Source: a virus (lineage: Duplodnaviria; Caudoviricetes). From it: DNA of 53,017 nt. Below the pieces are notes generated by a model that was not told the origin of the DNA, did no database searches, and saw only the letters and a list, made by a program, of their open reading frames with translations. The stretch is taken from the IMG/VR virus record IMGVR_UViG_3300034195_000009, positions 1 through 53,017 of that record; one strand, given 5' to 3'. The position numbers were made by a program, and so were the translations under genes. Numbering within the stretch: position 1 is the first letter of the stretch; each line of letters starts with the position of its first letter. Shown here one piece after another: positions 1-53,017 of this stretch.

Positions 1-42
1 GTCGCGGCCCTTTCGGAATCCCGGAAATCACCCTCCCCCCCC

Positions 43-120
43 TATTCATGAAATGGTATTCAATTATGAAAAAGAAATGAAAGAATTAAATCGAAACAAT
101 TAATTGATTTAAACAATTGC
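43..120. other. Very AT-rich intergenic tract near the putative genome end/cos region
   Basis: Positions 61-120 have 12 G+C in 60 nt against a high-GC genome; contains CAATTAATTG; flanked by a poly-C run (35-42); lies between the HNH stop and the window end. Confidence 0.6.
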
Positions 121-144
121 GTCAAGCGATGATCGCCGACAGCG

Positions 145-489
145 TCACCATTCTCTTGATCTCTTCAGCCTCTGCCTGACCACGGCGCCACGCTTGCGGT
201 TGCCGTACGCTGCACCAGCCGCCCTGTTGCACCGTGCGTGCTCCGGCTGTGTGTCGATCGGCGCCCACATTGTGCGAGGGTCCCGATCCTTGACGCTCTT
301 ATGTCCGACATCCAATGACCACGGGTTCTGTCTCGTGATTCTTTTTCCATAGTATTCGAATACTCGGAATCTTGGGCCGTCATAATCAATGGGCCCACCA
401 CATCGCGCACAGTTTCCGCGGACGGCCTTCCAGTATTCAATGAGCGCCTTCCAATTGCGAATGCGATAAGGATCCATATCGATACTCAT
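145..489 (-). CDS. HNH endonuclease (terminase-associated type)
   Basis: CARCGGPIDY...LDVGH...EHARCNRAAG zinc/HNH motifs; adjacent to terS if the genome is circularised; start 489 chosen by ATGA overlap. Confidence 0.85.
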   Translation of the reverse strand: MSIDMDPYRIRNWKALIEYWKAVRGNCARCGGPIDYDGPRFRVFEYYGKRITRQNPWSLDVGHKSVKDRDPRTMWAPIDTQPEHARCNRAAGAAYGNRKRGAVVRQRLKRSREW

Positions 490-809
490 GGTCGATATGT
501 TTCCCTTGCTGATTCGGGAACCCCGAACCCGCACCGATGCTGGACGACGACACGCACGATACCACCACCGACGTCGACGCCGATGCGATCGTGTTCGATC
601 CGGAACTCATCGCGGTAGACGAGTTCAGTCGTGTACACGCTCATGCCGTGCAGCCGGTAGGTCATCCTCCCGTCGAGTTTCGCCCACGCCTCGCCGGTCG
701 ATGACACCTCCGCCGAGTCGGCCACCGCCCGGACGTGGGGATCCCAGCCGCTCCACACCTGGGCCCCACAGCCGCGGCAGGGGGCCAGCGTGGCCTGCTC
801 TGCACTCAC
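486..809 (-). CDS. Hypothetical protein with Zn-finger-like motif
   Basis: CRGCG...HRC motif; stop overlaps HNH start; GTG start uncertain. Confidence 0.6.
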   Translation of the reverse strand: MSAEQATLAPCRGCGAQVWSGWDPHVRAVADSAEVSSTGEAWAKLDGRMTYRLHGMSVYTTELVYRDEFRIEHDRIGVDVGGGIVRVVVQHRCGFGVPESARETYRP

Positions 810-839
810 TCGAATCTCCGCCTCTCCTAGGTGGGTTCT

Positions 840-1087
840 AACCTTTCGGTTCGCTTGTCTTGAAACCGTTCGATTCAAACCATTCGTTCGGTCGCCCCTA
901 AAGGGCCACCCGAACGGATGCGATATATAACCTTTCGCGAAAGGTTCCGAACGGTTCGAAAGGTTAGACGCTCAACCTTTCGGTCGGACTGTCGATCAGT
1001 ACCGAAAGGTTCCGAACGGTTAGGGCATCGGTGCAGGTGGGAGGATGTTGCAACCTTTCGGTTCGCGCCGAAAGGTTCCGAACGGTT
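840..1087. repeat. Iteron-like cluster CGAA(A/C)GGTT in both orientations; putative replication origin
   Basis: Forward copies at 938, 948, 957, 1003, 1013, 1069, 1079; reverse copies at 840, 864, 929, 974, 1052 plus a variant at 878; 19-mer CGAAAGGTTCCGAACGGTT occurs 3 times; directly downstream of the primase-helicase. Confidence 0.8.
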
Positions 1088-3251
1088 ACAACTCCGGGGT
1101 GTCATCGCGAACCGCCTGCCTTGACGCGATCGAAAACAGGACATACCCGGTCTTTCCGAACCCTGCTTGGCGGATCAATCCTCGCGCCAGAAGCGCATCA
1201 ACGGCCAGGCCGTTCTGCGCAGTGGTGCTTCCTGTCGCCTGCCGGATGGCGCCCTTGCTCATCGGCTCGGCGGCCGATGCGAGCACTTCCATTACGCGCC
1301 CTTCGAAGTTGGTCTTCTGTCGCTCGGCCTTCACATCGCTTCTGGATCCCTCCCCAAGACTCAGCCGACGGCTACCCGGGTCGAAGGTCAACCGGCGCTC
1401 GAAGACGCTCACGCCGCGCCCCTCGGCGGCGAAGAACCGTGCGCAGTCGGGTGGCGGCTCCTCACCTTCGGGCACCTTGTCGCGCATGATGCGCCATTCC
1501 GCGTCGGGCCAGTCCCTCAGGCGGGAATCACCGCGTGACCTTTCCCCGTTGTGCCCTGCGTGGTGGACGAGAACCATTTCCCCGATGCCCGCCTCATTGG
1601 CCAGTGCATCGAGTGCCACGAGGAAGCGGCCCGACTCGTGCGACTCGTCCAGCCCGAGGGAATCGAGGATCGGGCGAAGACAGTCGACGATGAGCACCGA
1701 GGTATTCAATGCACGCAATCTTTCCGCCCAATCAGCGCGAATATGATCGTCGAGAATGTCGAAAGCCGACGCCCTTCCTCTTTCCAGCATCACCCATACA
1801 TTCTCGTCATTGACGATCTTGGCGTCGTCGAGCCATTCCACGAGTTGCTGCTGTGTCATCTCGAAGTCGAGCAGTCCGATCCGCCCGGCGGGCCGGTTGA
1901 CCTGGAAGGCTTCGAGGAACATGCCGCCGTCGGCCAATTGCCGGACGAGGTTCGTCATCATCGTTGTTTTACCGGCTTTCCGCTGCGCCGCGAGAACGGC
2001 GCGCCCGCCGGTCGGCAGGAGTCCCTCGATCCGGTAGCGGACGGCTTGCCGTGGCTGCGCCAGCAGGTCACCCAGGGAGAGCGCAACCCCGGGAACGGCC
2101 CTGCCTTCCCCGGCGACCAACCTCTGAGCATCGCGGCGCAGCCGGATCCGCTCGGCCTCTTGCTCGACCAGCAGGCGCCGGACGTCCTCGGGGAGCATCG
2201 GCGTCTCACCTGGCGCGCCACTCAGAGGCGGGACTCCGAGTGGCGCGGAGGGAAAGCTACCCGACGGCGAAGCGGCTAGTCGAATCAGCTCCGGCCCCTC
2301 GGCTCGAAGCGGATCGGTGCACGGATCGCCGAGCGGGGTGATGCCGCGGCTGGCTGCGATGCTCAGCGCCCCATTGACCAGGCGGGACCACTCGCCGGAC
2401 CGGTCCTCGCCCTGCGTGCTCGCCTCGAAGGCGGATTGCAGAGCGCGCAGCCCGGCGGCCAGTCCCGGGTGCCCTTCGGCGGCCAGGTAGGCGATGGACA
2501 CCGTGGCGTCACGGGCGATGTCGTGCCGACCGCCGGGCTGAGAGCCGACCAGCTCTACACAGCCTTGCTGTACGCCCCGCCAGAGCCTGGCACAGGCATC
2601 CCCCGTATGTTCGGGTGCAGCCATCCAGATACGGCGTTCTGGGCTGGCCTGGGGGGCTCTCGGGATGTCCTTCTCGGCTTCACCGCCGGTCAGCCCCATG
2701 ACCCACTCGTCCGGCATGTCGGTCAGGTCGGCCACATTCGGAATCGGGCAGGTCTCGCCGTCCAGGTCGTACCAGGCATACTCGGCGCCGTCGGCGTCCG
2801 GGTTCGTCGAGGGCCAGACGGCGGCGAACCTGTGCCGCTTCTGAATGACCTCGATGTCCGGTCCGGCCTGCCCTGGCCAGCTGAGGCCTTCGGGCACTCG
2901 GTAGAAGCGGATCCGGCTGACACCCCAGCCGCGCGCCGTGCTGCTGTACGTCGGGGGCAGCTGGCCGAACTTCTCTTCGAGCTCGGCCAGCGAGGCGGCG
3001 CCCAGCTTCTGGATTCCGTGCTTGGCGTAGTCGTCGACGTCGATTCCGACGACATCGACTGGCATGCGCAGGCCGATGTTTCCGCCGGGATGATCTTCGG
3101 CCCACGTATACACGTCGGGGAAGGACGGATAGGGCGCCGCTGCGCCGGTCCAGCCTTTCGGCGGGGGGTTTTTCTCGCCGGGCGGGAGGGGCAGCGGCGC
3201 CCAACCGGCCTTGTAGTAGTCGGGCGCGGCATCGGCGTAGGGCGTGCTCAT
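1086..3251 (-). CDS. Bifunctional DNA primase/polymerase fused to AAA (RepA/AAA_25-like) helicase with C-terminal wHTH
   Basis: N-terminal prim-pol (PLPPGEKNP, NIGLR, GIDVD); Walker A AQRKAGKT; Walker B LIVD; HH..RGDS motif. Confidence 0.9.
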   Translation of the reverse strand: MSTPYADAAPDYYKAGWAPLPLPPGEKNPPPKGWTGAAAPYPSFPDVYTWAEDHPGGNIGLRMPVDVVGIDVDDYAKHGIQKLGAASLAELEEKFGQLPPTYSSTARGWGVSRIRFYRVPEGLSWPGQAGPDIEVIQKRHRFAAVWPSTNPDADGAEYAWYDLDGETCPIPNVADLTDMPDEWVMGLTGGEAEKDIPRAPQASPERRIWMAAPEHTGDACARLWRGVQQGCVELVGSQPGGRHDIARDATVSIAYLAAEGHPGLAAGLRALQSAFEASTQGEDRSGEWSRLVNGALSIAASRGITPLGDPCTDPLRAEGPELIRLAASPSGSFPSAPLGVPPLSGAPGETPMLPEDVRRLLVEQEAERIRLRRDAQRLVAGEGRAVPGVALSLGDLLAQPRQAVRYRIEGLLPTGGRAVLAAQRKAGKTTMMTNLVRQLADGGMFLEAFQVNRPAGRIGLLDFEMTQQQLVEWLDDAKIVNDENVWVMLERGRASAFDILDDHIRADWAERLRALNTSVLIVDCLRPILDSLGLDESHESGRFLVALDALANEAGIGEMVLVHHAGHNGERSRGDSRLRDWPDAEWRIMRDKVPEGEEPPPDCARFFAAEGRGVSVFERRLTFDPGSRRLSLGEGSRSDVKAERQKTNFEGRVMEVLASAAEPMSKGAIRQATGSTTAQNGLAVDALLARGLIRQAGFGKTGYVLFSIASRQAVRDDTPEL

Positions 3252-3433
3252 CTGATGGCCTGGCATTCTGGGCAGAAGACGCCGTTCGATCGGTGCTCGC
3301 CCCCGGCGAAATCCTCATCCTTGTAGAGCGGCACGACGTCGACGACCAGCCAGTATTCGAGTTCGTCAGAGTCCCGAGCCCGTCGACGGCAGCCGGTGCA
3401 GCGTAGGTCCTGAACGTTCCCGACCTGCTTCAT
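3248..3433 (-). CDS. Small Zn-binding hypothetical protein
   Basis: CTGC...CPEC; stop overlaps the primase start. Confidence 0.55.
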   Translation of the reverse strand: MKQVGNVQDLRCTGCRRRARDSDELEYWLVVDVVPLYKDEDFAGGEHRSNGVFCPECQAIR

Positions 3434-3890
3434 GGTCCCGCCTCCATTGATCCAATGCCGCCGAAAGGTTGAACATTCGTGCGGTGTCGCTGTCTTCGTA
3501 GCCGATCCAATGGGGCATGCTGTCCGCGGTGCGATAGCAGGCCCAGGGGATCCCGCGACGCTTCGCCTCTTCGAGGCATCCGGTCGCACCTCGCGATCCG
3601 TCATGGATGAACGCCAGGACCAGATCGGGCCGGGTGTCGAGCATCCGATGATTGCGAATCGGTCCGGCCGCCTTGCCGGGGGTCTTCCATTCGTGCGGGG
3701 TGACCGGGAAGCGCTCTTGCGGGCAGCGGCTCTGCTCCGCCCAGACGGCGGCGAACAGATCGGCTCCCTTGCGATGCCCGCCGTGGATCACGACCATATT
3801 CCGGTCGGCCGCCTGTGCCGCCCATAGCGCCGTGTACACGGTTGATGGTTGGGGCCATTCGCGGGAGCCGGTGACCAGCACGCGGATCAT
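3366..3890 (-). CDS. SLOG family (DUF2493/YspA-like) protein
   Basis: RVLVTGSREW, IHGG..GAD, AAGPIRN..ML, LAF...SRGAT motifs. Confidence 0.85.
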   Translation of the reverse strand: MIRVLVTGSREWPQPSTVYTALWAAQAADRNMVVIHGGHRKGADLFAAVWAEQSRCPQERFPVTPHEWKTPGKAAGPIRNHRMLDTRPDLVLAFIHDGSRGATGCLEEAKRRGIPWACYRTADSMPHWIGYEDSDTARMFNLSAALDQWRRDHEAGRERSGPTLHRLPSTGSGL

Positions 3891-4858
3891 ACAATCCTCC
3901 TAGCCGAGCACGATTGGCAGAGCGGCCCGGAGCCTTGGCGCAACTTCTCGCCCAATGCTCGCGCGGCCGGAGTCCCGATCGCTTTCACTTCGGCAGTCGA
4001 TCCCCATCCATATAGATAGAGCGGGTAGGGGATCCCTACCGCCTTCGCATCGCTCTCTAGCTGGCGGATGCTTTCAACGACACCGGGGAACCATTCGCCG
4101 ATCATGTCGAGTTCCCCCTCTTCGGCAAAGGCGCCGCATAGGCACTCCCCCGACATGTGAATTAGATCGGATACGCGATTCCGGGGGACACTGTGGTGCA
4201 TCGTCCGGTAGGTGTTCAGATCAAGTTTCGTCCAGAACGCTAGAGGGGAGATCCAGATTACCGAGCCATCCGACTCCCATAGCTTCACTTGGCTGCGTCG
4301 ACTCGATTCCTCCCGCCGTCTGCCTGCATAAAAGATGGCAACCTTGCTTCGACTTCTAGCGACGCCGAGCTTATGCCTGGCCTGGTCGAGACAGCGCTCT
4401 TTCAGCCGGGTGTACATCTTCCAATGCTGAGCCGGTCCGGGAAATCCTCTTTCTAATACCAGATCTCGGTAGCTGATCGGAGGATGCTCTTCGATCAGAG
4501 GAAGGCCCCACTCGTGACAGGTGTCCCTGACGTGTTGCCGCGTTTCTTCGATTCCGATTCCGGTGTTTGCATGGATAGCGTGAGTCGCCGAACGTCTGAG
4601 TAGATGAGCGAGGATATTGGAGTCGTTGCCGCCCGACCACAGGATGCACTCGGCTACGACTCTGCGATCACGCAAGAGCTGCGACTTCGCCTCGGTTGCG
4701 ATCCGTCGCGATAGACCTATGAGGTTTCCGACGCGAATCTGTCGCTGGAATCCGAGCAGTCGCGCCACGTCCTGAACCGGGGTCGCCTCGATCTGCTCCA
4801 GTGGGATGCGAGGCCAGCCGTTCCCGATCACGCTGGCCATGGGGGTTTCGGCGGTCAT
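3887..4858 (-). CDS. PAPS reductase-family (adenine nucleotide alpha hydrolase) protein
   Basis: PP-loop SGGNDS, NTG, LKER, GRRREESSRR, SPL..WT, SGECLCG. Confidence 0.85.
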   Translation of the reverse strand: MTAETPMASVIGNGWPRIPLEQIEATPVQDVARLLGFQRQIRVGNLIGLSRRIATEAKSQLLRDRRVVAECILWSGGNDSNILAHLLRRSATHAIHANTGIGIEETRQHVRDTCHEWGLPLIEEHPPISYRDLVLERGFPGPAQHWKMYTRLKERCLDQARHKLGVARSRSKVAIFYAGRRREESSRRSQVKLWESDGSVIWISPLAFWTKLDLNTYRTMHHSVPRNRVSDLIHMSGECLCGAFAEEGELDMIGEWFPGVVESIRQLESDAKAVGIPYPLYLYGWGSTAEVKAIGTPAARALGEKLRQGSGPLCQSCSARRIV

Positions 4859-4998
4859 CGCACACCACCACGGCGCCGCTGGATGAACGCCTGAACCTCG
4901 TCGACGATCAGGACCAAGCAGCAGAGGACGTACACGACGGCCGTGAGTACGCAGGCCGCGGACACAAAGGTGCCGAGGATGGCGGCTACGAAGCTCAT
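4855..4998 (-). CDS. Small membrane protein (47 aa; not in ORF track)
   Basis: MSFVAAILGTFVSAACVLTAVVYVLCCLVLIV...; fills the gap with overlapping start/stop. Confidence 0.55.
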   Translation of the reverse strand: MSFVAAILGTFVSAACVLTAVVYVLCCLVLIVDEVQAFIQRRRGGVR

Positions 4999-5756
4999 CA
5001 CGAGAGGATCCAATCGAAGGGGCCCGGTCGCCGCGGCATGGCGCGCAGGCGGCCATAAGGGCGGAACGGGACGGCCGACCGGTCAGATGTTCCGTGTTTC
5101 AGGGCGTATCGAATCGTCGCGGTGCCTACCCCTTCACCCTTTCGCAGCGCACTGACGACCTGTTTTCCGGTAGGGACTTCCGCCGACTCCCCGAGCCAGG
5201 CGAGAACGTCGGCCAGGCCGCGGCGCACTGTCTCCAGCGCGGCCCGCTTCGCCCACGACATGGGTTCGGTGCCGACGATCAGGCCATCGTCCTCGGTTAC
5301 CACCAGGCCGTCTTCAAGGTCGGGCGCTACGCTCACGTGAGAGACCTTGCCCCAGTAGGGATTGTCCTTCCGCGGAGCCGTCACGTCATAGACGACGGGT
5401 AGCGTGGTGACCCGGAAGTGGAAGATCCATACGAATCGCCGGGGGTCCTTCCACTTCTCCACATCGACGGGTGCGCAGGAAAGACGACCGGCCTCGGCCA
5501 GCTTGTCGGACAGTCCCCAGAAGGCGACTCGGCGCATCTGGCGCAGACCGAGCTCCTCTTCGAACAGGTCGCCGGGCAGTTCGAATTGCAGGTTGAGCGC
5601 CTCGATGACAAGCGTGGACGGCATCGGCGTCTCGATCGGTTCGGGGCTGAAAGAGAACCTGGCGTGCTCGGGTGGGTAGTAGTTCACATAGGGGCTTCGG
5701 CTCGAATCGGCGTCGATCAGGGCCAGGGGCATCACGTAGGTCTTTCGGGTGCTCAT
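4998..5756 (-). CDS. Hypothetical protein
   Basis: Tightly packed ORF with ATGA coupling; no recognisable motif. Confidence 0.6.
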   Translation of the reverse strand: MSTRKTYVMPLALIDADSSRSPYVNYYPPEHARFSFSPEPIETPMPSTLVIEALNLQFELPGDLFEEELGLRQMRRVAFWGLSDKLAEAGRLSCAPVDVEKWKDPRRFVWIFHFRVTTLPVVYDVTAPRKDNPYWGKVSHVSVAPDLEDGLVVTEDDGLIVGTEPMSWAKRAALETVRRGLADVLAWLGESAEVPTGKQVVSALRKGEGVGTATIRYALKHGTSDRSAVPFRPYGRLRAMPRRPGPFDWILS

Positions 5757-6154
5757 GAGTGCTTGCACCTCGCCGGGCGTTCGCCGTTGTCGTGCCGGGC
5801 GCGCTTGGGGTCCAGCTTGATGCGCATCGTCTCCGGCGGATCGTCGAAAGCGCACAGCGCGATACCGGCCCCGCGGCACGGCATCGCGACCTTGCCGATC
5901 ATGTGGTAGTGGATGACGAAGCACAGGTGTTCGCCCTGGTGGACGAGGCCCGTGGCCCGCCCGGCGTGCGCGTGCATCGGGCAGAGCGCCCAGGCCGCCG
6001 TCGGCAGGTCCTGCTTTCTGGACTTCGATCCGGCGCCTCTGCGGGGAGCGAGGCGGAAGAGGGGCACGTCCTCGCTGCCGTCGTCGTACTTTCCGGGCTT
6101 CCTGATGACCATCGGTTTAGTCCTTTCAAGGACCCCTAGTGTGGCACTGCTCAT
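5753..6154 (-). CDS. Hypothetical Cys/His-containing protein
   Basis: Coupled ORF; CPMH, HYH, CRG motifs. Confidence 0.55.
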   Translation of the reverse strand: MSSATLGVLERTKPMVIRKPGKYDDGSEDVPLFRLAPRRGAGSKSRKQDLPTAAWALCPMHAHAGRATGLVHQGEHLCFVIHYHMIGKVAMPCRGAGIALCAFDDPPETMRIKLDPKRARHDNGERPARCKHS

Positions 6155-6582
6155 GACTTCCACCACGCATGAACGTCCTGACCTTCGACACGGACCGATC
6201 CGCGCTCGATGGCCCGAACATCAGGCCTGGGCGATCTGATGGCGATCAGGATCCGAACCGGCAGCGCTGGCCGATTCTGCCGCTCGGTGCGGCGCCGGAT
6301 CACCTCGACCAGCGCAACGGCCTCATCCTGCTGGCGCCTCAACCGATCGACATTCCAGGGCAGCGTGTCCCAGTCGGTACCACTGAAGGCGTGCAGGCGA
6401 AGCCACAAGTCCTGATCCGTATGGCTGGACGCCTTGCGGATCTCGGTCCGGGCGATGGCCACCAGGCCCCCCACGACGGCCACCGCCGAGCCCGCGGAGA
6501 TCGCCCAGACCGGAACGCCCAGAACGACCAGGGCGACCGTGATAGCCACGGACAGCCCGGCGAGCGTCTTGGCGCGCCTCAT
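6151..6582 (-). CDS. Hypothetical membrane protein
   Basis: Two N-terminal hydrophobic helices. Confidence 0.6.
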   Translation of the reverse strand: MRRAKTLAGLSVAITVALVVLGVPVWAISAGSAVAVVGGLVAIARTEIRKASSHTDQDLWLRLHAFSGTDWDTLPWNVDRLRRQQDEAVALVEVIRRRTERQNRPALPVRILIAIRSPRPDVRAIERGSVRVEGQDVHAWWKS

Positions 6583-6839
6583 CGCCAGTTCCAGCCGACG
6601 ATGCCGACAATCGAGACGAGCACTGCGAGGGCCTCCGGCACGTTCATCCGAAGCGCCGTGTCGATACAGCCCCGCGCGCTGGGCTTGACGACCGGCGCCG
6701 GGCGATTGACGATCGGGTGCAGGATCAGCGTCGTCGACTTGACCGGCGCGGGCTCCGGCAGGTTGCTCGGCGGCTCGACGATCCGGCCGGTGATGATGGC
6801 GCCCTCGGCGAAGCCTTGAAGTTTCGAGAGGTCCCTCAT
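6579..6839 (-). CDS. Hypothetical protein with C-terminal TM helix
   Basis: Coupled ORF, hydrophobic C-terminus. Confidence 0.55.
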   Translation of the reverse strand: MRDLSKLQGFAEGAIITGRIVEPPSNLPEPAPVKSTTLILHPIVNRPAPVVKPSARGCIDTALRMNVPEALAVLVSIVGIVGWNWR

Positions 6840-7027
6840 GGGAGCTTCACCCAGCCCAGTCGCCGGGCAATCTTCGCCGTGTCCCCCGAGTCGTCAGTCA
6901 GCTCGCGGGTCATGCGGTGCACGCCGTAGTGAATCCCCTCCCGGCGGCCTCGCTCCAGAAGAACTCGGCACATGATCAGCGCCCAGATCAACGCGAGGCT
7001 CAGGCCGACGATCAGCACGGTAGTCAT
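6836..7027 (-). CDS. Small membrane protein
   Basis: MTTVLIVGLSLALIWALIMC hydrophobic start. Confidence 0.55.
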   Translation of the reverse strand: MTTVLIVGLSLALIWALIMCRVLLERGRREGIHYGVHRMTRELTDDSGDTAKIARRLGWVKLP

Positions 7028-7356
7028 CAGATGGTTTCTCCCAGTTTCCGTAGGTTGTCGATGGCGGCCAGGATCTGGGCGCGCTTCTGATCGATCGTCA
7101 AGGGGTTGGCGTGGCATCCACAGCCACACCCGGCGAGACGGCAGTCCCGATGCAGGTCCCCCAGGCATTGCCAGCCCTTCTCCCGGATCGTTCCGGAGCC
7201 GAATTGATCCATGGCCCGACCGAGGATTTCGAGCACCCTGGCGGCTTGTGGGTTGAGAGGCCGGACGTCATCGGCCATCGCCTCGACGGTGAGCCCGTCC
7301 AGCGGTTCGCCGTTGCGCAGCGGCCAGCGCATGGTGACCGTTTCGGGCGTGTACAT
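7027..7356 (-). CDS. Hypothetical protein with Cys cluster
   Basis: CLGDLHRDC...CGCGCH; ATG overlapping the upstream stop. Confidence 0.55.
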   Translation of the reverse strand: MYTPETVTMRWPLRNGEPLDGLTVEAMADDVRPLNPQAARVLEILGRAMDQFGSGTIREKGWQCLGDLHRDCRLAGCGCGCHANPLTIDQKRAQILAAIDNLRKLGETI

Positions 7357-7511
7357 CACTTCGCACCGCCGAGGAACCAGTCGAAGCGGGGCTTCAGGCG
7401 GACCGCGTAGCGGCAGAGACAGCGGGTGCACATGATCAGAAGCTCCACATCTCGAATGATCTTCACGTCGTGGCCGACGAAGGGATGAACGCAGCGCGAG
7501 CAGGCGTTCAC
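7356..7511 (-). CDS. Small Zn-finger protein
   Basis: CSRC.H...H...CTRCLC. Confidence 0.5.
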   Translation of the reverse strand: MNACSRCVHPFVGHDVKIIRDVELLIMCTRCLCRYAVRLKPRFDWFLGGAK

Positions 7512-7681
7512 TGCCGGACCGTCCGGCGAATCCACAACCGGCCAGCCAGCCACGCGCCGAGACGTGTCCGGGCGAACCCGTCGGCAATGATCGGGGTCCA
7601 GGTGGACAGGTCGGAATACGCCGTGACGATCCAGTGCCAGCGACCGGGCTCGCCGAAGGTCTGAACCTCATACCGCCACAT
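7508..7681 (-). CDS. Hypothetical Trp-rich protein (57 aa; not in ORF track)
   Basis: MWRYEVQTFGEPGRWHWIVTAY...; fills the gap. Confidence 0.5.
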   Translation of the reverse strand: MWRYEVQTFGEPGRWHWIVTAYSDLSTWTPIIADGFARTRLGAWLAGRLWIRRTVRQ

Positions 7682-8132
7682 CGAGCGCCTCCTGAACGGC
7701 TGCGTGAATCGCCGACTCGGTCGCCGGGTGGACGAGCCGGTTCACTCCATGCCCCAGGCGATAGAGCGACTTCACGGAGATGCCGCTCTTCGCCGCGAGG
7801 CCTTCGAGCGTCCCGCCCGTGGCTACCCAGGATTGGACCTCCCGGATAGCCGGACCGGCGTCCATGAAGTGGAAACCGGCTCGCCGTGACGGATGCCAGT
7901 ATTGATCGCGATCCGCTTCTGACATGCCACCCCAGGTGCCATACGACTCCCGGTCGGCGAGCGCGTCGGAACGGCACTCCATGAGTACCGGACAGTCGGC
8001 ACAAATGGCCTTCGCCTGGCGGGCGCGACGCTTCCTGTCCGAACCTCGCTCGCCTTCGGGGTGATAGAAGAGCTCCGGATCGGCCGTCCGGCAGGCTGCG
8101 AAGTCCTGCCAGGGGTCCTCATGCGTCGTCAT
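7668..8132 (-). CDS. whiB: WhiB-family (WhiD/WhiB3-like) Fe-S transcription factor fused to a C-terminal HTH
   Basis: WQDFAAC...FYHPEGERG...AKAICADCPVLMEC...YGTWGGMSE; C-terminal TLEGLAAKSGISVKSLYRL helix-turn-helix. Confidence 0.9.
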   Translation of the reverse strand: MTTHEDPWQDFAACRTADPELFYHPEGERGSDRKRRARQAKAICADCPVLMECRSDALADRESYGTWGGMSEADRDQYWHPSRRAGFHFMDAGPAIREVQSWVATGGTLEGLAAKSGISVKSLYRLGHGVNRLVHPATESAIHAAVQEALDVAV

Positions 8133-8872
8133 CAGAACGGCCCGAAGACGACGGGCGATCCGGGTGTGTGCTCCCCGGGTTCGTCGCACGGTCCCTCGAC
8201 GTCGGCCAGACAGCCGTGAATGTGGGAAGCGGCCCGGCAGTCCCGGAAACCGCTGCATTCCGGCTTGCGAATCCAGGGGAGCCGAACGTCGGTCATCTTC
8301 CGATCGATGGATGCGCCGACGTAGCCGACTTCGAGAATCCGGGCCCGGACGAGCACCCGAAGAACCTCCTCATAGGTCGACCAGTGCATCGGCTTGTCGA
8401 TCAGCAGGTGGAAATGGCCCGGCGTGCTCGACGGGATGAGCGTCGCCGGGTGGTCGATGTCCAGCACGAGGGAGTGCATCGGCTCGCCTTGCAGGTCCGT
8501 CCGACCGGTCAGCATTGACGTGATCACGTTGGCTACTTCGAGATCGGCGGTCACCTCTCGCGGGTCGTCGCTGTCGTAGGTCGCATCATCCAGGTTGTGC
8601 ACGTGCAGTAGGTCGTGATCCAGGGTCGACAGCGACCTGACGATGTCGGCCCTGTTGCCGGGGCTATCCCAGGCGACCGCCAAGGGCTCGACGATGCCGG
8701 GGTCGCCCCAGGCGACCGTCGTACTCTTCTCGGCGTGCGCCAGCAGCGCCCACACCCAGCGGTGAGCGCTGTCTGATTGGAAGCTGATCGACGACTCGTA
8801 GGTAAGCAGATCGCGGATGACCCGAAGGCTCTTGGCGGTCAGCTCGGGTAGGTCGTCCGGCCGTTCAGACAT
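8132..8872 (-). CDS. Hypothetical protein with AEP-like motifs
   Basis: VLDID...SSTPGHFH; function uncertain. Confidence 0.55.
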   Translation of the reverse strand: MSERPDDLPELTAKSLRVIRDLLTYESSISFQSDSAHRWVWALLAHAEKSTTVAWGDPGIVEPLAVAWDSPGNRADIVRSLSTLDHDLLHVHNLDDATYDSDDPREVTADLEVANVITSMLTGRTDLQGEPMHSLVLDIDHPATLIPSSTPGHFHLLIDKPMHWSTYEEVLRVLVRARILEVGYVGASIDRKMTDVRLPWIRKPECSGFRDCRAASHIHGCLADVEGPCDEPGEHTPGSPVVFGPF

Positions 8873-9260
8873 GGGTCGCTCTCCAGATCTCCGCGGCGAC
8901 CAGGGCCTTGATGTAGTCGGCGATGCGCGCCGGAGTGTCGAGGACTTGACCGTCGAAATTGCGCAGTCGTCCATTAGCGTTTCGAGCGGCCTGGTCGAGC
9001 TTCTCCTGCTCCCAGGCGTCAGCGCCGGAACCCCTGGGCATCGCAATGCCACGCTCGGAGGGATCACGGACCTCGACCCTTTCGACGACTCTCGCCAGAT
9101 GCTGGCCTCGATTCGCATCGCTGCACTGCCAGCCGACGACGGCGAAGGCCTCGCCGTTCGCATCGTCGGCCATGGCGAACAGCTCGATCTCGCCTCGATT
9201 GATGTTCCCGCAAACGCACCGCGGTTCCGGCAGATCGATCACAGTTGCCAGGTCATTCAT
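8865..9260 (-). CDS. Hypothetical protein
   Basis: ORF with RBS, CVCG motif. Confidence 0.6.
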   Translation of the reverse strand: MNDLATVIDLPEPRCVCGNINRGEIELFAMADDANGEAFAVVGWQCSDANRGQHLARVVERVEVRDPSERGIAMPRGSGADAWEQEKLDQAARNANGRLRNFDGQVLDTPARIADYIKALVAAEIWRATHV

Positions 9261-9456
9261 GTGAGGCTTCCTTTCCGAGCGTTCCGCCCGGCGCGTCGTA
9301 GCGGGCTTTCAGCTCTTCCCAGATCTCGGGGAAGGCCCTTCGAAGGATCACGATGTTGTCCGAATCGGCCTTACGCATGGCGGCCATGATCAGCGCGGAG
9401 AACGGCGGATCTTCCTTGCCGAGCTCCAGTGATACGCGGTAGCTGTGCAGGCTCAC
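9253..9456 (-). CDS. Small hypothetical protein
   Basis: PFSALIMAAMRKADSDN...RYDAPGG; GTGA coupling. Confidence 0.6.
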   Translation of the reverse strand: MSLHSYRVSLELGKEDPPFSALIMAAMRKADSDNIVILRRAFPEIWEELKARYDAPGGTLGKEASHE

Positions 9457-9917
9457 CGGGGGACCTCCGTAAGGTCCTCGGGGAGCACGTAGACCGGCTT
9501 CCGGCGTAGGGCGTACGCCACCAGGAACGCCTGAAAATGCCGCTGGGGCGTGAAGGTCATGCCAACCTCTGGTTCCCACTGCACGTCGCCATCTGCGAGC
9601 GTGCGTGTCCCGACGATGATCCCCTCGGTCGCCGGTCGAGTCCGGCGATCCCAGACGCCACGACGGCGCCGGAGCTCGGCGGAGAAGATCACGGGTGAGC
9701 CGAGGATCCCAGCCGTGGCGTCCGATTTCTCGGCCATAACGCCTTCGGCTATGACCTGATCACCGGCGATGGCAGCCAGGGCCAGCATTGCGTAGGCCTG
9801 TGCCGTGATCGCTTCGAGCGTCGCGAATTGCAGATCGGTCGGGGTTGCCTGCGCATCGACCACGCGCGCGGTTCGAAGACAGTCCTTGGCTGCATCGAAG
9901 TATTCGAGCGCCTTCAC
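9453..9917 (-). CDS. Hypothetical protein
   Basis: Coupled ORF. Confidence 0.55.
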   Translation of the reverse strand: MKALEYFDAAKDCLRTARVVDAQATPTDLQFATLEAITAQAYAMLALAAIAGDQVIAEGVMAEKSDATAGILGSPVIFSAELRRRRGVWDRRTRPATEGIIVGTRTLADGDVQWEPEVGMTFTPQRHFQAFLVAYALRRKPVYVLPEDLTEVPR

Positions 9918-10321
9918 CGGTTCGCCATCCTGGTCGAGGCCATCCGACCGGCCTTGACGGCCTTCCCGATGCCCTGTGGTCCGGCCGCTGCCAGCCGAGC
10001 CCGGAAGGCCGTCCGGCGCTGCCTGCGTGCCTCCTGATGAGCCAGGATGCGCGCTACCTTGGCGGGGGCCATGGCGGCTTCACGAGCCTCCCGCTGAGCC
10101 TCGTAGCGCTCCAGCCGGGCGGCTTCGAGCCGGGCCTGTTCCGCGGTGCGTTCCTGGCGCGTCGCCCGGCGATTCTGGTAGCGACCGAGATCGCGGACCG
10201 CGCGCCGGATGGCGTTGCGGCCGACGGCCAGTCGGTCGCCGACGATGGTCGCCCGGGTTCCCTGCGCCAGCAGTTCATCGCGCTGGCGAATCAGGTTCGC
10301 CATCAGTTCCTTGTCGCTCAT
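9914..10321 (-). CDS. Basic coiled-coil hypothetical protein
   Basis: Arg/Ala-rich helical ORF, coupled at both ends. Confidence 0.5.
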   Translation of the reverse strand: MSDKELMANLIRQRDELLAQGTRATIVGDRLAVGRNAIRRAVRDLGRYQNRRATRQERTAEQARLEAARLERYEAQREAREAAMAPAKVARILAHQEARRQRRTAFRARLAAAGPQGIGKAVKAGRMASTRMANR

Positions 10322-10518
10322 GATGAGAAGTCCCTACAGCCGCACACAAGCGGCCCGTCGTAGTCGTGTGAGTGGAATCGGTCGAGCGTTCCGGCCTTCG
10401 GGCACTTGCGTGAGGTGCCGTCACCGATGCGCTTGGTACCGGCCCAGATCGGGGCCCGCGTGCATTCGAGGTGAACCCCGGCGCCGTGCTGGTCGTCCAG
10501 TTGCTGCCTGGCGGTCAC
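10318..10518 (-). CDS. Small Cys/His-rich protein
   Basis: Coupled ORF; CGC motif. Confidence 0.5.
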   Translation of the reverse strand: MTARQQLDDQHGAGVHLECTRAPIWAGTKRIGDGTSRKCPKAGTLDRFHSHDYDGPLVCGCRDFSS

Positions 10519-10748
10519 CGGCGTGCACCCTCTCGGATCGTCGCCTCACGCTTGGCGCGCTCCGGCTCGATGGACTGCTGGTAATGGGCGTTCAGGACGT
10601 TGAGCGCTTGCTGGTATTCCTCGGCAAGCTTCGCCAGCTCCAGCCAGTGAGCGACGCGCCTGGCTTGCGTGGCGCGATCGAACTCGTCCCAGGCCCGATC
10701 GAACACGGCCGGGTCAGGGTCGGAAAGCGCGCGGCTGGATGGCTGCAT
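10515..10748 (-). CDS. Hypothetical helical protein
   Basis: ORF in a tightly packed operon. Confidence 0.55.
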   Translation of the reverse strand: MQPSSRALSDPDPAVFDRAWDEFDRATQARRVAHWLELAKLAEEYQQALNVLNAHYQQSIEPERAKREATIREGARR

Positions 10749-11013
10749 GCGGCTCGCCCCCGGATTCCTTCAGAACGGCCTGACGTTGCGCCCTGGCGCC
10801 CGCCGTGGCCTTGAGGTACCGATCGCGGGCCTCGTCAGCCTCGGCGTCGCGGAGCTTGCGAGCCGCGTCGAAGGCCTTCTGAGCCTCGCTGAATCGGGCC
10901 TCGATCGCCGCCAGTTGCCCCCGGTAGGCCAGCGCGACGTCCTCCGTCTTCGCTTTGTAGTCCACCCAGGTCCGGTAGGCCAGAGTTTCTCTGGCGGGTG
11001 CTTCAGCGTCCAT
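10714..11013 (-). CDS. Hypothetical coiled-coil protein, first gene of leftward operon
   Basis: GAGGAG RBS upstream of ATG 11013. Confidence 0.6.
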   Translation of the reverse strand: MDAEAPARETLAYRTWVDYKAKTEDVALAYRGQLAAIEARFSEAQKAFDAARKLRDAEADEARDRYLKATAGARAQRQAVLKESGGEPHAAIQPRAFRP

Positions 11014-11054
11014 CGCGTTATCTCCTCTGGAGGTCATCAGGTGTGCATGACGAG

Positions 11055-11083
11055 ACGCTACGCCAGACGCTTGAGGAGTACAA
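11055..11083 (-). promoter_or_regulatory. SigA/HrdB-like leftward promoter
   Basis: Minus strand TTGTAC-N17-TAGCGT just downstream of a terminator. Confidence 0.55.
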
Positions 11084-11116
11084 CTATCTGACCGACTTGT
11101 GACAGGCATCACACGC

Positions 11117-11151
11117 GAAAGAACCCGCCCCCAGTCGACGGGGGCGGGTTC
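11117..11151 (-). terminator. Intrinsic terminator after the lysis cassette
   Basis: 12-bp stem GAACCCGCCCCC/GGGGGCGGGTTC followed by TTT on the minus strand. Confidence 0.75.
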
Positions 11152-11167
11152 GATTGCTATAGGGGCT

Positions 11168-11662
11168 TCAGCCTGCAGCCCCGTTCAGCTTTAGGCTCAG
11201 CAGGTACAGATCGCCCGGCGTCACGTCCTGGCAGAGCCGCCCGTCGTCGAAGAGTTGCCAGCCGCCACGGCGCGCCGCCTCGTCATCGAATTGGCTGCAG
11301 ATCATGTGACCCGTCGACGTGACGAAGGCCCGCAAGTGTGGCGCCGGAATGTGCGTGTGCAGCGCACCGAGGGCCAGGTAGTCCAGGTAGGAGTACGGCG
11401 TGCCGATCAGGTCGCGCGCCGCCTGGGCGACCTTCTCCCGGCACTCGTCCGGACAGGAGATCCAGGCCATCGGCCGGTGATCGTACTTGCTCAGCAGGGC
11501 TTCCGCGGCGCCCCCCGGCCGGGCTTCGATGATCCTCCCACCGCCGATATCGATGAAGGCATGCTCGTAGGGCGACCACCCGTCACCGATCACACCCTGG
11601 GCGAAAGCGATCCCCCAACCGAGCGGGGCGTGTACACGAGTCAGTCCGATATCTCCGAGCAT
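11168..11662 (-). CDS. Permuted papain-like NlpC/P60 (YiiX/YebB-like) protein
   Basis: GDIGL, YEHAFI, IIEARPGG, GTPYSY, late ICSQ catalytic Cys (His-before-Cys order). Confidence 0.75.
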   Translation of the reverse strand: MLGDIGLTRVHAPLGWGIAFAQGVIGDGWSPYEHAFIDIGGGRIIEARPGGAAEALLSKYDHRPMAWISCPDECREKVAQAARDLIGTPYSYLDYLALGALHTHIPAPHLRAFVTSTGHMICSQFDDEAARRGGWQLFDDGRLCQDVTPGDLYLLSLKLNGAAG

Positions 11663-11671
11663 CGTCTTCCC

Positions 11672-12070
11672 CTATCCGAAGAACTTGAAAGCCAGCCCAA
11701 GAACCAATCCAGCAAGCCCGGCCAGCGCTGTAAAGAGCTTCCAGCTGGCGTCATATCCGGAGGACCTGCCCGAGTTGACGTTCATCCGCTTGGACAGGTC
11801 GATAACGATCTTCTCCAGCGCCTCGAATTGCGCCATCGTCGCCACTCCGCTCCGTAGCTCATTCAGCAGTTCGAAGCGCTTGTCGGCGGAGAGCTCCGCC
11901 TTCTGCACGGCCTCCTTAGCCGCCAGGAGTGCGGCCTGCACCGCGCGATCGGCCGCCAGCAGCGCGGCTTCGAGGGCTTTCTGGCTGGCCTCGTACCGCT
12001 GCTCGTAGCGCCGATCGCGCTCGTCCATCAATTCATGAAGATGAGCCAATTTCTCGTCATCGGTCGTCAT
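11672..12070 (-). CDS. Coiled-coil protein with C-terminal TM helix (lysis cassette)
   Basis: Helical body, hydrophobic C-terminus. Confidence 0.65.
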   Translation of the reverse strand: MTTDDEKLAHLHELMDERDRRYEQRYEASQKALEAALLAADRAVQAALLAAKEAVQKAELSADKRFELLNELRSGVATMAQFEALEKIVIDLSKRMNVNSGRSSGYDASWKLFTALAGLAGLVLGLAFKFFG

Positions 12071-12359
12071 CGATGCCCAACCTCGCCTCGATCCGTGCGA
12101 AGCGATGAAGGTTCTCTTCGTGGCGCCGCTCATCGCGAGCGTCGCGCTCTTGGGCCAGCTCTTTCAAGGCGTCGAGCCTGGCCACGATTCCCGGAACGGT
12201 TCCGTTGGAAATGGGCGCCGTATTCTTCACGGCCTTCTGAACTTCCAGCGCAGAGGCGCGGAACTTGAACCATTGCCAGATGGTCGCGGCGATCGTGACC
12301 AGGGCCAGCGATGCGAAACCGATCCAGTCGGTCGGAAGATCTTTCAATTCTGTGAACAT
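12057..12359 (-). CDS. Membrane protein with N-terminal TM and coiled coil (lysis cassette)
   Basis: WIGFASLALVTIAATIWQW; position after the holin. Confidence 0.6.
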   Translation of the reverse strand: MFTELKDLPTDWIGFASLALVTIAATIWQWFKFRASALEVQKAVKNTAPISNGTVPGIVARLDALKELAQERDARDERRHEENLHRFARIEARLGIDDDR

Positions 12360-12395
12360 CAGATCGGCGTCCTTTTCCGAAGGCCCCCGGAAATG

Positions 12396-12431
12396 GCTCA
12401 ACCCCTCACACGGCGGGGTGAGGGGTTGAGC
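12396..12431. terminator. Strong hairpin after the holin
   Basis: 14-bp inverted repeat GCTCAACCCCTCAC/GTGAGGGGTTGAGC. Confidence 0.55.
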
Positions 12432-12441
12432 GCTCATGGGG

Positions 12442-12750
12442 TTACTTGACGAGGGAGCGCTGAGCGACAGCGGCGACGCCCGTCGGCTTCCAGAAGCCGT
12501 AATAGACGGCCACGCCGACGATGAACGTCCCCGCCGCGGCGAGTAGGCCCTGGCCGAGGTCGTAGGTGACGTTCGCCTGAGCCGCCGTGGCGATCTCGGT
12601 CAGCAGGCCGGACGCTGTGGAGAGAAGCAGGAGAAGGGTCGATTTCGCGCCGGGGGACCAAGTCGCCTTCGTGACCAGGCCGACCAGCACCGGCAGTAGG
12701 ACGGCGATGGCGAACTGGAGGAGCTGAAGACCGGAGAGTGAGAAACGCAT
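12442..12750 (-). CDS. Putative holin
   Basis: ~3 TM helices, LPVLVGLVT...YYGFWKPTG; downstream of the endolysin. Confidence 0.7.
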   Translation of the reverse strand: MRFSLSGLQLLQFAIAVLLPVLVGLVTKATWSPGAKSTLLLLLSTASGLLTEIATAAQANVTYDLGQGLLAAAGTFIVGVAVYYGFWKPTGVAAVAQRSLVK

Positions 12751-12776
12751 GTCACGCCTGCAATCTGATGGTTGGG

Positions 12777-12914
12777 TTAGCCGATCGTGAGGGGTCCGCT
12801 GGCCAGCACCCAGAAGGCGAGACCGGCGCAGAGGAGGACCGTTGGCCAGGCGCGCACAACTGCCGACCAGATGCCAGCGGCCAGGAAACACAGGAAGGCG
12901 AGCAGAAGGAACAT
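12777..12914 (-). CDS. Small 2-TM membrane protein (45 aa; not in ORF track)
   Basis: MFLLLAFLCFLAAGIWSAVVRAWPTVLLCAGLAFWVLASG; start overlaps the endolysin stop. Confidence 0.6.
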   Translation of the reverse strand: MFLLLAFLCFLAAGIWSAVVRAWPTVLLCAGLAFWVLASGPLTIG

Positions 12915-14038
12915 CAGGGACGCGCCAGCCAGGCCTCTATGGCCGCCACGATGGCCGCGGAGTCACCCGCTGGTAGGTCGGCGGCGATGGCAGCGGCCAG
13001 CGCCGGAATGTCGATCGTCGGCGTCGACAGACCGGCGACCTTGGCGGCCAGGGCGTCGATCTTCTGGATGGCCGTTTCGAGCCGGGTGCGATCTTCGGCC
13101 CGATCGACGCGCCCGCCATAAGTGAGCGCCTCGCGGATGCTGGACAGGGTGCCGACGGGCGCCGGGAAGATCGTGTTCTTGACCAGGTCAGCCTCGCCCT
13201 GGGAGAGCGCCCAGGTTTTATTGATGACCGCCGTGGCGATCGCGTCGATTTCTGCTGTGGTCAGGGCCACGTCGATACCTCCGATGAGTGATTCGAGCTG
13301 AGCGAGGGTGCCCGTCCACAGATCGCCGTCGACGCCGGAGCCGAGGCCCGGAACCTGCGAATGATCCGAGAACTGCACCATGACGGGATGATCCTTGGCG
13401 GGGCCGACGGGCATCCCGCCGAACGCCGTCGGATTGATGGTCGCCCCGGCGGCTTCCTTGGCGAGCGAGCCGTGAACCGGCGTATACACGCCGTTGCTAC
13501 TCCCGGCGTGCCACTCGACGACGAAGGGGTACTTCGGGTAGATCGTGCCCCCGCCGGACGAGGCCCACAGTCCGCGATTGGAGTAGACGAAGAGCGGTTT
13601 ACCCGGCATGCGCTGGGCGAACCGCTCGATGAAGCCGACGATGACGCCGGGGATCGCGGACGCCGGGCCGATCATCGAACCGGCTGGAGGCGGATCCCAG
13701 CGCGGATTGACGCTACGCAGCACCGACCGGAGGGGAGCCGAAGCGCCCAGGCCGCCGTGCTCGACGTCCAGGGCGAAACCGAGGGGGCGATTCAGGTCGC
13801 CCATGCAGGCCAGGAAGTGATCGCACTGCGCCGCACCGGATCCGGTCGTGTCGGCGAAGTGGTAGCCCATGGCAATCGTGTTGTGCGCCAGCGCGGATGC
13901 CAGGTTCTGCGCTCCGTGCGGATCGGTGAACCCGACCCCCTGCGAGGCTTTCGTGACGTAGAAATCCAGAACCGGCCAGGTGGACGCTGGAATAACGCCC
14001 TGATAACTGCCCGCCGTGTCGATACCGAGAGTGCTCAT
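12914..14038 (-). CDS. Endolysin, GH25 muramidase
   Basis: GIDT..YQG, KASQG, GYHFA, ALDVE, YSN, QFS, VDGD motifs; helical C-terminal tail. Confidence 0.85.
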   Translation of the reverse strand: MSTLGIDTAGSYQGVIPASTWPVLDFYVTKASQGVGFTDPHGAQNLASALAHNTIAMGYHFADTTGSGAAQCDHFLACMGDLNRPLGFALDVEHGGLGASAPLRSVLRSVNPRWDPPPAGSMIGPASAIPGVIVGFIERFAQRMPGKPLFVYSNRGLWASSGGGTIYPKYPFVVEWHAGSSNGVYTPVHGSLAKEAAGATINPTAFGGMPVGPAKDHPVMVQFSDHSQVPGLGSGVDGDLWTGTLAQLESLIGGIDVALTTAEIDAIATAVINKTWALSQGEADLVKNTIFPAPVGTLSSIREALTYGGRVDRAEDRTRLETAIQKIDALAAKVAGLSTPTIDIPALAAAIAADLPAGDSAAIVAAIEAWLARP

Positions 14039-14060
14039 TGACGCCTCCTGATGACACGAT

Positions 14061-14090
14061 AGCGCCCGCCGACCAAAGTCGACGGGCGCT
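14061..14090. terminator. Hairpin between the SSB and endolysin genes
   Basis: AGCGCCCGCCGAC-CAAA-GTCGACGGGCGCT; no clear U-tract. Confidence 0.5.
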
Positions 14091-14106
14091 GCATATCGAG
14101 GGCGGA

Positions 14107-15216
14107 TCAGAACGGCGGGGGCACCTGGAAACCGGCCGCCTTCAGCATGGCGCGGACTTCGACCGGGTTCTTGCCGAGCGCCACTAGTTGCTCGTCCGTC
14201 AGGCCTTGCATTGCGGCCAGCTGCTCACGGGTAAGGCCTTGCGCCGGAATCGGTCCGGCCGGTGCCTGCTGCACCGCTGGCGGTGTCCATTGCGGGTGCA
14301 CGGGCGCCTCGACCCGCGGGCCTGTGGAGACCGGCCCCTGAGCCGGGGGGGCCCATTGCGGCGCCGGTTGAGGCTGGTAGGCCGCCGGGGCTGGCGGGCT
14401 GAATTGCGGCGGCGCCGGGGGCTGGTAGGCCGGTGGGCCCTGTTGGGCGGGAGGCGCCCAGTTCGGAGCCGGTTGATAGGCCGCCGCGGGTGGCTGGTAG
14501 GCCGGAGGGGCCGATGGGTAGTCCGGTCCGGCCGGTTGGTCCTTCACCTTCACCGGCCGCGCCATGATGGCGGGAAGCGCCGCACGCTGCGCCGGGGAGA
14601 GGTACGGATCGGCCGCCGGGCCCGCCGGGTGATAGGCGACGGCGTAGATCTTCTGCAGGTTCTTGCCGTCGCCTGGGTCGCGGTACTCGATCAGCGTGAT
14701 GTCGAGGACTCCGCCGCGCCCGACGCGCTCACCGGCGACGTTCTGCGCCTCGCCGAGCGCCTTGCCCATCTGCGAGGACCGGGGGCACCAGTTGGCGACC
14801 GGCTGGCCCTGCTCGTCCGTGGCCTGGATGACGATCATCCACTTCGGAGCCGCGGGCATGCCGTTTCGCGCCGGGTAGTAGTCCAGCTGCTTGGTGTTGA
14901 AATTGATCCCGTGCACGACGTCGGGATCGTTCTCGACCAGGAGGATCCGGCGAGTGCCGACCGGTGCCGGTTGGGCGATCGTCCCCCAGGAGACGGCGGG
15001 ACGCTTGTCGAAGCTGTCCGGGATCGCGTCTCCGCCGCGCCACACCTCGGCCTGCTGCGGTGGCGCCGGAGGGGCGTACTGAGGGGCCGGGAAGGCTCCG
15101 GCCGGTCCATATTGCCCCGGGTACTGGCCGGGCGCTGGCTGGCCCTGGTACTGCGGCTGGGGGGCATATTGCGGGTAACCCTGTTGTGGATATCCGCCGT
15201 AGGGCTGTTGTGTCAT
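14107..15216 (-). CDS. Putative ssDNA-binding protein with long Pro/Gln-rich disordered arms
   Basis: Central beta-rich core (PKWMIVIQ..., GGVLDITL, KIYAVAY); position after the Cas4-like exonuclease; ends PPF. Confidence 0.6.
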   Translation of the reverse strand: MTQQPYGGYPQQGYPQYAPQPQYQGQPAPGQYPGQYGPAGAFPAPQYAPPAPPQQAEVWRGGDAIPDSFDKRPAVSWGTIAQPAPVGTRRILLVENDPDVVHGINFNTKQLDYYPARNGMPAAPKWMIVIQATDEQGQPVANWCPRSSQMGKALGEAQNVAGERVGRGGVLDITLIEYRDPGDGKNLQKIYAVAYHPAGPAADPYLSPAQRAALPAIMARPVKVKDQPAGPDYPSAPPAYQPPAAAYQPAPNWAPPAQQGPPAYQPPAPPQFSPPAPAAYQPQPAPQWAPPAQGPVSTGPRVEAPVHPQWTPPAVQQAPAGPIPAQGLTREQLAAMQGLTDEQLVALGKNPVEVRAMLKAAGFQVPPPF

Positions 15217-15223
15217 CGGTTCC

Positions 15224-16102
15224 TCAACTCGGAATTGCTTCGGTGGGGGGCACGTTCCGACGCTCGCGCGCCGTGACCATCTCAGGGCTTCCAGGGCAAC
15301 GCCCGGCGGCCGGATCGGGGTTCGTCAACGCGAACCATGGGCAGTATTGGCAGTAATCGGCTGTCGGCGTGGCGATCCCGGCGACCATCGGCCAGCCGAG
15401 TTGAGCGCCGATCTTCGCGAGATCATCGGAGCGCTTCAGCAGGGCCAGCGCCCGATCGCGATCGTAGGGCGCCGACCACAGGAAGGCATCCGGCAGGTCA
15501 CCGGACTGCGGCAGGAAAGCGATGTGCACCCGATCGACCGGTAGGCCTGCATTCTCGACTCCGAGCCCGTAGATCTGCACCTGGCCTTCGTAGAGCGGGC
15601 CGGGCCCGTGAGCCTTGACCCGCTTCAGCGAGGTGATTCCCGGCACCTTCCAGTCGACGACCGAAGCCGTCTGATGGTCGTACAGGTCGATACTGCCGGT
15701 GATCTCGTCCTCGCCGACCAGGCCTATCCCGACCTCCATTTCCATCACGTATCGCTCGATGCCGAGCGCTGCATTCTTCTCGGCGAAGATACCCGCCAGA
15801 TCGGCGTGCACCGCCGTGCCGACCCGAGCGCGCCAACCGGCCGTGTCGCGGGTGACCGGCTCGACTAGGCCCAGCTTGTAGGCGAGTTTGCGCTGGCACG
15901 GCGTACCCATCTCGGACGGCCCGATCCGCTTCTGTTGCGAGCGAGGGTGCGCCGCCATCGCCTCTGTGATGGTCCCGATCAGCTCGGCGTGCAGCTGGGC
16001 GGGATCGCCACCGAAACGCAGCTCGTCATTGCGCAGCTGGCGCATCGGGATCGGCGTCGCTCCGAGGACGTCCTCGAGAATCTTGACGGCCGCTTCAGGC
16101 AT
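15224..16102 (-). CDS. Cas4-like/RecB-like PD-(D/E)XK exonuclease
   Basis: IGPSEMG.PC.RKL, GTAVH, GSIDL, VDWK, QVQIYG, CQYCP...C Fe-S ligands. Confidence 0.85.
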   Translation of the reverse strand: MPEAAVKILEDVLGATPIPMRQLRNDELRFGGDPAQLHAELIGTITEAMAAHPRSQQKRIGPSEMGTPCQRKLAYKLGLVEPVTRDTAGWRARVGTAVHADLAGIFAEKNAALGIERYVMEMEVGIGLVGEDEITGSIDLYDHQTASVVDWKVPGITSLKRVKAHGPGPLYEGQVQIYGLGVENAGLPVDRVHIAFLPQSGDLPDAFLWSAPYDRDRALALLKRSDDLAKIGAQLGWPMVAGIATPTADYCQYCPWFALTNPDPAAGRCPGSPEMVTARERRNVPPTEAIPS

Positions 16103-16289
16103 GAAGGATCGCCTCCAGCCGATCCTCGAAGGGCCTCATATCACCGGGCGGTGAGGCGATGCACATCAGCCAGGCGGCCAGATCGAGAGCCTGATCGTTG
16201 GTGAGCAGTCTCGGCACGGGAAGGGCGATCTCGATCAGATCCTCCGCCGCGGTCGGGCGAACGATGTAGGGGTTCGGGGGAAGGCTCAC
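16095..16289 (-). CDS. Hypothetical protein
   Basis: Coupled ORF. Confidence 0.55.
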   Translation of the reverse strand: MSLPPNPYIVRPTAAEDLIEIALPVPRLLTNDQALDLAAWLMCIASPPGDMRPFEDRLEAILHA

Positions 16290-16555
16290 GGCTTGACGCC
16301 GTTCAATCCGGGTGGCAGCAGCAGGCCGGAAGGGGTCGGCAGCGCGTCGCGGATCTTCTGCAGGTCGGCAATGATCGATTCCAGGTAGGCCCGGTCGGCA
16401 ATTACGGTCAACGTCGTGTTGGCCACTCGCCAGCAGAGCGCGGCGTAGGGCGTCGCCCCGACGGCGATGACCCCAGCGGCGAGCGACGACGGGTAATCCG
16501 GACGCAGGTAAGGATTCCCGGCGTCAATGAAGGACTGGCTCGGCTGGTCGGTCAT
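16286..16555 (-). CDS. Hypothetical protein
   Basis: Coupled ORF. Confidence 0.6.
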   Translation of the reverse strand: MTDQPSQSFIDAGNPYLRPDYPSSLAAGVIAVGATPYAALCWRVANTTLTVIADRAYLESIIADLQKIRDALPTPSGLLLPPGLNGVKP

Positions 16556-16902
16556 TTCACGACCACCGTGGCCTTACCGAAGGGCGCCTTGCAGGCGTCG
16601 AAGGCCGCTGGGGGAAGGATCCGCTCGACGATCGCCTTGTCGAGCTCGGACTTCGTCACCGTGCAGAAGGTGATCTGCTCCTCTGTCATCAGCACCCGGG
16701 CCTTCGCCGGATCGAAGCGCGCAGCCTGGCGAACGGTTACCGTGCGAGCACCGAAGGGCCGATTCGTGCCGACCTTCAGCCCGTCGCGGAGCCGGGCGGA
16801 GAGCTCGTCTTTCGCCTCCCCGAGCTCCTTGATCTGCTCGGTCAGCTCGACGATCCGGGTCGCCAGTTCTTCGACCTGGTCATCGGTCAGTTCTTCAGTC
16901 AT
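16552..16902 (-). CDS. Coiled-coil hypothetical protein of the recombination module
   Basis: N-terminal coiled coil; GAGGA/GGAG RBS. Confidence 0.65.
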   Translation of the reverse strand: MTEELTDDQVEELATRIVELTEQIKELGEAKDELSARLRDGLKVGTNRPFGARTVTVRQAARFDPAKARVLMTEEQITFCTVTKSELDKAIVERILPPAAFDACKAPFGKATVVVK

Positions 16903-17029
16903 CGTCTCCACATTCCTCGTGAACATATCCGTCGTTGTCGGTCCCGACGATCTGCTCTCCTGAGTCGATGCTTTCCTGGCATCGCATACAGAAGCCGTCG
17001 AATCGAGCCGGGAAGGGTGCTCTAGCCAT
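16895..17029 (-). CDS. Small Zn-finger protein
   Basis: ARFDGFCMRC...G.QI...HEEC. Confidence 0.6.
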   Translation of the reverse strand: MARAPFPARFDGFCMRCQESIDSGEQIVGTDNDGYVHEECGDDD

Positions 17030-17204
17030 TGTCTTCGTTCCTCCATAGCGGGCCCAGCAGGCCTCGCCGGTCGATATCACGGTGAGCCTCTTCGATCATG
17101 ACCAGGGCCTCGCCGCGGCCGATGATCAGGGCCAGCTCATCGAGCAGGCGATCCGGATCGGCGTCGGCGATCAGTGCGGCTTTCACGTAATCCTCCGGCC
17201 TCAT
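17022..17204 (-). CDS. Hypothetical protein
   Basis: ATGA coupling. Confidence 0.5.
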   Translation of the reverse strand: MRPEDYVKAALIADADPDRLLDELALIIGRGEALVMIEEAHRDIDRRGLLGPLWRNEDNG

Positions 17205-17380
17205 TTCGTCAACCAGAGAAACATGACGGCGATGAACATCAGCCATTGGCCGACAACGATCACGTTTCGCTGAGCCGGAGTGTTCTGCGGCCGGGGCTTG
17301 TCGAGCGGCGCGACCGCGATGGAGATGGCCCCGTAAGCGAAGAGGGCCATCAGGGCCAGCGCGACAGCGGCTCTCGTCAT
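17201..17380 (-). CDS. Small 2-TM membrane protein
   Basis: Two hydrophobic segments; ATGA coupling. Confidence 0.55.
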   Translation of the reverse strand: MTRAAVALALMALFAYGAISIAVAPLDKPRPQNTPAQRNVIVVGQWLMFIAVMFLWLTK

Positions 17381-17715
17381 CGCTCGGCCACCTGATCTCC
17401 GAAGGAAAATTCGATCATCTCTCCAACGTGGGCGATGAGCGGACCGTAGGTGCAGAGGACTACCCCGTCCCCCGATGAGATCTCCACCTGAAACCAGCCT
17501 CCGGATGCCTCCGGCGGGACGAGGGTGCCGAAATGGGGGCAGGAAGGCCCATCGACAGCGCATTCCACCCAGAGATACAGCCCTCCCGCCAGTGCATCGA
17601 TGGTCGCCTCCAGGATGACCGGATGCACTGGTCCGAAGGCCAGCCGCGGGAGGTCTGTCTTGGCGATTCGACAGAACTGGGCAACTGCGGGGATGCGAGT
17701 CGTCGCTTCGCTCAT
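17377..17715 (-). CDS. Hypothetical protein
   Basis: Coupled ORF. Confidence 0.55.
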   Translation of the reverse strand: MSEATTRIPAVAQFCRIAKTDLPRLAFGPVHPVILEATIDALAGGLYLWVECAVDGPSCPHFGTLVPPEASGGWFQVEISSGDGVVLCTYGPLIAHVGEMIEFSFGDQVAER

Positions 17716-18143
17716 CGCTCGGCCACCTTCAGGAAGGTCACGACGTCGTTCCCCAGCGAGTCGATGTCGTAGCCGTTGATCAGCCGAAGGCGCAGCTCGT
17801 GCGCCGCGGCCTTGATCTCCATCAGCTCGACCAGCACGGCGGTACCGTCCTGCACAGTGAAGGCCATCACCCAGTCGGCCAGCTGCCCCTCGCCGTAGCC
17901 GTTCGGGCGCCAGACGACGAAGGGCACATCGGCTCCGGCGTTCCGGCGAGCCTGGCGCAGCGCGGACAGCAGGTCGCCGTCAGCCGTTGCCTTGATCTCC
18001 GGCGCATAGCCGACCATTCCCTTGATGTCGCGGCCGGTCATGGCGCCCTCGACAGCCCAGGCGCCGGGCCACCAGGCGCGCCAGTAGTTCGCGATCAGTT
18101 GCTGGGTCTTGCGACCCCGGCGGACTCTTGCCGTCGCCATCAC
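17712..18143 (-). CDS. Holliday junction resolvase-like PD-(D/E)XK nuclease
   Basis: RRGRKTQ..IA.YW, GRDIKG, EIKA, ALRQA pattern of actinophage resolvases. Confidence 0.7.
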   Translation of the reverse strand: MMATARVRRGRKTQQLIANYWRAWWPGAWAVEGAMTGRDIKGMVGYAPEIKATADGDLLSALRQARRNAGADVPFVVWRPNGYGEGQLADWVMAFTVQDGTAVLVELMEIKAAAHELRLRLINGYDIDSLGNDVVTFLKVAER

Positions 18144-18168
18144 GTCCCCTCTCGGTCGAATGCGTAGC

Positions 18169-18405
18169 TTACTCCTCCGGAGGACTATCCGGCGAGTCGA
18201 TCCGGCGCTTGCCGTCGGCGCCGTGGATGAACCGGCGCCGATGCGTATTCCATCTCACGATCGTCGACCGGCGCCAGAGCCGGACCCGACCGCGCTGGGC
18301 GTCCGGCGCTGGGGCGTAGGCCTTCTCCACCCGGGCTCTGAAGTCACGCGGAACCAGGCCGCACAGTGTGGCGGCTTCCGTGCTGGTAATCCACTCATCG
18401 CTCAT
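18169..18405 (-). CDS. AlpA/MerR-like HTH DNA-binding protein (candidate switch regulator)
   Basis: WITSTEAATLCG...APAPD...RLWRRSTIVRW; -10-like TATTGT 6 nt upstream suggests a leaderless start. Confidence 0.7.
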   Translation of the reverse strand: MSDEWITSTEAATLCGLVPRDFRARVEKAYAPAPDAQRGRVRLWRRSTIVRWNTHRRRFIHGADGKRRIDSPDSPPEE

Positions 18406-18533
18406 GCCTAGACAATATCCTCTAGAGGTACAGATTCGTCGACGGCAGTTGCTCGGTGTCACTCTGTGTGATGTGACGTAGACCACAGCGTGTACACGTC
18501 GATACGGCTTGCATTAGTCCTCCCGAGGAGTAG
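18170..18533. promoter_or_regulatory. Operator-like palindromes TCCTC-NN-GAGG
   Basis: Copies at 18170-18187, 18418-18428 and 18515-18532; another at 11023-11033. Confidence 0.6.
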
Positions 18534-18536
18534 TGT
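18509..18536 (+). promoter_or_regulatory. Rightward early promoter
   Basis: TTGCAT-N16-TAGTGT with the palindrome occupying the spacer. Confidence 0.6.
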
Positions 18537-18542
18537 TCCTCT

Positions 18543-18760
18543 TGTAAGGCAAGCGGTTGGAAGAGCCACCAGGCCCGCACCACAAAGCCCGGTCAGACTG
18601 TCACCGCAACAGAGGCTAAAATCCCCCGCCAGCTAGAGCGGACCGGTCCCTCTGAGAAGGAATCGTCGCCCGCCACACAGGCCGCCGACGTCAAGCCTTA
18701 CACCTTCGCCCGTTGGGGTTCAACGATGAAAGCCGGTCCGACTCCGGCTTCGGGCGCTTT
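18543..18760 (+). ncRNA. Putative structured leader / small RNA
   Basis: TGTAAGGC (18543) pairs with GCCTTACA (18695); nested stems at 18707-18756 with a T-arm-like hairpin. Confidence 0.35.
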
Positions 18761-18785
18761 CCCAACCCATCACCAGGAGGACGTC

Positions 18786-19031
18786 ATGAACGCCACGATT
18801 AAGGCCGTCAAGATCACAGACGAGCGCACCGGATCCGAAGCAACCGTCGTTCGCTGGCAGGTCGGGATCATCCTGACCCGCTGGTATGACACAAGCGTAT
18901 TCGAAACGCGCCGGGCGATCAGCGATATCGAGCTGGCCATCAGGGAAGGCAGCACGGAAGGCCTTTACCACCTCGAAGAGTGCGCCGATCTTCTCGGATG
19001 CACGATCGAGATCGAACGGAGCGACTCATGA
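18786..19031 (+). CDS. Hypothetical early protein
   Basis: Strong AGGAGG RBS. Confidence 0.7.
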   Translation: MNATIKAVKITDERTGSEATVVRWQVGIILTRWYDTSVFETRRAISDIELAIREGSTEGLYHLEECADLLGCTIEIERSDS

Positions 19032-19435
19032 GTCAAGACGTCGCATACGCCGAGTGCTGCGAACACTGCCACGCAGAGAACGGGCAGGATCACCACAAGG
19101 GATGTCCAGAGCTTCTCTGGCACATTCACATCAGCGAGTCGTCGTCGGACTGCGACGGCCCGCATGAGCACGACCGGATCGAACCGGGTCGCCTGGATGC
19201 CTACTTCGCCTTGTGTCACGTGCCGTACACCTTCGAGGGCGACGGCACGTTCAGCCGAACAGTCGAGTATGTCCCCGAGGGGCCCGGCCACGAAGAGGAT
19301 TCCCTTACCCGCCTGATCTTCTCCGGCCCGACGGACGAGGGATATCACAGCATCGAGTTTCGGGAATGCAGCGACGATTGCGACCAGGGCAAGCGTTCAC
19401 AGCGCGACGTGTTCGCCGAGCGAATGGGCTACTGA
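19028..19435 (+). CDS. Acidic Cys/His-rich hypothetical protein
   Basis: ATGA coupling; ends RDVFAERMGY. Confidence 0.65.
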   Translation: MSQDVAYAECCEHCHAENGQDHHKGCPELLWHIHISESSSDCDGPHEHDRIEPGRLDAYFALCHVPYTFEGDGTFSRTVEYVPEGPGHEEDSLTRLIFSGPTDEGYHSIEFRECSDDCDQGKRSQRDVFAERMGY

Positions 19436-19436
19436 C

Positions 19437-19595
19437 GTGGCCAGGTGCGAGGACTTCCCCTGCTGCGGCCACGGCCGGAGCGGCTGTGACGAGAGGGCGG
19501 AGTTCACTTCTGAGTTCTGGATGAAGGCCATGTCAACCATGGATGAGGACGCATACGAACGCATGTGCGAAGAGATGGATGCCCAGGAAGGATGA
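19437..19595 (+). CDS. Small protein with RCEDFPCCGH motif (not in ORF track)
   Basis: GTG start directly after the upstream stop. Confidence 0.6.
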   Translation: MARCEDFPCCGHGRSGCDERAEFTSEFWMKAMSTMDEDAYERMCEEMDAQEG

Positions 19596-19599
19596 ATAA

Positions 19600-19773
19600 A
19601 TGCGCAGTCAGGCGGCACAACGACGATTGATGAGAATCGTTCAGGAGTATTCAGGCGGCAACTTCACCGAGGGGGAGATGATTCGCATCGCCGAGCAGAT
19701 CTGGACGGATCACGGGGAGGGCTGGACCAAGATCACAGAGGATGAGTTGATCGCGTACATGGACGGCTCCTAG
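19600..19773 (+). CDS. Small hypothetical protein (not in ORF track)
   Basis: MRSQAAQRRLMRIVQEYS...; AAGGA upstream. Confidence 0.5.
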   Translation: MRSQAAQRRLMRIVQEYSGGNFTEGEMIRIAEQIWTDHGEGWTKITEDELIAYMDGS

Positions 19774-19780
19774 CCGTCCC

Positions 19781-19862
19781 GCCCGGCACCGGGTCGAACC
19801 GGCGCCGGGCACTGAGCGTCCCCGCCTGCTGAGGCCCGACTCCGGGCGGGGGCGCTCCACCA
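19781..19862 (+). promoter_or_regulatory. Tandem GC-rich hairpins; the second has a tRNA 3'-half-like geometry
   Basis: Stems 19781-19810 and 19814-19857, followed by CACCA. Confidence 0.45.
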
Positions 19863-19911
19863 TGTCCGGCCGGGTTCACCGGCTGGTTCGCACTCACGAA
19901 AGGAATCGATC

Positions 19912-20589
19912 ATGTCCGAGCCGATGCCCGAGGGCACGATTCACGCCACGCGCGAACAGTGGCTGACCGCGGCCATCGACGCAGTGCGCCCCACCTTCGA
20001 TGAGGTGAACTACCCGCTTCCGAGGACGATTCACGTCTCGGTCGGCTTCGGCTACAACGGCGCCGCCGAGAACAAGCACATTCTCGCCCAGACCTGGGCG
20101 ACGGTGACCAGCGAGGACAGCAATCCGGCCGTCTTCATTTCGCCGGTGATAGCCACGGCGGAAGACGCGATCGGCGCCCTCATGCACGAGCTGGCCCATG
20201 TGGCCGACGACTGCGAGAACGGCCACCGCGGCCGGTTCGTCGAGATTGGCACTGCCATCGGCCTGGAAGGCAAGCCCACCCAGATGCTGCCGGGCGTCGC
20301 CACCGAAGCCATGATCTTCACCATCACGGCCATGCTCGGCACGTACCCACACTCGAAGCTCGACACGGCGAGGGTGCGTGTCGCCGTCAACCCCGACGGC
20401 ACGCCGTCCAGTGAACCGGCGAAGCGGGTGCGCACCGGTCCGGCCACGCAGACGAATCGCCACCTGGCGTGCATCTGCATGAATGCCGAGTGCGTGGCGA
20501 AGGGGTACCTGATCCGAACGTCCAGCAAGTGGATGGCGATCGCCGTCCCGAAGTGCCCCGTCTGTCTCACCGAGATGGACGTCTCCTGA
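19912..20589 (+). CDS. SprT-like zinc metalloprotease domain protein
   Basis: LMHELAH...GHRGRF; C-terminal Zn ribbon C..C...CPVC; AAAGGA RBS. Confidence 0.8.
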   Translation: MSEPMPEGTIHATREQWLTAAIDAVRPTFDEVNYPLPRTIHVSVGFGYNGAAENKHILAQTWATVTSEDSNPAVFISPVIATAEDAIGALMHELAHVADDCENGHRGRFVEIGTAIGLEGKPTQMLPGVATEAMIFTITAMLGTYPHSKLDTARVRVAVNPDGTPSSEPAKRVRTGPATQTNRHLACICMNAECVAKGYLIRTSSKWMAIAVPKCPVCLTEMDVS

Positions 20590-20600
20590 CCCCAGCGATA

Positions 20601-20626
20601 GGCCCGACCGGTTCGCCGGTCGGGCC
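20601..20626 (+). terminator. UUCG-loop hairpin
   Basis: 11-bp perfect stem GGCCCGACCGG-TTCG-CCGGTCGGGCC; no U-tract. Confidence 0.45.
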
Positions 20627-20639
20627 GGAAAGGCGCGCC

Positions 20640-20894
20640 ATGCACGTTTCCCCACTTTGCGAAGAGGCCCGCCTCGAAGTCAACCGACGCCGGAACCTCT
20701 GGCTGGAAGCCATAGACCGCCGATACGACTGGCTAGGGCTTCTCGACTCGCGAGGATATGAGGCCCCCGAGTACAAGGCCCTGAAAGCGGCGCAGAAGGT
20801 CGCCTGGACCGCCTGGCAACTGGCCTACGCGGCCTACTACTACACCGAGAAGGCATGTGCCGCTGAGCGCGGCGAAGAATGGGGATCGAAATGA
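20640..20894 (+). CDS. Hypothetical protein
   Basis: GAAAGG RBS. Confidence 0.6.
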   Translation: MHVSPLCEEARLEVNRRRNLWLEAIDRRYDWLGLLDSRGYEAPEYKALKAAQKVAWTAWQLAYAAYYYTEKACAAERGEEWGSK

Positions 20895-21529
20895 AGAAAT
20901 ACGTCGTGAAGTTCGAAAGGATCGGCCGCGCCCGGTCCGTCCGCGACTTCTACGCGGACGGACCGGATTCCATGGCCATGGCGCATGGCTGGGATGATTT
21001 CGCGCTGGAGATCGAGAAGTTCGCCGGGAGCTACCTGATCAGCGCTCAGTTCGACGTCGCGATTCTGCAGCAAGTCAATGGGGCTCCCGGTCTTCGGGTC
21101 CTGCTGGACGGCGGTCGGTTCGGAGAAGGCACGATCGAGCTCGCTCCGATCCTCTATGTCGAGGCAGTCATCCCTCAGGCGGGCGACATGGCCTATCACG
21201 TCACCCGTTCTCTGGATCCGCGCCCCGTCGATCGGGTGCGCTCGAATCTGAACGGCGACAAGGAGGTTTCGCTTCTGATCGGCGGCGTCAAGACCGACTG
21301 GATTCCGGCGTCGAACTACACCTTCAAGCGGCTGGTCGGCGCCGAGCCGACGGCGCCGGAGGCTCCGGCCGTACACAACTACTCCGGCGAGGTGGACAAG
21401 TGCCTGGGCTGCGGCAGGTCGGTCGGCCTGACGAAAACCGGTCGCTACCGCAAGCACGAAGGGGTGAACCGCCGGACGTGTAACAACTCCGGATATCTCT
21501 CCCGCCAGGCCAGGAAGGGCGCGCGATGA
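20891..21529 (+). CDS. Hypothetical multi-domain protein with C-terminal Zn finger
   Basis: CLGC...H...C at the C-terminus. Confidence 0.65.
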   Translation: MKKYVVKFERIGRARSVRDFYADGPDSMAMAHGWDDFALEIEKFAGSYLISAQFDVAILQQVNGAPGLRVLLDGGRFGEGTIELAPILYVEAVIPQAGDMAYHVTRSLDPRPVDRVRSNLNGDKEVSLLIGGVKTDWIPASNYTFKRLVGAEPTAPEAPAVHNYSGEVDKCLGCGRSVGLTKTGRYRKHEGVNRRTCNNSGYLSRQARKGAR

Positions 21530-21825
21530 AGCACTGCATCTTCTGCCCGGGCAAGCCTGTTGCGGCTGTCACCTGGCGCTGTACGGCCGGACGCTGGGCA
21601 CGCATGCGCTTCCCCAGGCTGAGGGCCTCCTGGCTGGTCACGGATCCCGTGTGCCAGGACCACTTGCTGACCTACCTCGATGCCGGGTACGACGTTCGGC
21701 GCATCTGGGGATTGGCCCCCGAGGACGTCGGCGAACTGACCTATCGTCACAAGCGAGTCGACGGCCTGGCGCACTACGAAGCCGCCGCGCTCGCCGTCCG
21801 GATGCACGACGCGGTGCACTCATGA
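21526..21825 (+). CDS. Hypothetical Zn-finger protein
   Basis: CIFC...CQDH. Confidence 0.6.
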   Translation: MKHCIFCPGKPVAAVTWRCTAGRWARMRFPRLRASWLVTDPVCQDHLLTYLDAGYDVRRIWGLAPEDVGELTYRHKRVDGLAHYEAAALAVRMHDAVHS

Positions 21826-22061
21826 TCTTCGCCTTCACCATGCCAGCGCGAGACGGCGAGCAGTTCGCCCCGGACGCTTTCGATTCGAACATCGGCAACA
21901 CGATCCGCCTCGGCGGCCCGATCGGGGCCGTGTCCGGCGTTGTGACCGCGGCCCGGGTCGCCGAGGACGGCTCGTCCGTCGAGCTGACCATCGACGCCAT
22001 CGAAGCGCCGGAGACATCGAACAGACTGATCGATGTCTTGCTCAGAGGGGAAGGAACATGA
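21822..22061 (+). CDS. Hypothetical protein
   Basis: ATGA coupling. Confidence 0.55.
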   Translation: MIFAFTMPARDGEQFAPDAFDSNIGNTIRLGGPIGAVSGVVTAARVAEDGSSVELTIDAIEAPETSNRLIDVLLRGEGT

Positions 22062-22483
22062 CACAGGAGCGGCTCGCCGACTGGCAAGACTCGGTCGATT
22101 GGGTGGCACTCGGCAGGGCCGTCGACGCCGAGAAGGTGCGCATGACGCACCACGAGGACCCGTCGCCGGTGCCGATCCAGGGCACGTACACCATTGAGGC
22201 GCTGCGCCGGGTGCTCGCTCACACGCCGCGCTACGGGCTGATAGAGGAGGCTCAAGCGGTCTACAACCGGGAGAGCCACGAGATCGTCAACCTGGGCAAT
22301 CTGGCGACGGCGAACCAGGCCCTGAAAGACCTTCGGCTGGCGCGTCGACTCGAAGGCGCTGACCTGCGCCGGGCCGTCGCCGAGGATCTGCGGGCGCAGG
22401 CCTGGCGAATCAAAGGGAAGTACAAGCTCGAAGGCTTCCAACTGGCCATCAAGTGGCTACAGGGAAGTGATCTAGGCGAATGA
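22058..22483 (+). CDS. Hypothetical protein
   Basis: RBS and coupling. Confidence 0.6.
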   Translation: MTQERLADWQDSVDWVALGRAVDAEKVRMTHHEDPSPVPIQGTYTIEALRRVLAHTPRYGLIEEAQAVYNRESHEIVNLGNLATANQALKDLRLARRLEGADLRRAVAEDLRAQAWRIKGKYKLEGFQLAIKWLQGSDLGE

Positions 22484-22776
22484 GGATCGTCGTCCTGATT
22501 CGCCCCGGCCCGTCGGCGGCGCTCCGGCACGTCTGCGAGCACTGCCGGGATCGCCACTGGCCGTCCGCTCCGGCCTTCAAGCAGGACGGCGTGCCCTTGG
22601 AGTACGAGGGCAGCTACTGCGCCAACTGCGGCCATGAGCTGCCCCCGGTGCACCCCGTGTGCTGCGCCTGGTGTTCGAAGCAAGGCTACATCGACTATGA
22701 CCGGGGGTTGGATATATCGGGCGAAGGTAATGAGTGGTACTGTCCGAAGCACCGCAATCCAGACAATCGAAGGTAG
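22480..22776 (+). CDS. Cys-rich multi-Zn-finger protein
   Basis: CEHC, CANC, CAWC, CPKH. Confidence 0.6.
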   Translation: MRIVVLIRPGPSAALRHVCEHCRDRHWPSAPAFKQDGVPLEYEGSYCANCGHELPPVHPVCCAWCSKQGYIDYDRGLDISGEGNEWYCPKHRNPDNRR

Positions 22777-22781
22777 GCACC

Positions 22782-22964
22782 ATGACCGACTATCTGACAC
22801 CGGCCGAAGTCGCCCGAGCGTTCTCCGTCGACCCGAAGACGGTGACCCGCTGGGCGAAGGCCGGGCGGCTCTCGTGCATCCGCACCCTCGGCGGTCACCG
22901 CCGTTTCGATCGGGCCGAGGTTGAGGCCCTGCTGGCTCGCTCGGCAGGAACGCGCCATGCCTGA
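22782..22964 (+). CDS. bldC: BldC-family MerR-like transcriptional regulator
   Basis: LTPAEVA..F.VDPKTVTRWAKAG.L..IRTLGGHRR closely matches the Streptomyces BldC signature. Confidence 0.92.
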   Translation: MTDYLTPAEVARAFSVDPKTVTRWAKAGRLSCIRTLGGHRRFDRAEVEALLARSAGTRHA

Positions 22965-23139
22965 GTCCTGGCGTGTTCGCTCGATCGAACGGCGCGGCGA
23001 CGGCCGGGGAAAGCCAGCGCCGGAGTGGAAGACACATCAATCCGATATCCGAACCTACGCGATGGCCGAGCGGATCAAGGCTCACCTGATCGCGCTCGGC
23101 GTCCGCAACGTGAGCATTTGGAAGGAAGACGGGTCGTGA
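22957..23139 (+). CDS. Hypothetical protein
   Basis: Overlapping ORF. Confidence 0.55.
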   Translation: MPESWRVRSIERRGDGRGKPAPEWKTHQSDIRTYAMAERIKAHLIALGVRNVSIWKEDGS

Positions 23140-23471
23140 ATCTCACCGTGTCGTGCTCAGCTCGAATCAGGGGACATATCGACTTCCCCGAAGGCGATTG
23201 GACCGTCATCGACCGACAGGGGAAGTCATTCGTCGTCACCAGGATTGATTTCGTGGTCGATCCTCGGCCGGAACTGCCCGCTGGATTCGTCATCGATTTC
23301 ATCTCAGCGAATGGCCGCAAGCTCAAGGCGAACGGAGAGCCAGGCGCCGTCGGCCACCGACTGTGGTTCGGTCAATCCTCCGGTGTCGATTCGGCTCATA
23401 TTCCAGCCGAAGTCCGCGGAGCTGCGGAGGTTGGCTACCGAGAACTGGTGGAGAGAGGACTTCCAGAGTGA
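23136..23471 (+). CDS. Hypothetical protein
   Basis: GTGA coupling. Confidence 0.55.
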   Translation: MNLTVSCSARIRGHIDFPEGDWTVIDRQGKSFVVTRIDFVVDPRPELPAGFVIDFISANGRKLKANGEPGAVGHRLWFGQSSGVDSAHIPAEVRGAAEVGYRELVERGLPE

Positions 23472-23737
23472 AGCATCCTCGACCGCGCTGCGCCGGATGT
23501 GAATTGACGCCGGAGCAGCTTGCCTACGGATTCTTTGCGGATATCGGTCAGTCGGCCGATGACTACGTCGAACAGGAAGAGGGCACCTTCGATCCGGAGA
23601 CCGGTGCCTTCCTCTGCGATGGGTGTTACATCGAGTTCGGCATGCCGACCGGACCGCGCGGCGGCTGGAAGGCAACCCCTGCCAATCTCTTCGCGATTGG
23701 AATCGAACGCGAGATTGAGATCAGAGTCGAAGGATGA
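23468..23737 (+). CDS. Hypothetical Zn-binding protein
   Basis: CAGC...EEGTFDPETGAFLCDGCYI. Confidence 0.6.
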   Translation: MKHPRPRCAGCELTPEQLAYGFFADIGQSADDYVEQEEGTFDPETGAFLCDGCYIEFGMPTGPRGGWKATPANLFAIGIEREIEIRVEG

Positions 23738-24099
23738 CTACCGCCTACGACGTCGAGCACTGCGGCAAGCACGCGGAGGATCGACGCAAGTGGATCGAGC
23801 TGGACCCCCAATCAGATACGGCCAAGCGCCTCGTCCGACCGGGGATCCGGCTCGTCCAGGTGGGCAGCGCAGCGAACCAGATGCGTCACCAACCGTCCTT
23901 CATGGACGACTTTCGGCGCATCGTCGGCGAGCAGACCAAGCTGATCGCTGAGATCTGCGCCAGTCGGGAGAACTGCGGCGAGGCCCCGCCGGATACCCGC
24001 TGCCCGAAGTGCCGCGTCGAGCGCTGCCCGATCTGCGGCGAATGCAAGAACATCAGTTGCACCGCTGACCAGTGGTGCGAAGAAAGGTGCACCCCATGA
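23734..24099 (+). CDS. Hypothetical Cys-rich protein
   Basis: CPKC, CPICGEC. Confidence 0.55.
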   Translation: MTTAYDVEHCGKHAEDRRKWIELDPQSDTAKRLVRPGIRLVQVGSAANQMRHQPSFMDDFRRIVGEQTKLIAEICASRENCGEAPPDTRCPKCRVERCPICGECKNISCTADQWCEERCTP

Positions 24100-24554
24100 C
24101 CCATCTGCCCCCGGATGTCCCCAGCCGATGGACGTCCGTCCCCTACCCTGGAACGATCCCGCCACGACGCACCGGGGCCATCGCGCTGGCCGTCTTCCTC
24201 GCGGTTGTCGTCGCCCTCGCCTGGACGGTGATCGCGCTGTTCGCCAGCTCCGCGCCGGTTGCCTCTCCCTCGGCCAGCACAGCATCCCCCGTCATCCTCG
24301 ATCCGAAGATCGAAGCGGCGAAGCGGATCCTTGCCGGATACCGAGCCAACCCCCAGCCGGGCGACGTGTACACGATCAGCCCGGAACGACTGGTTTACAT
24401 GGTCGCCCAAGAGTGCTCACAGCGGAAGCTTTCCGGCCAGGGCCTCGGCGTCGATCGCTGGCGCCGTGAGGGTCTGCTCATGAGTGGTGGTGCGCCGCCG
24501 ATCCCCTGCTGGGTGAAACCCCCGAACGACTTCACGACCATCCTCGGCAATTGA
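24096..24554 (+). CDS. Membrane-anchored hypothetical protein
   Basis: Single TM helix followed by a Ser/Pro linker. Confidence 0.6.
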   Translation: MTHLPPDVPSRWTSVPYPGTIPPRRTGAIALAVFLAVVVALAWTVIALFASSAPVASPSASTASPVILDPKIEAAKRILAGYRANPQPGDVYTISPERLVYMVAQECSQRKLSGQGLGVDRWRREGLLMSGGAPPIPCWVKPPNDFTTILGN

Positions 24555-24560
24555 ACGGCA

Positions 24561-24601
24561 GAAGGCCCGGACTCCCGTCGCTGGGAGTCCGGGCCTTTCT
24601 T
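24561..24601. terminator. Terminator between convergent operons
   Basis: 15-bp stem AAGGCCCGGACTCCC/GGGAGTCCGGGCCTT followed by TCTT. Confidence 0.8.
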
Positions 24602-24612
24602 GCGTTTGGGAC

Positions 24613-25314
24613 TCAGCTCGGCAGCCGGACACCGTTCTGTGAGTACCGGCCGTCGGCCACGTGCAGCACTCCGGCCGCTTGCAATTTCTTCACCTGGTAG
24701 TCGACCGAGTTCCGCGGCCGGTCCAGCTTGCGAACGATCTCCGCCAGCGTCGCCGGTTCGTCGACGGCCGACAGGATCAGCGTCGGCCAATCACCCTCGA
24801 CCGATTGGAGCAGAGCCGAACGAGGGGGCTCGGAAGCGGTCATGATCGGCCGCACGATCGTTTCTGGGGAACTTTCAGCTGTCACCCGAGCATCCGTGAC
24901 GGTGATGTGCCCCAGGCTGGCAGCGAGGCCCAGGACGATGACCGGCAGCGTCGAGACAGCCGCCGTCACGCCCCATGGCGCCTCGTGGACTCCCGCCGAG
25001 ACCATCACGTGCGAGACGGCCTGGCCGACGGCGCCGAGCGCCAGCGCGCCGATTGATGAGATCTTGGCGAAACGCTCGGCACGCCGAGAGGCCCTGCCAC
25101 TCAGCCAGACGTACAGGGCATAAGCGGCGTAGGTCTCCACCCCGACCGGCAGCAGAATGGCCGTGTCCAGCCGCCAGGAGGCCAGCGGCGTACCTGGCAG
25201 CGGATGCACCACGCCGAAGCCGGTCAGGGCGCCGATCATCACCCAGCCGGACCAGACGCCGACAAAGGCGGGTAGGGCCAGGACGTAAATCGGCCAGCGG
25301 ACGAGCGGTTTCAC
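24613..25314 (-). CDS. SpdA/DUF2637-like membrane protein with C-terminal wHTH
   Basis: PAFVGVWSGWV...HPLPG...LPVGVETYAAYAL...GQAVSH...LPVIVLG multi-TM block plus HTH; architecture typical of actinomycete conjugative-element spread proteins. Confidence 0.65.
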   Translation of the reverse strand: MKPLVRWPIYVLALPAFVGVWSGWVMIGALTGFGVVHPLPGTPLASWRLDTAILLPVGVETYAAYALYVWLSGRASRRAERFAKISSIGALALGAVGQAVSHVMVSAGVHEAPWGVTAAVSTLPVIVLGLAASLGHITVTDARVTAESSPETIVRPIMTASEPPRSALLQSVEGDWPTLILSAVDEPATLAEIVRKLDRPRNSVDYQVKKLQAAGVLHVADGRYSQNGVRLPS

Positions 25315-25348
25315 AACGATCTCCCGTCGATCGGTTGGATTGCGATTT

Positions 25349-25510
25349 CTAGCCGCGGACTTCTGTCGAACCCAGAGGGTCCGGATTGATGGGCGGCGCC
25401 TTCGGCCCGACGCAACTCTCCCGGTGATTCGCGTCCCAGGTCGTGACCTCGGCCAGCGATCGAGTCACGATCTTCGAACCGCACCGGTTGCATTCCATTT
25501 CGATCCGCAT
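25349..25510 (-). CDS. Small Zn-ribbon protein
   Basis: CNRC...W...H..C. Confidence 0.5.
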   Translation of the reverse strand: MRIEMECNRCGSKIVTRSLAEVTTWDANHRESCVGPKAPPINPDPLGSTEVRG

Positions 25511-26343
25511 CACTTCAGCCCCTTGGTGAGCGCCCAGGCCTTCGAGGCGGCCCAGAGTTTCAGGTCGTCGGCCGTGGCGACCGGGGTCGGCGTCGGGACG
25601 GGAGCCGGTGCGCTGATCGGCACCGGCTGGGTGAAGTCGCCGGACTCCGAAAGCAGCCGCTCCATCACGGCGTAGGGGATCCGGCAGGAACCCCGGACGC
25701 CCCAGCCAGCGCCCCACGAGTTGTCCACCAGGAAGACCTGCGCCGAGACGTCGACACCGGTCACCGCCAGCTCATGGCCGCCGCGGACGTACGACGTCGA
25801 TGTCAGCTTCAGCGTGCCGTCGGCCGCCGGGGCGTCGAAGGACGAATACCAGTTGATGCCGATCATGCCGGGCCCGACCTGCAGGGCCTTGACCATGTCG
25901 GCCAGAGAGAAGGCGTGCAGGTACCCGGCGGCCAGGCCGTGCGTCTGCATCGCCTTCGCCACCGAGAGGCCATCGCTGCCCGTGTCGTCCGGCGGATAAG
26001 TTCCGGGGTAGGTGTCGATCGCCGTCGCCCAGCCGTACAGCGAGACGGCGCCCGCTTCCTTCCAGGCTCCCGTGCCGAAGGCCTTCGATGCAGCATCGCC
26101 GGACACCTCGAAGAGCGGCGACGTGCCCAGCGCGCCCATGGCGGCGTTGCCCGTGCAGCTACCCAGAGAGCCCTGATCCAGGATCGGAATCCGGCGCGCC
26201 CAGCTGACCGAGATCTCAGACAGGCCGTCAGTCGGCACGGCGAAGGCCCGCGAACGCGGGTCGTGGTAGACATGCCTGCCCAGCCGGTAGTCCAGGCCTT
26301 CCTCGGATTCGGTCTCGGCGATGTTGCGACGGTAGGGGATCAT
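25510..26343 (-). CDS. Papain-like (C1) cysteine peptidase
   Basis: DQGSLGSCTG, GGHE, NSWGAGWG catalytic motifs. Confidence 0.85.
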   Translation of the reverse strand: MIPYRRNIAETESEEGLDYRLGRHVYHDPRSRAFAVPTDGLSEISVSWARRIPILDQGSLGSCTGNAAMGALGTSPLFEVSGDAASKAFGTGAWKEAGAVSLYGWATAIDTYPGTYPPDDTGSDGLSVAKAMQTHGLAAGYLHAFSLADMVKALQVGPGMIGINWYSSFDAPAADGTLKLTSTSYVRGGHELAVTGVDVSAQVFLVDNSWGAGWGVRGSCRIPYAVMERLLSESGDFTQPVPISAPAPVPTPTPVATADDLKLWAASKAWALTKGLK

Positions 26344-26663
26344 TCCTCGTCCTCCAGAAGTTCAGCGGGTCGCGGCGGAATCCGGAGGGATCCGCCGCGG
26401 CGGACTGTCGTAGCGATCACTGTCACCGCGACGATGAACACAACGGCGAGCGCCGCTGCGATGATGCCGATCCAACGGAGATCCACGCTCGGCATGGCGA
26501 AGGTGGGCCCGTAGGTGTGTGCGATCACGAAACCGGCGACCAGCGCCGTGATACCCCAGCCGACGGCGATCTTCGTCCGATGCCAGAGGATCAGGCCCTT
26601 CTCGTGCCGCTTGCCCCACTCGTGGAAGGCGGCCTTCGAGGCTTCCTCGACCATCTTGCCCAT
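26340..26663 (-). CDS. 2-TM membrane protein (possible Spd-like accessory)
   Basis: Two hydrophobic helices; coupled to the TraA-like gene. Confidence 0.55.
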   Translation of the reverse strand: MGKMVEEASKAAFHEWGKRHEKGLILWHRTKIAVGWGITALVAGFVIAHTYGPTFAMPSVDLRWIGIIAAALAVVFIVAVTVIATTVRRGGSLRIPPRPAELLEDEE

Positions 26664-27109
26664 CAGATAGTCACGTCCATCTCGCCGCGGCCGGTGCGCT
26701 GCGTGGTGACCGGCTCACAGTGCAGGCGCCACTGCTGGGCGACCAGCGACGCGATCCGGGCTTCCTCCATCTGCAGCTCCGCCAGGTGCAGGATCAGCTT
26801 GCGCATCCGCCGGGCCACCACGAGCCGATCGACGCCGAAGGGCCACTTCGAGGCCTTACGGATCCCGAGGTGCACCGTGTCGGCGCCGACGACGATCGCG
26901 TCATGACCGATCACGGCATGCGCCCGGATGCCTTCCAGCCACTGCAGGAGACCGGTGCCCTTCAGGATCTCATCCTGCGCTTCGGCCGGGTGGCGAACCT
27001 TGCCGCCACCGCCGGGGATGGACGCGCGGCCGGTGCCGACCGAGCGCTTGGGGTTGCGCCGGGCGCCCGGCGTGTTCGGGCCCCCGAACTCGGGGATGCT
27101 ACTCGTCAT
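26663..27109 (-). CDS. TraA-like plasmid transfer accessory protein
   Basis: Gly/Arg-rich N-terminus plus helical ARRMRK region resembling pSN22/pJV1-type TraA; proximity to TraB; recognised by eye only. Confidence 0.45.
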   Translation of the reverse strand: MTSSIPEFGGPNTPGARRNPKRSVGTGRASIPGGGGKVRHPAEAQDEILKGTGLLQWLEGIRAHAVIGHDAIVVGADTVHLGIRKASKWPFGVDRLVVARRMRKLILHLAELQMEEARIASLVAQQWRLHCEPVTTQRTGRGEMDVTI

Positions 27110-27130
27110 CTCTCACTCTCCGTATGCGTA

Positions 27131-27226
27131 GCCGATATGTCGATTCGGGATCCGGAGCCGACATATCGGCCCACGTCCCTTATGCGCGCGCGTGCGTGAG
27201 GCTGAGAACGACATTCGACATATCGG
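27131..27226. repeat. CGACATATCGG motif cluster upstream of the TraA-like gene
   Basis: Copies at 27131-27142 (reverse), 27157-27170 and 27216-27226; the first two form a 12-bp inverted repeat. Confidence 0.75.
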
Positions 27227-27236
27227 TTACTCCGCG

Positions 27237-27509
27237 TCACGGGCTAGGCTCCAGCCACACGCCGACGGACGCGGCGTCATAGCGCACCGGCCAATCGAAC
27301 ATGCGAGCCAGTCGAGCGGGATCCGAGCCCATACAGCCTGGCGCATGCGCCGAGCGCGGAGCGCCGGGCCGAAGGCAAGTGCAGCCGAGCTCGGTCTTGA
27401 TCCGCTCGCCGTCCTCCATCGGCATCACCCAGCGGGCGCCGATCTGTGAGGACCGATGGTCCTCTGTCCATTGCTGGACCTGAGCGACCAGCTCGGCGCG
27501 CGTCGTCAC
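27237..27509 (-). CDS. Hypothetical protein
   Basis: GTGA coupling. Confidence 0.5.
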   Translation of the reverse strand: MTTRAELVAQVQQWTEDHRSSQIGARWVMPMEDGERIKTELGCTCLRPGAPRSAHAPGCMGSDPARLARMFDWPVRYDAASVGVWLEPSP

Positions 27510-27973
27510 TTCGAGATCCTCTCGGCTTCGTCGCGAATGGTCTGGATCTGATCCGGCCAGGCGGACGTCTGTCGAGATCCCGCGTTCCTCGCCGAGTTCT
27601 CCCAGCCAGCGCACGCCATGCCGACCAGTTCGTGAAGCCGGGCGACCGTCGCCAGCAGCGCGCCGGTACCGGACTCCATCGGATCGAAGGCGACCGGAGC
27701 GCTGAGGACGACCGGCTCTGGCATGCAGGCGTGCTCGGCGCGCCAGAGATCGACGACTCCGCCGAGCACGTTCAGAGCGAAGCCCGAAACCTCGACCGAT
27801 GAGCCACAGTGGCACCTCTCGACGATCCGAGGCTCACTCGCTGGCGCTTCGTGCCGATGCTCGCCTCTCCAATCGCAGACCTGAGCCATGATCGAGGCGA
27901 TCGTGTGCCCGGCGCCACCCAACGCGATCGAGGATCCGCACCCGCATTTCTCGCTGCAATCGGTCTCGTTCAC
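27506..27973 (-). CDS. Protein with duplicated CxCGSS...W..EH motif
   Basis: EKCGCGSSI...WRGEH and ERCHCGSSV...WRAEH. Confidence 0.6.
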   Translation of the reverse strand: MNETDCSEKCGCGSSIALGGAGHTIASIMAQVCDWRGEHRHEAPASEPRIVERCHCGSSVEVSGFALNVLGGVVDLWRAEHACMPEPVVLSAPVAFDPMESGTGALLATVARLHELVGMACAGWENSARNAGSRQTSAWPDQIQTIRDEAERISK

Positions 27974-28317
27974 GGCTTCCACCCGTTCATGGTCCCGTAG
28001 AGCCGGAGTTCGTCGACGTCCAGAGCCAGGCCCTCGTCAGTGGCGCGGACGCCGGGCCAGCGACGCTCAAGCGCCGAACTCAGCGCTGCGGCTTCAACCT
28101 CAAGGCCGGACGTGAACTCCTCCGCTGTGAAGACGCCCTTCTTGATCAGCAGGCCCACGAGAGCGCTCAGCTCGGCGCGCTGGATGAGGGTCGCCTCCCG
28201 ATGGTCGCGGATGGCATCGCACTCCGGATCGCCCAGCGGACGAGTGCCCAGCTGCCACCCGGCGAACCAGGTGCGCCACTTGCCGAGGCGATTCACATTG
28301 GGCAGCGCCTCACTCAT
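27970..28317 (-). CDS. Hypothetical protein
   Basis: Overlaps the traB stop. Confidence 0.65.
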   Translation of the reverse strand: MSEALPNVNRLGKWRTWFAGWQLGTRPLGDPECDAIRDHREATLIQRAELSALVGLLIKKGVFTAEEFTSGLEVEAAALSSALERRWPGVRATDEGLALDVDELRLYGTMNGWKP

Positions 28318-30349
28318 CGCCGATGGCCTCCAATCCGATCATCAGCGTGTCGGCGCCGGGGAAGATCCGATACCGGCCGTGCGCCAACCGTTCGGCGCCG
28401 TGCTTCTCGACCAGCGCGGCGATCAGTCGCTGAAGGGCCGGGCGTTGCGAGGGGGTGATCCCCCGCGTCGACAGCCACGGCTCGGTCAGCTGCATCGAGT
28501 CGATGTCGACGGGCTTCCCCGGATCCGTGGCGAGCACATCGCGCAGGATCTCGGCGAACCGGGCCCGGCGCTGCGCCAAGGTAAGCGGCGTGTACACGGG
28601 CCCGTTCTGCGTCAGGTCGGCGACGTCCTCGACGTCGATCCCCTCCCGCGGATTCACCTGGATGCCCTCGATTTCCTCGGGTCGCTTCGGCATGGCGTTC
28701 GGCTCCTCTTCGTCATCGTTCGTCAGATCTTCGGCATCGGGCGCCGGGGCCTCGGTACGGGCCCCGGCGAACTTCGCTTGCTTCAGGTACAGCGGACCGG
28801 CCGCGGCTTGCTCTGCGGCGGTCAGCGGCCCGCGGAGATGCTTCGCTTCGGCAACGGCTCGCCGAACCTTCTCGGCATCGGCGAGATAGATCCGAGCCGG
28901 GATCGCCCAACGTTCCCGTTCGACACCGGGGGCGACCAGCACGTGAAGTCCGGGCGTCAAGTTGCGCCACATCTCGGGGAAGACTCCGGCGTCGGCGATC
29001 TCGTCCGGCAGGATCCATCCCGAAGCGTGGCCGTCCCCACTGCCGAAGGCGGCGATGATGCCTAAGTTATGCCGAGCGTCGGTATTGAAGGACGTGTCTG
29101 CGCCGCGCTGCATCGAAACGTCCAGGTAGATACCCACCGAGCGGACGGCTTGCGTCAGTTGGGTGAAGCTGTCGGAGTCCGGCAAGATTCGGCTGGCCTC
29201 CTCGATGTGACAGAAGATCCAGCGCAGCCCGCATCCGGGCTCCCAGATCTGCAGCCCCATCTTGCCGAGGTGATTCGCGCGGACCTTGACCAGCCGATCG
29301 AGTGCGTCCAGCATCTGGTGCGCCTGCTGGACCGTCTCAACGCACCAGTCGATGCCGTCCTCGATTGGACCGAGACTCTGCCGTCCCTTGATCGGGTCGG
29401 CCCACCATACGGCCGTCTCGGCCCGGGTGAGAATCTCAGCACATGCCAGCTGGGCGAAGATCGTCTTACCGGCGCCAGGCATGCCGAGCGCCACGCCGAC
29501 GGCGGCCGGGGGCAGCGGGTCCTTCGGGTCGGATCGGCCGGTCAGCGTGATGCGCTCCACCTCGCCGTCTTCATAGACGCCCACCTCGATCGGCTCGGCG
29601 ATGGACCCCCCAGGCCTTGACGGGCCAGGCCACGGGGTCGGCTTCGAGAGGGAATCCTTCAGAACGACCTGCACCTCAGCTTCGTCGGCACGGGTCCTGG
29701 ATCCGATGACCCGTACGGCGCCGATGGCCACGTGGCGAAGAGCTGCGATCTTTCGCACGGCGGCCTGCAGTTGGGTGAAATCCTGACCGCCCGAAAGTCG
29801 GACGCGCCAGCGCTCCCGGACTGCCGTCTTCTCGATCAGCTTCACCTTGGCACCGACCACGCCCAGCATCTCGTCCATCGGGGTGACCGACTCGCGGCCG
29901 TCCTGGCCGTCGCCGCGCACGTGATCGAAACGGGGGACCAGCCAGGAGATCGCCCATGCCGAACCGATCAGCACCCAGAGCCAGGTCCACGTCGAATTGC
30001 CGAACGGTCCGATGACTTCGTGAACGGCCAGCGAGATGACCGCCGTACCCACCGAGAGCCCGACGTGTACACGGATCAGCGCCGAGCGCGCGTGCGTCTG
30101 CAGGAAGGCCAGCGTGCCGAGTCCGGCACCGAGAATGACGATCAACGCCGGAACCCAGTAGACGGTCGGCGCCGAACCGCCGAAGACATGCAGCGCCTGC
30201 CCAACGATCGGCAGCAGGGCCAGCGGTAGGACGAAGGGGAGCACCCAACGATCGGCGCCTCCGCGGCGCCCGATGTCGAACGGGGAACGCAGTGCCGAAC
30301 GCTTCGGCACCTTCGGTACCGAACGCTTCGTTTTCGCCGTAGTGGTCAC
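28310..30349 (-). CDS. traB: TraB-like FtsK/SpoIIIE DNA translocase (Streptomyces-type conjugation ATPase)
   Basis: ~4 N-terminal TM helices; Walker A GMPGAGKT; DPIKG; Walker B HIEEA; RSVGI...SMQR motif; acidic linker and C-terminal wHTH ending GRYR; start 30349 or 30376. Confidence 0.8.
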   Translation of the reverse strand: MTTTAKTKRSVPKVPKRSALRSPFDIGRRGGADRWVLPFVLPLALLPIVGQALHVFGGSAPTVYWVPALIVILGAGLGTLAFLQTHARSALIRVHVGLSVGTAVISLAVHEVIGPFGNSTWTWLWVLIGSAWAISWLVPRFDHVRGDGQDGRESVTPMDEMLGVVGAKVKLIEKTAVRERWRVRLSGGQDFTQLQAAVRKIAALRHVAIGAVRVIGSRTRADEAEVQVVLKDSLSKPTPWPGPSRPGGSIAEPIEVGVYEDGEVERITLTGRSDPKDPLPPAAVGVALGMPGAGKTIFAQLACAEILTRAETAVWWADPIKGRQSLGPIEDGIDWCVETVQQAHQMLDALDRLVKVRANHLGKMGLQIWEPGCGLRWIFCHIEEASRILPDSDSFTQLTQAVRSVGIYLDVSMQRGADTSFNTDARHNLGIIAAFGSGDGHASGWILPDEIADAGVFPEMWRNLTPGLHVLVAPGVERERWAIPARIYLADAEKVRRAVAEAKHLRGPLTAAEQAAAGPLYLKQAKFAGARTEAPAPDAEDLTNDDEEEPNAMPKRPEEIEGIQVNPREGIDVEDVADLTQNGPVYTPLTLAQRRARFAEILRDVLATDPGKPVDIDSMQLTEPWLSTRGITPSQRPALQRLIAALVEKHGAERLAHGRYRIFPGADTLMIGLEAIGDE

Positions 30350-30355
30350 CCGAGG

Positions 30356-30393
30356 ACCGTAACATATATCGGGCATCTTGCCGACATATCGGC
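30356..30393 (-). promoter_or_regulatory. Probable leaderless traB promoter overlapped by GCCGACATATCGGC
   Basis: -10-like TACGGT 6 nt before GTG; 14-mer at 30380-30393 is identical to 27157-27170. Confidence 0.55.
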
Positions 30394-30710
30394 TAGGGCT
30401 TGGCTCCGGCTACCGCATTCCATGCCGAGTTCACGGCGTACTGTAGGTCCCCATCCGGCGCGAGGATGCCCTCACCACTGATCTGCGCATTGCTGGCGCA
30501 GATCCAGGCGAAGCTGTCTAGGAAGTCGGCCATAGCCGATCCGAGGACTCTGGTCGAGAGCACCTGGCGTGCCTGGTCAACTGCGGCGTTCCCGCTGGCG
30601 CCCTCGGCCGCCACGTTGAGCGCGGCGGCCACCATGGCGACGCGAACGCGACTGCGGAAGCCCTGATGAACGGCCAGATCTGCGCTGTCCTTCATTGACA
30701 TGCTTGTCAT
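30393..30710 (-). CDS. Hypothetical protein following the tail fibre
   Basis: GGGAG RBS; last gene of the tail cluster. Confidence 0.65.
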   Translation of the reverse strand: MTSMSMKDSADLAVHQGFRSRVRVAMVAAALNVAAEGASGNAAVDQARQVLSTRVLGSAMADFLDSFAWICASNAQISGEGILAPDGDLQYAVNSAWNAVAGAKP

Positions 30711-30743
30711 CTCCCTGTTTAGAATTCGGATGGCAATCCGTTA

Positions 30744-31373
30744 TTATATTGCTTCGTACAGCCCACTAAGTGACATGTTTCCGCCGGTCCCCGTATTGAA
30801 TGTAGTGTTGGTTAAGTAAGTTAATCCACAGTTAGCGGCTGCGGTCGGAACTTGTAGAACTGCTACATTCGATCCCCCGGAAAGCCACGCATAACCCAAG
30901 TAGTTAATTGTTCCCGTCCATAGTTTAAATAGTATCCCGTGCTCAAGTACGTTAGCAGCAGCAAACGGAAGTGTTAGTGTCTGATTGCCAGTGCCCTGAG
31001 TAGTAGTGGTTCCAGCTTGAAGTAGAATGTGAAAGCCTACGGCCTTAGCGCCTATTAAACAGTAGTTGGCAGTAATAGTGCCATTGCCAATAACTGGCTG
31101 CGTGCCGCTGCTCGCCCAGGTGGGGGTATAGGCTTTCCATAAACCTAGAGCCTGCCACGTCGAACCGTCGTAGAAAGTAAGGTAGTTGACGTCATTCAGC
31201 CAGGCCTGCATGCCTTCTACCGGCGAAGTGAGGAAAGCATCACGCGCCGAGGCATTGGCGAAACGCATAGTTGAATACGGGCCGATGGAATCGGCGAGAG
31301 CCTTCATCGCTCCTGATCCGTCGGCCTGATCGTCACCGAGCGGATATGTGAACCCGTAGCCGTTGGTTGCCAT
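30744..31373 (-). CDS. Minor tail/fibre protein with low-GC C-terminal domain
   Basis: RFANASARDA...PVEGM...YDGSTW...YTPTW...GNGT..Y pattern of actinophage minor tail proteins. Confidence 0.75.
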   Translation of the reverse strand: MATNGYGFTYPLGDDQADGSGAMKALADSIGPYSTMRFANASARDAFLTSPVEGMQAWLNDVNYLTFYDGSTWQALGLWKAYTPTWASSGTQPVIGNGTITANYCLIGAKAVGFHILLQAGTTTTQGTGNQTLTLPFAAANVLEHGILFKLWTGTINYLGYAWLSGGSNVAVLQVPTAAANCGLTYLTNTTFNTGTGGNMSLSGLYEAI

Positions 31374-31379
31374 CGTTCG

Positions 31380-32207
31380 TCACCTCTTATATGCGATCTT
31401 GAGCGCTCCGGATGAGCGATTGTCCGACAGTGAACCGAAGACTATGTAGGGATCACTGCCGGAGATGAAGCAGGCCAGGCCGTGCGCCGTTCCGTCAACG
31501 AAACGCTGCGCCCAGGACGCGGGAAAGCTGACCCACTTCGACGTGTTGACGGCGATCGATCCCAGGTTCGTACCGCCACCCTGCTTGCTCGGCGCACCGG
31601 CTGGCCTGCTCGCATTGGACAGCGTGTACACGGTCGGCTGGACGGCAGCGAAGACTCCGCCGGACACTCTCGTCAGATAGATCTGAGCGGACGTCACCGT
31701 GGCGCCGCTGAGCGCCGTATGGATTCCCGTCCCGTAGAACCAGCACCCGGTGTTGACGCCCCAACCGCCGTAATCGCCCTGGTGTGGCTGGGATGAATCG
31801 GTGCGCCACTGTCCGCCGCGATAGTCCCCCGTCGACTTCGCCGTGAAGGTCTGCGTGCCGGTGATCACCGTCTTCGGGGGGGCTGGGGCCACCGTTCCCG
31901 TCTTCGGCGGCGCCGCGATGACCGCGGGTGGCGGGATCGGCTGGCTGGGCGCCGGGGCGATGGCCCTGGGGGCTACCGGATCGACCGGGTTCACGATGGC
32001 GTCGAGCACGATGCGCCGGGATCCCTGCATCACAATCAGCACGGTGTCGTTGACAGCCGGAATGTAGGCCCTGCAATGGGGAAGGGTCATCAGAGCGCCG
32101 TTCACACTTACGCCGATGACTCCCGCCCCCGGAGCGGAAACAACCGTGCCCATCTGGAAACTTGATCCCGCGGAGTCGGGAAGCAGATCGGAGAGAGTAA
32201 GCCCCAT
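31380..32207 (-). CDS. Minor tail protein
   Basis: N-terminal OB-like segment, Pro-rich linker, QGDY...GCWFYG domain; position. Confidence 0.7.
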   Translation of the reverse strand: MGLTLSDLLPDSAGSSFQMGTVVSAPGAGVIGVSVNGALMTLPHCRAYIPAVNDTVLIVMQGSRRIVLDAIVNPVDPVAPRAIAPAPSQPIPPPAVIAAPPKTGTVAPAPPKTVITGTQTFTAKSTGDYRGGQWRTDSSQPHQGDYGGWGVNTGCWFYGTGIHTALSGATVTSAQIYLTRVSGGVFAAVQPTVYTLSNASRPAGAPSKQGGGTNLGSIAVNTSKWVSFPASWAQRFVDGTAHGLACFISGSDPYIVFGSLSDNRSSGALKIAYKR

Positions 32208-32209
32208 GG

Positions 32210-33352
32210 TCAGCTCCCCGTTATCGAAGTGTCGAGCGCCCGGATCGTGACCGACATGGCACCCGGGGTCAGGGGAAGGGTCATCTTGACGATACGACCG
32301 GCGATCGTGCGATCCGGAAGAACCACCAACACGGGGTCGTCAAGCTCCAGCAGGAAGTTAGGGATGATCGAGAAGACGATCTCCCGCTCTCTACCTCGCC
32401 GGGAGGAGTTCAGCAGGGTCTTCGCTGCCGCTTCGGCCATCGCCTGCGTGGTGAGCAATGGGGAGGAGTAGAACATGGGAACCGAGCCGAAGGGCCCGCC
32501 GAAGCAGGTCGGCGAGTTCGGGTCGAGATCGTAGGCGATGCCCTGTACTGGCGCCAAGTCGCCGGACGCCTCACCTGTGGCAATCACGACATTACAGACT
32601 CCGTCGCGTGTCATCGCCGTAGCGTAGTCACCGATCACCCCACCTGCCCCAACGGTCAGCGTGGCGACCGGCGTTGCCCCGTAGGCGGTCGGCAGGTGCA
32701 CTCTGAGCGCCCCATCGGAATCGATGAAGGGGATTGTCCCAGTCGACGCCGCGAGACTCCTGATAGCCGCTACACGATCCTCTGTGTACACGATGGAAGA
32801 GTTCACGGCCTTGTCGTCAACTCCCGCGTCGATGTCACCCATGGGCACCAGATCGGAGACGAGCCGGGCGATCTCGCCGAGAACCGTTGCTCCGGCCTGC
32901 GGTTGATCCGCGGTCAAGAATCTCGCATCGGCAAGGATCGCCATCCTGTCCAATGCGGTCAGCTCGATCTTCGCCCCGCCGGAGCGCCACGCTCCCGACG
33001 ACCGCCGAAGCCACTTCTGAGTGGCGTCCGGTTCCTGAATGCGGAACCAGCCGATCGAGATCGGATCCGTCTGCGCCTGCCCTGACGCCACGAGGGCCAT
33101 CGAGATATTGATCTCCTGGCCGTAGGGGGCCAGCGGATCCGTGGCCAGGAGCGGCACGAGCGCCCCATCGCTGCTAGCCACCGTCAGTTTCAGCGTCGAG
33201 CGCTGATCGGAGTCGAGATCGTACTCGATCGAGCCGCCGACCACGGGAAGGTTATCTGCCGTCTGATCCCCTCCGTACCAGGCATCGGCATAGGTGATGA
33301 GCTGATAAGAGCCGGTAAAAGCCGTCGTGAGATCCGTGCCCGACGTCCTCAT
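32210..33352 (-). CDS. Minor tail protein (DUF5047-like baseplate hub)
   Basis: DPLAPYGQEI, NVVIATGE, GGPFG.VP.FYSSPLL motifs. Confidence 0.8.
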   Translation of the reverse strand: MRTSGTDLTTAFTGSYQLITYADAWYGGDQTADNLPVVGGSIEYDLDSDQRSTLKLTVASSDGALVPLLATDPLAPYGQEINISMALVASGQAQTDPISIGWFRIQEPDATQKWLRRSSGAWRSGGAKIELTALDRMAILADARFLTADQPQAGATVLGEIARLVSDLVPMGDIDAGVDDKAVNSSIVYTEDRVAAIRSLAASTGTIPFIDSDGALRVHLPTAYGATPVATLTVGAGGVIGDYATAMTRDGVCNVVIATGEASGDLAPVQGIAYDLDPNSPTCFGGPFGSVPMFYSSPLLTTQAMAEAAAKTLLNSSRRGREREIVFSIIPNFLLELDDPVLVVLPDRTIAGRIVKMTLPLTPGAMSVTIRALDTSITGS

Positions 33353-34257
33353 AGCCCGCCCCTCTGCTCCAGCTGGATCCAGGTCAGATCGGCGTTCGCC
33401 AACTGGCTCCAGGTGTACCCCTTACCCAGGAGTTCATTCCAGGTGTGAAGCGGTCCGGCAAGCGAGGCGTCCGGGCGCCTCACGTAGGTCACATCGCAGA
33501 CGACCAACCGGGTCGGCTCGGCCAGTGGACCTACCCTCTTCTCGCTGACCTTCGCGATCCCCAGGAACCGGGCCCCGATATCCCATGTCGAATTGGGCGT
33601 CCTCAAGAGCATCACGGGGGCCTGCAGAAGCACGGCTCGTAAGGCGAGCAGACTGGCCAGATCGGTCACGGTGAAGGTCACCTGGCCAGATCCCAGCTGC
33701 CGGGTGCCAGCGATCATCACCGGCGAGTCGGATCCGATCACGCCCAGAAAGGCCGCGTCGATGTCGTGATCGACATCCCCAGCGCTGCCGATGCGTACGG
33801 CGACCGCACTGCCAGGGGTGATCGGATCAGAGAGCCAGGTCGATGCGCTCGCCAGGGTGATCGTCACGCCAGTTGATTGCGGGGACGGCGTGCCGTCGAT
33901 GCGGTAGCCGACTGCGGTATAGGTGAGCAGCTCGCCCAGCGGGGGCTCGAAGTCGTCGACGGTGTAGCTACCTGCAAAGATCTGATTCACGGCCCCGCGA
34001 ACCGGCGCCATCGGCGAGCTTGCCGATGACCTGAATACGCTCACCGAATAGCTGCTGGAATCGAAGGATCCAACGGTGATCTGCACGCCGGGCGACGGAC
34101 TGGCCAGCGCCAGAACGGAAACCGTCGGCGGCTTGTCGCCCATGATCGTCAGCGAGACCGCCGACGTATTCATGGTGACCGAGCCGATGAGGTGACTCAA
34201 TAGACCGGTAGCGACCATGCCCGCCGTGAAAGTCTTGGTGACGTCACCCGTTGCCAT
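33349..34257 (-). CDS. Minor tail protein (distal tail-like)
   Basis: D.EPPLG...Y, WLSDP, LLRTP; immediately after the tape measure. Confidence 0.75.
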   Translation of the reverse strand: MATGDVTKTFTAGMVATGLLSHLIGSVTMNTSAVSLTIMGDKPPTVSVLALASPSPGVQITVGSFDSSSYSVSVFRSSASSPMAPVRGAVNQIFAGSYTVDDFEPPLGELLTYTAVGYRIDGTPSPQSTGVTITLASASTWLSDPITPGSAVAVRIGSAGDVDHDIDAAFLGVIGSDSPVMIAGTRQLGSGQVTFTVTDLASLLALRAVLLQAPVMLLRTPNSTWDIGARFLGIAKVSEKRVGPLAEPTRLVVCDVTYVRRPDASLAGPLHTWNELLGKGYTWSQLANADLTWIQLEQRGGL

Positions 34258-36416
34258 CAGCGACCACTACCCTTCGCCTTGCGCACCTGGTTGGCGATCT
34301 CAGTCTTAACTGTGCTGGTCAGTTCCTTGCCATCCAGGGTGACGCTGACCAGCACGGTGGGCGGCGCACTGCCGCTACCGGCGCTGGCCATCATCGCTGC
34401 CACGGCGGCCTGCTGGCCTCCGTTAAGAACCAGCTCGCCACCGTGAACCGCTGCCATCAGTTCCTTACCGATGGGGCCGGGGACGACGCCACCCTTGGCG
34501 AAGTGATAGATCGTCGACATCTTCGTGCCGGGTGCCAGCACCGTATTCAAGCCGATGGTCTTGAAGGACACCGTGACCGTCTTATCCCGCAAGCCTTGAA
34601 GGACTCCGTTTACTGCCGTCTGGAAGCTTCGGAAACCGGCCTGCGCTTCCCTCAGCTTCGGACCCAATCCAGGAATCCAGCCGAAGGCCCACGTAGCGGC
34701 GTCGAGGATCTTCCCGGCGATGTTCAGCCACATGTTGACCAGCCATTGGAAGACCGGCACAAGGTTGTTCCTGACGCTGAACACCACGACATCGAAAGCG
34801 ACCTTGACGCCCGCCATGGCCGCCTGGACGATCGTCCGGAATGTGGCGCTGTTCTTATAGGCGAGGACGATAGCCGCGACCAGCGCGACAATACCGACGA
34901 TGACCAACCCGATCGGATTCGCAGTCAACGCCGCGTTCAGCAACCACTGTGCGCCGGTCCAGACCGCACTAGCCGCGGCCGACGCCAGCGTCGCGACCTT
35001 CTGAGCGCCCATGATGGCGAGGTCCTTGCCCTTGGCGATGATGCCCGATTGCGTCGAGAGCATCAGTTGCCACTGAGCGTTTACCGCAAGATTCGTGACG
35101 ACTGTCGATACCCCAGTAGCCAGCGCCGCGGCTTTCGTGGCCGCCGAGCTAGCTAGCACAACGACCTTCTGCGCGACCCATGCAGCCGAGTTCAGAACCA
35201 CCGAGCTCGACTCGCCGTAGGTGGCCAGGGCAACCGCCTGCTTTGCCGCTGCGATCCCCAATTCAATGGCTGCGATTGTGGCAGTAACAGCCTTGTACGC
35301 CTGGTAGCCCGTGACAACCGTCTTGATCGTCGCGTAAAGCGCCAGGCCAGCAATTGCCGTTCGATTCACGCCCGTAGTGTGATCTTCGTAGAAGGACAGC
35401 ACCGCCTTGCCCGCGCTGACCAGGTCATTAAAGGCGGTCTTTACCAGCCCCCCGACGGTGGCGACCTTCTGCATATCGGCGCTCGCCCCGGAGAGATTCC
35501 CGCCCTGGAAGCCTGCCAGGAAGGCCGAGGCGGCCGTCTCGGCCGCGTTGAGGGCCCCGGGGATCTTCTGCCCAATGGAGATCACGGTCGGCCCGATCGC
35601 CGTCCAGAGTCTACCGAAGGCGTCCTGTGCCTTCTGCAGCGCCCCCGGTAGTGCGGTCGCGAAACGGTCGGCCATGGTCGTCAGTGTCGGCAGCGCCTTG
35701 ATTTCCAAGTTCCGGAACGTATCCGAAACGACATCCTTCACTCTGGCAATTGCCCCACCGAAACCACTGCCTGCGGCTTTCGCTGCACCGCCGAACTCTT
35801 TCGACAGCTCACCGAGGATGATCTTCTGCGCCCCGAGAAGATCATGATTCTTCATCAGGGTAGTGATCTGCGCCTTCTGCTGGGCGTTGAAGGTGACGCC
35901 GACCCTACTTAGCGCCGTCAAGCCCTTGATCGGATCGTTGAGCGCCTTGCCCAGCTGGATATTCGAGCTCTTCAGGTCCTGACCGAGGGCGACGGACATG
36001 TCAAGAGCCAGCCCGGTCGCCCTGGTGAAAACATCGTTCCCCTTGCCGATCTCATTTCTTACATTGGTGAAAGTCAGCAAGATATTCTCGCCGTTGTTAA
36101 TCAGCATCTCATCAACGCCGGACATCGATTCGAGATTTCCGGCGAGCTCTTGCACTCCGGCTACCGACATCCGGCTGGCGTCGCCAGTCGACTTGAGGAC
36201 CTGGGCCGTGATGCGCCCCTGCGCCTGATAGGCAACGGCTTCATCGAAACCAGCCTTCAGTGCTCCGGCGAAGGCCTCGATCCCGTCCTTCGCCAGGCCG
36301 CCGAGGGCAACCGCGGTGATGGCTCCCATCTTGCTCAGTCCCTGGCCTACGGATCCGGCGACCTTCGAGACGTTGTCCTTGCCGATGAAATCCCAGGTAA
36401 GGCTGTTCTGGGCCAC
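34257..36416 (-). CDS. Tape measure protein
   Basis: Ala/Gly-rich helical; LGKALNDPIKGLTALSRVG; ANPIGLV; FAKGG near the C-terminus. Confidence 0.9.
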   Translation of the reverse strand: MAQNSLTWDFIGKDNVSKVAGSVGQGLSKMGAITAVALGGLAKDGIEAFAGALKAGFDEAVAYQAQGRITAQVLKSTGDASRMSVAGVQELAGNLESMSGVDEMLINNGENILLTFTNVRNEIGKGNDVFTRATGLALDMSVALGQDLKSSNIQLGKALNDPIKGLTALSRVGVTFNAQQKAQITTLMKNHDLLGAQKIILGELSKEFGGAAKAAGSGFGGAIARVKDVVSDTFRNLEIKALPTLTTMADRFATALPGALQKAQDAFGRLWTAIGPTVISIGQKIPGALNAAETAASAFLAGFQGGNLSGASADMQKVATVGGLVKTAFNDLVSAGKAVLSFYEDHTTGVNRTAIAGLALYATIKTVVTGYQAYKAVTATIAAIELGIAAAKQAVALATYGESSSVVLNSAAWVAQKVVVLASSAATKAAALATGVSTVVTNLAVNAQWQLMLSTQSGIIAKGKDLAIMGAQKVATLASAAASAVWTGAQWLLNAALTANPIGLVIVGIVALVAAIVLAYKNSATFRTIVQAAMAGVKVAFDVVVFSVRNNLVPVFQWLVNMWLNIAGKILDAATWAFGWIPGLGPKLREAQAGFRSFQTAVNGVLQGLRDKTVTVSFKTIGLNTVLAPGTKMSTIYHFAKGGVVPGPIGKELMAAVHGGELVLNGGQQAAVAAMMASAGSGSAPPTVLVSVTLDGKELTSTVKTEIANQVRKAKGSGR

Positions 36417-36928
36417 TATTTCAGCCGCCCCTCAAGATCGGAGAAAACGCGATTCAGTTCCGTAGCGACCGCGTTCCTGCTCTGCTGCATGGTGCTGTCG
36501 AACCAGGCCGATCGGGACGTCTGGATCACCTGAACACGCCTATGCCCGAAGACCGGATGGCGCCAGGCCCCTTTGTTCATGTTGCGCGGCAGGTTCCCGC
36601 GCGCGCCCAGCGCTGACCGGCCGATAACAATCCGGATCGTCGGGTCGCCACCGAGGCGCACCTGAATCCGCATCGTCCGGGCGATGGCCGCCCGGAGTCC
36701 GGACGACTTACCGGAGCCCTTCGAGGGGAGACCGCGAGCCGCCGACTTACCGGCGACCAGCGCCGGACGAGTGCCGGAGATGAGCCGCTTCCTGATGGCG
36801 GCCTTGACCACTCGGCCGTCTTCGAGATCCTTCAGCGCCTTGAGCATCCGGCGTACTTCGGCTGGGTCCGGTCCCTTGACCTGGATCCATCCAGTACTGG
36901 ATCCACGATTGCTGGCCGCCATGCTCAC
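36416..36928 (-). CDS. HK97 gp10-like basic tail/neck protein
   Basis: SGLRAAI...WRHPVFG...WF pattern; located between the chaperone and tape measure. Confidence 0.55.
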   Translation of the reverse strand: MSMAASNRGSSTGWIQVKGPDPAEVRRMLKALKDLEDGRVVKAAIRKRLISGTRPALVAGKSAARGLPSKGSGKSSGLRAAIARTMRIQVRLGGDPTIRIVIGRSALGARGNLPRNMNKGAWRHPVFGHRRVQVIQTSRSAWFDSTMQQSRNAVATELNRVFSDLEGRLK

Positions 36929-37296
36929 CGCCTCAAGCCGAGTGCTCTGCGTAACTCTTCCCTGTCTGGATCCGTGATCTTGACCGGAGATGCTAGGTAG
37001 TCGTCGAGGGCCTTACGGGCCTTGTCCACGTCGGGCCACTCATCCACCTTCACACCTCCCATACCGCATATCGTCCGATCTACCAGGGATTGCTGCTTGA
37101 TCTCCTCCAACAGCAAGACGTAGGAAAGATCGCAGATGTCGGCCGCACTCAGTCCTCCCTGCTCGCCAGAACTAGGGCCTGCTGAAGATCCGGACGCCCC
37201 GCCAGGCGCGCTAAGGCCCGAGAGGAGAAGTCGCCCGTTGAACTCGCCTTCATGGTCTGCGGCCCATCCGATGAGTCGGAAGGCCGCGAGGTAGGG
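36925..37296 (-). CDS. Tail assembly chaperone, -1 frameshift extension
   Basis: -1 frame is open from CCC TAC (37296) to 36925: PYLAAFRLIGWAADHEGEFNGRLLL... Confidence 0.65.
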   Translation of the reverse strand, partial: PYLAAFRLIGWAADHEGEFNGRLLLSGLSAPGGASGSSAGPSSGEQGGLSAADICDLSYVLLLEEIKQQSLVDRTICGMGGVKVDEWPDVDKARKALDDYLASPVKITDPDREELRRALGLRR

Positions 37297-37601
37297 CGCC
37301 CGGCGTCCCGCTGTGTCATGTCCTCGAAGATGCCCTCGACAACATGCACGAGGGTCTCATCGTCGGTATTGAACCGCTGGCAATTCCGCTTGAAGTCCCG
37401 ATACTGACCTTCGCCGAGAACCATCTCGAAGAACTCGGCGATAAAAGCGATCGACTCGGTGGACAGCGCGTCCGTGCCCTGCATCCGGGCCAAGTCCGAG
37501 ATGGCCAGCGCCCCCATTTCCCGGCACGTGTACACGATGCCATCGAGCGTGAACTGAATGGCGTCGGGGAACTCGCGGGGCTTCGTGGTGAAGGTCCTCA
37601 T
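37149..37601 (-). CDS. Tail assembly chaperone
   Basis: Follows the major tail gene; RPT..S.S.DG tail typical of the frameshift position. Confidence 0.8.
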   Translation of the reverse strand: MRTFTTKPREFPDAIQFTLDGIVYTCREMGALAISDLARMQGTDALSTESIAFIAEFFEMVLGEGQYRDFKRNCQRFNTDDETLVHVVEGIFEDMTQRDAGRPTSRPSDSSDGPQTMKASSTGDFSSRALARLAGRPDLQQALVLASRED

Positions 37602-38179
37602 GCCCGAGCCGCCCCAGCGCTGTACAGCTCCCACGGAATCCCAGACACCGGGATCTCGTGGTTCATCGTGACGGGAATCGTGGCGTAGGACGGGGCTTTC
37701 TTGAAGTCCGACCCAATCTTTCCAGAGCTGAGCACCTGGTAACCGATGTATCGCATCGTGTTATCCAGTGATTCCCAGCCGATCATGCAACGAACTTCAG
37801 AGCCCGGAGCGGCCGGGCGTAGCCGGTTCAGCTGAGTTGTGCCGGAGCCGGACACGACGGCCAGCGTCCCGCCGTTGATCGCCTTCGACCAGTTGCCCAG
37901 CGTGTAGGAAGCCATCGCGAAACTGAAGACGGCGGCCCGCTCCGTGGTGACCCACTTCACCGGGTCCAGGAACTCGGCGACACTGACTTTGTCCACGGTA
38001 ATGTCGTACTCGAAGTGCGAGCCGTCCTCGGTGGCGCCCAGCGAGACCCACGGTCCGGCCCAACTGTCGGTGAAGACGGACCCGACCACAGTATTCGCCG
38101 GGATGGACGTACCGAGCGGCGCCCAGAACAGGTACCCGGCGTCGGTGAGCACCGTCGGGGTTGCGGTTGTGCCTGGCAT
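37598..38179 (-). CDS. Major tail protein
   Basis: LFWAPLGT..P, W..LGATEDG motif. Confidence 0.85.
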   Translation of the reverse strand: MPGTTATPTVLTDAGYLFWAPLGTSIPANTVVGSVFTDSWAGPWVSLGATEDGSHFEYDITVDKVSVAEFLDPVKWVTTERAAVFSFAMASYTLGNWSKAINGGTLAVVSGSGTTQLNRLRPAAPGSEVRCMIGWESLDNTMRYIGYQVLSSGKIGSDFKKAPSYATIPVTMNHEIPVSGIPWELYSAGAARA

Positions 38180-38188
38180 GACTTCTCC

Positions 38189-38521
38189 TTACGGTGCCGA
38201 GATCACGGCGTAGGTGACGGATGACTGGACTGAGAAGGTGATACCAACCAGACCATCGGCGGGGTCGAGGTAGGGGAAGCCCTTCGGGATGGAAATGAAG
38301 GCCATCCCCGTGGTTGCCCCGATGGAGGTCTCGGACCGGTTCGGGATGACCAGGTCCCCATCGGCCGGACTGATGGAGACAATGCCGACTGTCAGGGCTG
38401 CGGCGTTCGCGTTCTTGACATGCAGGATCGAGCCGGGCGGAACCCGGTCGGCCGCGGCGGCTGCGTTGTAGGTGGCGTTCAATCCCGCTTTCGGGATTGC
38501 CTGGGCGGCGTAGGTGGCCAT
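38189..38521 (-). CDS. Small virion-associated beta-rich protein
   Basis: LHVKN motif; position in the neck/tail cluster. Confidence 0.6.
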   Translation of the reverse strand: MATYAAQAIPKAGLNATYNAAAAADRVPPGSILHVKNANAAALTVGIVSISPADGDLVIPNRSETSIGATTGMAFISIPKGFPYLDPADGLVGITFSVQSSVTYAVISAP

Positions 38522-38832
38522 CAGATCGCCCCCGCTTCGCGATTCGCCTTGTCGGCCGCTTCGATGTCAGCCGGGTCGGGCCTGGTGTCCGCACCGAATG
38601 GCCGGACGACGCTCACGGTAGGTCGCTCCGCCTCCGCTGCGGCCGGGCGCACCTGGTCCCGTCGGACGATTCCGCTGTCCACGTGCGACGCGGGAACGGG
38701 GTAACCGTCATTGAAAGCCCGTGCGCCACCGATGTCGATCGAGCCTACGGCGACCCACGTCCCCCATTCGTTGGTCTGCCCCTCGACGTACTCGGCGAGA
38801 TCGGGTGTGTCACTTATTTTCCTGCTGGCCAT
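38521..38832 (-). CDS. Hypothetical structural-region protein
   Basis: GARAFN.G.PVPASHV. Confidence 0.6.
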   Translation of the reverse strand: MASRKISDTPDLAEYVEGQTNEWGTWVAVGSIDIGGARAFNDGYPVPASHVDSGIVRRDQVRPAAAEAERPTVSVVRPFGADTRPDPADIEAADKANREAGAI

Positions 38833-38841
38833 CTTCTCTCC

Positions 38842-39309
38842 TTAGTTGACCGTCGGCCTGGCAACAAACTCGCAGCGGAAACTCAGTCCGACATACGGAC
38901 CCTTGCTCGTATTCAGCCGGTAGAGCTGCCACGCACCCAGGTAGGCCGACGACAGCGCGACCACACCTAGGGTCCGTCCCGCCGAATCCGGGCGCAGCAG
39001 CCCGCCGACCGTGCTCCGGACTCCGAAGGCGTCCGCCTGCAAGCTTGTGAAATCGCCACCGCCGGACCACGACTCGGATAGGCAGACGATCGTGAACGTT
39101 TCGATGTTGATGATTCCCGACGTCCCCGGATCCGGGGCGTTGCCACCTTCGGCCGTGTATGCCTGGGGATCCATGTCTTGACCGACCCATAAACGCTTAA
39201 GGGCCGACTCGTCCTTCAGTGCCGGACCGTCGAGCACAACGATGCTCGTCAGTGCGGCCTGGGCTGCGGCCAGCAGGGCAGCGTGCGCATCGAGGTAAGT
39301 GGTACTCAT
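38842..39309 (-). CDS. Tail terminator / head-tail joining protein
   Basis: VLDGP, LR.D.TLG motifs; position. Confidence 0.65.
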   Translation of the reverse strand: MSTTYLDAHAALLAAAQAALTSIVVLDGPALKDESALKRLWVGQDMDPQAYTAEGGNAPDPGTSGIINIETFTIVCLSESWSGGGDFTSLQADAFGVRSTVGGLLRPDSAGRTLGVVALSSAYLGAWQLYRLNTSKGPYVGLSFRCEFVARPTVN

Positions 39310-40154
39310 CCGCATCTCGGAATCTGAACAGATGGCTGCAGGAGCTCCAGCACTCGGCGCGGCACGGTGTATTCCTTGCCGCGGAAGGCATATATCTCAT
39401 CGTCGGATTCAGGGCCGGGTCCGGAACTGCGCACGCTCAAGCCGCCGCGCTGGGTCTCCCAGAGATGCGTGATGATCTCTTTCGCGCCGTGAGTGATCGA
39501 GGCCTTCACAACCGGTCGGCCGGTCTGGTAGGTGACCAGGAACGGCCCGCCGACGAAGGGGAAGCCGTCGAGGCGGGCCACCTGGCCATGCTCTGCATCG
39601 ATGATCTTTACCAGGCTGACCGGATAGGAAACCCCGAAAGTCAATTCGGGAAGGATCGAAATCAGGGAGACGACTGGCAACTCTGTGAGCCATAGGCTCT
39701 GCTGGTCGCTGTCCGCGTGAGTGGTAACGGTCCTGACGACGACGTTGCCGACCTTATCTTCAATAATGTCGGTCGCTACGAGAATGAAGAGATCGAGCTC
39801 GGCATCGTCGGCCACGTAGGTCGGATCGAGGTTCAGCTTCAGTTTCATGTCGGCGCGACTGACGAGGCCGGTTGATACCGAATCAAGCACCTCGAAGACG
39901 AAGGTGCCGGTCGTGGTCGGCGCCGTCGTCGACCAGAAGCCAGTATGCCGACCGGCTTCGACGGTGGTGAAGTCGACCAGCAGGTGACCGGTCGATGCAG
40001 GGGGAAGGGTGACGGCCGGTGTCGTCGTAATCACCGTGCCGTCAGGCTTCACGTTGACGATGGTCACGGTGGCCGTTGCGGGGTTCACCAGGGCGCCCGT
40101 GGCGTCGTAAACGTCGAGGGTGGCCCGGTAGATGCTGCCCTTCGTGATCGCCAT
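39306..40154 (-). CDS. Head-to-tail adaptor with extra N-terminal Ig-like domain
   Basis: DDAEL..FI..AT..IE, HLWETQRG, VPRRVLELL. Confidence 0.8.
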   Translation of the reverse strand: MAITKGSIYRATLDVYDATGALVNPATATVTIVNVKPDGTVITTTPAVTLPPASTGHLLVDFTTVEAGRHTGFWSTTAPTTTGTFVFEVLDSVSTGLVSRADMKLKLNLDPTYVADDAELDLFILVATDIIEDKVGNVVVRTVTTHADSDQQSLWLTELPVVSLISILPELTFGVSYPVSLVKIIDAEHGQVARLDGFPFVGGPFLVTYQTGRPVVKASITHGAKEIITHLWETQRGGLSVRSSGPGPESDDEIYAFRGKEYTVPRRVLELLQPSVQIPRCG

Positions 40155-41887
40155 CAGTTGCGCCCTTCTCCGGCTACTCCGTGCGATGTCAGATCTTGTC
40201 CCGATCGGCTACGCGGAGTCGTTCCTTCGCTGGTTACACCATATGGTGTCACCGAATCGCCGGGGACCCCGTGCGCAGATACCGCCTCGCCGGGCTGGCC
40301 CCCGGCGGCCCTCGCTTCACCGGGCCTTCCGTAGCCGTAAACGACTGCCATGGCTACCGTCGCGGAAGCCACCAGTGCCGCGCTGAACGACTGGATCGAG
40401 CCTCCTGCAATTGCCACCACGCCTACCGGTGAGAGGCCCGCCGTGGACGGCAGGGCGGCGCCAGATGCCATCGCAATGGATCCGGCCGCCGAGCCCCCCG
40501 CCGTGATGGTCATCGCAACCAGGCCGTTGATGTTCGCTCCAGCAGCCGTACCAGAGATCGTCGATCCGGCCGTTACGGTCTGCGTGTACACGCCGAGTCG
40601 ATTGACAACACCTGATGTCAAGGTAGAAGCCGTGTACACGCTGGCTGTAGCGCCAACCGTCGCGACAGCACCGATCACCGTCGAACCGGCCGTGCCGATC
40701 ACCGTCGCGGCGCCGGTCAAGCCAGAAACGATCGAGCCGACAGCTGCGAGTCCGGCCGTCGTCGACAACGACGCGGCGCCGGTCATTGCGACAGCACCGG
40801 TAGCTGACAGGCTCGCCGCGCCCGTCAGACTCGCCGCGCCCGCTGCCGCGACGACGCCAGAGATCGTAGATCCGGCCGTCGTCAACAGCGATACGGCGCC
40901 AGTCCGGGCGACGACTCCAGTCGCTGCCAGGCCAGCCGTTCCGATGAGGGTCGCGGCACCGGAAATGCTGACAGCGCCAGCCGTCGACAGCCCCGCAACG
41001 CCTCCCAGCGTCGCCCCGCCAGAAATCGCAACAATGCCAGCCGTCGACAGCCCCGCCGACACCGAGAGAGTCCCAGCGCCCAACTCCCCCACGAAGCCAG
41101 CCACCGACGAAGCGGCTGCACCAGAAAGGCTCGCGTCGCCGGTCGCGCCACCCCCGCCAACGACGCCAGTCGTCGCCAGGTTCGCCGTACTGGTCGCCGT
41201 CACTCCGCCCGAAGCCCCGACAATGCCGCTCGCCGCCAGCGCTGTCGTCGTCGAAAGAGATTCAGCACCCAGCTTCCCCACGAATCCGGCCGCCGAAGAC
41301 ACGGCGACGCCGGGAAGGCTCGCATCACCGGTCACGCCAATCACGCCACTACCGATAGAAACATCAACGCCGTAGAAATCATCGTTGAAGTTGTCCGTAG
41401 CCGCGGCGATTGATGATCCGTAGGCGAATACGCCGCTGAGTTCAGACGTCTGACTAGCGGTCAGGACAAGCGGGCCATTGGTGACAGAATTAGCCGTGAA
41501 CTCATGAGAGATGTATCCGTAGTTACTCCCGGGCATCCACACTTCGGCGTAATAGATAACATTCTGTGTTATCGGGTAGGAAATGGGGACTTCATTCCAT
41601 ACACCGCGAACGATGGTCCCGAAATTGGCCTGAGCCAGCGGGGTCCCCGAGGCGCCACCGAGGCCATCAGAGGCGAAGATGGCACCGACCCACCCCGTCA
41701 GCGAGCCGGTTCCCGTCGCCGACGGAAAGACCCTGACGGCGACCGCGCTGAATCCGACTGACGTCGACTTGAAGGCAACGCCCAGGTTGACCGCTGCCGG
41801 ATCCGCGCCGAATGTCAGCCCCGGGTCTGCTGCGCCGAAGCCGTTATATGCGACGGTGGACGTGTTGAAGAGCAGCAGAAGACTCAT
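40154..41887 (-). CDS. DUF4082-like domain plus ~16 x 20-aa Gly/Ala/Thr/Ser repeat fibre protein
   Basis: NLGVAF...WNEVPI..PI...YGVDV head domain; 60-nt periodicity visible at 40981/41041. Confidence 0.7.
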   Translation of the reverse strand: MSLLLLFNTSTVAYNGFGAADPGLTFGADPAAVNLGVAFKSTSVGFSAVAVRVFPSATGTGSLTGWVGAIFASDGLGGASGTPLAQANFGTIVRGVWNEVPISYPITQNVIYYAEVWMPGSNYGYISHEFTANSVTNGPLVLTASQTSELSGVFAYGSSIAAATDNFNDDFYGVDVSIGSGVIGVTGDASLPGVAVSSAAGFVGKLGAESLSTTTALAASGIVGASGGVTATSTANLATTGVVGGGGATGDASLSGAAASSVAGFVGELGAGTLSVSAGLSTAGIVAISGGATLGGVAGLSTAGAVSISGAATLIGTAGLAATGVVARTGAVSLLTTAGSTISGVVAAAGAASLTGAASLSATGAVAMTGAASLSTTAGLAAVGSIVSGLTGAATVIGTAGSTVIGAVATVGATASVYTASTLTSGVVNRLGVYTQTVTAGSTISGTAAGANINGLVAMTITAGGSAAGSIAMASGAALPSTAGLSPVGVVAIAGGSIQSFSAALVASATVAMAVVYGYGRPGEARAAGGQPGEAVSAHGVPGDSVTPYGVTSEGTTPRSRSGQDLTSHGVAGEGRN

Positions 41888-41914
41888 GAGCTACTCCCGT
41901 CCGGTATCAGCAGA

Positions 41915-42550
41915 TCAGACGGGAACCTCACACCAGGAGATAGCTCCGAAGCCAACAGCCGCGGTCAGCGCGCCGATAGCGATCCAGCTGCCGGGCGGGA
42001 CGACGATCCCGCCAGAAATGTCGATCCACGAGGCGGGGGATGCCGGTAGCGCTGCAGCTGTGAAGCCGCCCATGAGCGGCAGAACATAACCAGGGTTGAC
42101 AATGGTTGCTGCGCTGGCGGCCAGAGCGCTCGACTTGGCCCCGGAGCCGATCAGGGCATTCTGAATGCCGGGAGCTGCAAGCGGCGTGGTCTGCGCGACG
42201 GGTGTCGTCGTCACGCTTCCAGCGATGAGGTGCAGCGAGGCAATGCCCGCCGGGGCCACGCTCAGCGCGAAACCACATCCGAGGATGACCAGGTTCTTCG
42301 CCGGAGTACCAGCGAGGACCGGGGGGTTCGTGATGCACAGGCCGGTGTAGGTGGTGGCCAGAGCGACAGAGAGAGTGACGGCGGCCACGTTGTGAGCGAT
42401 GAAATTGTTTCCTCGGATCGCGTTCTCGGCGTACCTCGCATTGAGTTCCGAGACGATGACCTCGGTACCGCGACCAAGCCGGATCGGCAGAACAGAGCCG
42501 TCTTGGGCGTAGTCGGGGCCGACATTTCCAGCAACCTGGATTCCGGGCAT
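41915..42550 (-). CDS. Putative virion decoration protein
   Basis: Beta-rich, Ala/Gly-rich; GGIVVPPG..., W.EVP end. Confidence 0.6.
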   Translation of the reverse strand: MPGIQVAGNVGPDYAQDGSVLPIRLGRGTEVIVSELNARYAENAIRGNNFIAHNVAAVTLSVALATTYTGLCITNPPVLAGTPAKNLVILGCGFALSVAPAGIASLHLIAGSVTTTPVAQTTPLAAPGIQNALIGSGAKSSALAASAATIVNPGYVLPLMGGFTAAALPASPASWIDISGGIVVPPGSWIAIGALTAAVGFGAISWCEVPV

Positions 42551-43647
42551 TAGAAAACCTCCGTTAGTGCATCAGCTGAAATTGAGACTCCGGAGATCGA
42601 CTCCAGACAGAGGGCAATTCTCCGAAGTTCGGCCAGGATCAGGAGCTGTGTTGGTTCGTGTACCTGTAATTCTCCATCGACTAGAACCAATCCGGGAAGC
42701 TTGCTCACCGGATTGATCCCTACCACCAGAGAAGTATCAGATGCAGACGGAGCGACACGTGCATCCTTGACTGTCGCCTTGAGCCACGGGTTCGCCCCGT
42801 CCGACAGGCCGACCGCGTTCCGGGAATTGTCGTACATGCCGACCCCGGTCAGGGTTAGGACTGGGGAGATGGCGTTCGTTATCGTCGCGTTGATCGAATG
42901 CAGACGAATCGGGAGCCGTTGACTGGCCGGAGCGGCGAAGGTGAAAGCCGCTGGCAGGTCGAAAGCGTCCTTGTAGAAGTACGTGATATCCCCACGAGTG
43001 ATGACAACATACCTATGAGGAAGCCCGTCGGTGCTCGCCGTGATCGCCTGGTTGAAGACCAGGTTTCCAGCGTTGTAGACCACGGCCTGAAGAGTCCCTG
43101 CTGTGGTGATCTCGAAACCGATTCCGTCGTAGATCGGGAGCGCCGCCGTGTTGGCGTTGGGTGTCCCGAAGCCGAAGAATCGATGATTTCCGACGGAGAC
43201 TGTTCCGGCCTCCATCGAGACGGAAAACGCGAGCGTGGCCGCGGATGCGAAACCGAAACTCGGCCTTGAAGACACGGATACTCCGGCGTTCGTGGCCTGC
43301 AAGGGTGGAAGCGACAGCAGCCCCGCCGTAACAACGGGCGTCACCGATCCGGACGTCGACCATTTCGCATCGGTGTCCATCTTGCCCGTATCGAAGGTAT
43401 CAGCCAGGAGGACGACCCCCGGAGGAGCCACGTTCAGATTTCCCTCGGCGCTGATCGTGGCGAAGATCTGACCGAAAGTATTCGGATTCGTCAGGCTGAC
43501 AAGGCCGTCGCCCCCGGGGTTGATCTTCTGCGTATACGAGTTTGTCGCATCGCCAACCGTGACTGCCTGGCGGACGTAACCGGTGCCGGTCTGACTGTAT
43601 GTGTCTACATTCAGACCGTCAGGAATCGGTGCCGGTGTGTTCGTCAT
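42550..43647 (-). CDS. Putative virion protein with lectin/ConA-like beta-sandwich
   Basis: DTFD...KW, FFGFG, GIGFEI, HRY.V...YFY pattern. Confidence 0.55.
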   Translation of the reverse strand: MTNTPAPIPDGLNVDTYSQTGTGYVRQAVTVGDATNSYTQKINPGGDGLVSLTNPNTFGQIFATISAEGNLNVAPPGVVLLADTFDTGKMDTDAKWSTSGSVTPVVTAGLLSLPPLQATNAGVSVSSRPSFGFASAATLAFSVSMEAGTVSVGNHRFFGFGTPNANTAALPIYDGIGFEITTAGTLQAVVYNAGNLVFNQAITASTDGLPHRYVVITRGDITYFYKDAFDLPAAFTFAAPASQRLPIRLHSINATITNAISPVLTLTGVGMYDNSRNAVGLSDGANPWLKATVKDARVAPSASDTSLVVGINPVSKLPGLVLVDGELQVHEPTQLLILAELRRIALCLESISGVSISADALTEVF

Positions 43648-43925
43648 GCAATCAGGCCCTTCGCGCAGCCTTGAACCAGGACGTAGGCGGAATCATTCGA
43701 CAGTCCGGCGGGAACGGTGATCACGGTTCCCGAGATCGTCCCCACCGCGGTCTGGCCGATCACCGTGGCGCCCTGCATGAAAGCCATTTTCACGAAGGTG
43801 AACTGTCCGGCGACGTCGAAGGTATCCCCACTCGTGGCGTTGCTCAGCACGTAAAGCACCACGTGCTGACCGAAACCCTCGTGGTAAAGCTCGTAGAAAC
43901 CGGTTCCTTGCGAGAGGACGGCCAT
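43644..43925 (-). CDS. Small beta-rich protein
   Basis: Packed ORF. Confidence 0.6.
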   Translation of the reverse strand: MAVLSQGTGFYELYHEGFGQHVVLYVLSNATSGDTFDVAGQFTFVKMAFMQGATVIGQTAVGTISGTVITVPAGLSNDSAYVLVQGCAKGLIA

Positions 43926-43929
43926 CGCT

Positions 43930-44316
43930 TCACGCAGCGATCGGGGTGTAGGACAGCGTGAAGGTGGTCAGCGTCAGCGTGTTGGTGCTCACCCATGCCT
44001 GGGCGACGGTCAGGGCGCCGGACTGTACGAAGGTTCCCGCGGTGCTGGCTGTGAAGATGGCGACGTGCGAGATGGACTCGGAGGCCCCGCCGTTCGTCCA
44101 TGCGGTCAGAGTATTGACCGTCATCGACCCGCCAGAAGGGGCATTCCAAGTGACGGCGTTCCTCGTGGTCGATCCAGCGCTGACCGAGGTGGTACCGGCG
44201 GCGCCTGGGTCGGCAATGTGCAGCTCAACGAAGGGCGTCGCGATGGCCGCATAGGCTGCGTTGCGAAGCACTCCGAGAATTGAGTTCGCCGTAGCTGCGG
44301 CGAGGCCGGTTGTCAT
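43930..44316 (-). CDS. Small virion structural/fibre-associated protein
   Basis: LHIADPGAAG...R.AVTW...ISHVAIF.A.TAGTF family pattern. Confidence 0.7.
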   Translation of the reverse strand: MTTGLAAATANSILGVLRNAAYAAIATPFVELHIADPGAAGTTSVSAGSTTRNAVTWNAPSGGSMTVNTLTAWTNGGASESISHVAIFTASTAGTFVQSGALTVAQAWVSTNTLTLTTFTLSYTPIAA

Positions 44317-44423
44317 GACTGGTCATCTCCTGTTTTCGGGTGGCACACAGGGCATTCCGGCACGCATGGCGCGTGATGGGTGACCACGGCCACCGCCTCG
44401 ATTTCAATCGTTCCTGTGATCAT
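44313..44423 (-). CDS. 36-aa Cys/His peptide (not in ORF track)
   Basis: MITGTIEIEAVAVVTHHAPCVPECPVCHP; coupled at both ends. Confidence 0.4.
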   Translation of the reverse strand: MITGTIEIEAVAVVTHHAPCVPECPVCHPKTGDDQS

Positions 44424-44914
44424 CAGGGCCTCCTGGCAATGCAGCGCGTGTCAGCCGGGCTCGGCTGGTAGTCCACTTCGATGTCGACGAAGCCGACCGC
44501 TTCGAGCACGGCCAGCAGGTCGTCGGGATTGACGTTCTCGTAGTGCTCCCAGTCCCGGATCGGAGCCTCATCGAGTGCGGAATGAGCGCCGCGGCCGGGT
44601 CCGGCCATGGTGGCGATGAAGCGTCCGGCAGGAAGCAACGCCTCGAAGGCCGTGGCCACGATGTCCGGCCAGCTCTTCGTGTGCTCGAAGGTCTCACAGC
44701 AGACGACGACGTCATAGCCGCGATCGGGCGTCCAGCTGGCCGCGTCGGCGACAACATCCACGCCGTCACCCGGAAGGATGTCCAGCGTCGTGTACACGTC
44801 GGCCATCGGGAAGAGCGACTTGACCGAACCGTTGATGTCCCGCCCGCCCAGATCGAGCACGGTCCGCGCCGCTACGGCGTGATCGGCAACCCATTGGTGA
44901 GCCTGGTCATGCAC
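44423..44914 (-). CDS. Class I SAM-dependent methyltransferase
   Basis: VLDLGGRDING, GVDVVADA, YDVVVCCETFEH, L.P.G. Confidence 0.85.
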   Translation of the reverse strand: MHDQAHQWVADHAVAARTVLDLGGRDINGSVKSLFPMADVYTTLDILPGDGVDVVADAASWTPDRGYDVVVCCETFEHTKSWPDIVATAFEALLPAGRFIATMAGPGRGAHSALDEAPIRDWEHYENVNPDDLLAVLEAVGFVDIEVDYQPSPADTRCIARRP

Positions 44915-46385
44915 GACGGCCTCCGTACTGCGCCAGCCTGGCGCGGAACGTTTCCTTGTCGGCCAGTGCCGTCGACTGGCCCAGCGTGTACACGTCGTCA
45001 GGCTCGCCCTTGCCGTAGGCCGGATGCAGGTGCTCGACCACTGAGCCGAAGGCCATCCCGAACGCCCCGCGCTGCTTGGCTGCGGCGATGATCTCGTCAT
45101 CGACGTACCAGTGCCCGTACCCCTCGTGCGCCAGAACCTTCGGGCCGTCCCAGCCCCCGCCGAACTCATCGACGTACGACCGGCGGATCAGGAAGTGCGT
45201 CGCGTGCTCGCCAGACATCACCCGAGGGTTCCCCAGATCGAGCGTGCCGACGACATCGCGCCCCTCGGTGGCGACCATCTGCGCATGATCCAGCCATCCG
45301 GGCTGGAAACGGACGTCATCGCCTACCAGGAAGAGGAACTCTTCGTCCGTCTCCTGGTAGGCCAGATTGACTTTCTCGGCGAAGGTTCCGTGCTCGCCAA
45401 TCTCACACGAGTTGATCAGGACGTCGGCGCCAGCCTCGCGCCAGGCCCGCTCCGTCTCGGGATCGCTCGCATCGACAACGGCGTAGACCGTAGCAAGCCC
45501 CGTGCTGGCCCTCAGGCTGGCCATGAAGGGCGCGGCGTTCTGCGGTCGGCGCATTACTGGCACGACGATCGCCGTGGGCTCCAGGGCGGGCGGAGCGACC
45601 GCGCTGGACCAGTAGTCCGGCTCCGAAACCCAGATCGACTTGTGATGTGAGGTACGTACACCGGTATGCACGAAGACGGGGAAGCCAGCGGCCCCGGCGC
45701 GCATGCAGAAGCTGAGATCCTCGCCGAAGAGCTTGCCAGGCGTTGCCGGATTCGGGATCCGGGAATACCACTCATCGCCGACATTCTCGCGGATCCGCTC
45801 GAAGACGCTGCGATGAATCAGAATGCACGCCGATCCCGTGCCGGAGCATTGAACCAGCGTGTTGACCGGGTAGGCCTGGCGTGCCAGGAATCCGGATTCG
45901 CCGTCGACCTTCGCCCAGTCGAGGATGACCGGGCGCGGTGCGCAGCGGAAGCCGCCCATACCGTCGCCGCCGACTTCCTTCCAGGAGAAGCACAGGCCGC
46001 CGACGATCGGGCGGGTGATCGAGTCGGCGACAGCTACCAGACGGTCGATCGTGTCCGGCGAGAAGCCCATGTCGGAATCGACCCACCAGAGCCATTCGGC
46101 GTCGCGGTCGTCGAGGAACTCGCGGACAGCTGTGTTCCGCGCCGCGGGGAGATTGTCGTCACCCTCGCACCGGACGGCGATCCATCCGCCGCGGATGACG
46201 CGCTCCTGCGAGCCGAGATCGTGAGCGATGAGCTCGGTCAGCGATGCGTGCCAGCTGTGAGAGACGCGGTCCGCGTTGTCGCCGTGGATGTAGGCGACCG
46301 CGACGGCGCCGCCCATGTTGCGGGCGGCCTTCGCCGTCTCCGCGGCTTTGCGGGCGGCTTTGCGGATCTCGGGGAGCGTGCTCAC
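44907..46385 (-). CDS. Glycosyltransferase with two GT-A (GT2-like) domains
   Basis: Domain 1: ARN, WVDSDM, GEDLSFC; domain 2: IVVP, LVGDD, HWYVDDE, VEHLH. Confidence 0.85.
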   Translation of the reverse strand: MSTLPEIRKAARKAAETAKAARNMGGAVAVAYIHGDNADRVSHSWHASLTELIAHDLGSQERVIRGGWIAVRCEGDDNLPAARNTAVREFLDDRDAEWLWWVDSDMGFSPDTIDRLVAVADSITRPIVGGLCFSWKEVGGDGMGGFRCAPRPVILDWAKVDGESGFLARQAYPVNTLVQCSGTGSACILIHRSVFERIRENVGDEWYSRIPNPATPGKLFGEDLSFCMRAGAAGFPVFVHTGVRTSHHKSIWVSEPDYWSSAVAPPALEPTAIVVPVMRRPQNAAPFMASLRASTGLATVYAVVDASDPETERAWREAGADVLINSCEIGEHGTFAEKVNLAYQETDEEFLFLVGDDVRFQPGWLDHAQMVATEGRDVVGTLDLGNPRVMSGEHATHFLIRRSYVDEFGGGWDGPKVLAHEGYGHWYVDDEIIAAAKQRGAFGMAFGSVVEHLHPAYGKGEPDDVYTLGQSTALADKETFRARLAQYGGRRA

Positions 46386-46858
46386 TTCTCAGTCCGGCCC
46401 TTCGTGATTGTGCGCTTCTCGCCAGGTGCGGCCGTGGCCTCTTCGACCGGCGGGGCGATGTGCGCCTCTTCCCAGGGCAAGCGTGAGCCGGGTCCAGCGG
46501 GGCCAGAGGTGCGCAGGTCGAGCGGGACCGGCGAGAACCAGTCGAGGTGAGACTTCACGACGCCGTCTTCGGCGTCCCAGGCTTCGCCGCGCGTCACTTG
46601 CACGGTTGGGGTAACCCACGTGCTGAAGGTGGCCCACACCACGCGATCGCCTTGCGGGGGAGCCCAGGGCAGGCCGGAACCGATCTCGCCGACGGCTGAC
46701 GTCCGCACGTCGACGGGGGTCGGGCTGAAGTAGTCGGGGTGATCCTTGACGATCCGATCGTTTCCATCCCATGCCTCGCCGCGGGTCAACATCACCTCTG
46801 AAGTGATCCACACCTGCCCAGCGAGTGCATAGACCGGCTTGCCTGCTTTGCGCGCCAT
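46382..46858 (-). CDS. Capsid-adjacent small protein with internal duplication
   Basis: Two TRGEAWD..D..VK.H.D.FSP.P.D.RTS units; VEEATAAPGEKR end; AGGAGG RBS. Confidence 0.7.
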   Translation of the reverse strand: MARKAGKPVYALAGQVWITSEVMLTRGEAWDGNDRIVKDHPDYFSPTPVDVRTSAVGEIGSGLPWAPPQGDRVVWATFSTWVTPTVQVTRGEAWDAEDGVVKSHLDWFSPVPLDLRTSGPAGPGSRLPWEEAHIAPPVEEATAAPGEKRTITKGRTEK

Positions 46859-46874
46859 GGGTTCCTCCTGTGAA

Positions 46875-46904
46875 GTGCCGGGCGGACTTCCCTCCGCCCG
46901 GCAC
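46875..46904 (-). terminator. Hairpin after the major capsid gene
   Basis: 12-bp stem GTGCCGGGCGGA/TCCGCCCGGCAC. Confidence 0.6.
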
Positions 46905-46910
46905 CATCGG

Positions 46911-48356
46911 TCACGTGTTGTTCTGGATCCTGAAAGCAGCGTCGTTGACGCTGTTCCCACCGATGCGCGCGTAAGCGAACCATCCGCGCGAGCCGGTCGG
47001 CCGGTTGTTGGTCACGTCGAAGAGCTGGGGGACCAGCTCGACGTTCATGCCCTGGCGCCGAGCGATCACGTAGTTACTGAAGTCGCCGACGACCAGGCGG
47101 GACTCAGCGCCCGTGGTTCCGGTGAAGTCAGCGAAGTACGGGTTTTCGAGAACGGGCCGGTTGAAGAGAACTTCAGCCGCCCCGGCGGGCAGCGGAACGG
47201 TTGCAGCGTGGTAGACGTTGCTCGCGCCGAACTGCCTGATCGCGTTGTTGACGCCGACGCTCATCATCCACGAGGCGCGACGGCGGTACTTCTGCGGCAG
47301 CGCCTTCCAGGTCGAGTACACGTCCTGGTAGCCGAACGAACCATCGGTCAGCGAAATGACCTGCTGGTTGGTGGTGGCGTTCAGCGCGGTGACGATCCCG
47401 CGGGGTTCCGTGGTGCCGTTGCCGGTGCTGAACTTGCTCAGCAGCAGCTCGTCATATCCGATACCGAGCAGGCGGCCCATTTCGGCCTGGAAGTCGGGCC
47501 AGTCCTGGCCGATCTCGATGCTGTAGGGGATGAAACCCCTCGCCATGAAAACGGTCACCGTCGGCTGGGCGATGGTCAGCGAGTTGTCGGTGACCGCGGT
47601 GCCTTCTGAGCCGAAGGCCCAGGTGACACCGGCCGCGCTGATTCCCTTCCAGGCGTTCGTGTTGACGTCGACCGTCCGGGCGTAGGCCAGGAACGGGTTC
47701 TCCGTCTCCTGGTCGGTCAGGATCACCGAAGGATCGATGAAAACCGGAATGGCGAAACCACCAGTGGTGGTGGTGCCCTCCGCGGCGGCCCGGTATTCCT
47801 CGTAGCGCAGCATCGCGACGCGCTCTTCATCGTCCAGGACGACATTCCCGCGGGTCATGTACTTGAAGAACGCCGACCGGTAGGCGTCGTTCTCCGTGAC
47901 GATGATCCGGCGGGCCAGCTCGGTCCGGCCTGCCTTGCGCACCTCGTGATCGAGGTAGTCGAGCTGATGGGTCGTCAGTCCGGCCGTGCTCTCACGGTCC
48001 TCCAGGACCGTCAAGGCGCCGTCTCTGGCTTCACGCCACGGCAGCGAGCGGACGTCCCGCCCGAAATACTGCTCGGCGACCTTCGGCGAATCCGGCAGCC
48101 CAGCGATGCGCCGATGAGCCGTGTTCCGAATCTGCTCGATGGCCTGCGCCCGCGCGGCAAGCTTCTGGTGCTCCGGCAGGAGAATCTCCCGCTCGGCGAC
48201 CAGGGAATCCCAACGGGTTTCCTCGTCCTCGGTGAGCGCGGCGCGCTCGCCCTTGTCGTTGAGCTCCAGGAGGCTCGCGTCGATCTCCTGGAGGCGATCC
48301 CGAAGCTGAACGAAACGGCTCAGCCGTGGATCAATGACTTCCTTCGGTGCTGGCAT
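46911..48356 (-). CDS. HK97-fold major capsid protein with N-terminal delta domain
   Basis: N-terminal coiled coil; GGFAIP; G.GT.EPRGI; VVGDFSNY; RIGG. Confidence 0.92.
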   Translation of the reverse strand: MPAPKEVIDPRLSRFVQLRDRLQEIDASLLELNDKGERAALTEDEETRWDSLVAEREILLPEHQKLAARAQAIEQIRNTAHRRIAGLPDSPKVAEQYFGRDVRSLPWREARDGALTVLEDRESTAGLTTHQLDYLDHEVRKAGRTELARRIIVTENDAYRSAFFKYMTRGNVVLDDEERVAMLRYEEYRAAAEGTTTTGGFAIPVFIDPSVILTDQETENPFLAYARTVDVNTNAWKGISAAGVTWAFGSEGTAVTDNSLTIAQPTVTVFMARGFIPYSIEIGQDWPDFQAEMGRLLGIGYDELLLSKFSTGNGTTEPRGIVTALNATTNQQVISLTDGSFGYQDVYSTWKALPQKYRRRASWMMSVGVNNAIRQFGASNVYHAATVPLPAGAAEVLFNRPVLENPYFADFTGTTGAESRLVVGDFSNYVIARRQGMNVELVPQLFDVTNNRPTGSRGWFAYARIGGNSVNDAAFRIQNNT

Positions 48357-49479
48357 TGTGACCGCCTAGCCCTCCCACGCACTCGCGCGTGATGTAGGCC
48401 CTCCGCATGAAAGCGGCTCTGGCCTGGACTGGATCGACGGGTGCCACGACGGGCGGCGCGTCCTGAGTGTTCGCCGGGTGCGCATCGCGCGGCGCGGCAT
48501 TGTTGGCAGGCATGCCCGCCATGGGTGAATCTTCGGGGTCCGGATTGACGACTCCGAGCATTTCCGAAATCAGCATAGCCGCGCTGTCGAGTGCGTCATC
48601 GGCCGCGCAGAGCGCATCGCACAGCGGGTCCAGTTGGGCGTCGGCTGCGGACACTTGAGCCAGCAGCGAGGCGAGCGCGGCCTGGTCGGCCACGGTGACA
48701 GCGCGAGCCTCGAAGTGACTGCGCACTCGCTGCAGCTGGCGCGTCTCGTGGTCCGGCAGGTCGAAGAGGAGCGCGCGGGCGACATCGCTCGCCATCGCCG
48801 GGTCTTCGACGATCGCCGCACCATCCGGACTGTCGGTGGCCAGCAGGGCGCGCACCTGATGGACCATGGCGGGGGCCGATCGGATCTCGTGGGCGACCTG
48901 GCGCGCCCTCACCGAGACGTCGGTTCCCTCGTAGGCCGGGAAGACGACCGGTCCGCATTCGGGCATCTTCAGCTCGATTAGCTCGCGGGTAAGCGGTCCG
49001 CGGGTGCCGGGCTTCCAGAGCAGTTGATCGACCTCGACCGGCGAGAGTTCCTTGCCAGCCTTGTCTTTCCACAGGTCGCGGACGACTTCGAAACGGAAAC
49101 TCATCCCGTTGATGGTCCCGTTCGCGATGGCGTCCCGCACCGGCTGCATCAACCAGTTGTCAAGCATCCGGGCCTCGACGGCGAGCCCCTTGTCATCCTC
49201 GCGCGGGAAGCCCGACGTGAAGGCGCCGATCGGGATGGACCCGACCAGCGGATGGCGACCGTGGTCGAACTGCATGACCGGCTGGCGCTCCTTGAGCGTC
49301 TTGGCGAAAGCCCCGGCCCGGATCGATTCGAAGAAAGACCCTTCCCAGGAATCGATCTCGGTCTTCTGCCCGAAGACGGCAGCATGCCCGCTGAGCGTCA
49401 GTCCATCACCGCCCGCCGCGGCCTGAGCGCTGACCTCGAAGGGGAGTGTCCGCTCGATCATCTTGCTTCTGATTGGCAC
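48331..49479 (-). CDS. HK97-family prohead protease with C-terminal extension
   Basis: GHAAVF, GAF.KTL, FDHG, GMSFRF, V.FPAY. Confidence 0.9.
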   Translation of the reverse strand: MPIRSKMIERTLPFEVSAQAAAGGDGLTLSGHAAVFGQKTEIDSWEGSFFESIRAGAFAKTLKERQPVMQFDHGRHPLVGSIPIGAFTSGFPREDDKGLAVEARMLDNWLMQPVRDAIANGTINGMSFRFEVVRDLWKDKAGKELSPVEVDQLLWKPGTRGPLTRELIELKMPECGPVVFPAYEGTDVSVRARQVAHEIRSAPAMVHQVRALLATDSPDGAAIVEDPAMASDVARALLFDLPDHETRQLQRVRSHFEARAVTVADQAALASLLAQVSAADAQLDPLCDALCAADDALDSAAMLISEMLGVVNPDPEDSPMAGMPANNAAPRDAHPANTQDAPPVVAPVDPVQARAAFMRRAYITRECVGGLGGHNASTEGSH

Positions 49480-49489
49480 GTGAATCCTC

Positions 49490-50818
49490 CTAAGCGACCG
49501 CGACGGCGACCGGTGAGATCTCCGAGCCGGGCGGCCGGAGCTGGACGGGTACGAGACCGGTGTGAACCAGGCCGGAGAAGTCGCCGGACGTCACGCACGC
49601 AATGACCGAATCGGGGGTGTATCCGCCATCCGTCAGGGTCCGGATCACGGTCGCCTGCTGAGTCAGGACGGCAGCGCGTGCCGCTTCGTCCGCTGCGAGG
49701 AAGGGGATGTCGCGCTTGTCGTACCAGAGCCGGGCCTCCTGGCCACTTCCCCACTGGTGGAATCGACTCGCCGGGGGGGCAATCAGGGACTCGAAGGCCC
49801 CACAGAAGGCGCTCCAGTTCGGGCAGAGCGTCGCGTCGACGAAGTTCTGTTTCGCGGCGACGAAGTTCCCCTGATTCAAGGAGGAACCGGCGAGGCCTTC
49901 GGAAAGGCCCAGCAGAACGGGGGAGACCCCGGCGCACGATGCGATCCGGGTCTCACCGGCGCCCTGCGTCGCCTTCAGCGCGAGCTCTTCGAAAGTCTGA
50001 GTCACGGTCTTGATGTCCGAGCCACCCTGCAGGAAGAGGGTCTCACCCGCCGTCGCCGGACCGCGGTGCAATTCCTTGAACCGGCGCACAAAGCCATCAA
50101 ACTCAGTCGGATCGAGGTTCGGATCGAGGCTGACGACGTGCGTCAGATTGGCGCCATTCTCGATCTGCGCTTTCTTGTGATGGGTCAACATGTTGTCGGC
50201 CGCCACATCATCGAGGCATTGGCCGATCCAAGACTGGCCGATCCATGGATTCGAAGACGAAGGAATCGGCTTGTAATGCGCAATGTCCTCTGGCGGGAAG
50301 ATCGTCACCTTATGGTCTACAGTCACCGCGTATCCCAGAAGGCTCTCGCCGACCCTGTTTCCGGTAATCGGATCCAGGACTCCCCGGGTGATCACCTTGA
50401 CGGTACTCGGTTCAAGCCTGGCGAAGTATTCGCCGTCTCTGATCCAATAAGAATTGCCTCTCCAGGCGATGTCCATCTCAGCAACGGCGAGCAGGTCGCG
50501 TATCGACGCACCGGGCCATGGCCTATCGAAAACAGAAAGCTCCTGAGTCCCGAAAAGATCGTTCGACGCGGCCCGACCGTTACGCAACCTCTGCCATTGC
50601 AGACGGGCCTCGCTGAAGACAGCCGTTCGCATTCTCTGGCACGTGTACACGATGGAGTTCGCCCCGGTCGATGCGCCGGACATGTTGAACGATTGATACT
50701 GGCGGCCCTGATAGTTGACCTGGCCACCCGGCGCCCACATCTTCGCCCAGTCGTAGACCGAGACGGGAACCGTCTCATTGGCTCCCCCGCTGCGGATGTC
50801 ACGCCAGAGGCTTCTCAT
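49490..50818 (-). CDS. Portal protein (HK97-like)
   Basis: RGNSY, IAHY, G.T.FL.GG.D, IASCAGV.P.LLG; position. Confidence 0.9.
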   Translation of the reverse strand: MRSLWRDIRSGGANETVPVSVYDWAKMWAPGGQVNYQGRQYQSFNMSGASTGANSIVYTCQRMRTAVFSEARLQWQRLRNGRAASNDLFGTQELSVFDRPWPGASIRDLLAVAEMDIAWRGNSYWIRDGEYFARLEPSTVKVITRGVLDPITGNRVGESLLGYAVTVDHKVTIFPPEDIAHYKPIPSSSNPWIGQSWIGQCLDDVAADNMLTHHKKAQIENGANLTHVVSLDPNLDPTEFDGFVRRFKELHRGPATAGETLFLQGGSDIKTVTQTFEELALKATQGAGETRIASCAGVSPVLLGLSEGLAGSSLNQGNFVAAKQNFVDATLCPNWSAFCGAFESLIAPPASRFHQWGSGQEARLWYDKRDIPFLAADEAARAAVLTQQATVIRTLTDGGYTPDSVIACVTSGDFSGLVHTGLVPVQLRPPGSEISPVAVAVA

Positions 50819-50975
50819 GAATCCGTTCCTCCACATCGACGGCGAAGATCCCGAGGGCTACCACGCCGATACCGGCGACGATCAGCGACGGACCAAGCCC
50901 GAACCAGACGAAAGTCCCGGTAGCGATAAGAACCAGCCCGAGAGCCACAACAACCCAGGCGGCTATTCGTCGCAT
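50799..50975 (-). CDS. Small 2-TM protein between terminase and portal (not in ORF track)
   Basis: MRRIAAWVVVALGLVLIATG...; GAGGAGG RBS. Confidence 0.7.
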   Translation of the reverse strand: MRRIAAWVVVALGLVLIATGTFVWFGLGPSLIVAGIGVVALGIFAVDVEERIHEKPLA

Positions 50976-50987
50976 CGTCTCTCCTCC

Positions 50988-52508
50988 TCAGGCCCAGGCC
51001 GCAAGCGGCACCTTGACAGCAGGTGCTGCAATCGACAGACCCCATCGTGCCACGGTCAGCACCTCAAGGGGGCAGATGTCGACTCCGCCGGACTGAGCGG
51101 CCTTCCGGCCGAAGGCCCAGCCGGAATCCCCCACGTCCCGCCGGGTGGCCCCCTCGACCGCTTTCTGGACTTCCGCCTGGCCAATATGGCGCAGCATCGT
51201 CCGGCCCGTCTCCAGATCGTCCTGCAGCGCCGCGCAGGCCTGCACATAGTCCCGAGTCGTCATCAGGTACGGGTCGATTCCGGCCGCTTTCAGGTCGGGC
51301 AGCAGCGAGCCGGTCGGGCTCCCTGGGTCGATGACGACACCGCGTTTACGAATCTTGCCATCCATGATCCAGATAAGTTTGTTCCGCTTGACCAGCGCGG
51401 CAACCTCGGCGACCACCCAATGAGTGCCGCTGCCATAGCGGATCACCTCGAGGTGGCGGATCCCGTCGACTCTCGGTCCGGCGATCCCAATGGCCGCCGT
51501 CTTCCGATCGATGGAGACGCTGATGGCTAGGCAGATCGAGCCGTGTACACGGCTCGACTCATCGGCGCACGCCGACCACATGACCCCCGTGATCGGCGCC
51601 GGGCGGACCTTCAGCACCTCGTCTTCCCAGCCCATGCGCTCACGCATGAAGATCTTCGGCGTCATCATCGAGCGTTCGTCGTCGATCCGCTGCGCCGGGA
51701 TCCGGCCGGACCCGAGTGCCGGATTCGCCTGGGCGCGCTTCACCGGGTCGTCGAGGGCGCACCCCGGCGTCTCCTCTGCGTGCGTGCAGTCCTTGCCTTC
51801 GCAACCAGGATTGCTCTGCGATCCCGGCGCGCGCCATTCGACGTAGGCGATCCCCCGACCGGCCCGGCCACGCTTGACGACCTTCGCCAGCACCACGGAA
51901 TCCGAGCGGCCATGACTGGACCCGTACAGCAGCCGGGCGTAGCGCTTCGTTGCCATCGTCGGGACCAGCGCGCCCATGTGCTCCTCCTGCAGCGCGTAGG
52001 CCTCATCGAGCACGATCAGGTCGACACCCATCGAGCGCATGGCCCCCGCCGAGCGCGCCTTGAATTTCAGGCGATGGCCGTTTTCGAACCAGATTGCCTC
52101 GTTTCCCGACCCCTCATAGATCTTAGAAATACGCTTGGCGATATTAGGCCGCTGACATATCTGCTTAAAGAATAGAAACGCCTCTGTGATCGCGTCCCAT
52201 TCATGGGCCGACCAGATGGCGAAGTCAATGCGACTCCCGGGGTCGAGCATCGCATCGAGAACAATGAATACCAGAATGAAGGTCTTCAGGTTCTGCCGGG
52301 CGACGATCACCGCGCCCTGCAGCACGGACGGCGTGCCGTCCTCATTGAAGGACGTCAGCACATCGACGGCCAGACGCTCTTCGGCGTCCATCTCGAAGCC
52401 ACAACTCCTGGCCAGCCGGGCGACTTGCTCGACACGGGAGCCGACTCGCTCCGGAATGTGCAGGTAGGCCGGTGCGATCGCCTCCCGCTCGGCAAGGCCT
52501 GCCGTCAT
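50988..52508 (-). CDS. terL: Terminase large subunit
   Basis: VARQNLKT Walker A variant; LIVLDEA; ANPALG; RER.G.E; C-terminal nuclease DI.PL. Confidence 0.9.
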   Translation of the reverse strand: MTAGLAEREAIAPAYLHIPERVGSRVEQVARLARSCGFEMDAEERLAVDVLTSFNEDGTPSVLQGAVIVARQNLKTFILVFIVLDAMLDPGSRIDFAIWSAHEWDAITEAFLFFKQICQRPNIAKRISKIYEGSGNEAIWFENGHRLKFKARSAGAMRSMGVDLIVLDEAYALQEEHMGALVPTMATKRYARLLYGSSHGRSDSVVLAKVVKRGRAGRGIAYVEWRAPGSQSNPGCEGKDCTHAEETPGCALDDPVKRAQANPALGSGRIPAQRIDDERSMMTPKIFMRERMGWEDEVLKVRPAPITGVMWSACADESSRVHGSICLAISVSIDRKTAAIGIAGPRVDGIRHLEVIRYGSGTHWVVAEVAALVKRNKLIWIMDGKIRKRGVVIDPGSPTGSLLPDLKAAGIDPYLMTTRDYVQACAALQDDLETGRTMLRHIGQAEVQKAVEGATRRDVGDSGWAFGRKAAQSGGVDICPLEVLTVARWGLSIAAPAVKVPLAAWA

Positions 52509-52921
52509 CCGTACATCTCGTCCAGCGGATCGTCGCCGTCGGCGTGGCCGACCAGCGCGGCGGCGAGCGTCTCCCGAAGACTCTTCGCCAGCGCCGCGGC
52601 GCCGGGCCGACTCAGGCCGCCCATGTCGACCACCTTGGCTATCTGCTCGGCCAGGATGCCGTCAACGCTCCCAGAGACCCCGGCGTGCTCCAATTGGGCC
52701 CGGACGGCGAGCACCATCGCCCCCGGACCGGTCGGCACAGTCGGGATCGGGACATCCTCGCCACCGTTGACCGGCGTGGCCCACTGAGTCGGCAAGTCGA
52801 CGACCGCGGCCAGCGGCTTGCGGCGCGGCTTGAAGGGCGAGCACACGCTGCAGCGCTTCCGAGGGTGCCCGCCCAGCTTGCCGATGGGCTCGATCTCCCG
52901 CCCACACTCACACTTTCCCAT
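52505..52921 (-). CDS. Putative terminase small subunit
   Basis: N-terminal CEC..CSVC; helical body; DPLDEM end; immediately upstream of terL. Confidence 0.7.
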   Translation of the reverse strand: MGKCECGREIEPIGKLGGHPRKRCSVCSPFKPRRKPLAAVVDLPTQWATPVNGGEDVPIPTVPTGPGAMVLAVRAQLEHAGVSGSVDGILAEQIAKVVDMGGLSRPGAAALAKSLRETLAAALVGHADGDDPLDEMYG

Positions 52922-53017
52922 GTCATCCAAGTTACCCCTGCCTCGCAACCCAGGACGCGCAACGGGTGCAACAAGGGTTGCGAGGCCCACATGATCGGAC
53001 AGAAATTGGATTCAGTA

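What the first reader, a model, noticed from the sequence alone, without database searches (positions are those of the whole stretch)
24613..30393. Streptomyces-type conjugation module (TraB + TraA-like + SpdA-like) inside an intact tailed-phage genome
Seen: directly after the tail genes, on the same strand, is a TM-ATPase-wHTH protein with FtsK/SpoIIIE motifs, followed by a TraA-like protein, a 2-TM protein and a DUF2637/SpdA-like TM+HTH protein, interleaved with phage-like small genes. Known: in mycelial actinomycetes a single TraB translocase moves dsDNA between hyphae and Spd proteins assist intramycelial spread; a few Streptomyces plasmid-prophages with transfer genes (e.g. pZL12) exist, so the concept is rare rather than unprecedented. 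Inference: this phage may have two transmission routes, virions and direct hypha-to-hypha or cross-wall transfer that bypasses receptors. The interleaving suggests long-term domestication rather than a recent plasmid insertion.
Basis: partly seen in the sequence, partly recalled or inferred. Interest (0 to 1): 0.9.

Follow-up and report, generated by a model that had tools for sequence, protein, structure and literature searches.

The report
Conjugation-type DNA pump module in phage
An uncultured tailed phage of soil actinomycetes carries, next to its tail genes, a well-preserved copy of the DNA-pumping machinery that Streptomyces plasmids use to move between hyphae, a rare but already known kind of phage-plasmid hybrid.

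Summary
The observation largely holds. ORF 28310-30376(-) is a true homologue of the Streptomyces plasmid translocase TraB (NCBIfam TraB E 6.6e-97; catalytic motifs intact). ORF 26663-27109(-) is a distant TraA relative, shown only by profile-profile comparison (95% probability). A 2-TM protein and a membrane+wHTH protein follow. The DUF2637/SpdA label fails direct tests for the window's own protein, although its positional counterparts in two related phage contigs are DUF2637+wHTH proteins. By architecture it looks more like SpdB than SpdA.

New here:
- Two independent related contigs keep the order tail genes - traB - traA-like - 2-TM - TM+wHTH, at 38-48% TraB identity.
- An element-specific repeat cluster (here CCGATATGTCG, 4 exact copies against 0.04 expected) sits between traB and the traA-like gene, like a clt locus or an operator.
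- TraA/TraB pairs occur on all 9 IMG/VR contigs found, and 8 of the 9 carry phage hallmark genes.

A chimera is unlikely. Completeness is unproven (CheckV 68%), and no integrase, ParA or GntR was found. Virion-independent transfer remains an inference. Precedents exist (pZL12, pCQ4), so this is a new variant of a known kind. A dispersed palindrome (CGTGTACACG, 15 copies) is an unexplained extra.

The parts
30393..30710 (-). 105-aa ORF between the last tail gene and traB. Function unknown, and no homologue was seen in L001 or L012.
   Evidence: No Pfam or PHROG hit. No BLASTP similarity to pCQ4 TraA. No blastx match in the related loci.
30382..30392 (-). Single exact copy of CCGATATGTCG (extended form GCCGATATGTCGGC), 5 nt upstream of the traB ATG.
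   Evidence: 4 exact copies in 53 kb against 0.04 expected; 0 of 100 shuffles reached 4.
28310..30376 (-). traB: membrane-anchored FtsK-like dsDNA translocase of the Streptomyces plasmid type.
   Evidence: NCBIfam NF041214 E 6.6e-97. phrog_24831 E 4e-70. tblastn hits 51 plasmid records, 45 of them Streptomyces, at 27-34% identity, many annotated traB. Walker A/B and QR conserved. The A1 profile hits FtsK motor structure 2iuu at E 2.7e-10. The tree places it with L001 and L012.
27970..28317 (-). 115-aa ORF of unknown function, start overlapping the end of traB.
   Evidence: High GC3. No family hit. Absent between traB and the traA-like gene in L001, L012 and L002.
27506..27982 (-). 158-aa Cys/His-rich ORF of unknown function.
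   Evidence: sequence inspection only.
27237..27506 (-). Probable 89-aa ORF whose GTG start overlaps the preceding stop codon.
   Evidence: Read from the sequence. No family search was run on it.
27132..27226 (.). Cluster of three exact CCGATATGTCG copies (two direct, one inverted; two of them form a 40-bp palindrome) in the 127-bp intergenic region upstream of the traA-like gene. Candidate clt (TraB recognition repeats) or operator.
   Evidence: Element-specific repeat clusters lie at the same position in L001, L002 and L012, and upstream of traA-traB in L004 and L008.
26663..27109 (-). traA-like gene (148 aa), a distant relative of plasmid transfer protein TraA.
   Evidence: hhalign against 5 plasmid TraA sequences: probability 87% (E 3.7e-6), rising to 95% (E 1.9e-8) with 76 relatives. 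ESM Atlas: the top 3 clusters are PF28214 TraA-like, scores 0.90/0.89/0.87. Reciprocal local HMM hits. Homologues follow traB in L001, L012 and L002.
26340..26663 (-). 107-aa protein with 2 transmembrane helices; a conserved partner of the traA-like gene.
   Evidence: Hydropathy analysis, plus homologues directly after the traA-like gene in L001 (12581-12886) and L012 (12588-12932). No family hit above any cut-off.
25510..26343 (-). 277-aa papain-like peptidase of a phage family. Interleaved in the module and not found in it in L001 or L012.
   Evidence: Peptidase_C1 at 21.2 bits (cut-off 20.7) and phrog_16701 at E 9.4e-50. No blastx match in L001 or L012.
25349..25510 (-). Possible 53-aa ORF with a CxxC motif in the gap after the peptidase gene. 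Doubtful.
   Evidence: Read from the C-terminal part of ORF 25349-25717. No hit for the longer ORF.
24613..25314 (-). 233-aa membrane protein with a C-terminal winged helix-turn-helix. Positional analogue of the DUF2637+wHTH proteins in L001 and L012. By architecture it resembles SpdB.
   Evidence: HTH_20 E 6.3e-8. The N-terminal domain is 55-65% identical to many actinomycete proteins (2056 hits at E <= 0.01). All 19 genome loci found are Micromonosporaceae. In 14 of the 19 a TraB-, FtsK- or HerA-like ATPase ORF lies within about 6 kb downstream. It is not DUF2637 by Pfam or hhalign.
24561..24598 (.). 17-bp-stem hairpin between the convergent gene blocks. Likely a bidirectional terminator that ends the tail/tra transcription unit.
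   Evidence: (I6).

Best explanation
The region is a genuine, intact and long-resident Streptomyces-type dsDNA transfer module, built into the late-gene arm of a siphovirus-like phage of a mycelial actinomycete. The host is unknown; the nearest relatives of one module protein are in Micromonosporaceae.

Its parts are:
- traB;
- three small lineage-specific ORFs;
- a cluster of element-specific repeats (CCGATATGTCG);
- a traA-like gene;
- a 2-TM protein gene;
- a peptidase gene;
- a gene for a membrane protein with a wHTH.

Most likely mechanism, inferred from pSVH1, pSN22 and pZL12: TraB forms a membrane pore. Its C-terminal wHTH recognises the repeat cluster as a clt-like site. The FtsK-like motor then pumps double-stranded phage DNA (a replicating or plasmid-like form) across septal cross-walls, or into a contacting hypha, without virions. 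The TraA-like, 2-TM and TM+wHTH proteins play the role of Spd/Tra accessory proteins.

Shown: homology, motif integrity, conserved synteny and the cis repeats. Inferred: DNA binding, translocation of the phage genome, and any second route of spread.
For: - TraB identity: E 6.6e-97, the only family hit; 51 plasmid records; Walker A, Walker B and QR conserved; FtsK motor structures.
- TraA-like: (8 of 76 relatives hit plasmid_TraA).
- Conserved order tail genes - traB - traA-like - 2-TM - TM+wHTH in L001 and L012, and traB + traA-like in L002.
- Repeat clusters next to traB/traA. Window: 3 of 4 copies. L001: 3 of 4. L002: 7 of 8. L012: 4 of 4. L008: 14 of 15. L004: 11 of 12. Plasmid clt regions are described as direct 8-bp repeats recognised by the cognate TraB (passages of PMC4447253).
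- A TraA or TraA-like ORF lies beside traB in 11 of 11 phage-like contigs examined (window, L001-L009, L012).
- 8 of the 9 IMG/VR contigs carry phage hallmark genes.
- The family of the TM+wHTH protein lies just upstream of TraB-, FtsK- or HerA-like ATPase ORFs in 14 of 19 Micromonosporaceae loci.
- DUF2637 genes lie in the traA-traB operons of two Streptomyces plasmids.
- Precedent: pCQ4 carries traA-traB beside terminase and portal genes. [quoted passage not shown]
- Not a chimera: plus the synteny above.
Against: - The TraB score (325 bits) is far below NCBIfam's equivalog cut-off (800), and Pfam FtsK_SpoIIIE gives no hit even at E 10. The protein is therefore a divergent member.
- No GntR-type TraR/KorA regulator was found, although plasmid traB is described as toxic without one.
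- No integrase, resolvase or ParA was found, so a stable intracellular state from which to conjugate is not evident. The record may be only 68% complete.
- The repeats could be operators rather than clt: two copies form a palindrome, one sits at the traB start, and plasmid TRS are described as direct repeats.
- The window's TM+wHTH protein is not detectably DUF2637.
- The traA-like gene lies downstream of traB, not upstream as in pSN22 and pCQ4.
- No expression data and no structure model could be obtained.
Confidence: 0.55

Rival explanations
1. The module is functional but acts only within one mycelium. It would distribute an extrachromosomal prophage or replicating genome among hyphal compartments and into spores, doing the job of a partition system, with no transfer to other individuals.
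For: No ParA was found and no integrase. The genome does encode its own Prim-Pol/AAA_25 replicase, with five copies of a 10-mer repeat just downstream of that gene at 840-1068 and a sixth at 3461. [quoted passage not shown]
Against: In the plasmid systems the same TraB also mediates intermycelial transfer, and nothing in the sequence separates the two roles. The record may be incomplete, so par or int genes could lie outside it.
Confidence: 0.2
2. The TraB module has been taken over for another phage function, such as a membrane-pore 'kil' activity for host takeover or lysis timing, or superinfection exclusion. The repeats would then be operators that time its expression.
For: Unregulated traB is reported as toxic (Kil-Kor). 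One repeat copy sits 5 nt from the traB start and two form a palindrome typical of operators. A phage peptidase and a 2-TM holin-like protein lie inside the module.
Against: The full ATPase motif set and the C-terminal region are conserved with plasmid TraBs. The TraA-like partner and the TM+wHTH protein are co-conserved in relatives that have no peptidase at that place. A separate GH25 endolysin-like gene with neighbouring genes, one of which has a weak hit to a membrane-channel helix, lies at 11672-14038.
Confidence: 0.1
3. The module is a passenger or an artefact: a recent plasmid or AICE insertion, a decaying remnant, or an assembly chimera.
For: G+C of 24-30 kb (0.67) is higher than that of the adjacent tail genes (0.61-0.63). 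The contig is a metagenome assembly with CheckV completeness of 68%.
Against: The same G+C occurs elsewhere in the genome (0.68 at 2-4 kb, 0.69 at 13-16 kb). All ORFs are open with high GC3. Synteny is kept in two other assemblies at 38-48% TraB identity. The lineage-specific palindrome GTGTACAC lies inside traB in the window (2 copies), L001 (2 copies) and L012 (1 copy). One Logan contig of 34,721 bases at depth 53.2 spans 23500-31500 without a difference, although it is probably built from the same sample.
Confidence: 0.03

Closest known systems
Streptomyces plasmid-phages of the pZL12 type (pZL12, pCQ3/pCQ4, pSLE1, pFP4)
   Same: A tailed-phage gene set and a traA/traB transfer module on one replicon. 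pCQ4's TraB is among the best plasmid hits (32.7% identity, E 1e-59), and pCQ4 carries terminase, portal and head-decoration genes 4 kb from traB. pZL12 is cited as replicating, transferring and forming lytic phage (title and passages; the paper itself was not held).
   Different: In the 21.5-kb pCQ4 stretch fetched, only TraB matches the window. The window is 53 kb, not about 85-90 kb. pSLE1 is described as encoding ParA and ParB that resemble pZL12's, and two putative integrases; none was found here. Here the traA-like gene follows traB, and the module sits directly after the tail genes.
Transfer/spread regions of small Streptomyces plasmids (pSN22, pSVH1, pIJ101): traR-traA-traB-spd with clt
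   Same: TraB with the same domain order, a TraA relative beside it, small membrane proteins, and short element-specific repeats next to traB (passages).
   Different: No GntR regulator. The gene order is inverted. Three extra ORFs and a phage peptidase are interleaved. The repeats are 11-mers in mixed orientation. The membrane protein is fused to a wHTH and is not detectably DUF2637.
AICE-type Tra loci of Micromonosporaceae chromosomes
   Same: The N-terminal membrane domain of the 233-aa protein is 46-65% identical to proteins at 19 Micromonosporaceae loci. In 14 of them a TraB-, FtsK- or HerA-like ATPase ORF follows within about 6 kb.
   Different: There the membrane gene precedes the ATPase and mostly lacks the C-terminal HTH_20. 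No phage structural genes were looked for at those loci.
FtsK/SpoIIIE chromosome translocases
   Same: The motor domain is homologous: the A1 profile hits FtsK 2iuu at E 2.7e-10, and also TcpA and EssC. The Walker A, Walker B and QR motifs are present.
   Different: No FtsK family of NCBIfam or Pfam is hit directly. The N-terminus and C-terminus follow TraB.
SpdB2 of pSVH1
   Same: [quoted passage not shown] The window protein combines a hydrophobic domain with a DNA-binding fold.
   Different: SpdB2 binds DNA non-specifically and has no reported wHTH.

Membership tests
Plasmid transfer protein TraB (NCBIfam NF041214) | Sequence match to the family model | tested here: inconclusive
   E 6.6e-97, 325.5 bits, model positions 20-586 of 639, and the only family hit. 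The score is below the equivalog cut-off of 800 bits, so it is a homologue, not an equivalog.
Plasmid transfer protein TraB (NCBIfam NF041214) | N-terminal membrane helices, then an FtsK-like ATPase with Walker A, Walker B and QR motifs | tested here: met
   Hydrophobic segments between residues 44 and 118. G298/G301/G303/K304, E392/E393 and R424 are invariant, and Q423 nearly so, among 12 relatives. FtsK structures are hit by the profile.
Plasmid transfer protein TraB (NCBIfam NF041214) | C-terminal wHTH that recognises 8-bp repeats of a clt locus | not testable with these tools
   The C-terminus aligns with that of TraB relatives. Candidate repeats were found.
Plasmid transfer protein TraB (NCBIfam NF041214) | Groups with conjugative TraB rather than chromosomal FtsK or HerA | tested here: met
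   No FtsK or HerA family is hit in NCBIfam or Pfam. The nearest named proteins are plasmid TraBs. The tree of 29 TraB-family rows had no FtsK outgroup.
Plasmid transfer protein TraA (NCBIfam NF041213 / Pfam PF28214) | Sequence match to the family model | tested here: not met
   The window protein gives 0 families in NCBIfam at E <= 1 and E <= 0.01 and in the local Pfam. PF28214 is not in the local library.
Plasmid transfer protein TraA (NCBIfam NF041213 / Pfam PF28214) | Remote homology by profile comparison, and position beside traB | tested here: met
   hhalign probability 87% and 95%. 8 of 76 relatives hit plasmid_TraA. The Atlas top 3 clusters are TraA-like. The gene is adjacent to traB in L001, L002 and L012, and separated from it by three ORFs in the window.
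DUF2637 (PF10935) | Match of the membrane domain to the family | tested here: not met
   Window protein: no hit at E 10, none in six frames, hhalign probability 0.2% and 0.1%. The only weak lead is Atlas rank 9, score 0.83. Positional counterparts: L012 scores 24.5 bits (cut-off 22.8) and L001 scores 20.9 bits.
SpdA (pSN22 / pIJ101 SpdA2 type) | DNA-binding protein with a zinc-finger motif whose gene carries 12-bp sps palindromes | not tested
   No SpdA sequence was compared. The published description (passages of PMC4170104) does not fit a membrane protein. Three repeats upstream of the traA-like gene resemble the layout described for pEN2701 spdA in position only.
Phage-plasmid / plasmid-phage (pZL12 type) | Phage structural genes plus plasmid maintenance genes plus tra genes on one replicon | tested here: inconclusive
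   The structural and tra genes are present. A Prim-Pol/AAA_25 replicase is present. No ParA, integrase or resolvase was found. The record may be incomplete.
Complete tailed-phage genome | Terminase, portal, protease, capsid, tape measure, tail and lysis genes, with defined ends | tested here: inconclusive
   TerL, portal, protease, major head, tape measure and tail proteins were hit in PHROGs, and a GH25 endolysin-like gene was found. No end repeats were found and CheckV gives 68%. By my calculation from the record coordinates, the Logan contig ends near window position 107.

The most novel reading that the evidence does not exclude
A lineage of non-integrating siphoviruses of mycelial actinomycetes uses a domesticated TraA/TraB/Spd-like module, with its own recognition repeats, as a 'movement' system. 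After one virion infects one hyphal compartment, the replicating phage dsDNA is pumped through cross-walls and hyphal contacts, so the infection or carrier state spreads through the mycelium without receptors or particles. The genome-wide palindrome CGTGTACACG (15 copies, mostly in coding sequence as Val-Tyr-Thr) might then serve as dispersed loading or tethering sites for a module protein, such as the membrane-anchored wHTH protein, rather than as repressor sites.
Probability: 0.25. Interest if true: 0.85.

Novelty: new variant of a known kind. Interest (0 to 1): 0.58.

Why it matters
Phages are normally thought to spread only as particles. In mycelial actinomycetes a single TraB pump moves double-stranded plasmids between and within hyphae. 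Plasmid-phages such as pZL12 show that one replicon can hold both systems.

This window shows that the combination is not confined to the pZL12 family. An unrelated phage backbone keeps a four-gene tra module, with candidate recognition repeats, across deeply diverged relatives. TraA/TraB pairs also sit on at least eight other phage-like contigs, at several separate places in the TraB tree.

If the module is functional, host range, receptor-based resistance and plaque-based counts would all underestimate how these phages spread in soil. TraB-bearing proviruses in culturable strains would then make the question testable; L005's TraB is identical, over the aligned columns, to a Micromonospora saelicesensis protein.

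Tried and rejected
- Direct family scans of the 148-aa, 107-aa, 115-aa, 158-aa and 105-aa ORFs gave nothing usable.
- tblastn of the 148-aa protein against plasmids found no match. The word-indexed protein search found only the query itself.
- BLASTP of the 105-aa and 148-aa proteins against pCQ4 TraA found nothing. Against the 145-aa gene after pCQ4 traB there was only a weak 33-residue match (E 0.008 pairwise), which I do not count.
- Megablast and tblastn of the region and of TraB against 50,697 phage records found no match. Near relatives may be masked there.
- Genome and metagenome scans with clade-specific TraB patterns found no relative.
- Treating the 2-TM protein plus the peptidase as the lysis cassette was considered. 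I ranked it low because L001 and L012 keep the 2-TM gene next to the traA-like gene without a peptidase, and a GH25 endolysin-like gene lies elsewhere.
- DUF2637 homology of the window protein was tried three ways and not found.
- A scan of IMG/VR for paired CGTGTACACG sites gave 17 loci. Three are relatives of this phage (L034, L035, L039), but none contains traB, so the scan says nothing on linkage between motif and module.
- No RNA holder was listed, so there is nothing on expression.
- Pfam on 30 further ORFs of the left arm gave few hits. Small ORFs not listed in those calls were not scanned protein by protein.
- Supplementary files of papers were not opened. Supplementary tables of PMC7969092 and PMC4447253 might list TraB-bearing phage-plasmids or SpdB2-bearing phages that I could not see.
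- That TraB-carrying phages outside the pZL12 group are not described in print rests only on searches of the held library, and is not proven.

Full report
**What the window is.** The window is a whole record: one contig of 53,017 bases. IMG/VR classes it as a linear virus record without end repeats, and CheckV estimates 68% completeness. The only sequencing run that holds it is a peat metagenome, probably its source.

The minus strand from 52990 down to 30744 carries a full head-and-tail set. PHROG hits identify the large terminase, portal, maturation protease, major head protein, a glycosyltransferase, the tape measure protein and tail proteins. The left arm encodes a Prim-Pol/AAA_25 primase-helicase, a Cas4-like exonuclease and a GH25 endolysin-like protein.

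The capsid and terminase proteins are only 33-34% identical to those of Gordonia and Mycobacterium phages, so this is a new actinophage lineage. Six-frame searches found no tyrosine integrase, resolvase-type recombinase, ParA (AAA_31) or GntR regulator. No tRNA gene was found.

**TraB.** ORF 28310-30376(-) encodes 688 residues.
- Pfam gives no hit even at E 10.
- NCBIfam gives a single hit, plasmid_TraB: E 6.6e-97 and 325 bits over model positions 20-586 of 639. This is below the strict equivalog cut-off of 800.
- PHROGs gives phrog_24831 (function unknown) at E 4e-70.
- tblastn finds 51 plasmid records, 45 of them Streptomyces, at 27-34% identity. Many are annotated traB.
- An alignment with 11 relatives shows the TraB layout: N-terminal hydrophobic helices; Walker A (G298, G301, G303, K304); the acidic pair E392/E393; Q423/R424; and a conserved C-terminal segment.
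- A profile of that alignment hits FtsK motor structures (2iuu, E 2.7e-10), TcpA and EssC.

The ATPase therefore belongs to the conjugative TraB branch of the FtsK superfamily, and its catalytic motifs are intact.

**The TraA-like protein.** The 148-aa product of 26663-27109(-) has no direct family hit and no close relative in the word-indexed search. Its homologues nevertheless follow traB in three other phage-like contigs: L001, L012 and L002. Several lines link it to TraA.
- A four-sequence profile aligned to five plasmid TraA proteins (pSN22, pCQ4 and three others) gives hhalign probability 87% (E 3.7e-6 over 89 columns).
- An exhaustive profile search found 77 representatives at E <= 0.001. 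With 76 of them aligned, the probability rises to 95% (E 1.9e-8).
- 8 of those 76 hit NCBIfam plasmid_TraA individually, weakly (best E 2.1e-4).
- The ESM Atlas puts three TraA-like clusters on top, with scores 0.90, 0.89 and 0.87.
- Local HMMs cross-hit in both directions.

**The membrane proteins.** The 107-aa protein has two hydrophobic helices and a conserved N-terminal motif. It has homologues directly after the traA-like gene in L001 and L012.

The 233-aa protein has a hydrophobic N-terminal ~140 residues and a C-terminal HTH_20. Two of its segments pass my hydropathy threshold, and four are visible by eye. Its positional counterparts are DUF2637 plus wHTH proteins: L012 scores 24.5 bits (cut-off 22.8) and L001 scores 20.9 bits.

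The window's own membrane domain is not detectably DUF2637.
- Pfam gives nothing at E 10.
- The six-frame search gives nothing.
- hhalign gives probabilities of 0.2% and 0.1%.
- The only lead is a weak Atlas hit at rank 9, score 0.83.

Instead, the domain belongs to a large actinomycete family: 2056 hits at E <= 0.01, at 55-65% identity. All 19 genome loci retrieved for it are Micromonosporaceae. In 10 of the 19 a large ORF within about 6 kb downstream matches my TraB profile. Of ten further downstream ORFs scanned, three hit FtsK_SpoIIIE and one hit HerA. In total, 14 of 19 loci have such an ATPase.

DUF2637 genes lie in the traA-traB operons of two Streptomyces plasmids. A weak DUF2637 signal also lies in the second gene downstream of traB in pSN22. 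Both membrane families are therefore conjugation-linked. Their architecture resembles the published description of SpdB2 (four helices, DNA binding), not that of SpdA.

CCGATATGTCG occurs exactly four times in 53 kb, against 0.04 expected; none of 100 shuffles reached four. Three copies lie in the 127-bp intergenic region upstream of the traA-like gene, and two of those form a 40-bp palindrome. The fourth lies 5 nt upstream of the traB start.

The relatives have different repeats at the same place.
- L001: CGATTAT, 3 of 4 copies.
- L002: CCGACCAA, 7 of 8 copies.
- L012: CGGAAAC, 4 of 4 copies.

Two TraB-bearing proviruses have arrays just upstream of traA-traB.
- L008: CGGTACCG, 14 of 15 copies.
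- L004: CGTGAACA, 11 of 12 copies, all in one orientation.

Plasmid clt loci are described as direct 8-bp repeats recognised by the cognate TraB. TraR operators are also repeats. I cannot tell the two apart from sequence. Either way, the module carries its own conserved-position, element-specific cis sites, which argues for function.

**Long residence, not a chimera.**
- L001 (IMG/VR) and L012 (another metagenome) share the tail genes (44-68% identity), TraB (48% and 38%), the TraA-like protein (44% and 32%) and a downstream gene on the other strand (63% and 53%), in the same order. A variable 5-8 kb lies between the tail genes and traB in those two contigs.
- In a 29-row TraB tree, the window, L001 and L012 form a clade (SH-aLRT 100), next to L002.
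- G+C of the module (0.67) matches other parts of the genome.
- A Logan contig of 34,721 bases at depth 53.2 covers 23500-31500 without a difference. This is a second assembler, but probably the same sample.

**How common.**
- TraB gave no tblastn match in 50,697 deposited phage records (near relatives may be masked).
- A pattern scan of IMG/VR gave 9 contigs.
- 8 of those 9 carry phage hallmark genes: tail or portal homologues in L001, L003 and L005, and a TerL homologue in L009; TerL (phrog_9) in L002, L004, L007 and L008.
- A TraA or TraA-like ORF lies beside traB in all 11 phage-like contigs examined.
- The viral TraBs fall at five or more separate places in the tree, among plasmid and chromosomal ones. 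L005's TraB is identical, over the kept columns, to a Micromonospora saelicesensis protein.

**Literature.** I read passages only, not whole papers. The following are in print:
- plasmid-phages that conjugate and form particles;
- pZL12 as a singleton extrachromosomal actinophage;
- pSLE1 as a pZL12 homologue whose ParAB resemble pZL12's;

The pZL12 paper itself was not held. My four searches found no description of TraA/TraB modules in other phage lineages. That is weak evidence of absence.

**Verdict.** The gene identifications are largely right, and the module is conserved and looks functional. A virion-independent route is a reasonable but untested inference. The concept has an experimental precedent, so I rate this a new variant of a known kind, with moderate interest.

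Noticed in passing
window 630, 3831, 11629, 18489, 24365, 28589, 30064, 31623, 37527, 40583, 40631, 44789, 44985, 50642, 51542 (plus the 8-mer core at 32784): The palindrome CGTGTACACG occurs 15 times, against 0.02 expected. 14 of the 16 GTGTACAC cores lie in coding sequence, read as Val-Tyr-Thr (11 sites) or Arg-Val-His (3 sites). The core is also enriched in L001 (13 copies in 19.9 kb) and L012 (9 copies in 16.8 kb), and in L034, L035 and L039, all relatives of this phage. It occurs 0-1 times in each of the other 29 loci held. It may be a set of repressor 'stoperator'-like sites or another DNA-binding target. Its function is unknown.
   Followed up: partly
window 840-1068 (and 3461): The 10-mer AACCTTTCGG occurs six times in both orientations. 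Five copies lie within 230 bp just downstream of the Prim-Pol/helicase gene 1086-3266. They look like iterons and could mark a replication origin.
   Followed up: no
window 40-130: A very A+T-rich stretch lies at the left end of a 65% G+C genome. By my calculation from the record coordinates, the independent Logan contig ends at about position 107. This may be a genome terminus or a repeat.
   Followed up: no
L008:8486-9075 and L004:8445-9116: Dense arrays of an 8-mer lie just upstream of traA-traB in two IMG/VR proviruses: CGGTACCG (14 copies) and CGTGAACA (11 copies, all in one orientation). They are candidate clt or operator arrays.
   Followed up: partly
L013-L031 (Micromonosporaceae chromosomes), about 10001-10420 in each: A very conserved membrane-protein family, often named 'ABC transporter permease' and lacking any Pfam domain, lies just upstream of TraB-, FtsK- or HerA-like ATPase ORFs in 14 of 19 loci. 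The name is probably wrong, and these look like AICE transfer loci.
   Followed up: partly
window 44907-46385: A two-domain glycosyltransferase gene sits between the capsid and tail genes (phrog_34859 at E 2.9e-22). It might glycosylate virion proteins.
   Followed up: no
window 22734-22964: A 76-aa HTH_17/MerR-type (excisionase-family) DNA-binding protein is present (E 1.2e-13), although no integrase was found. It has weak homologues at two places in L025.
   Followed up: no
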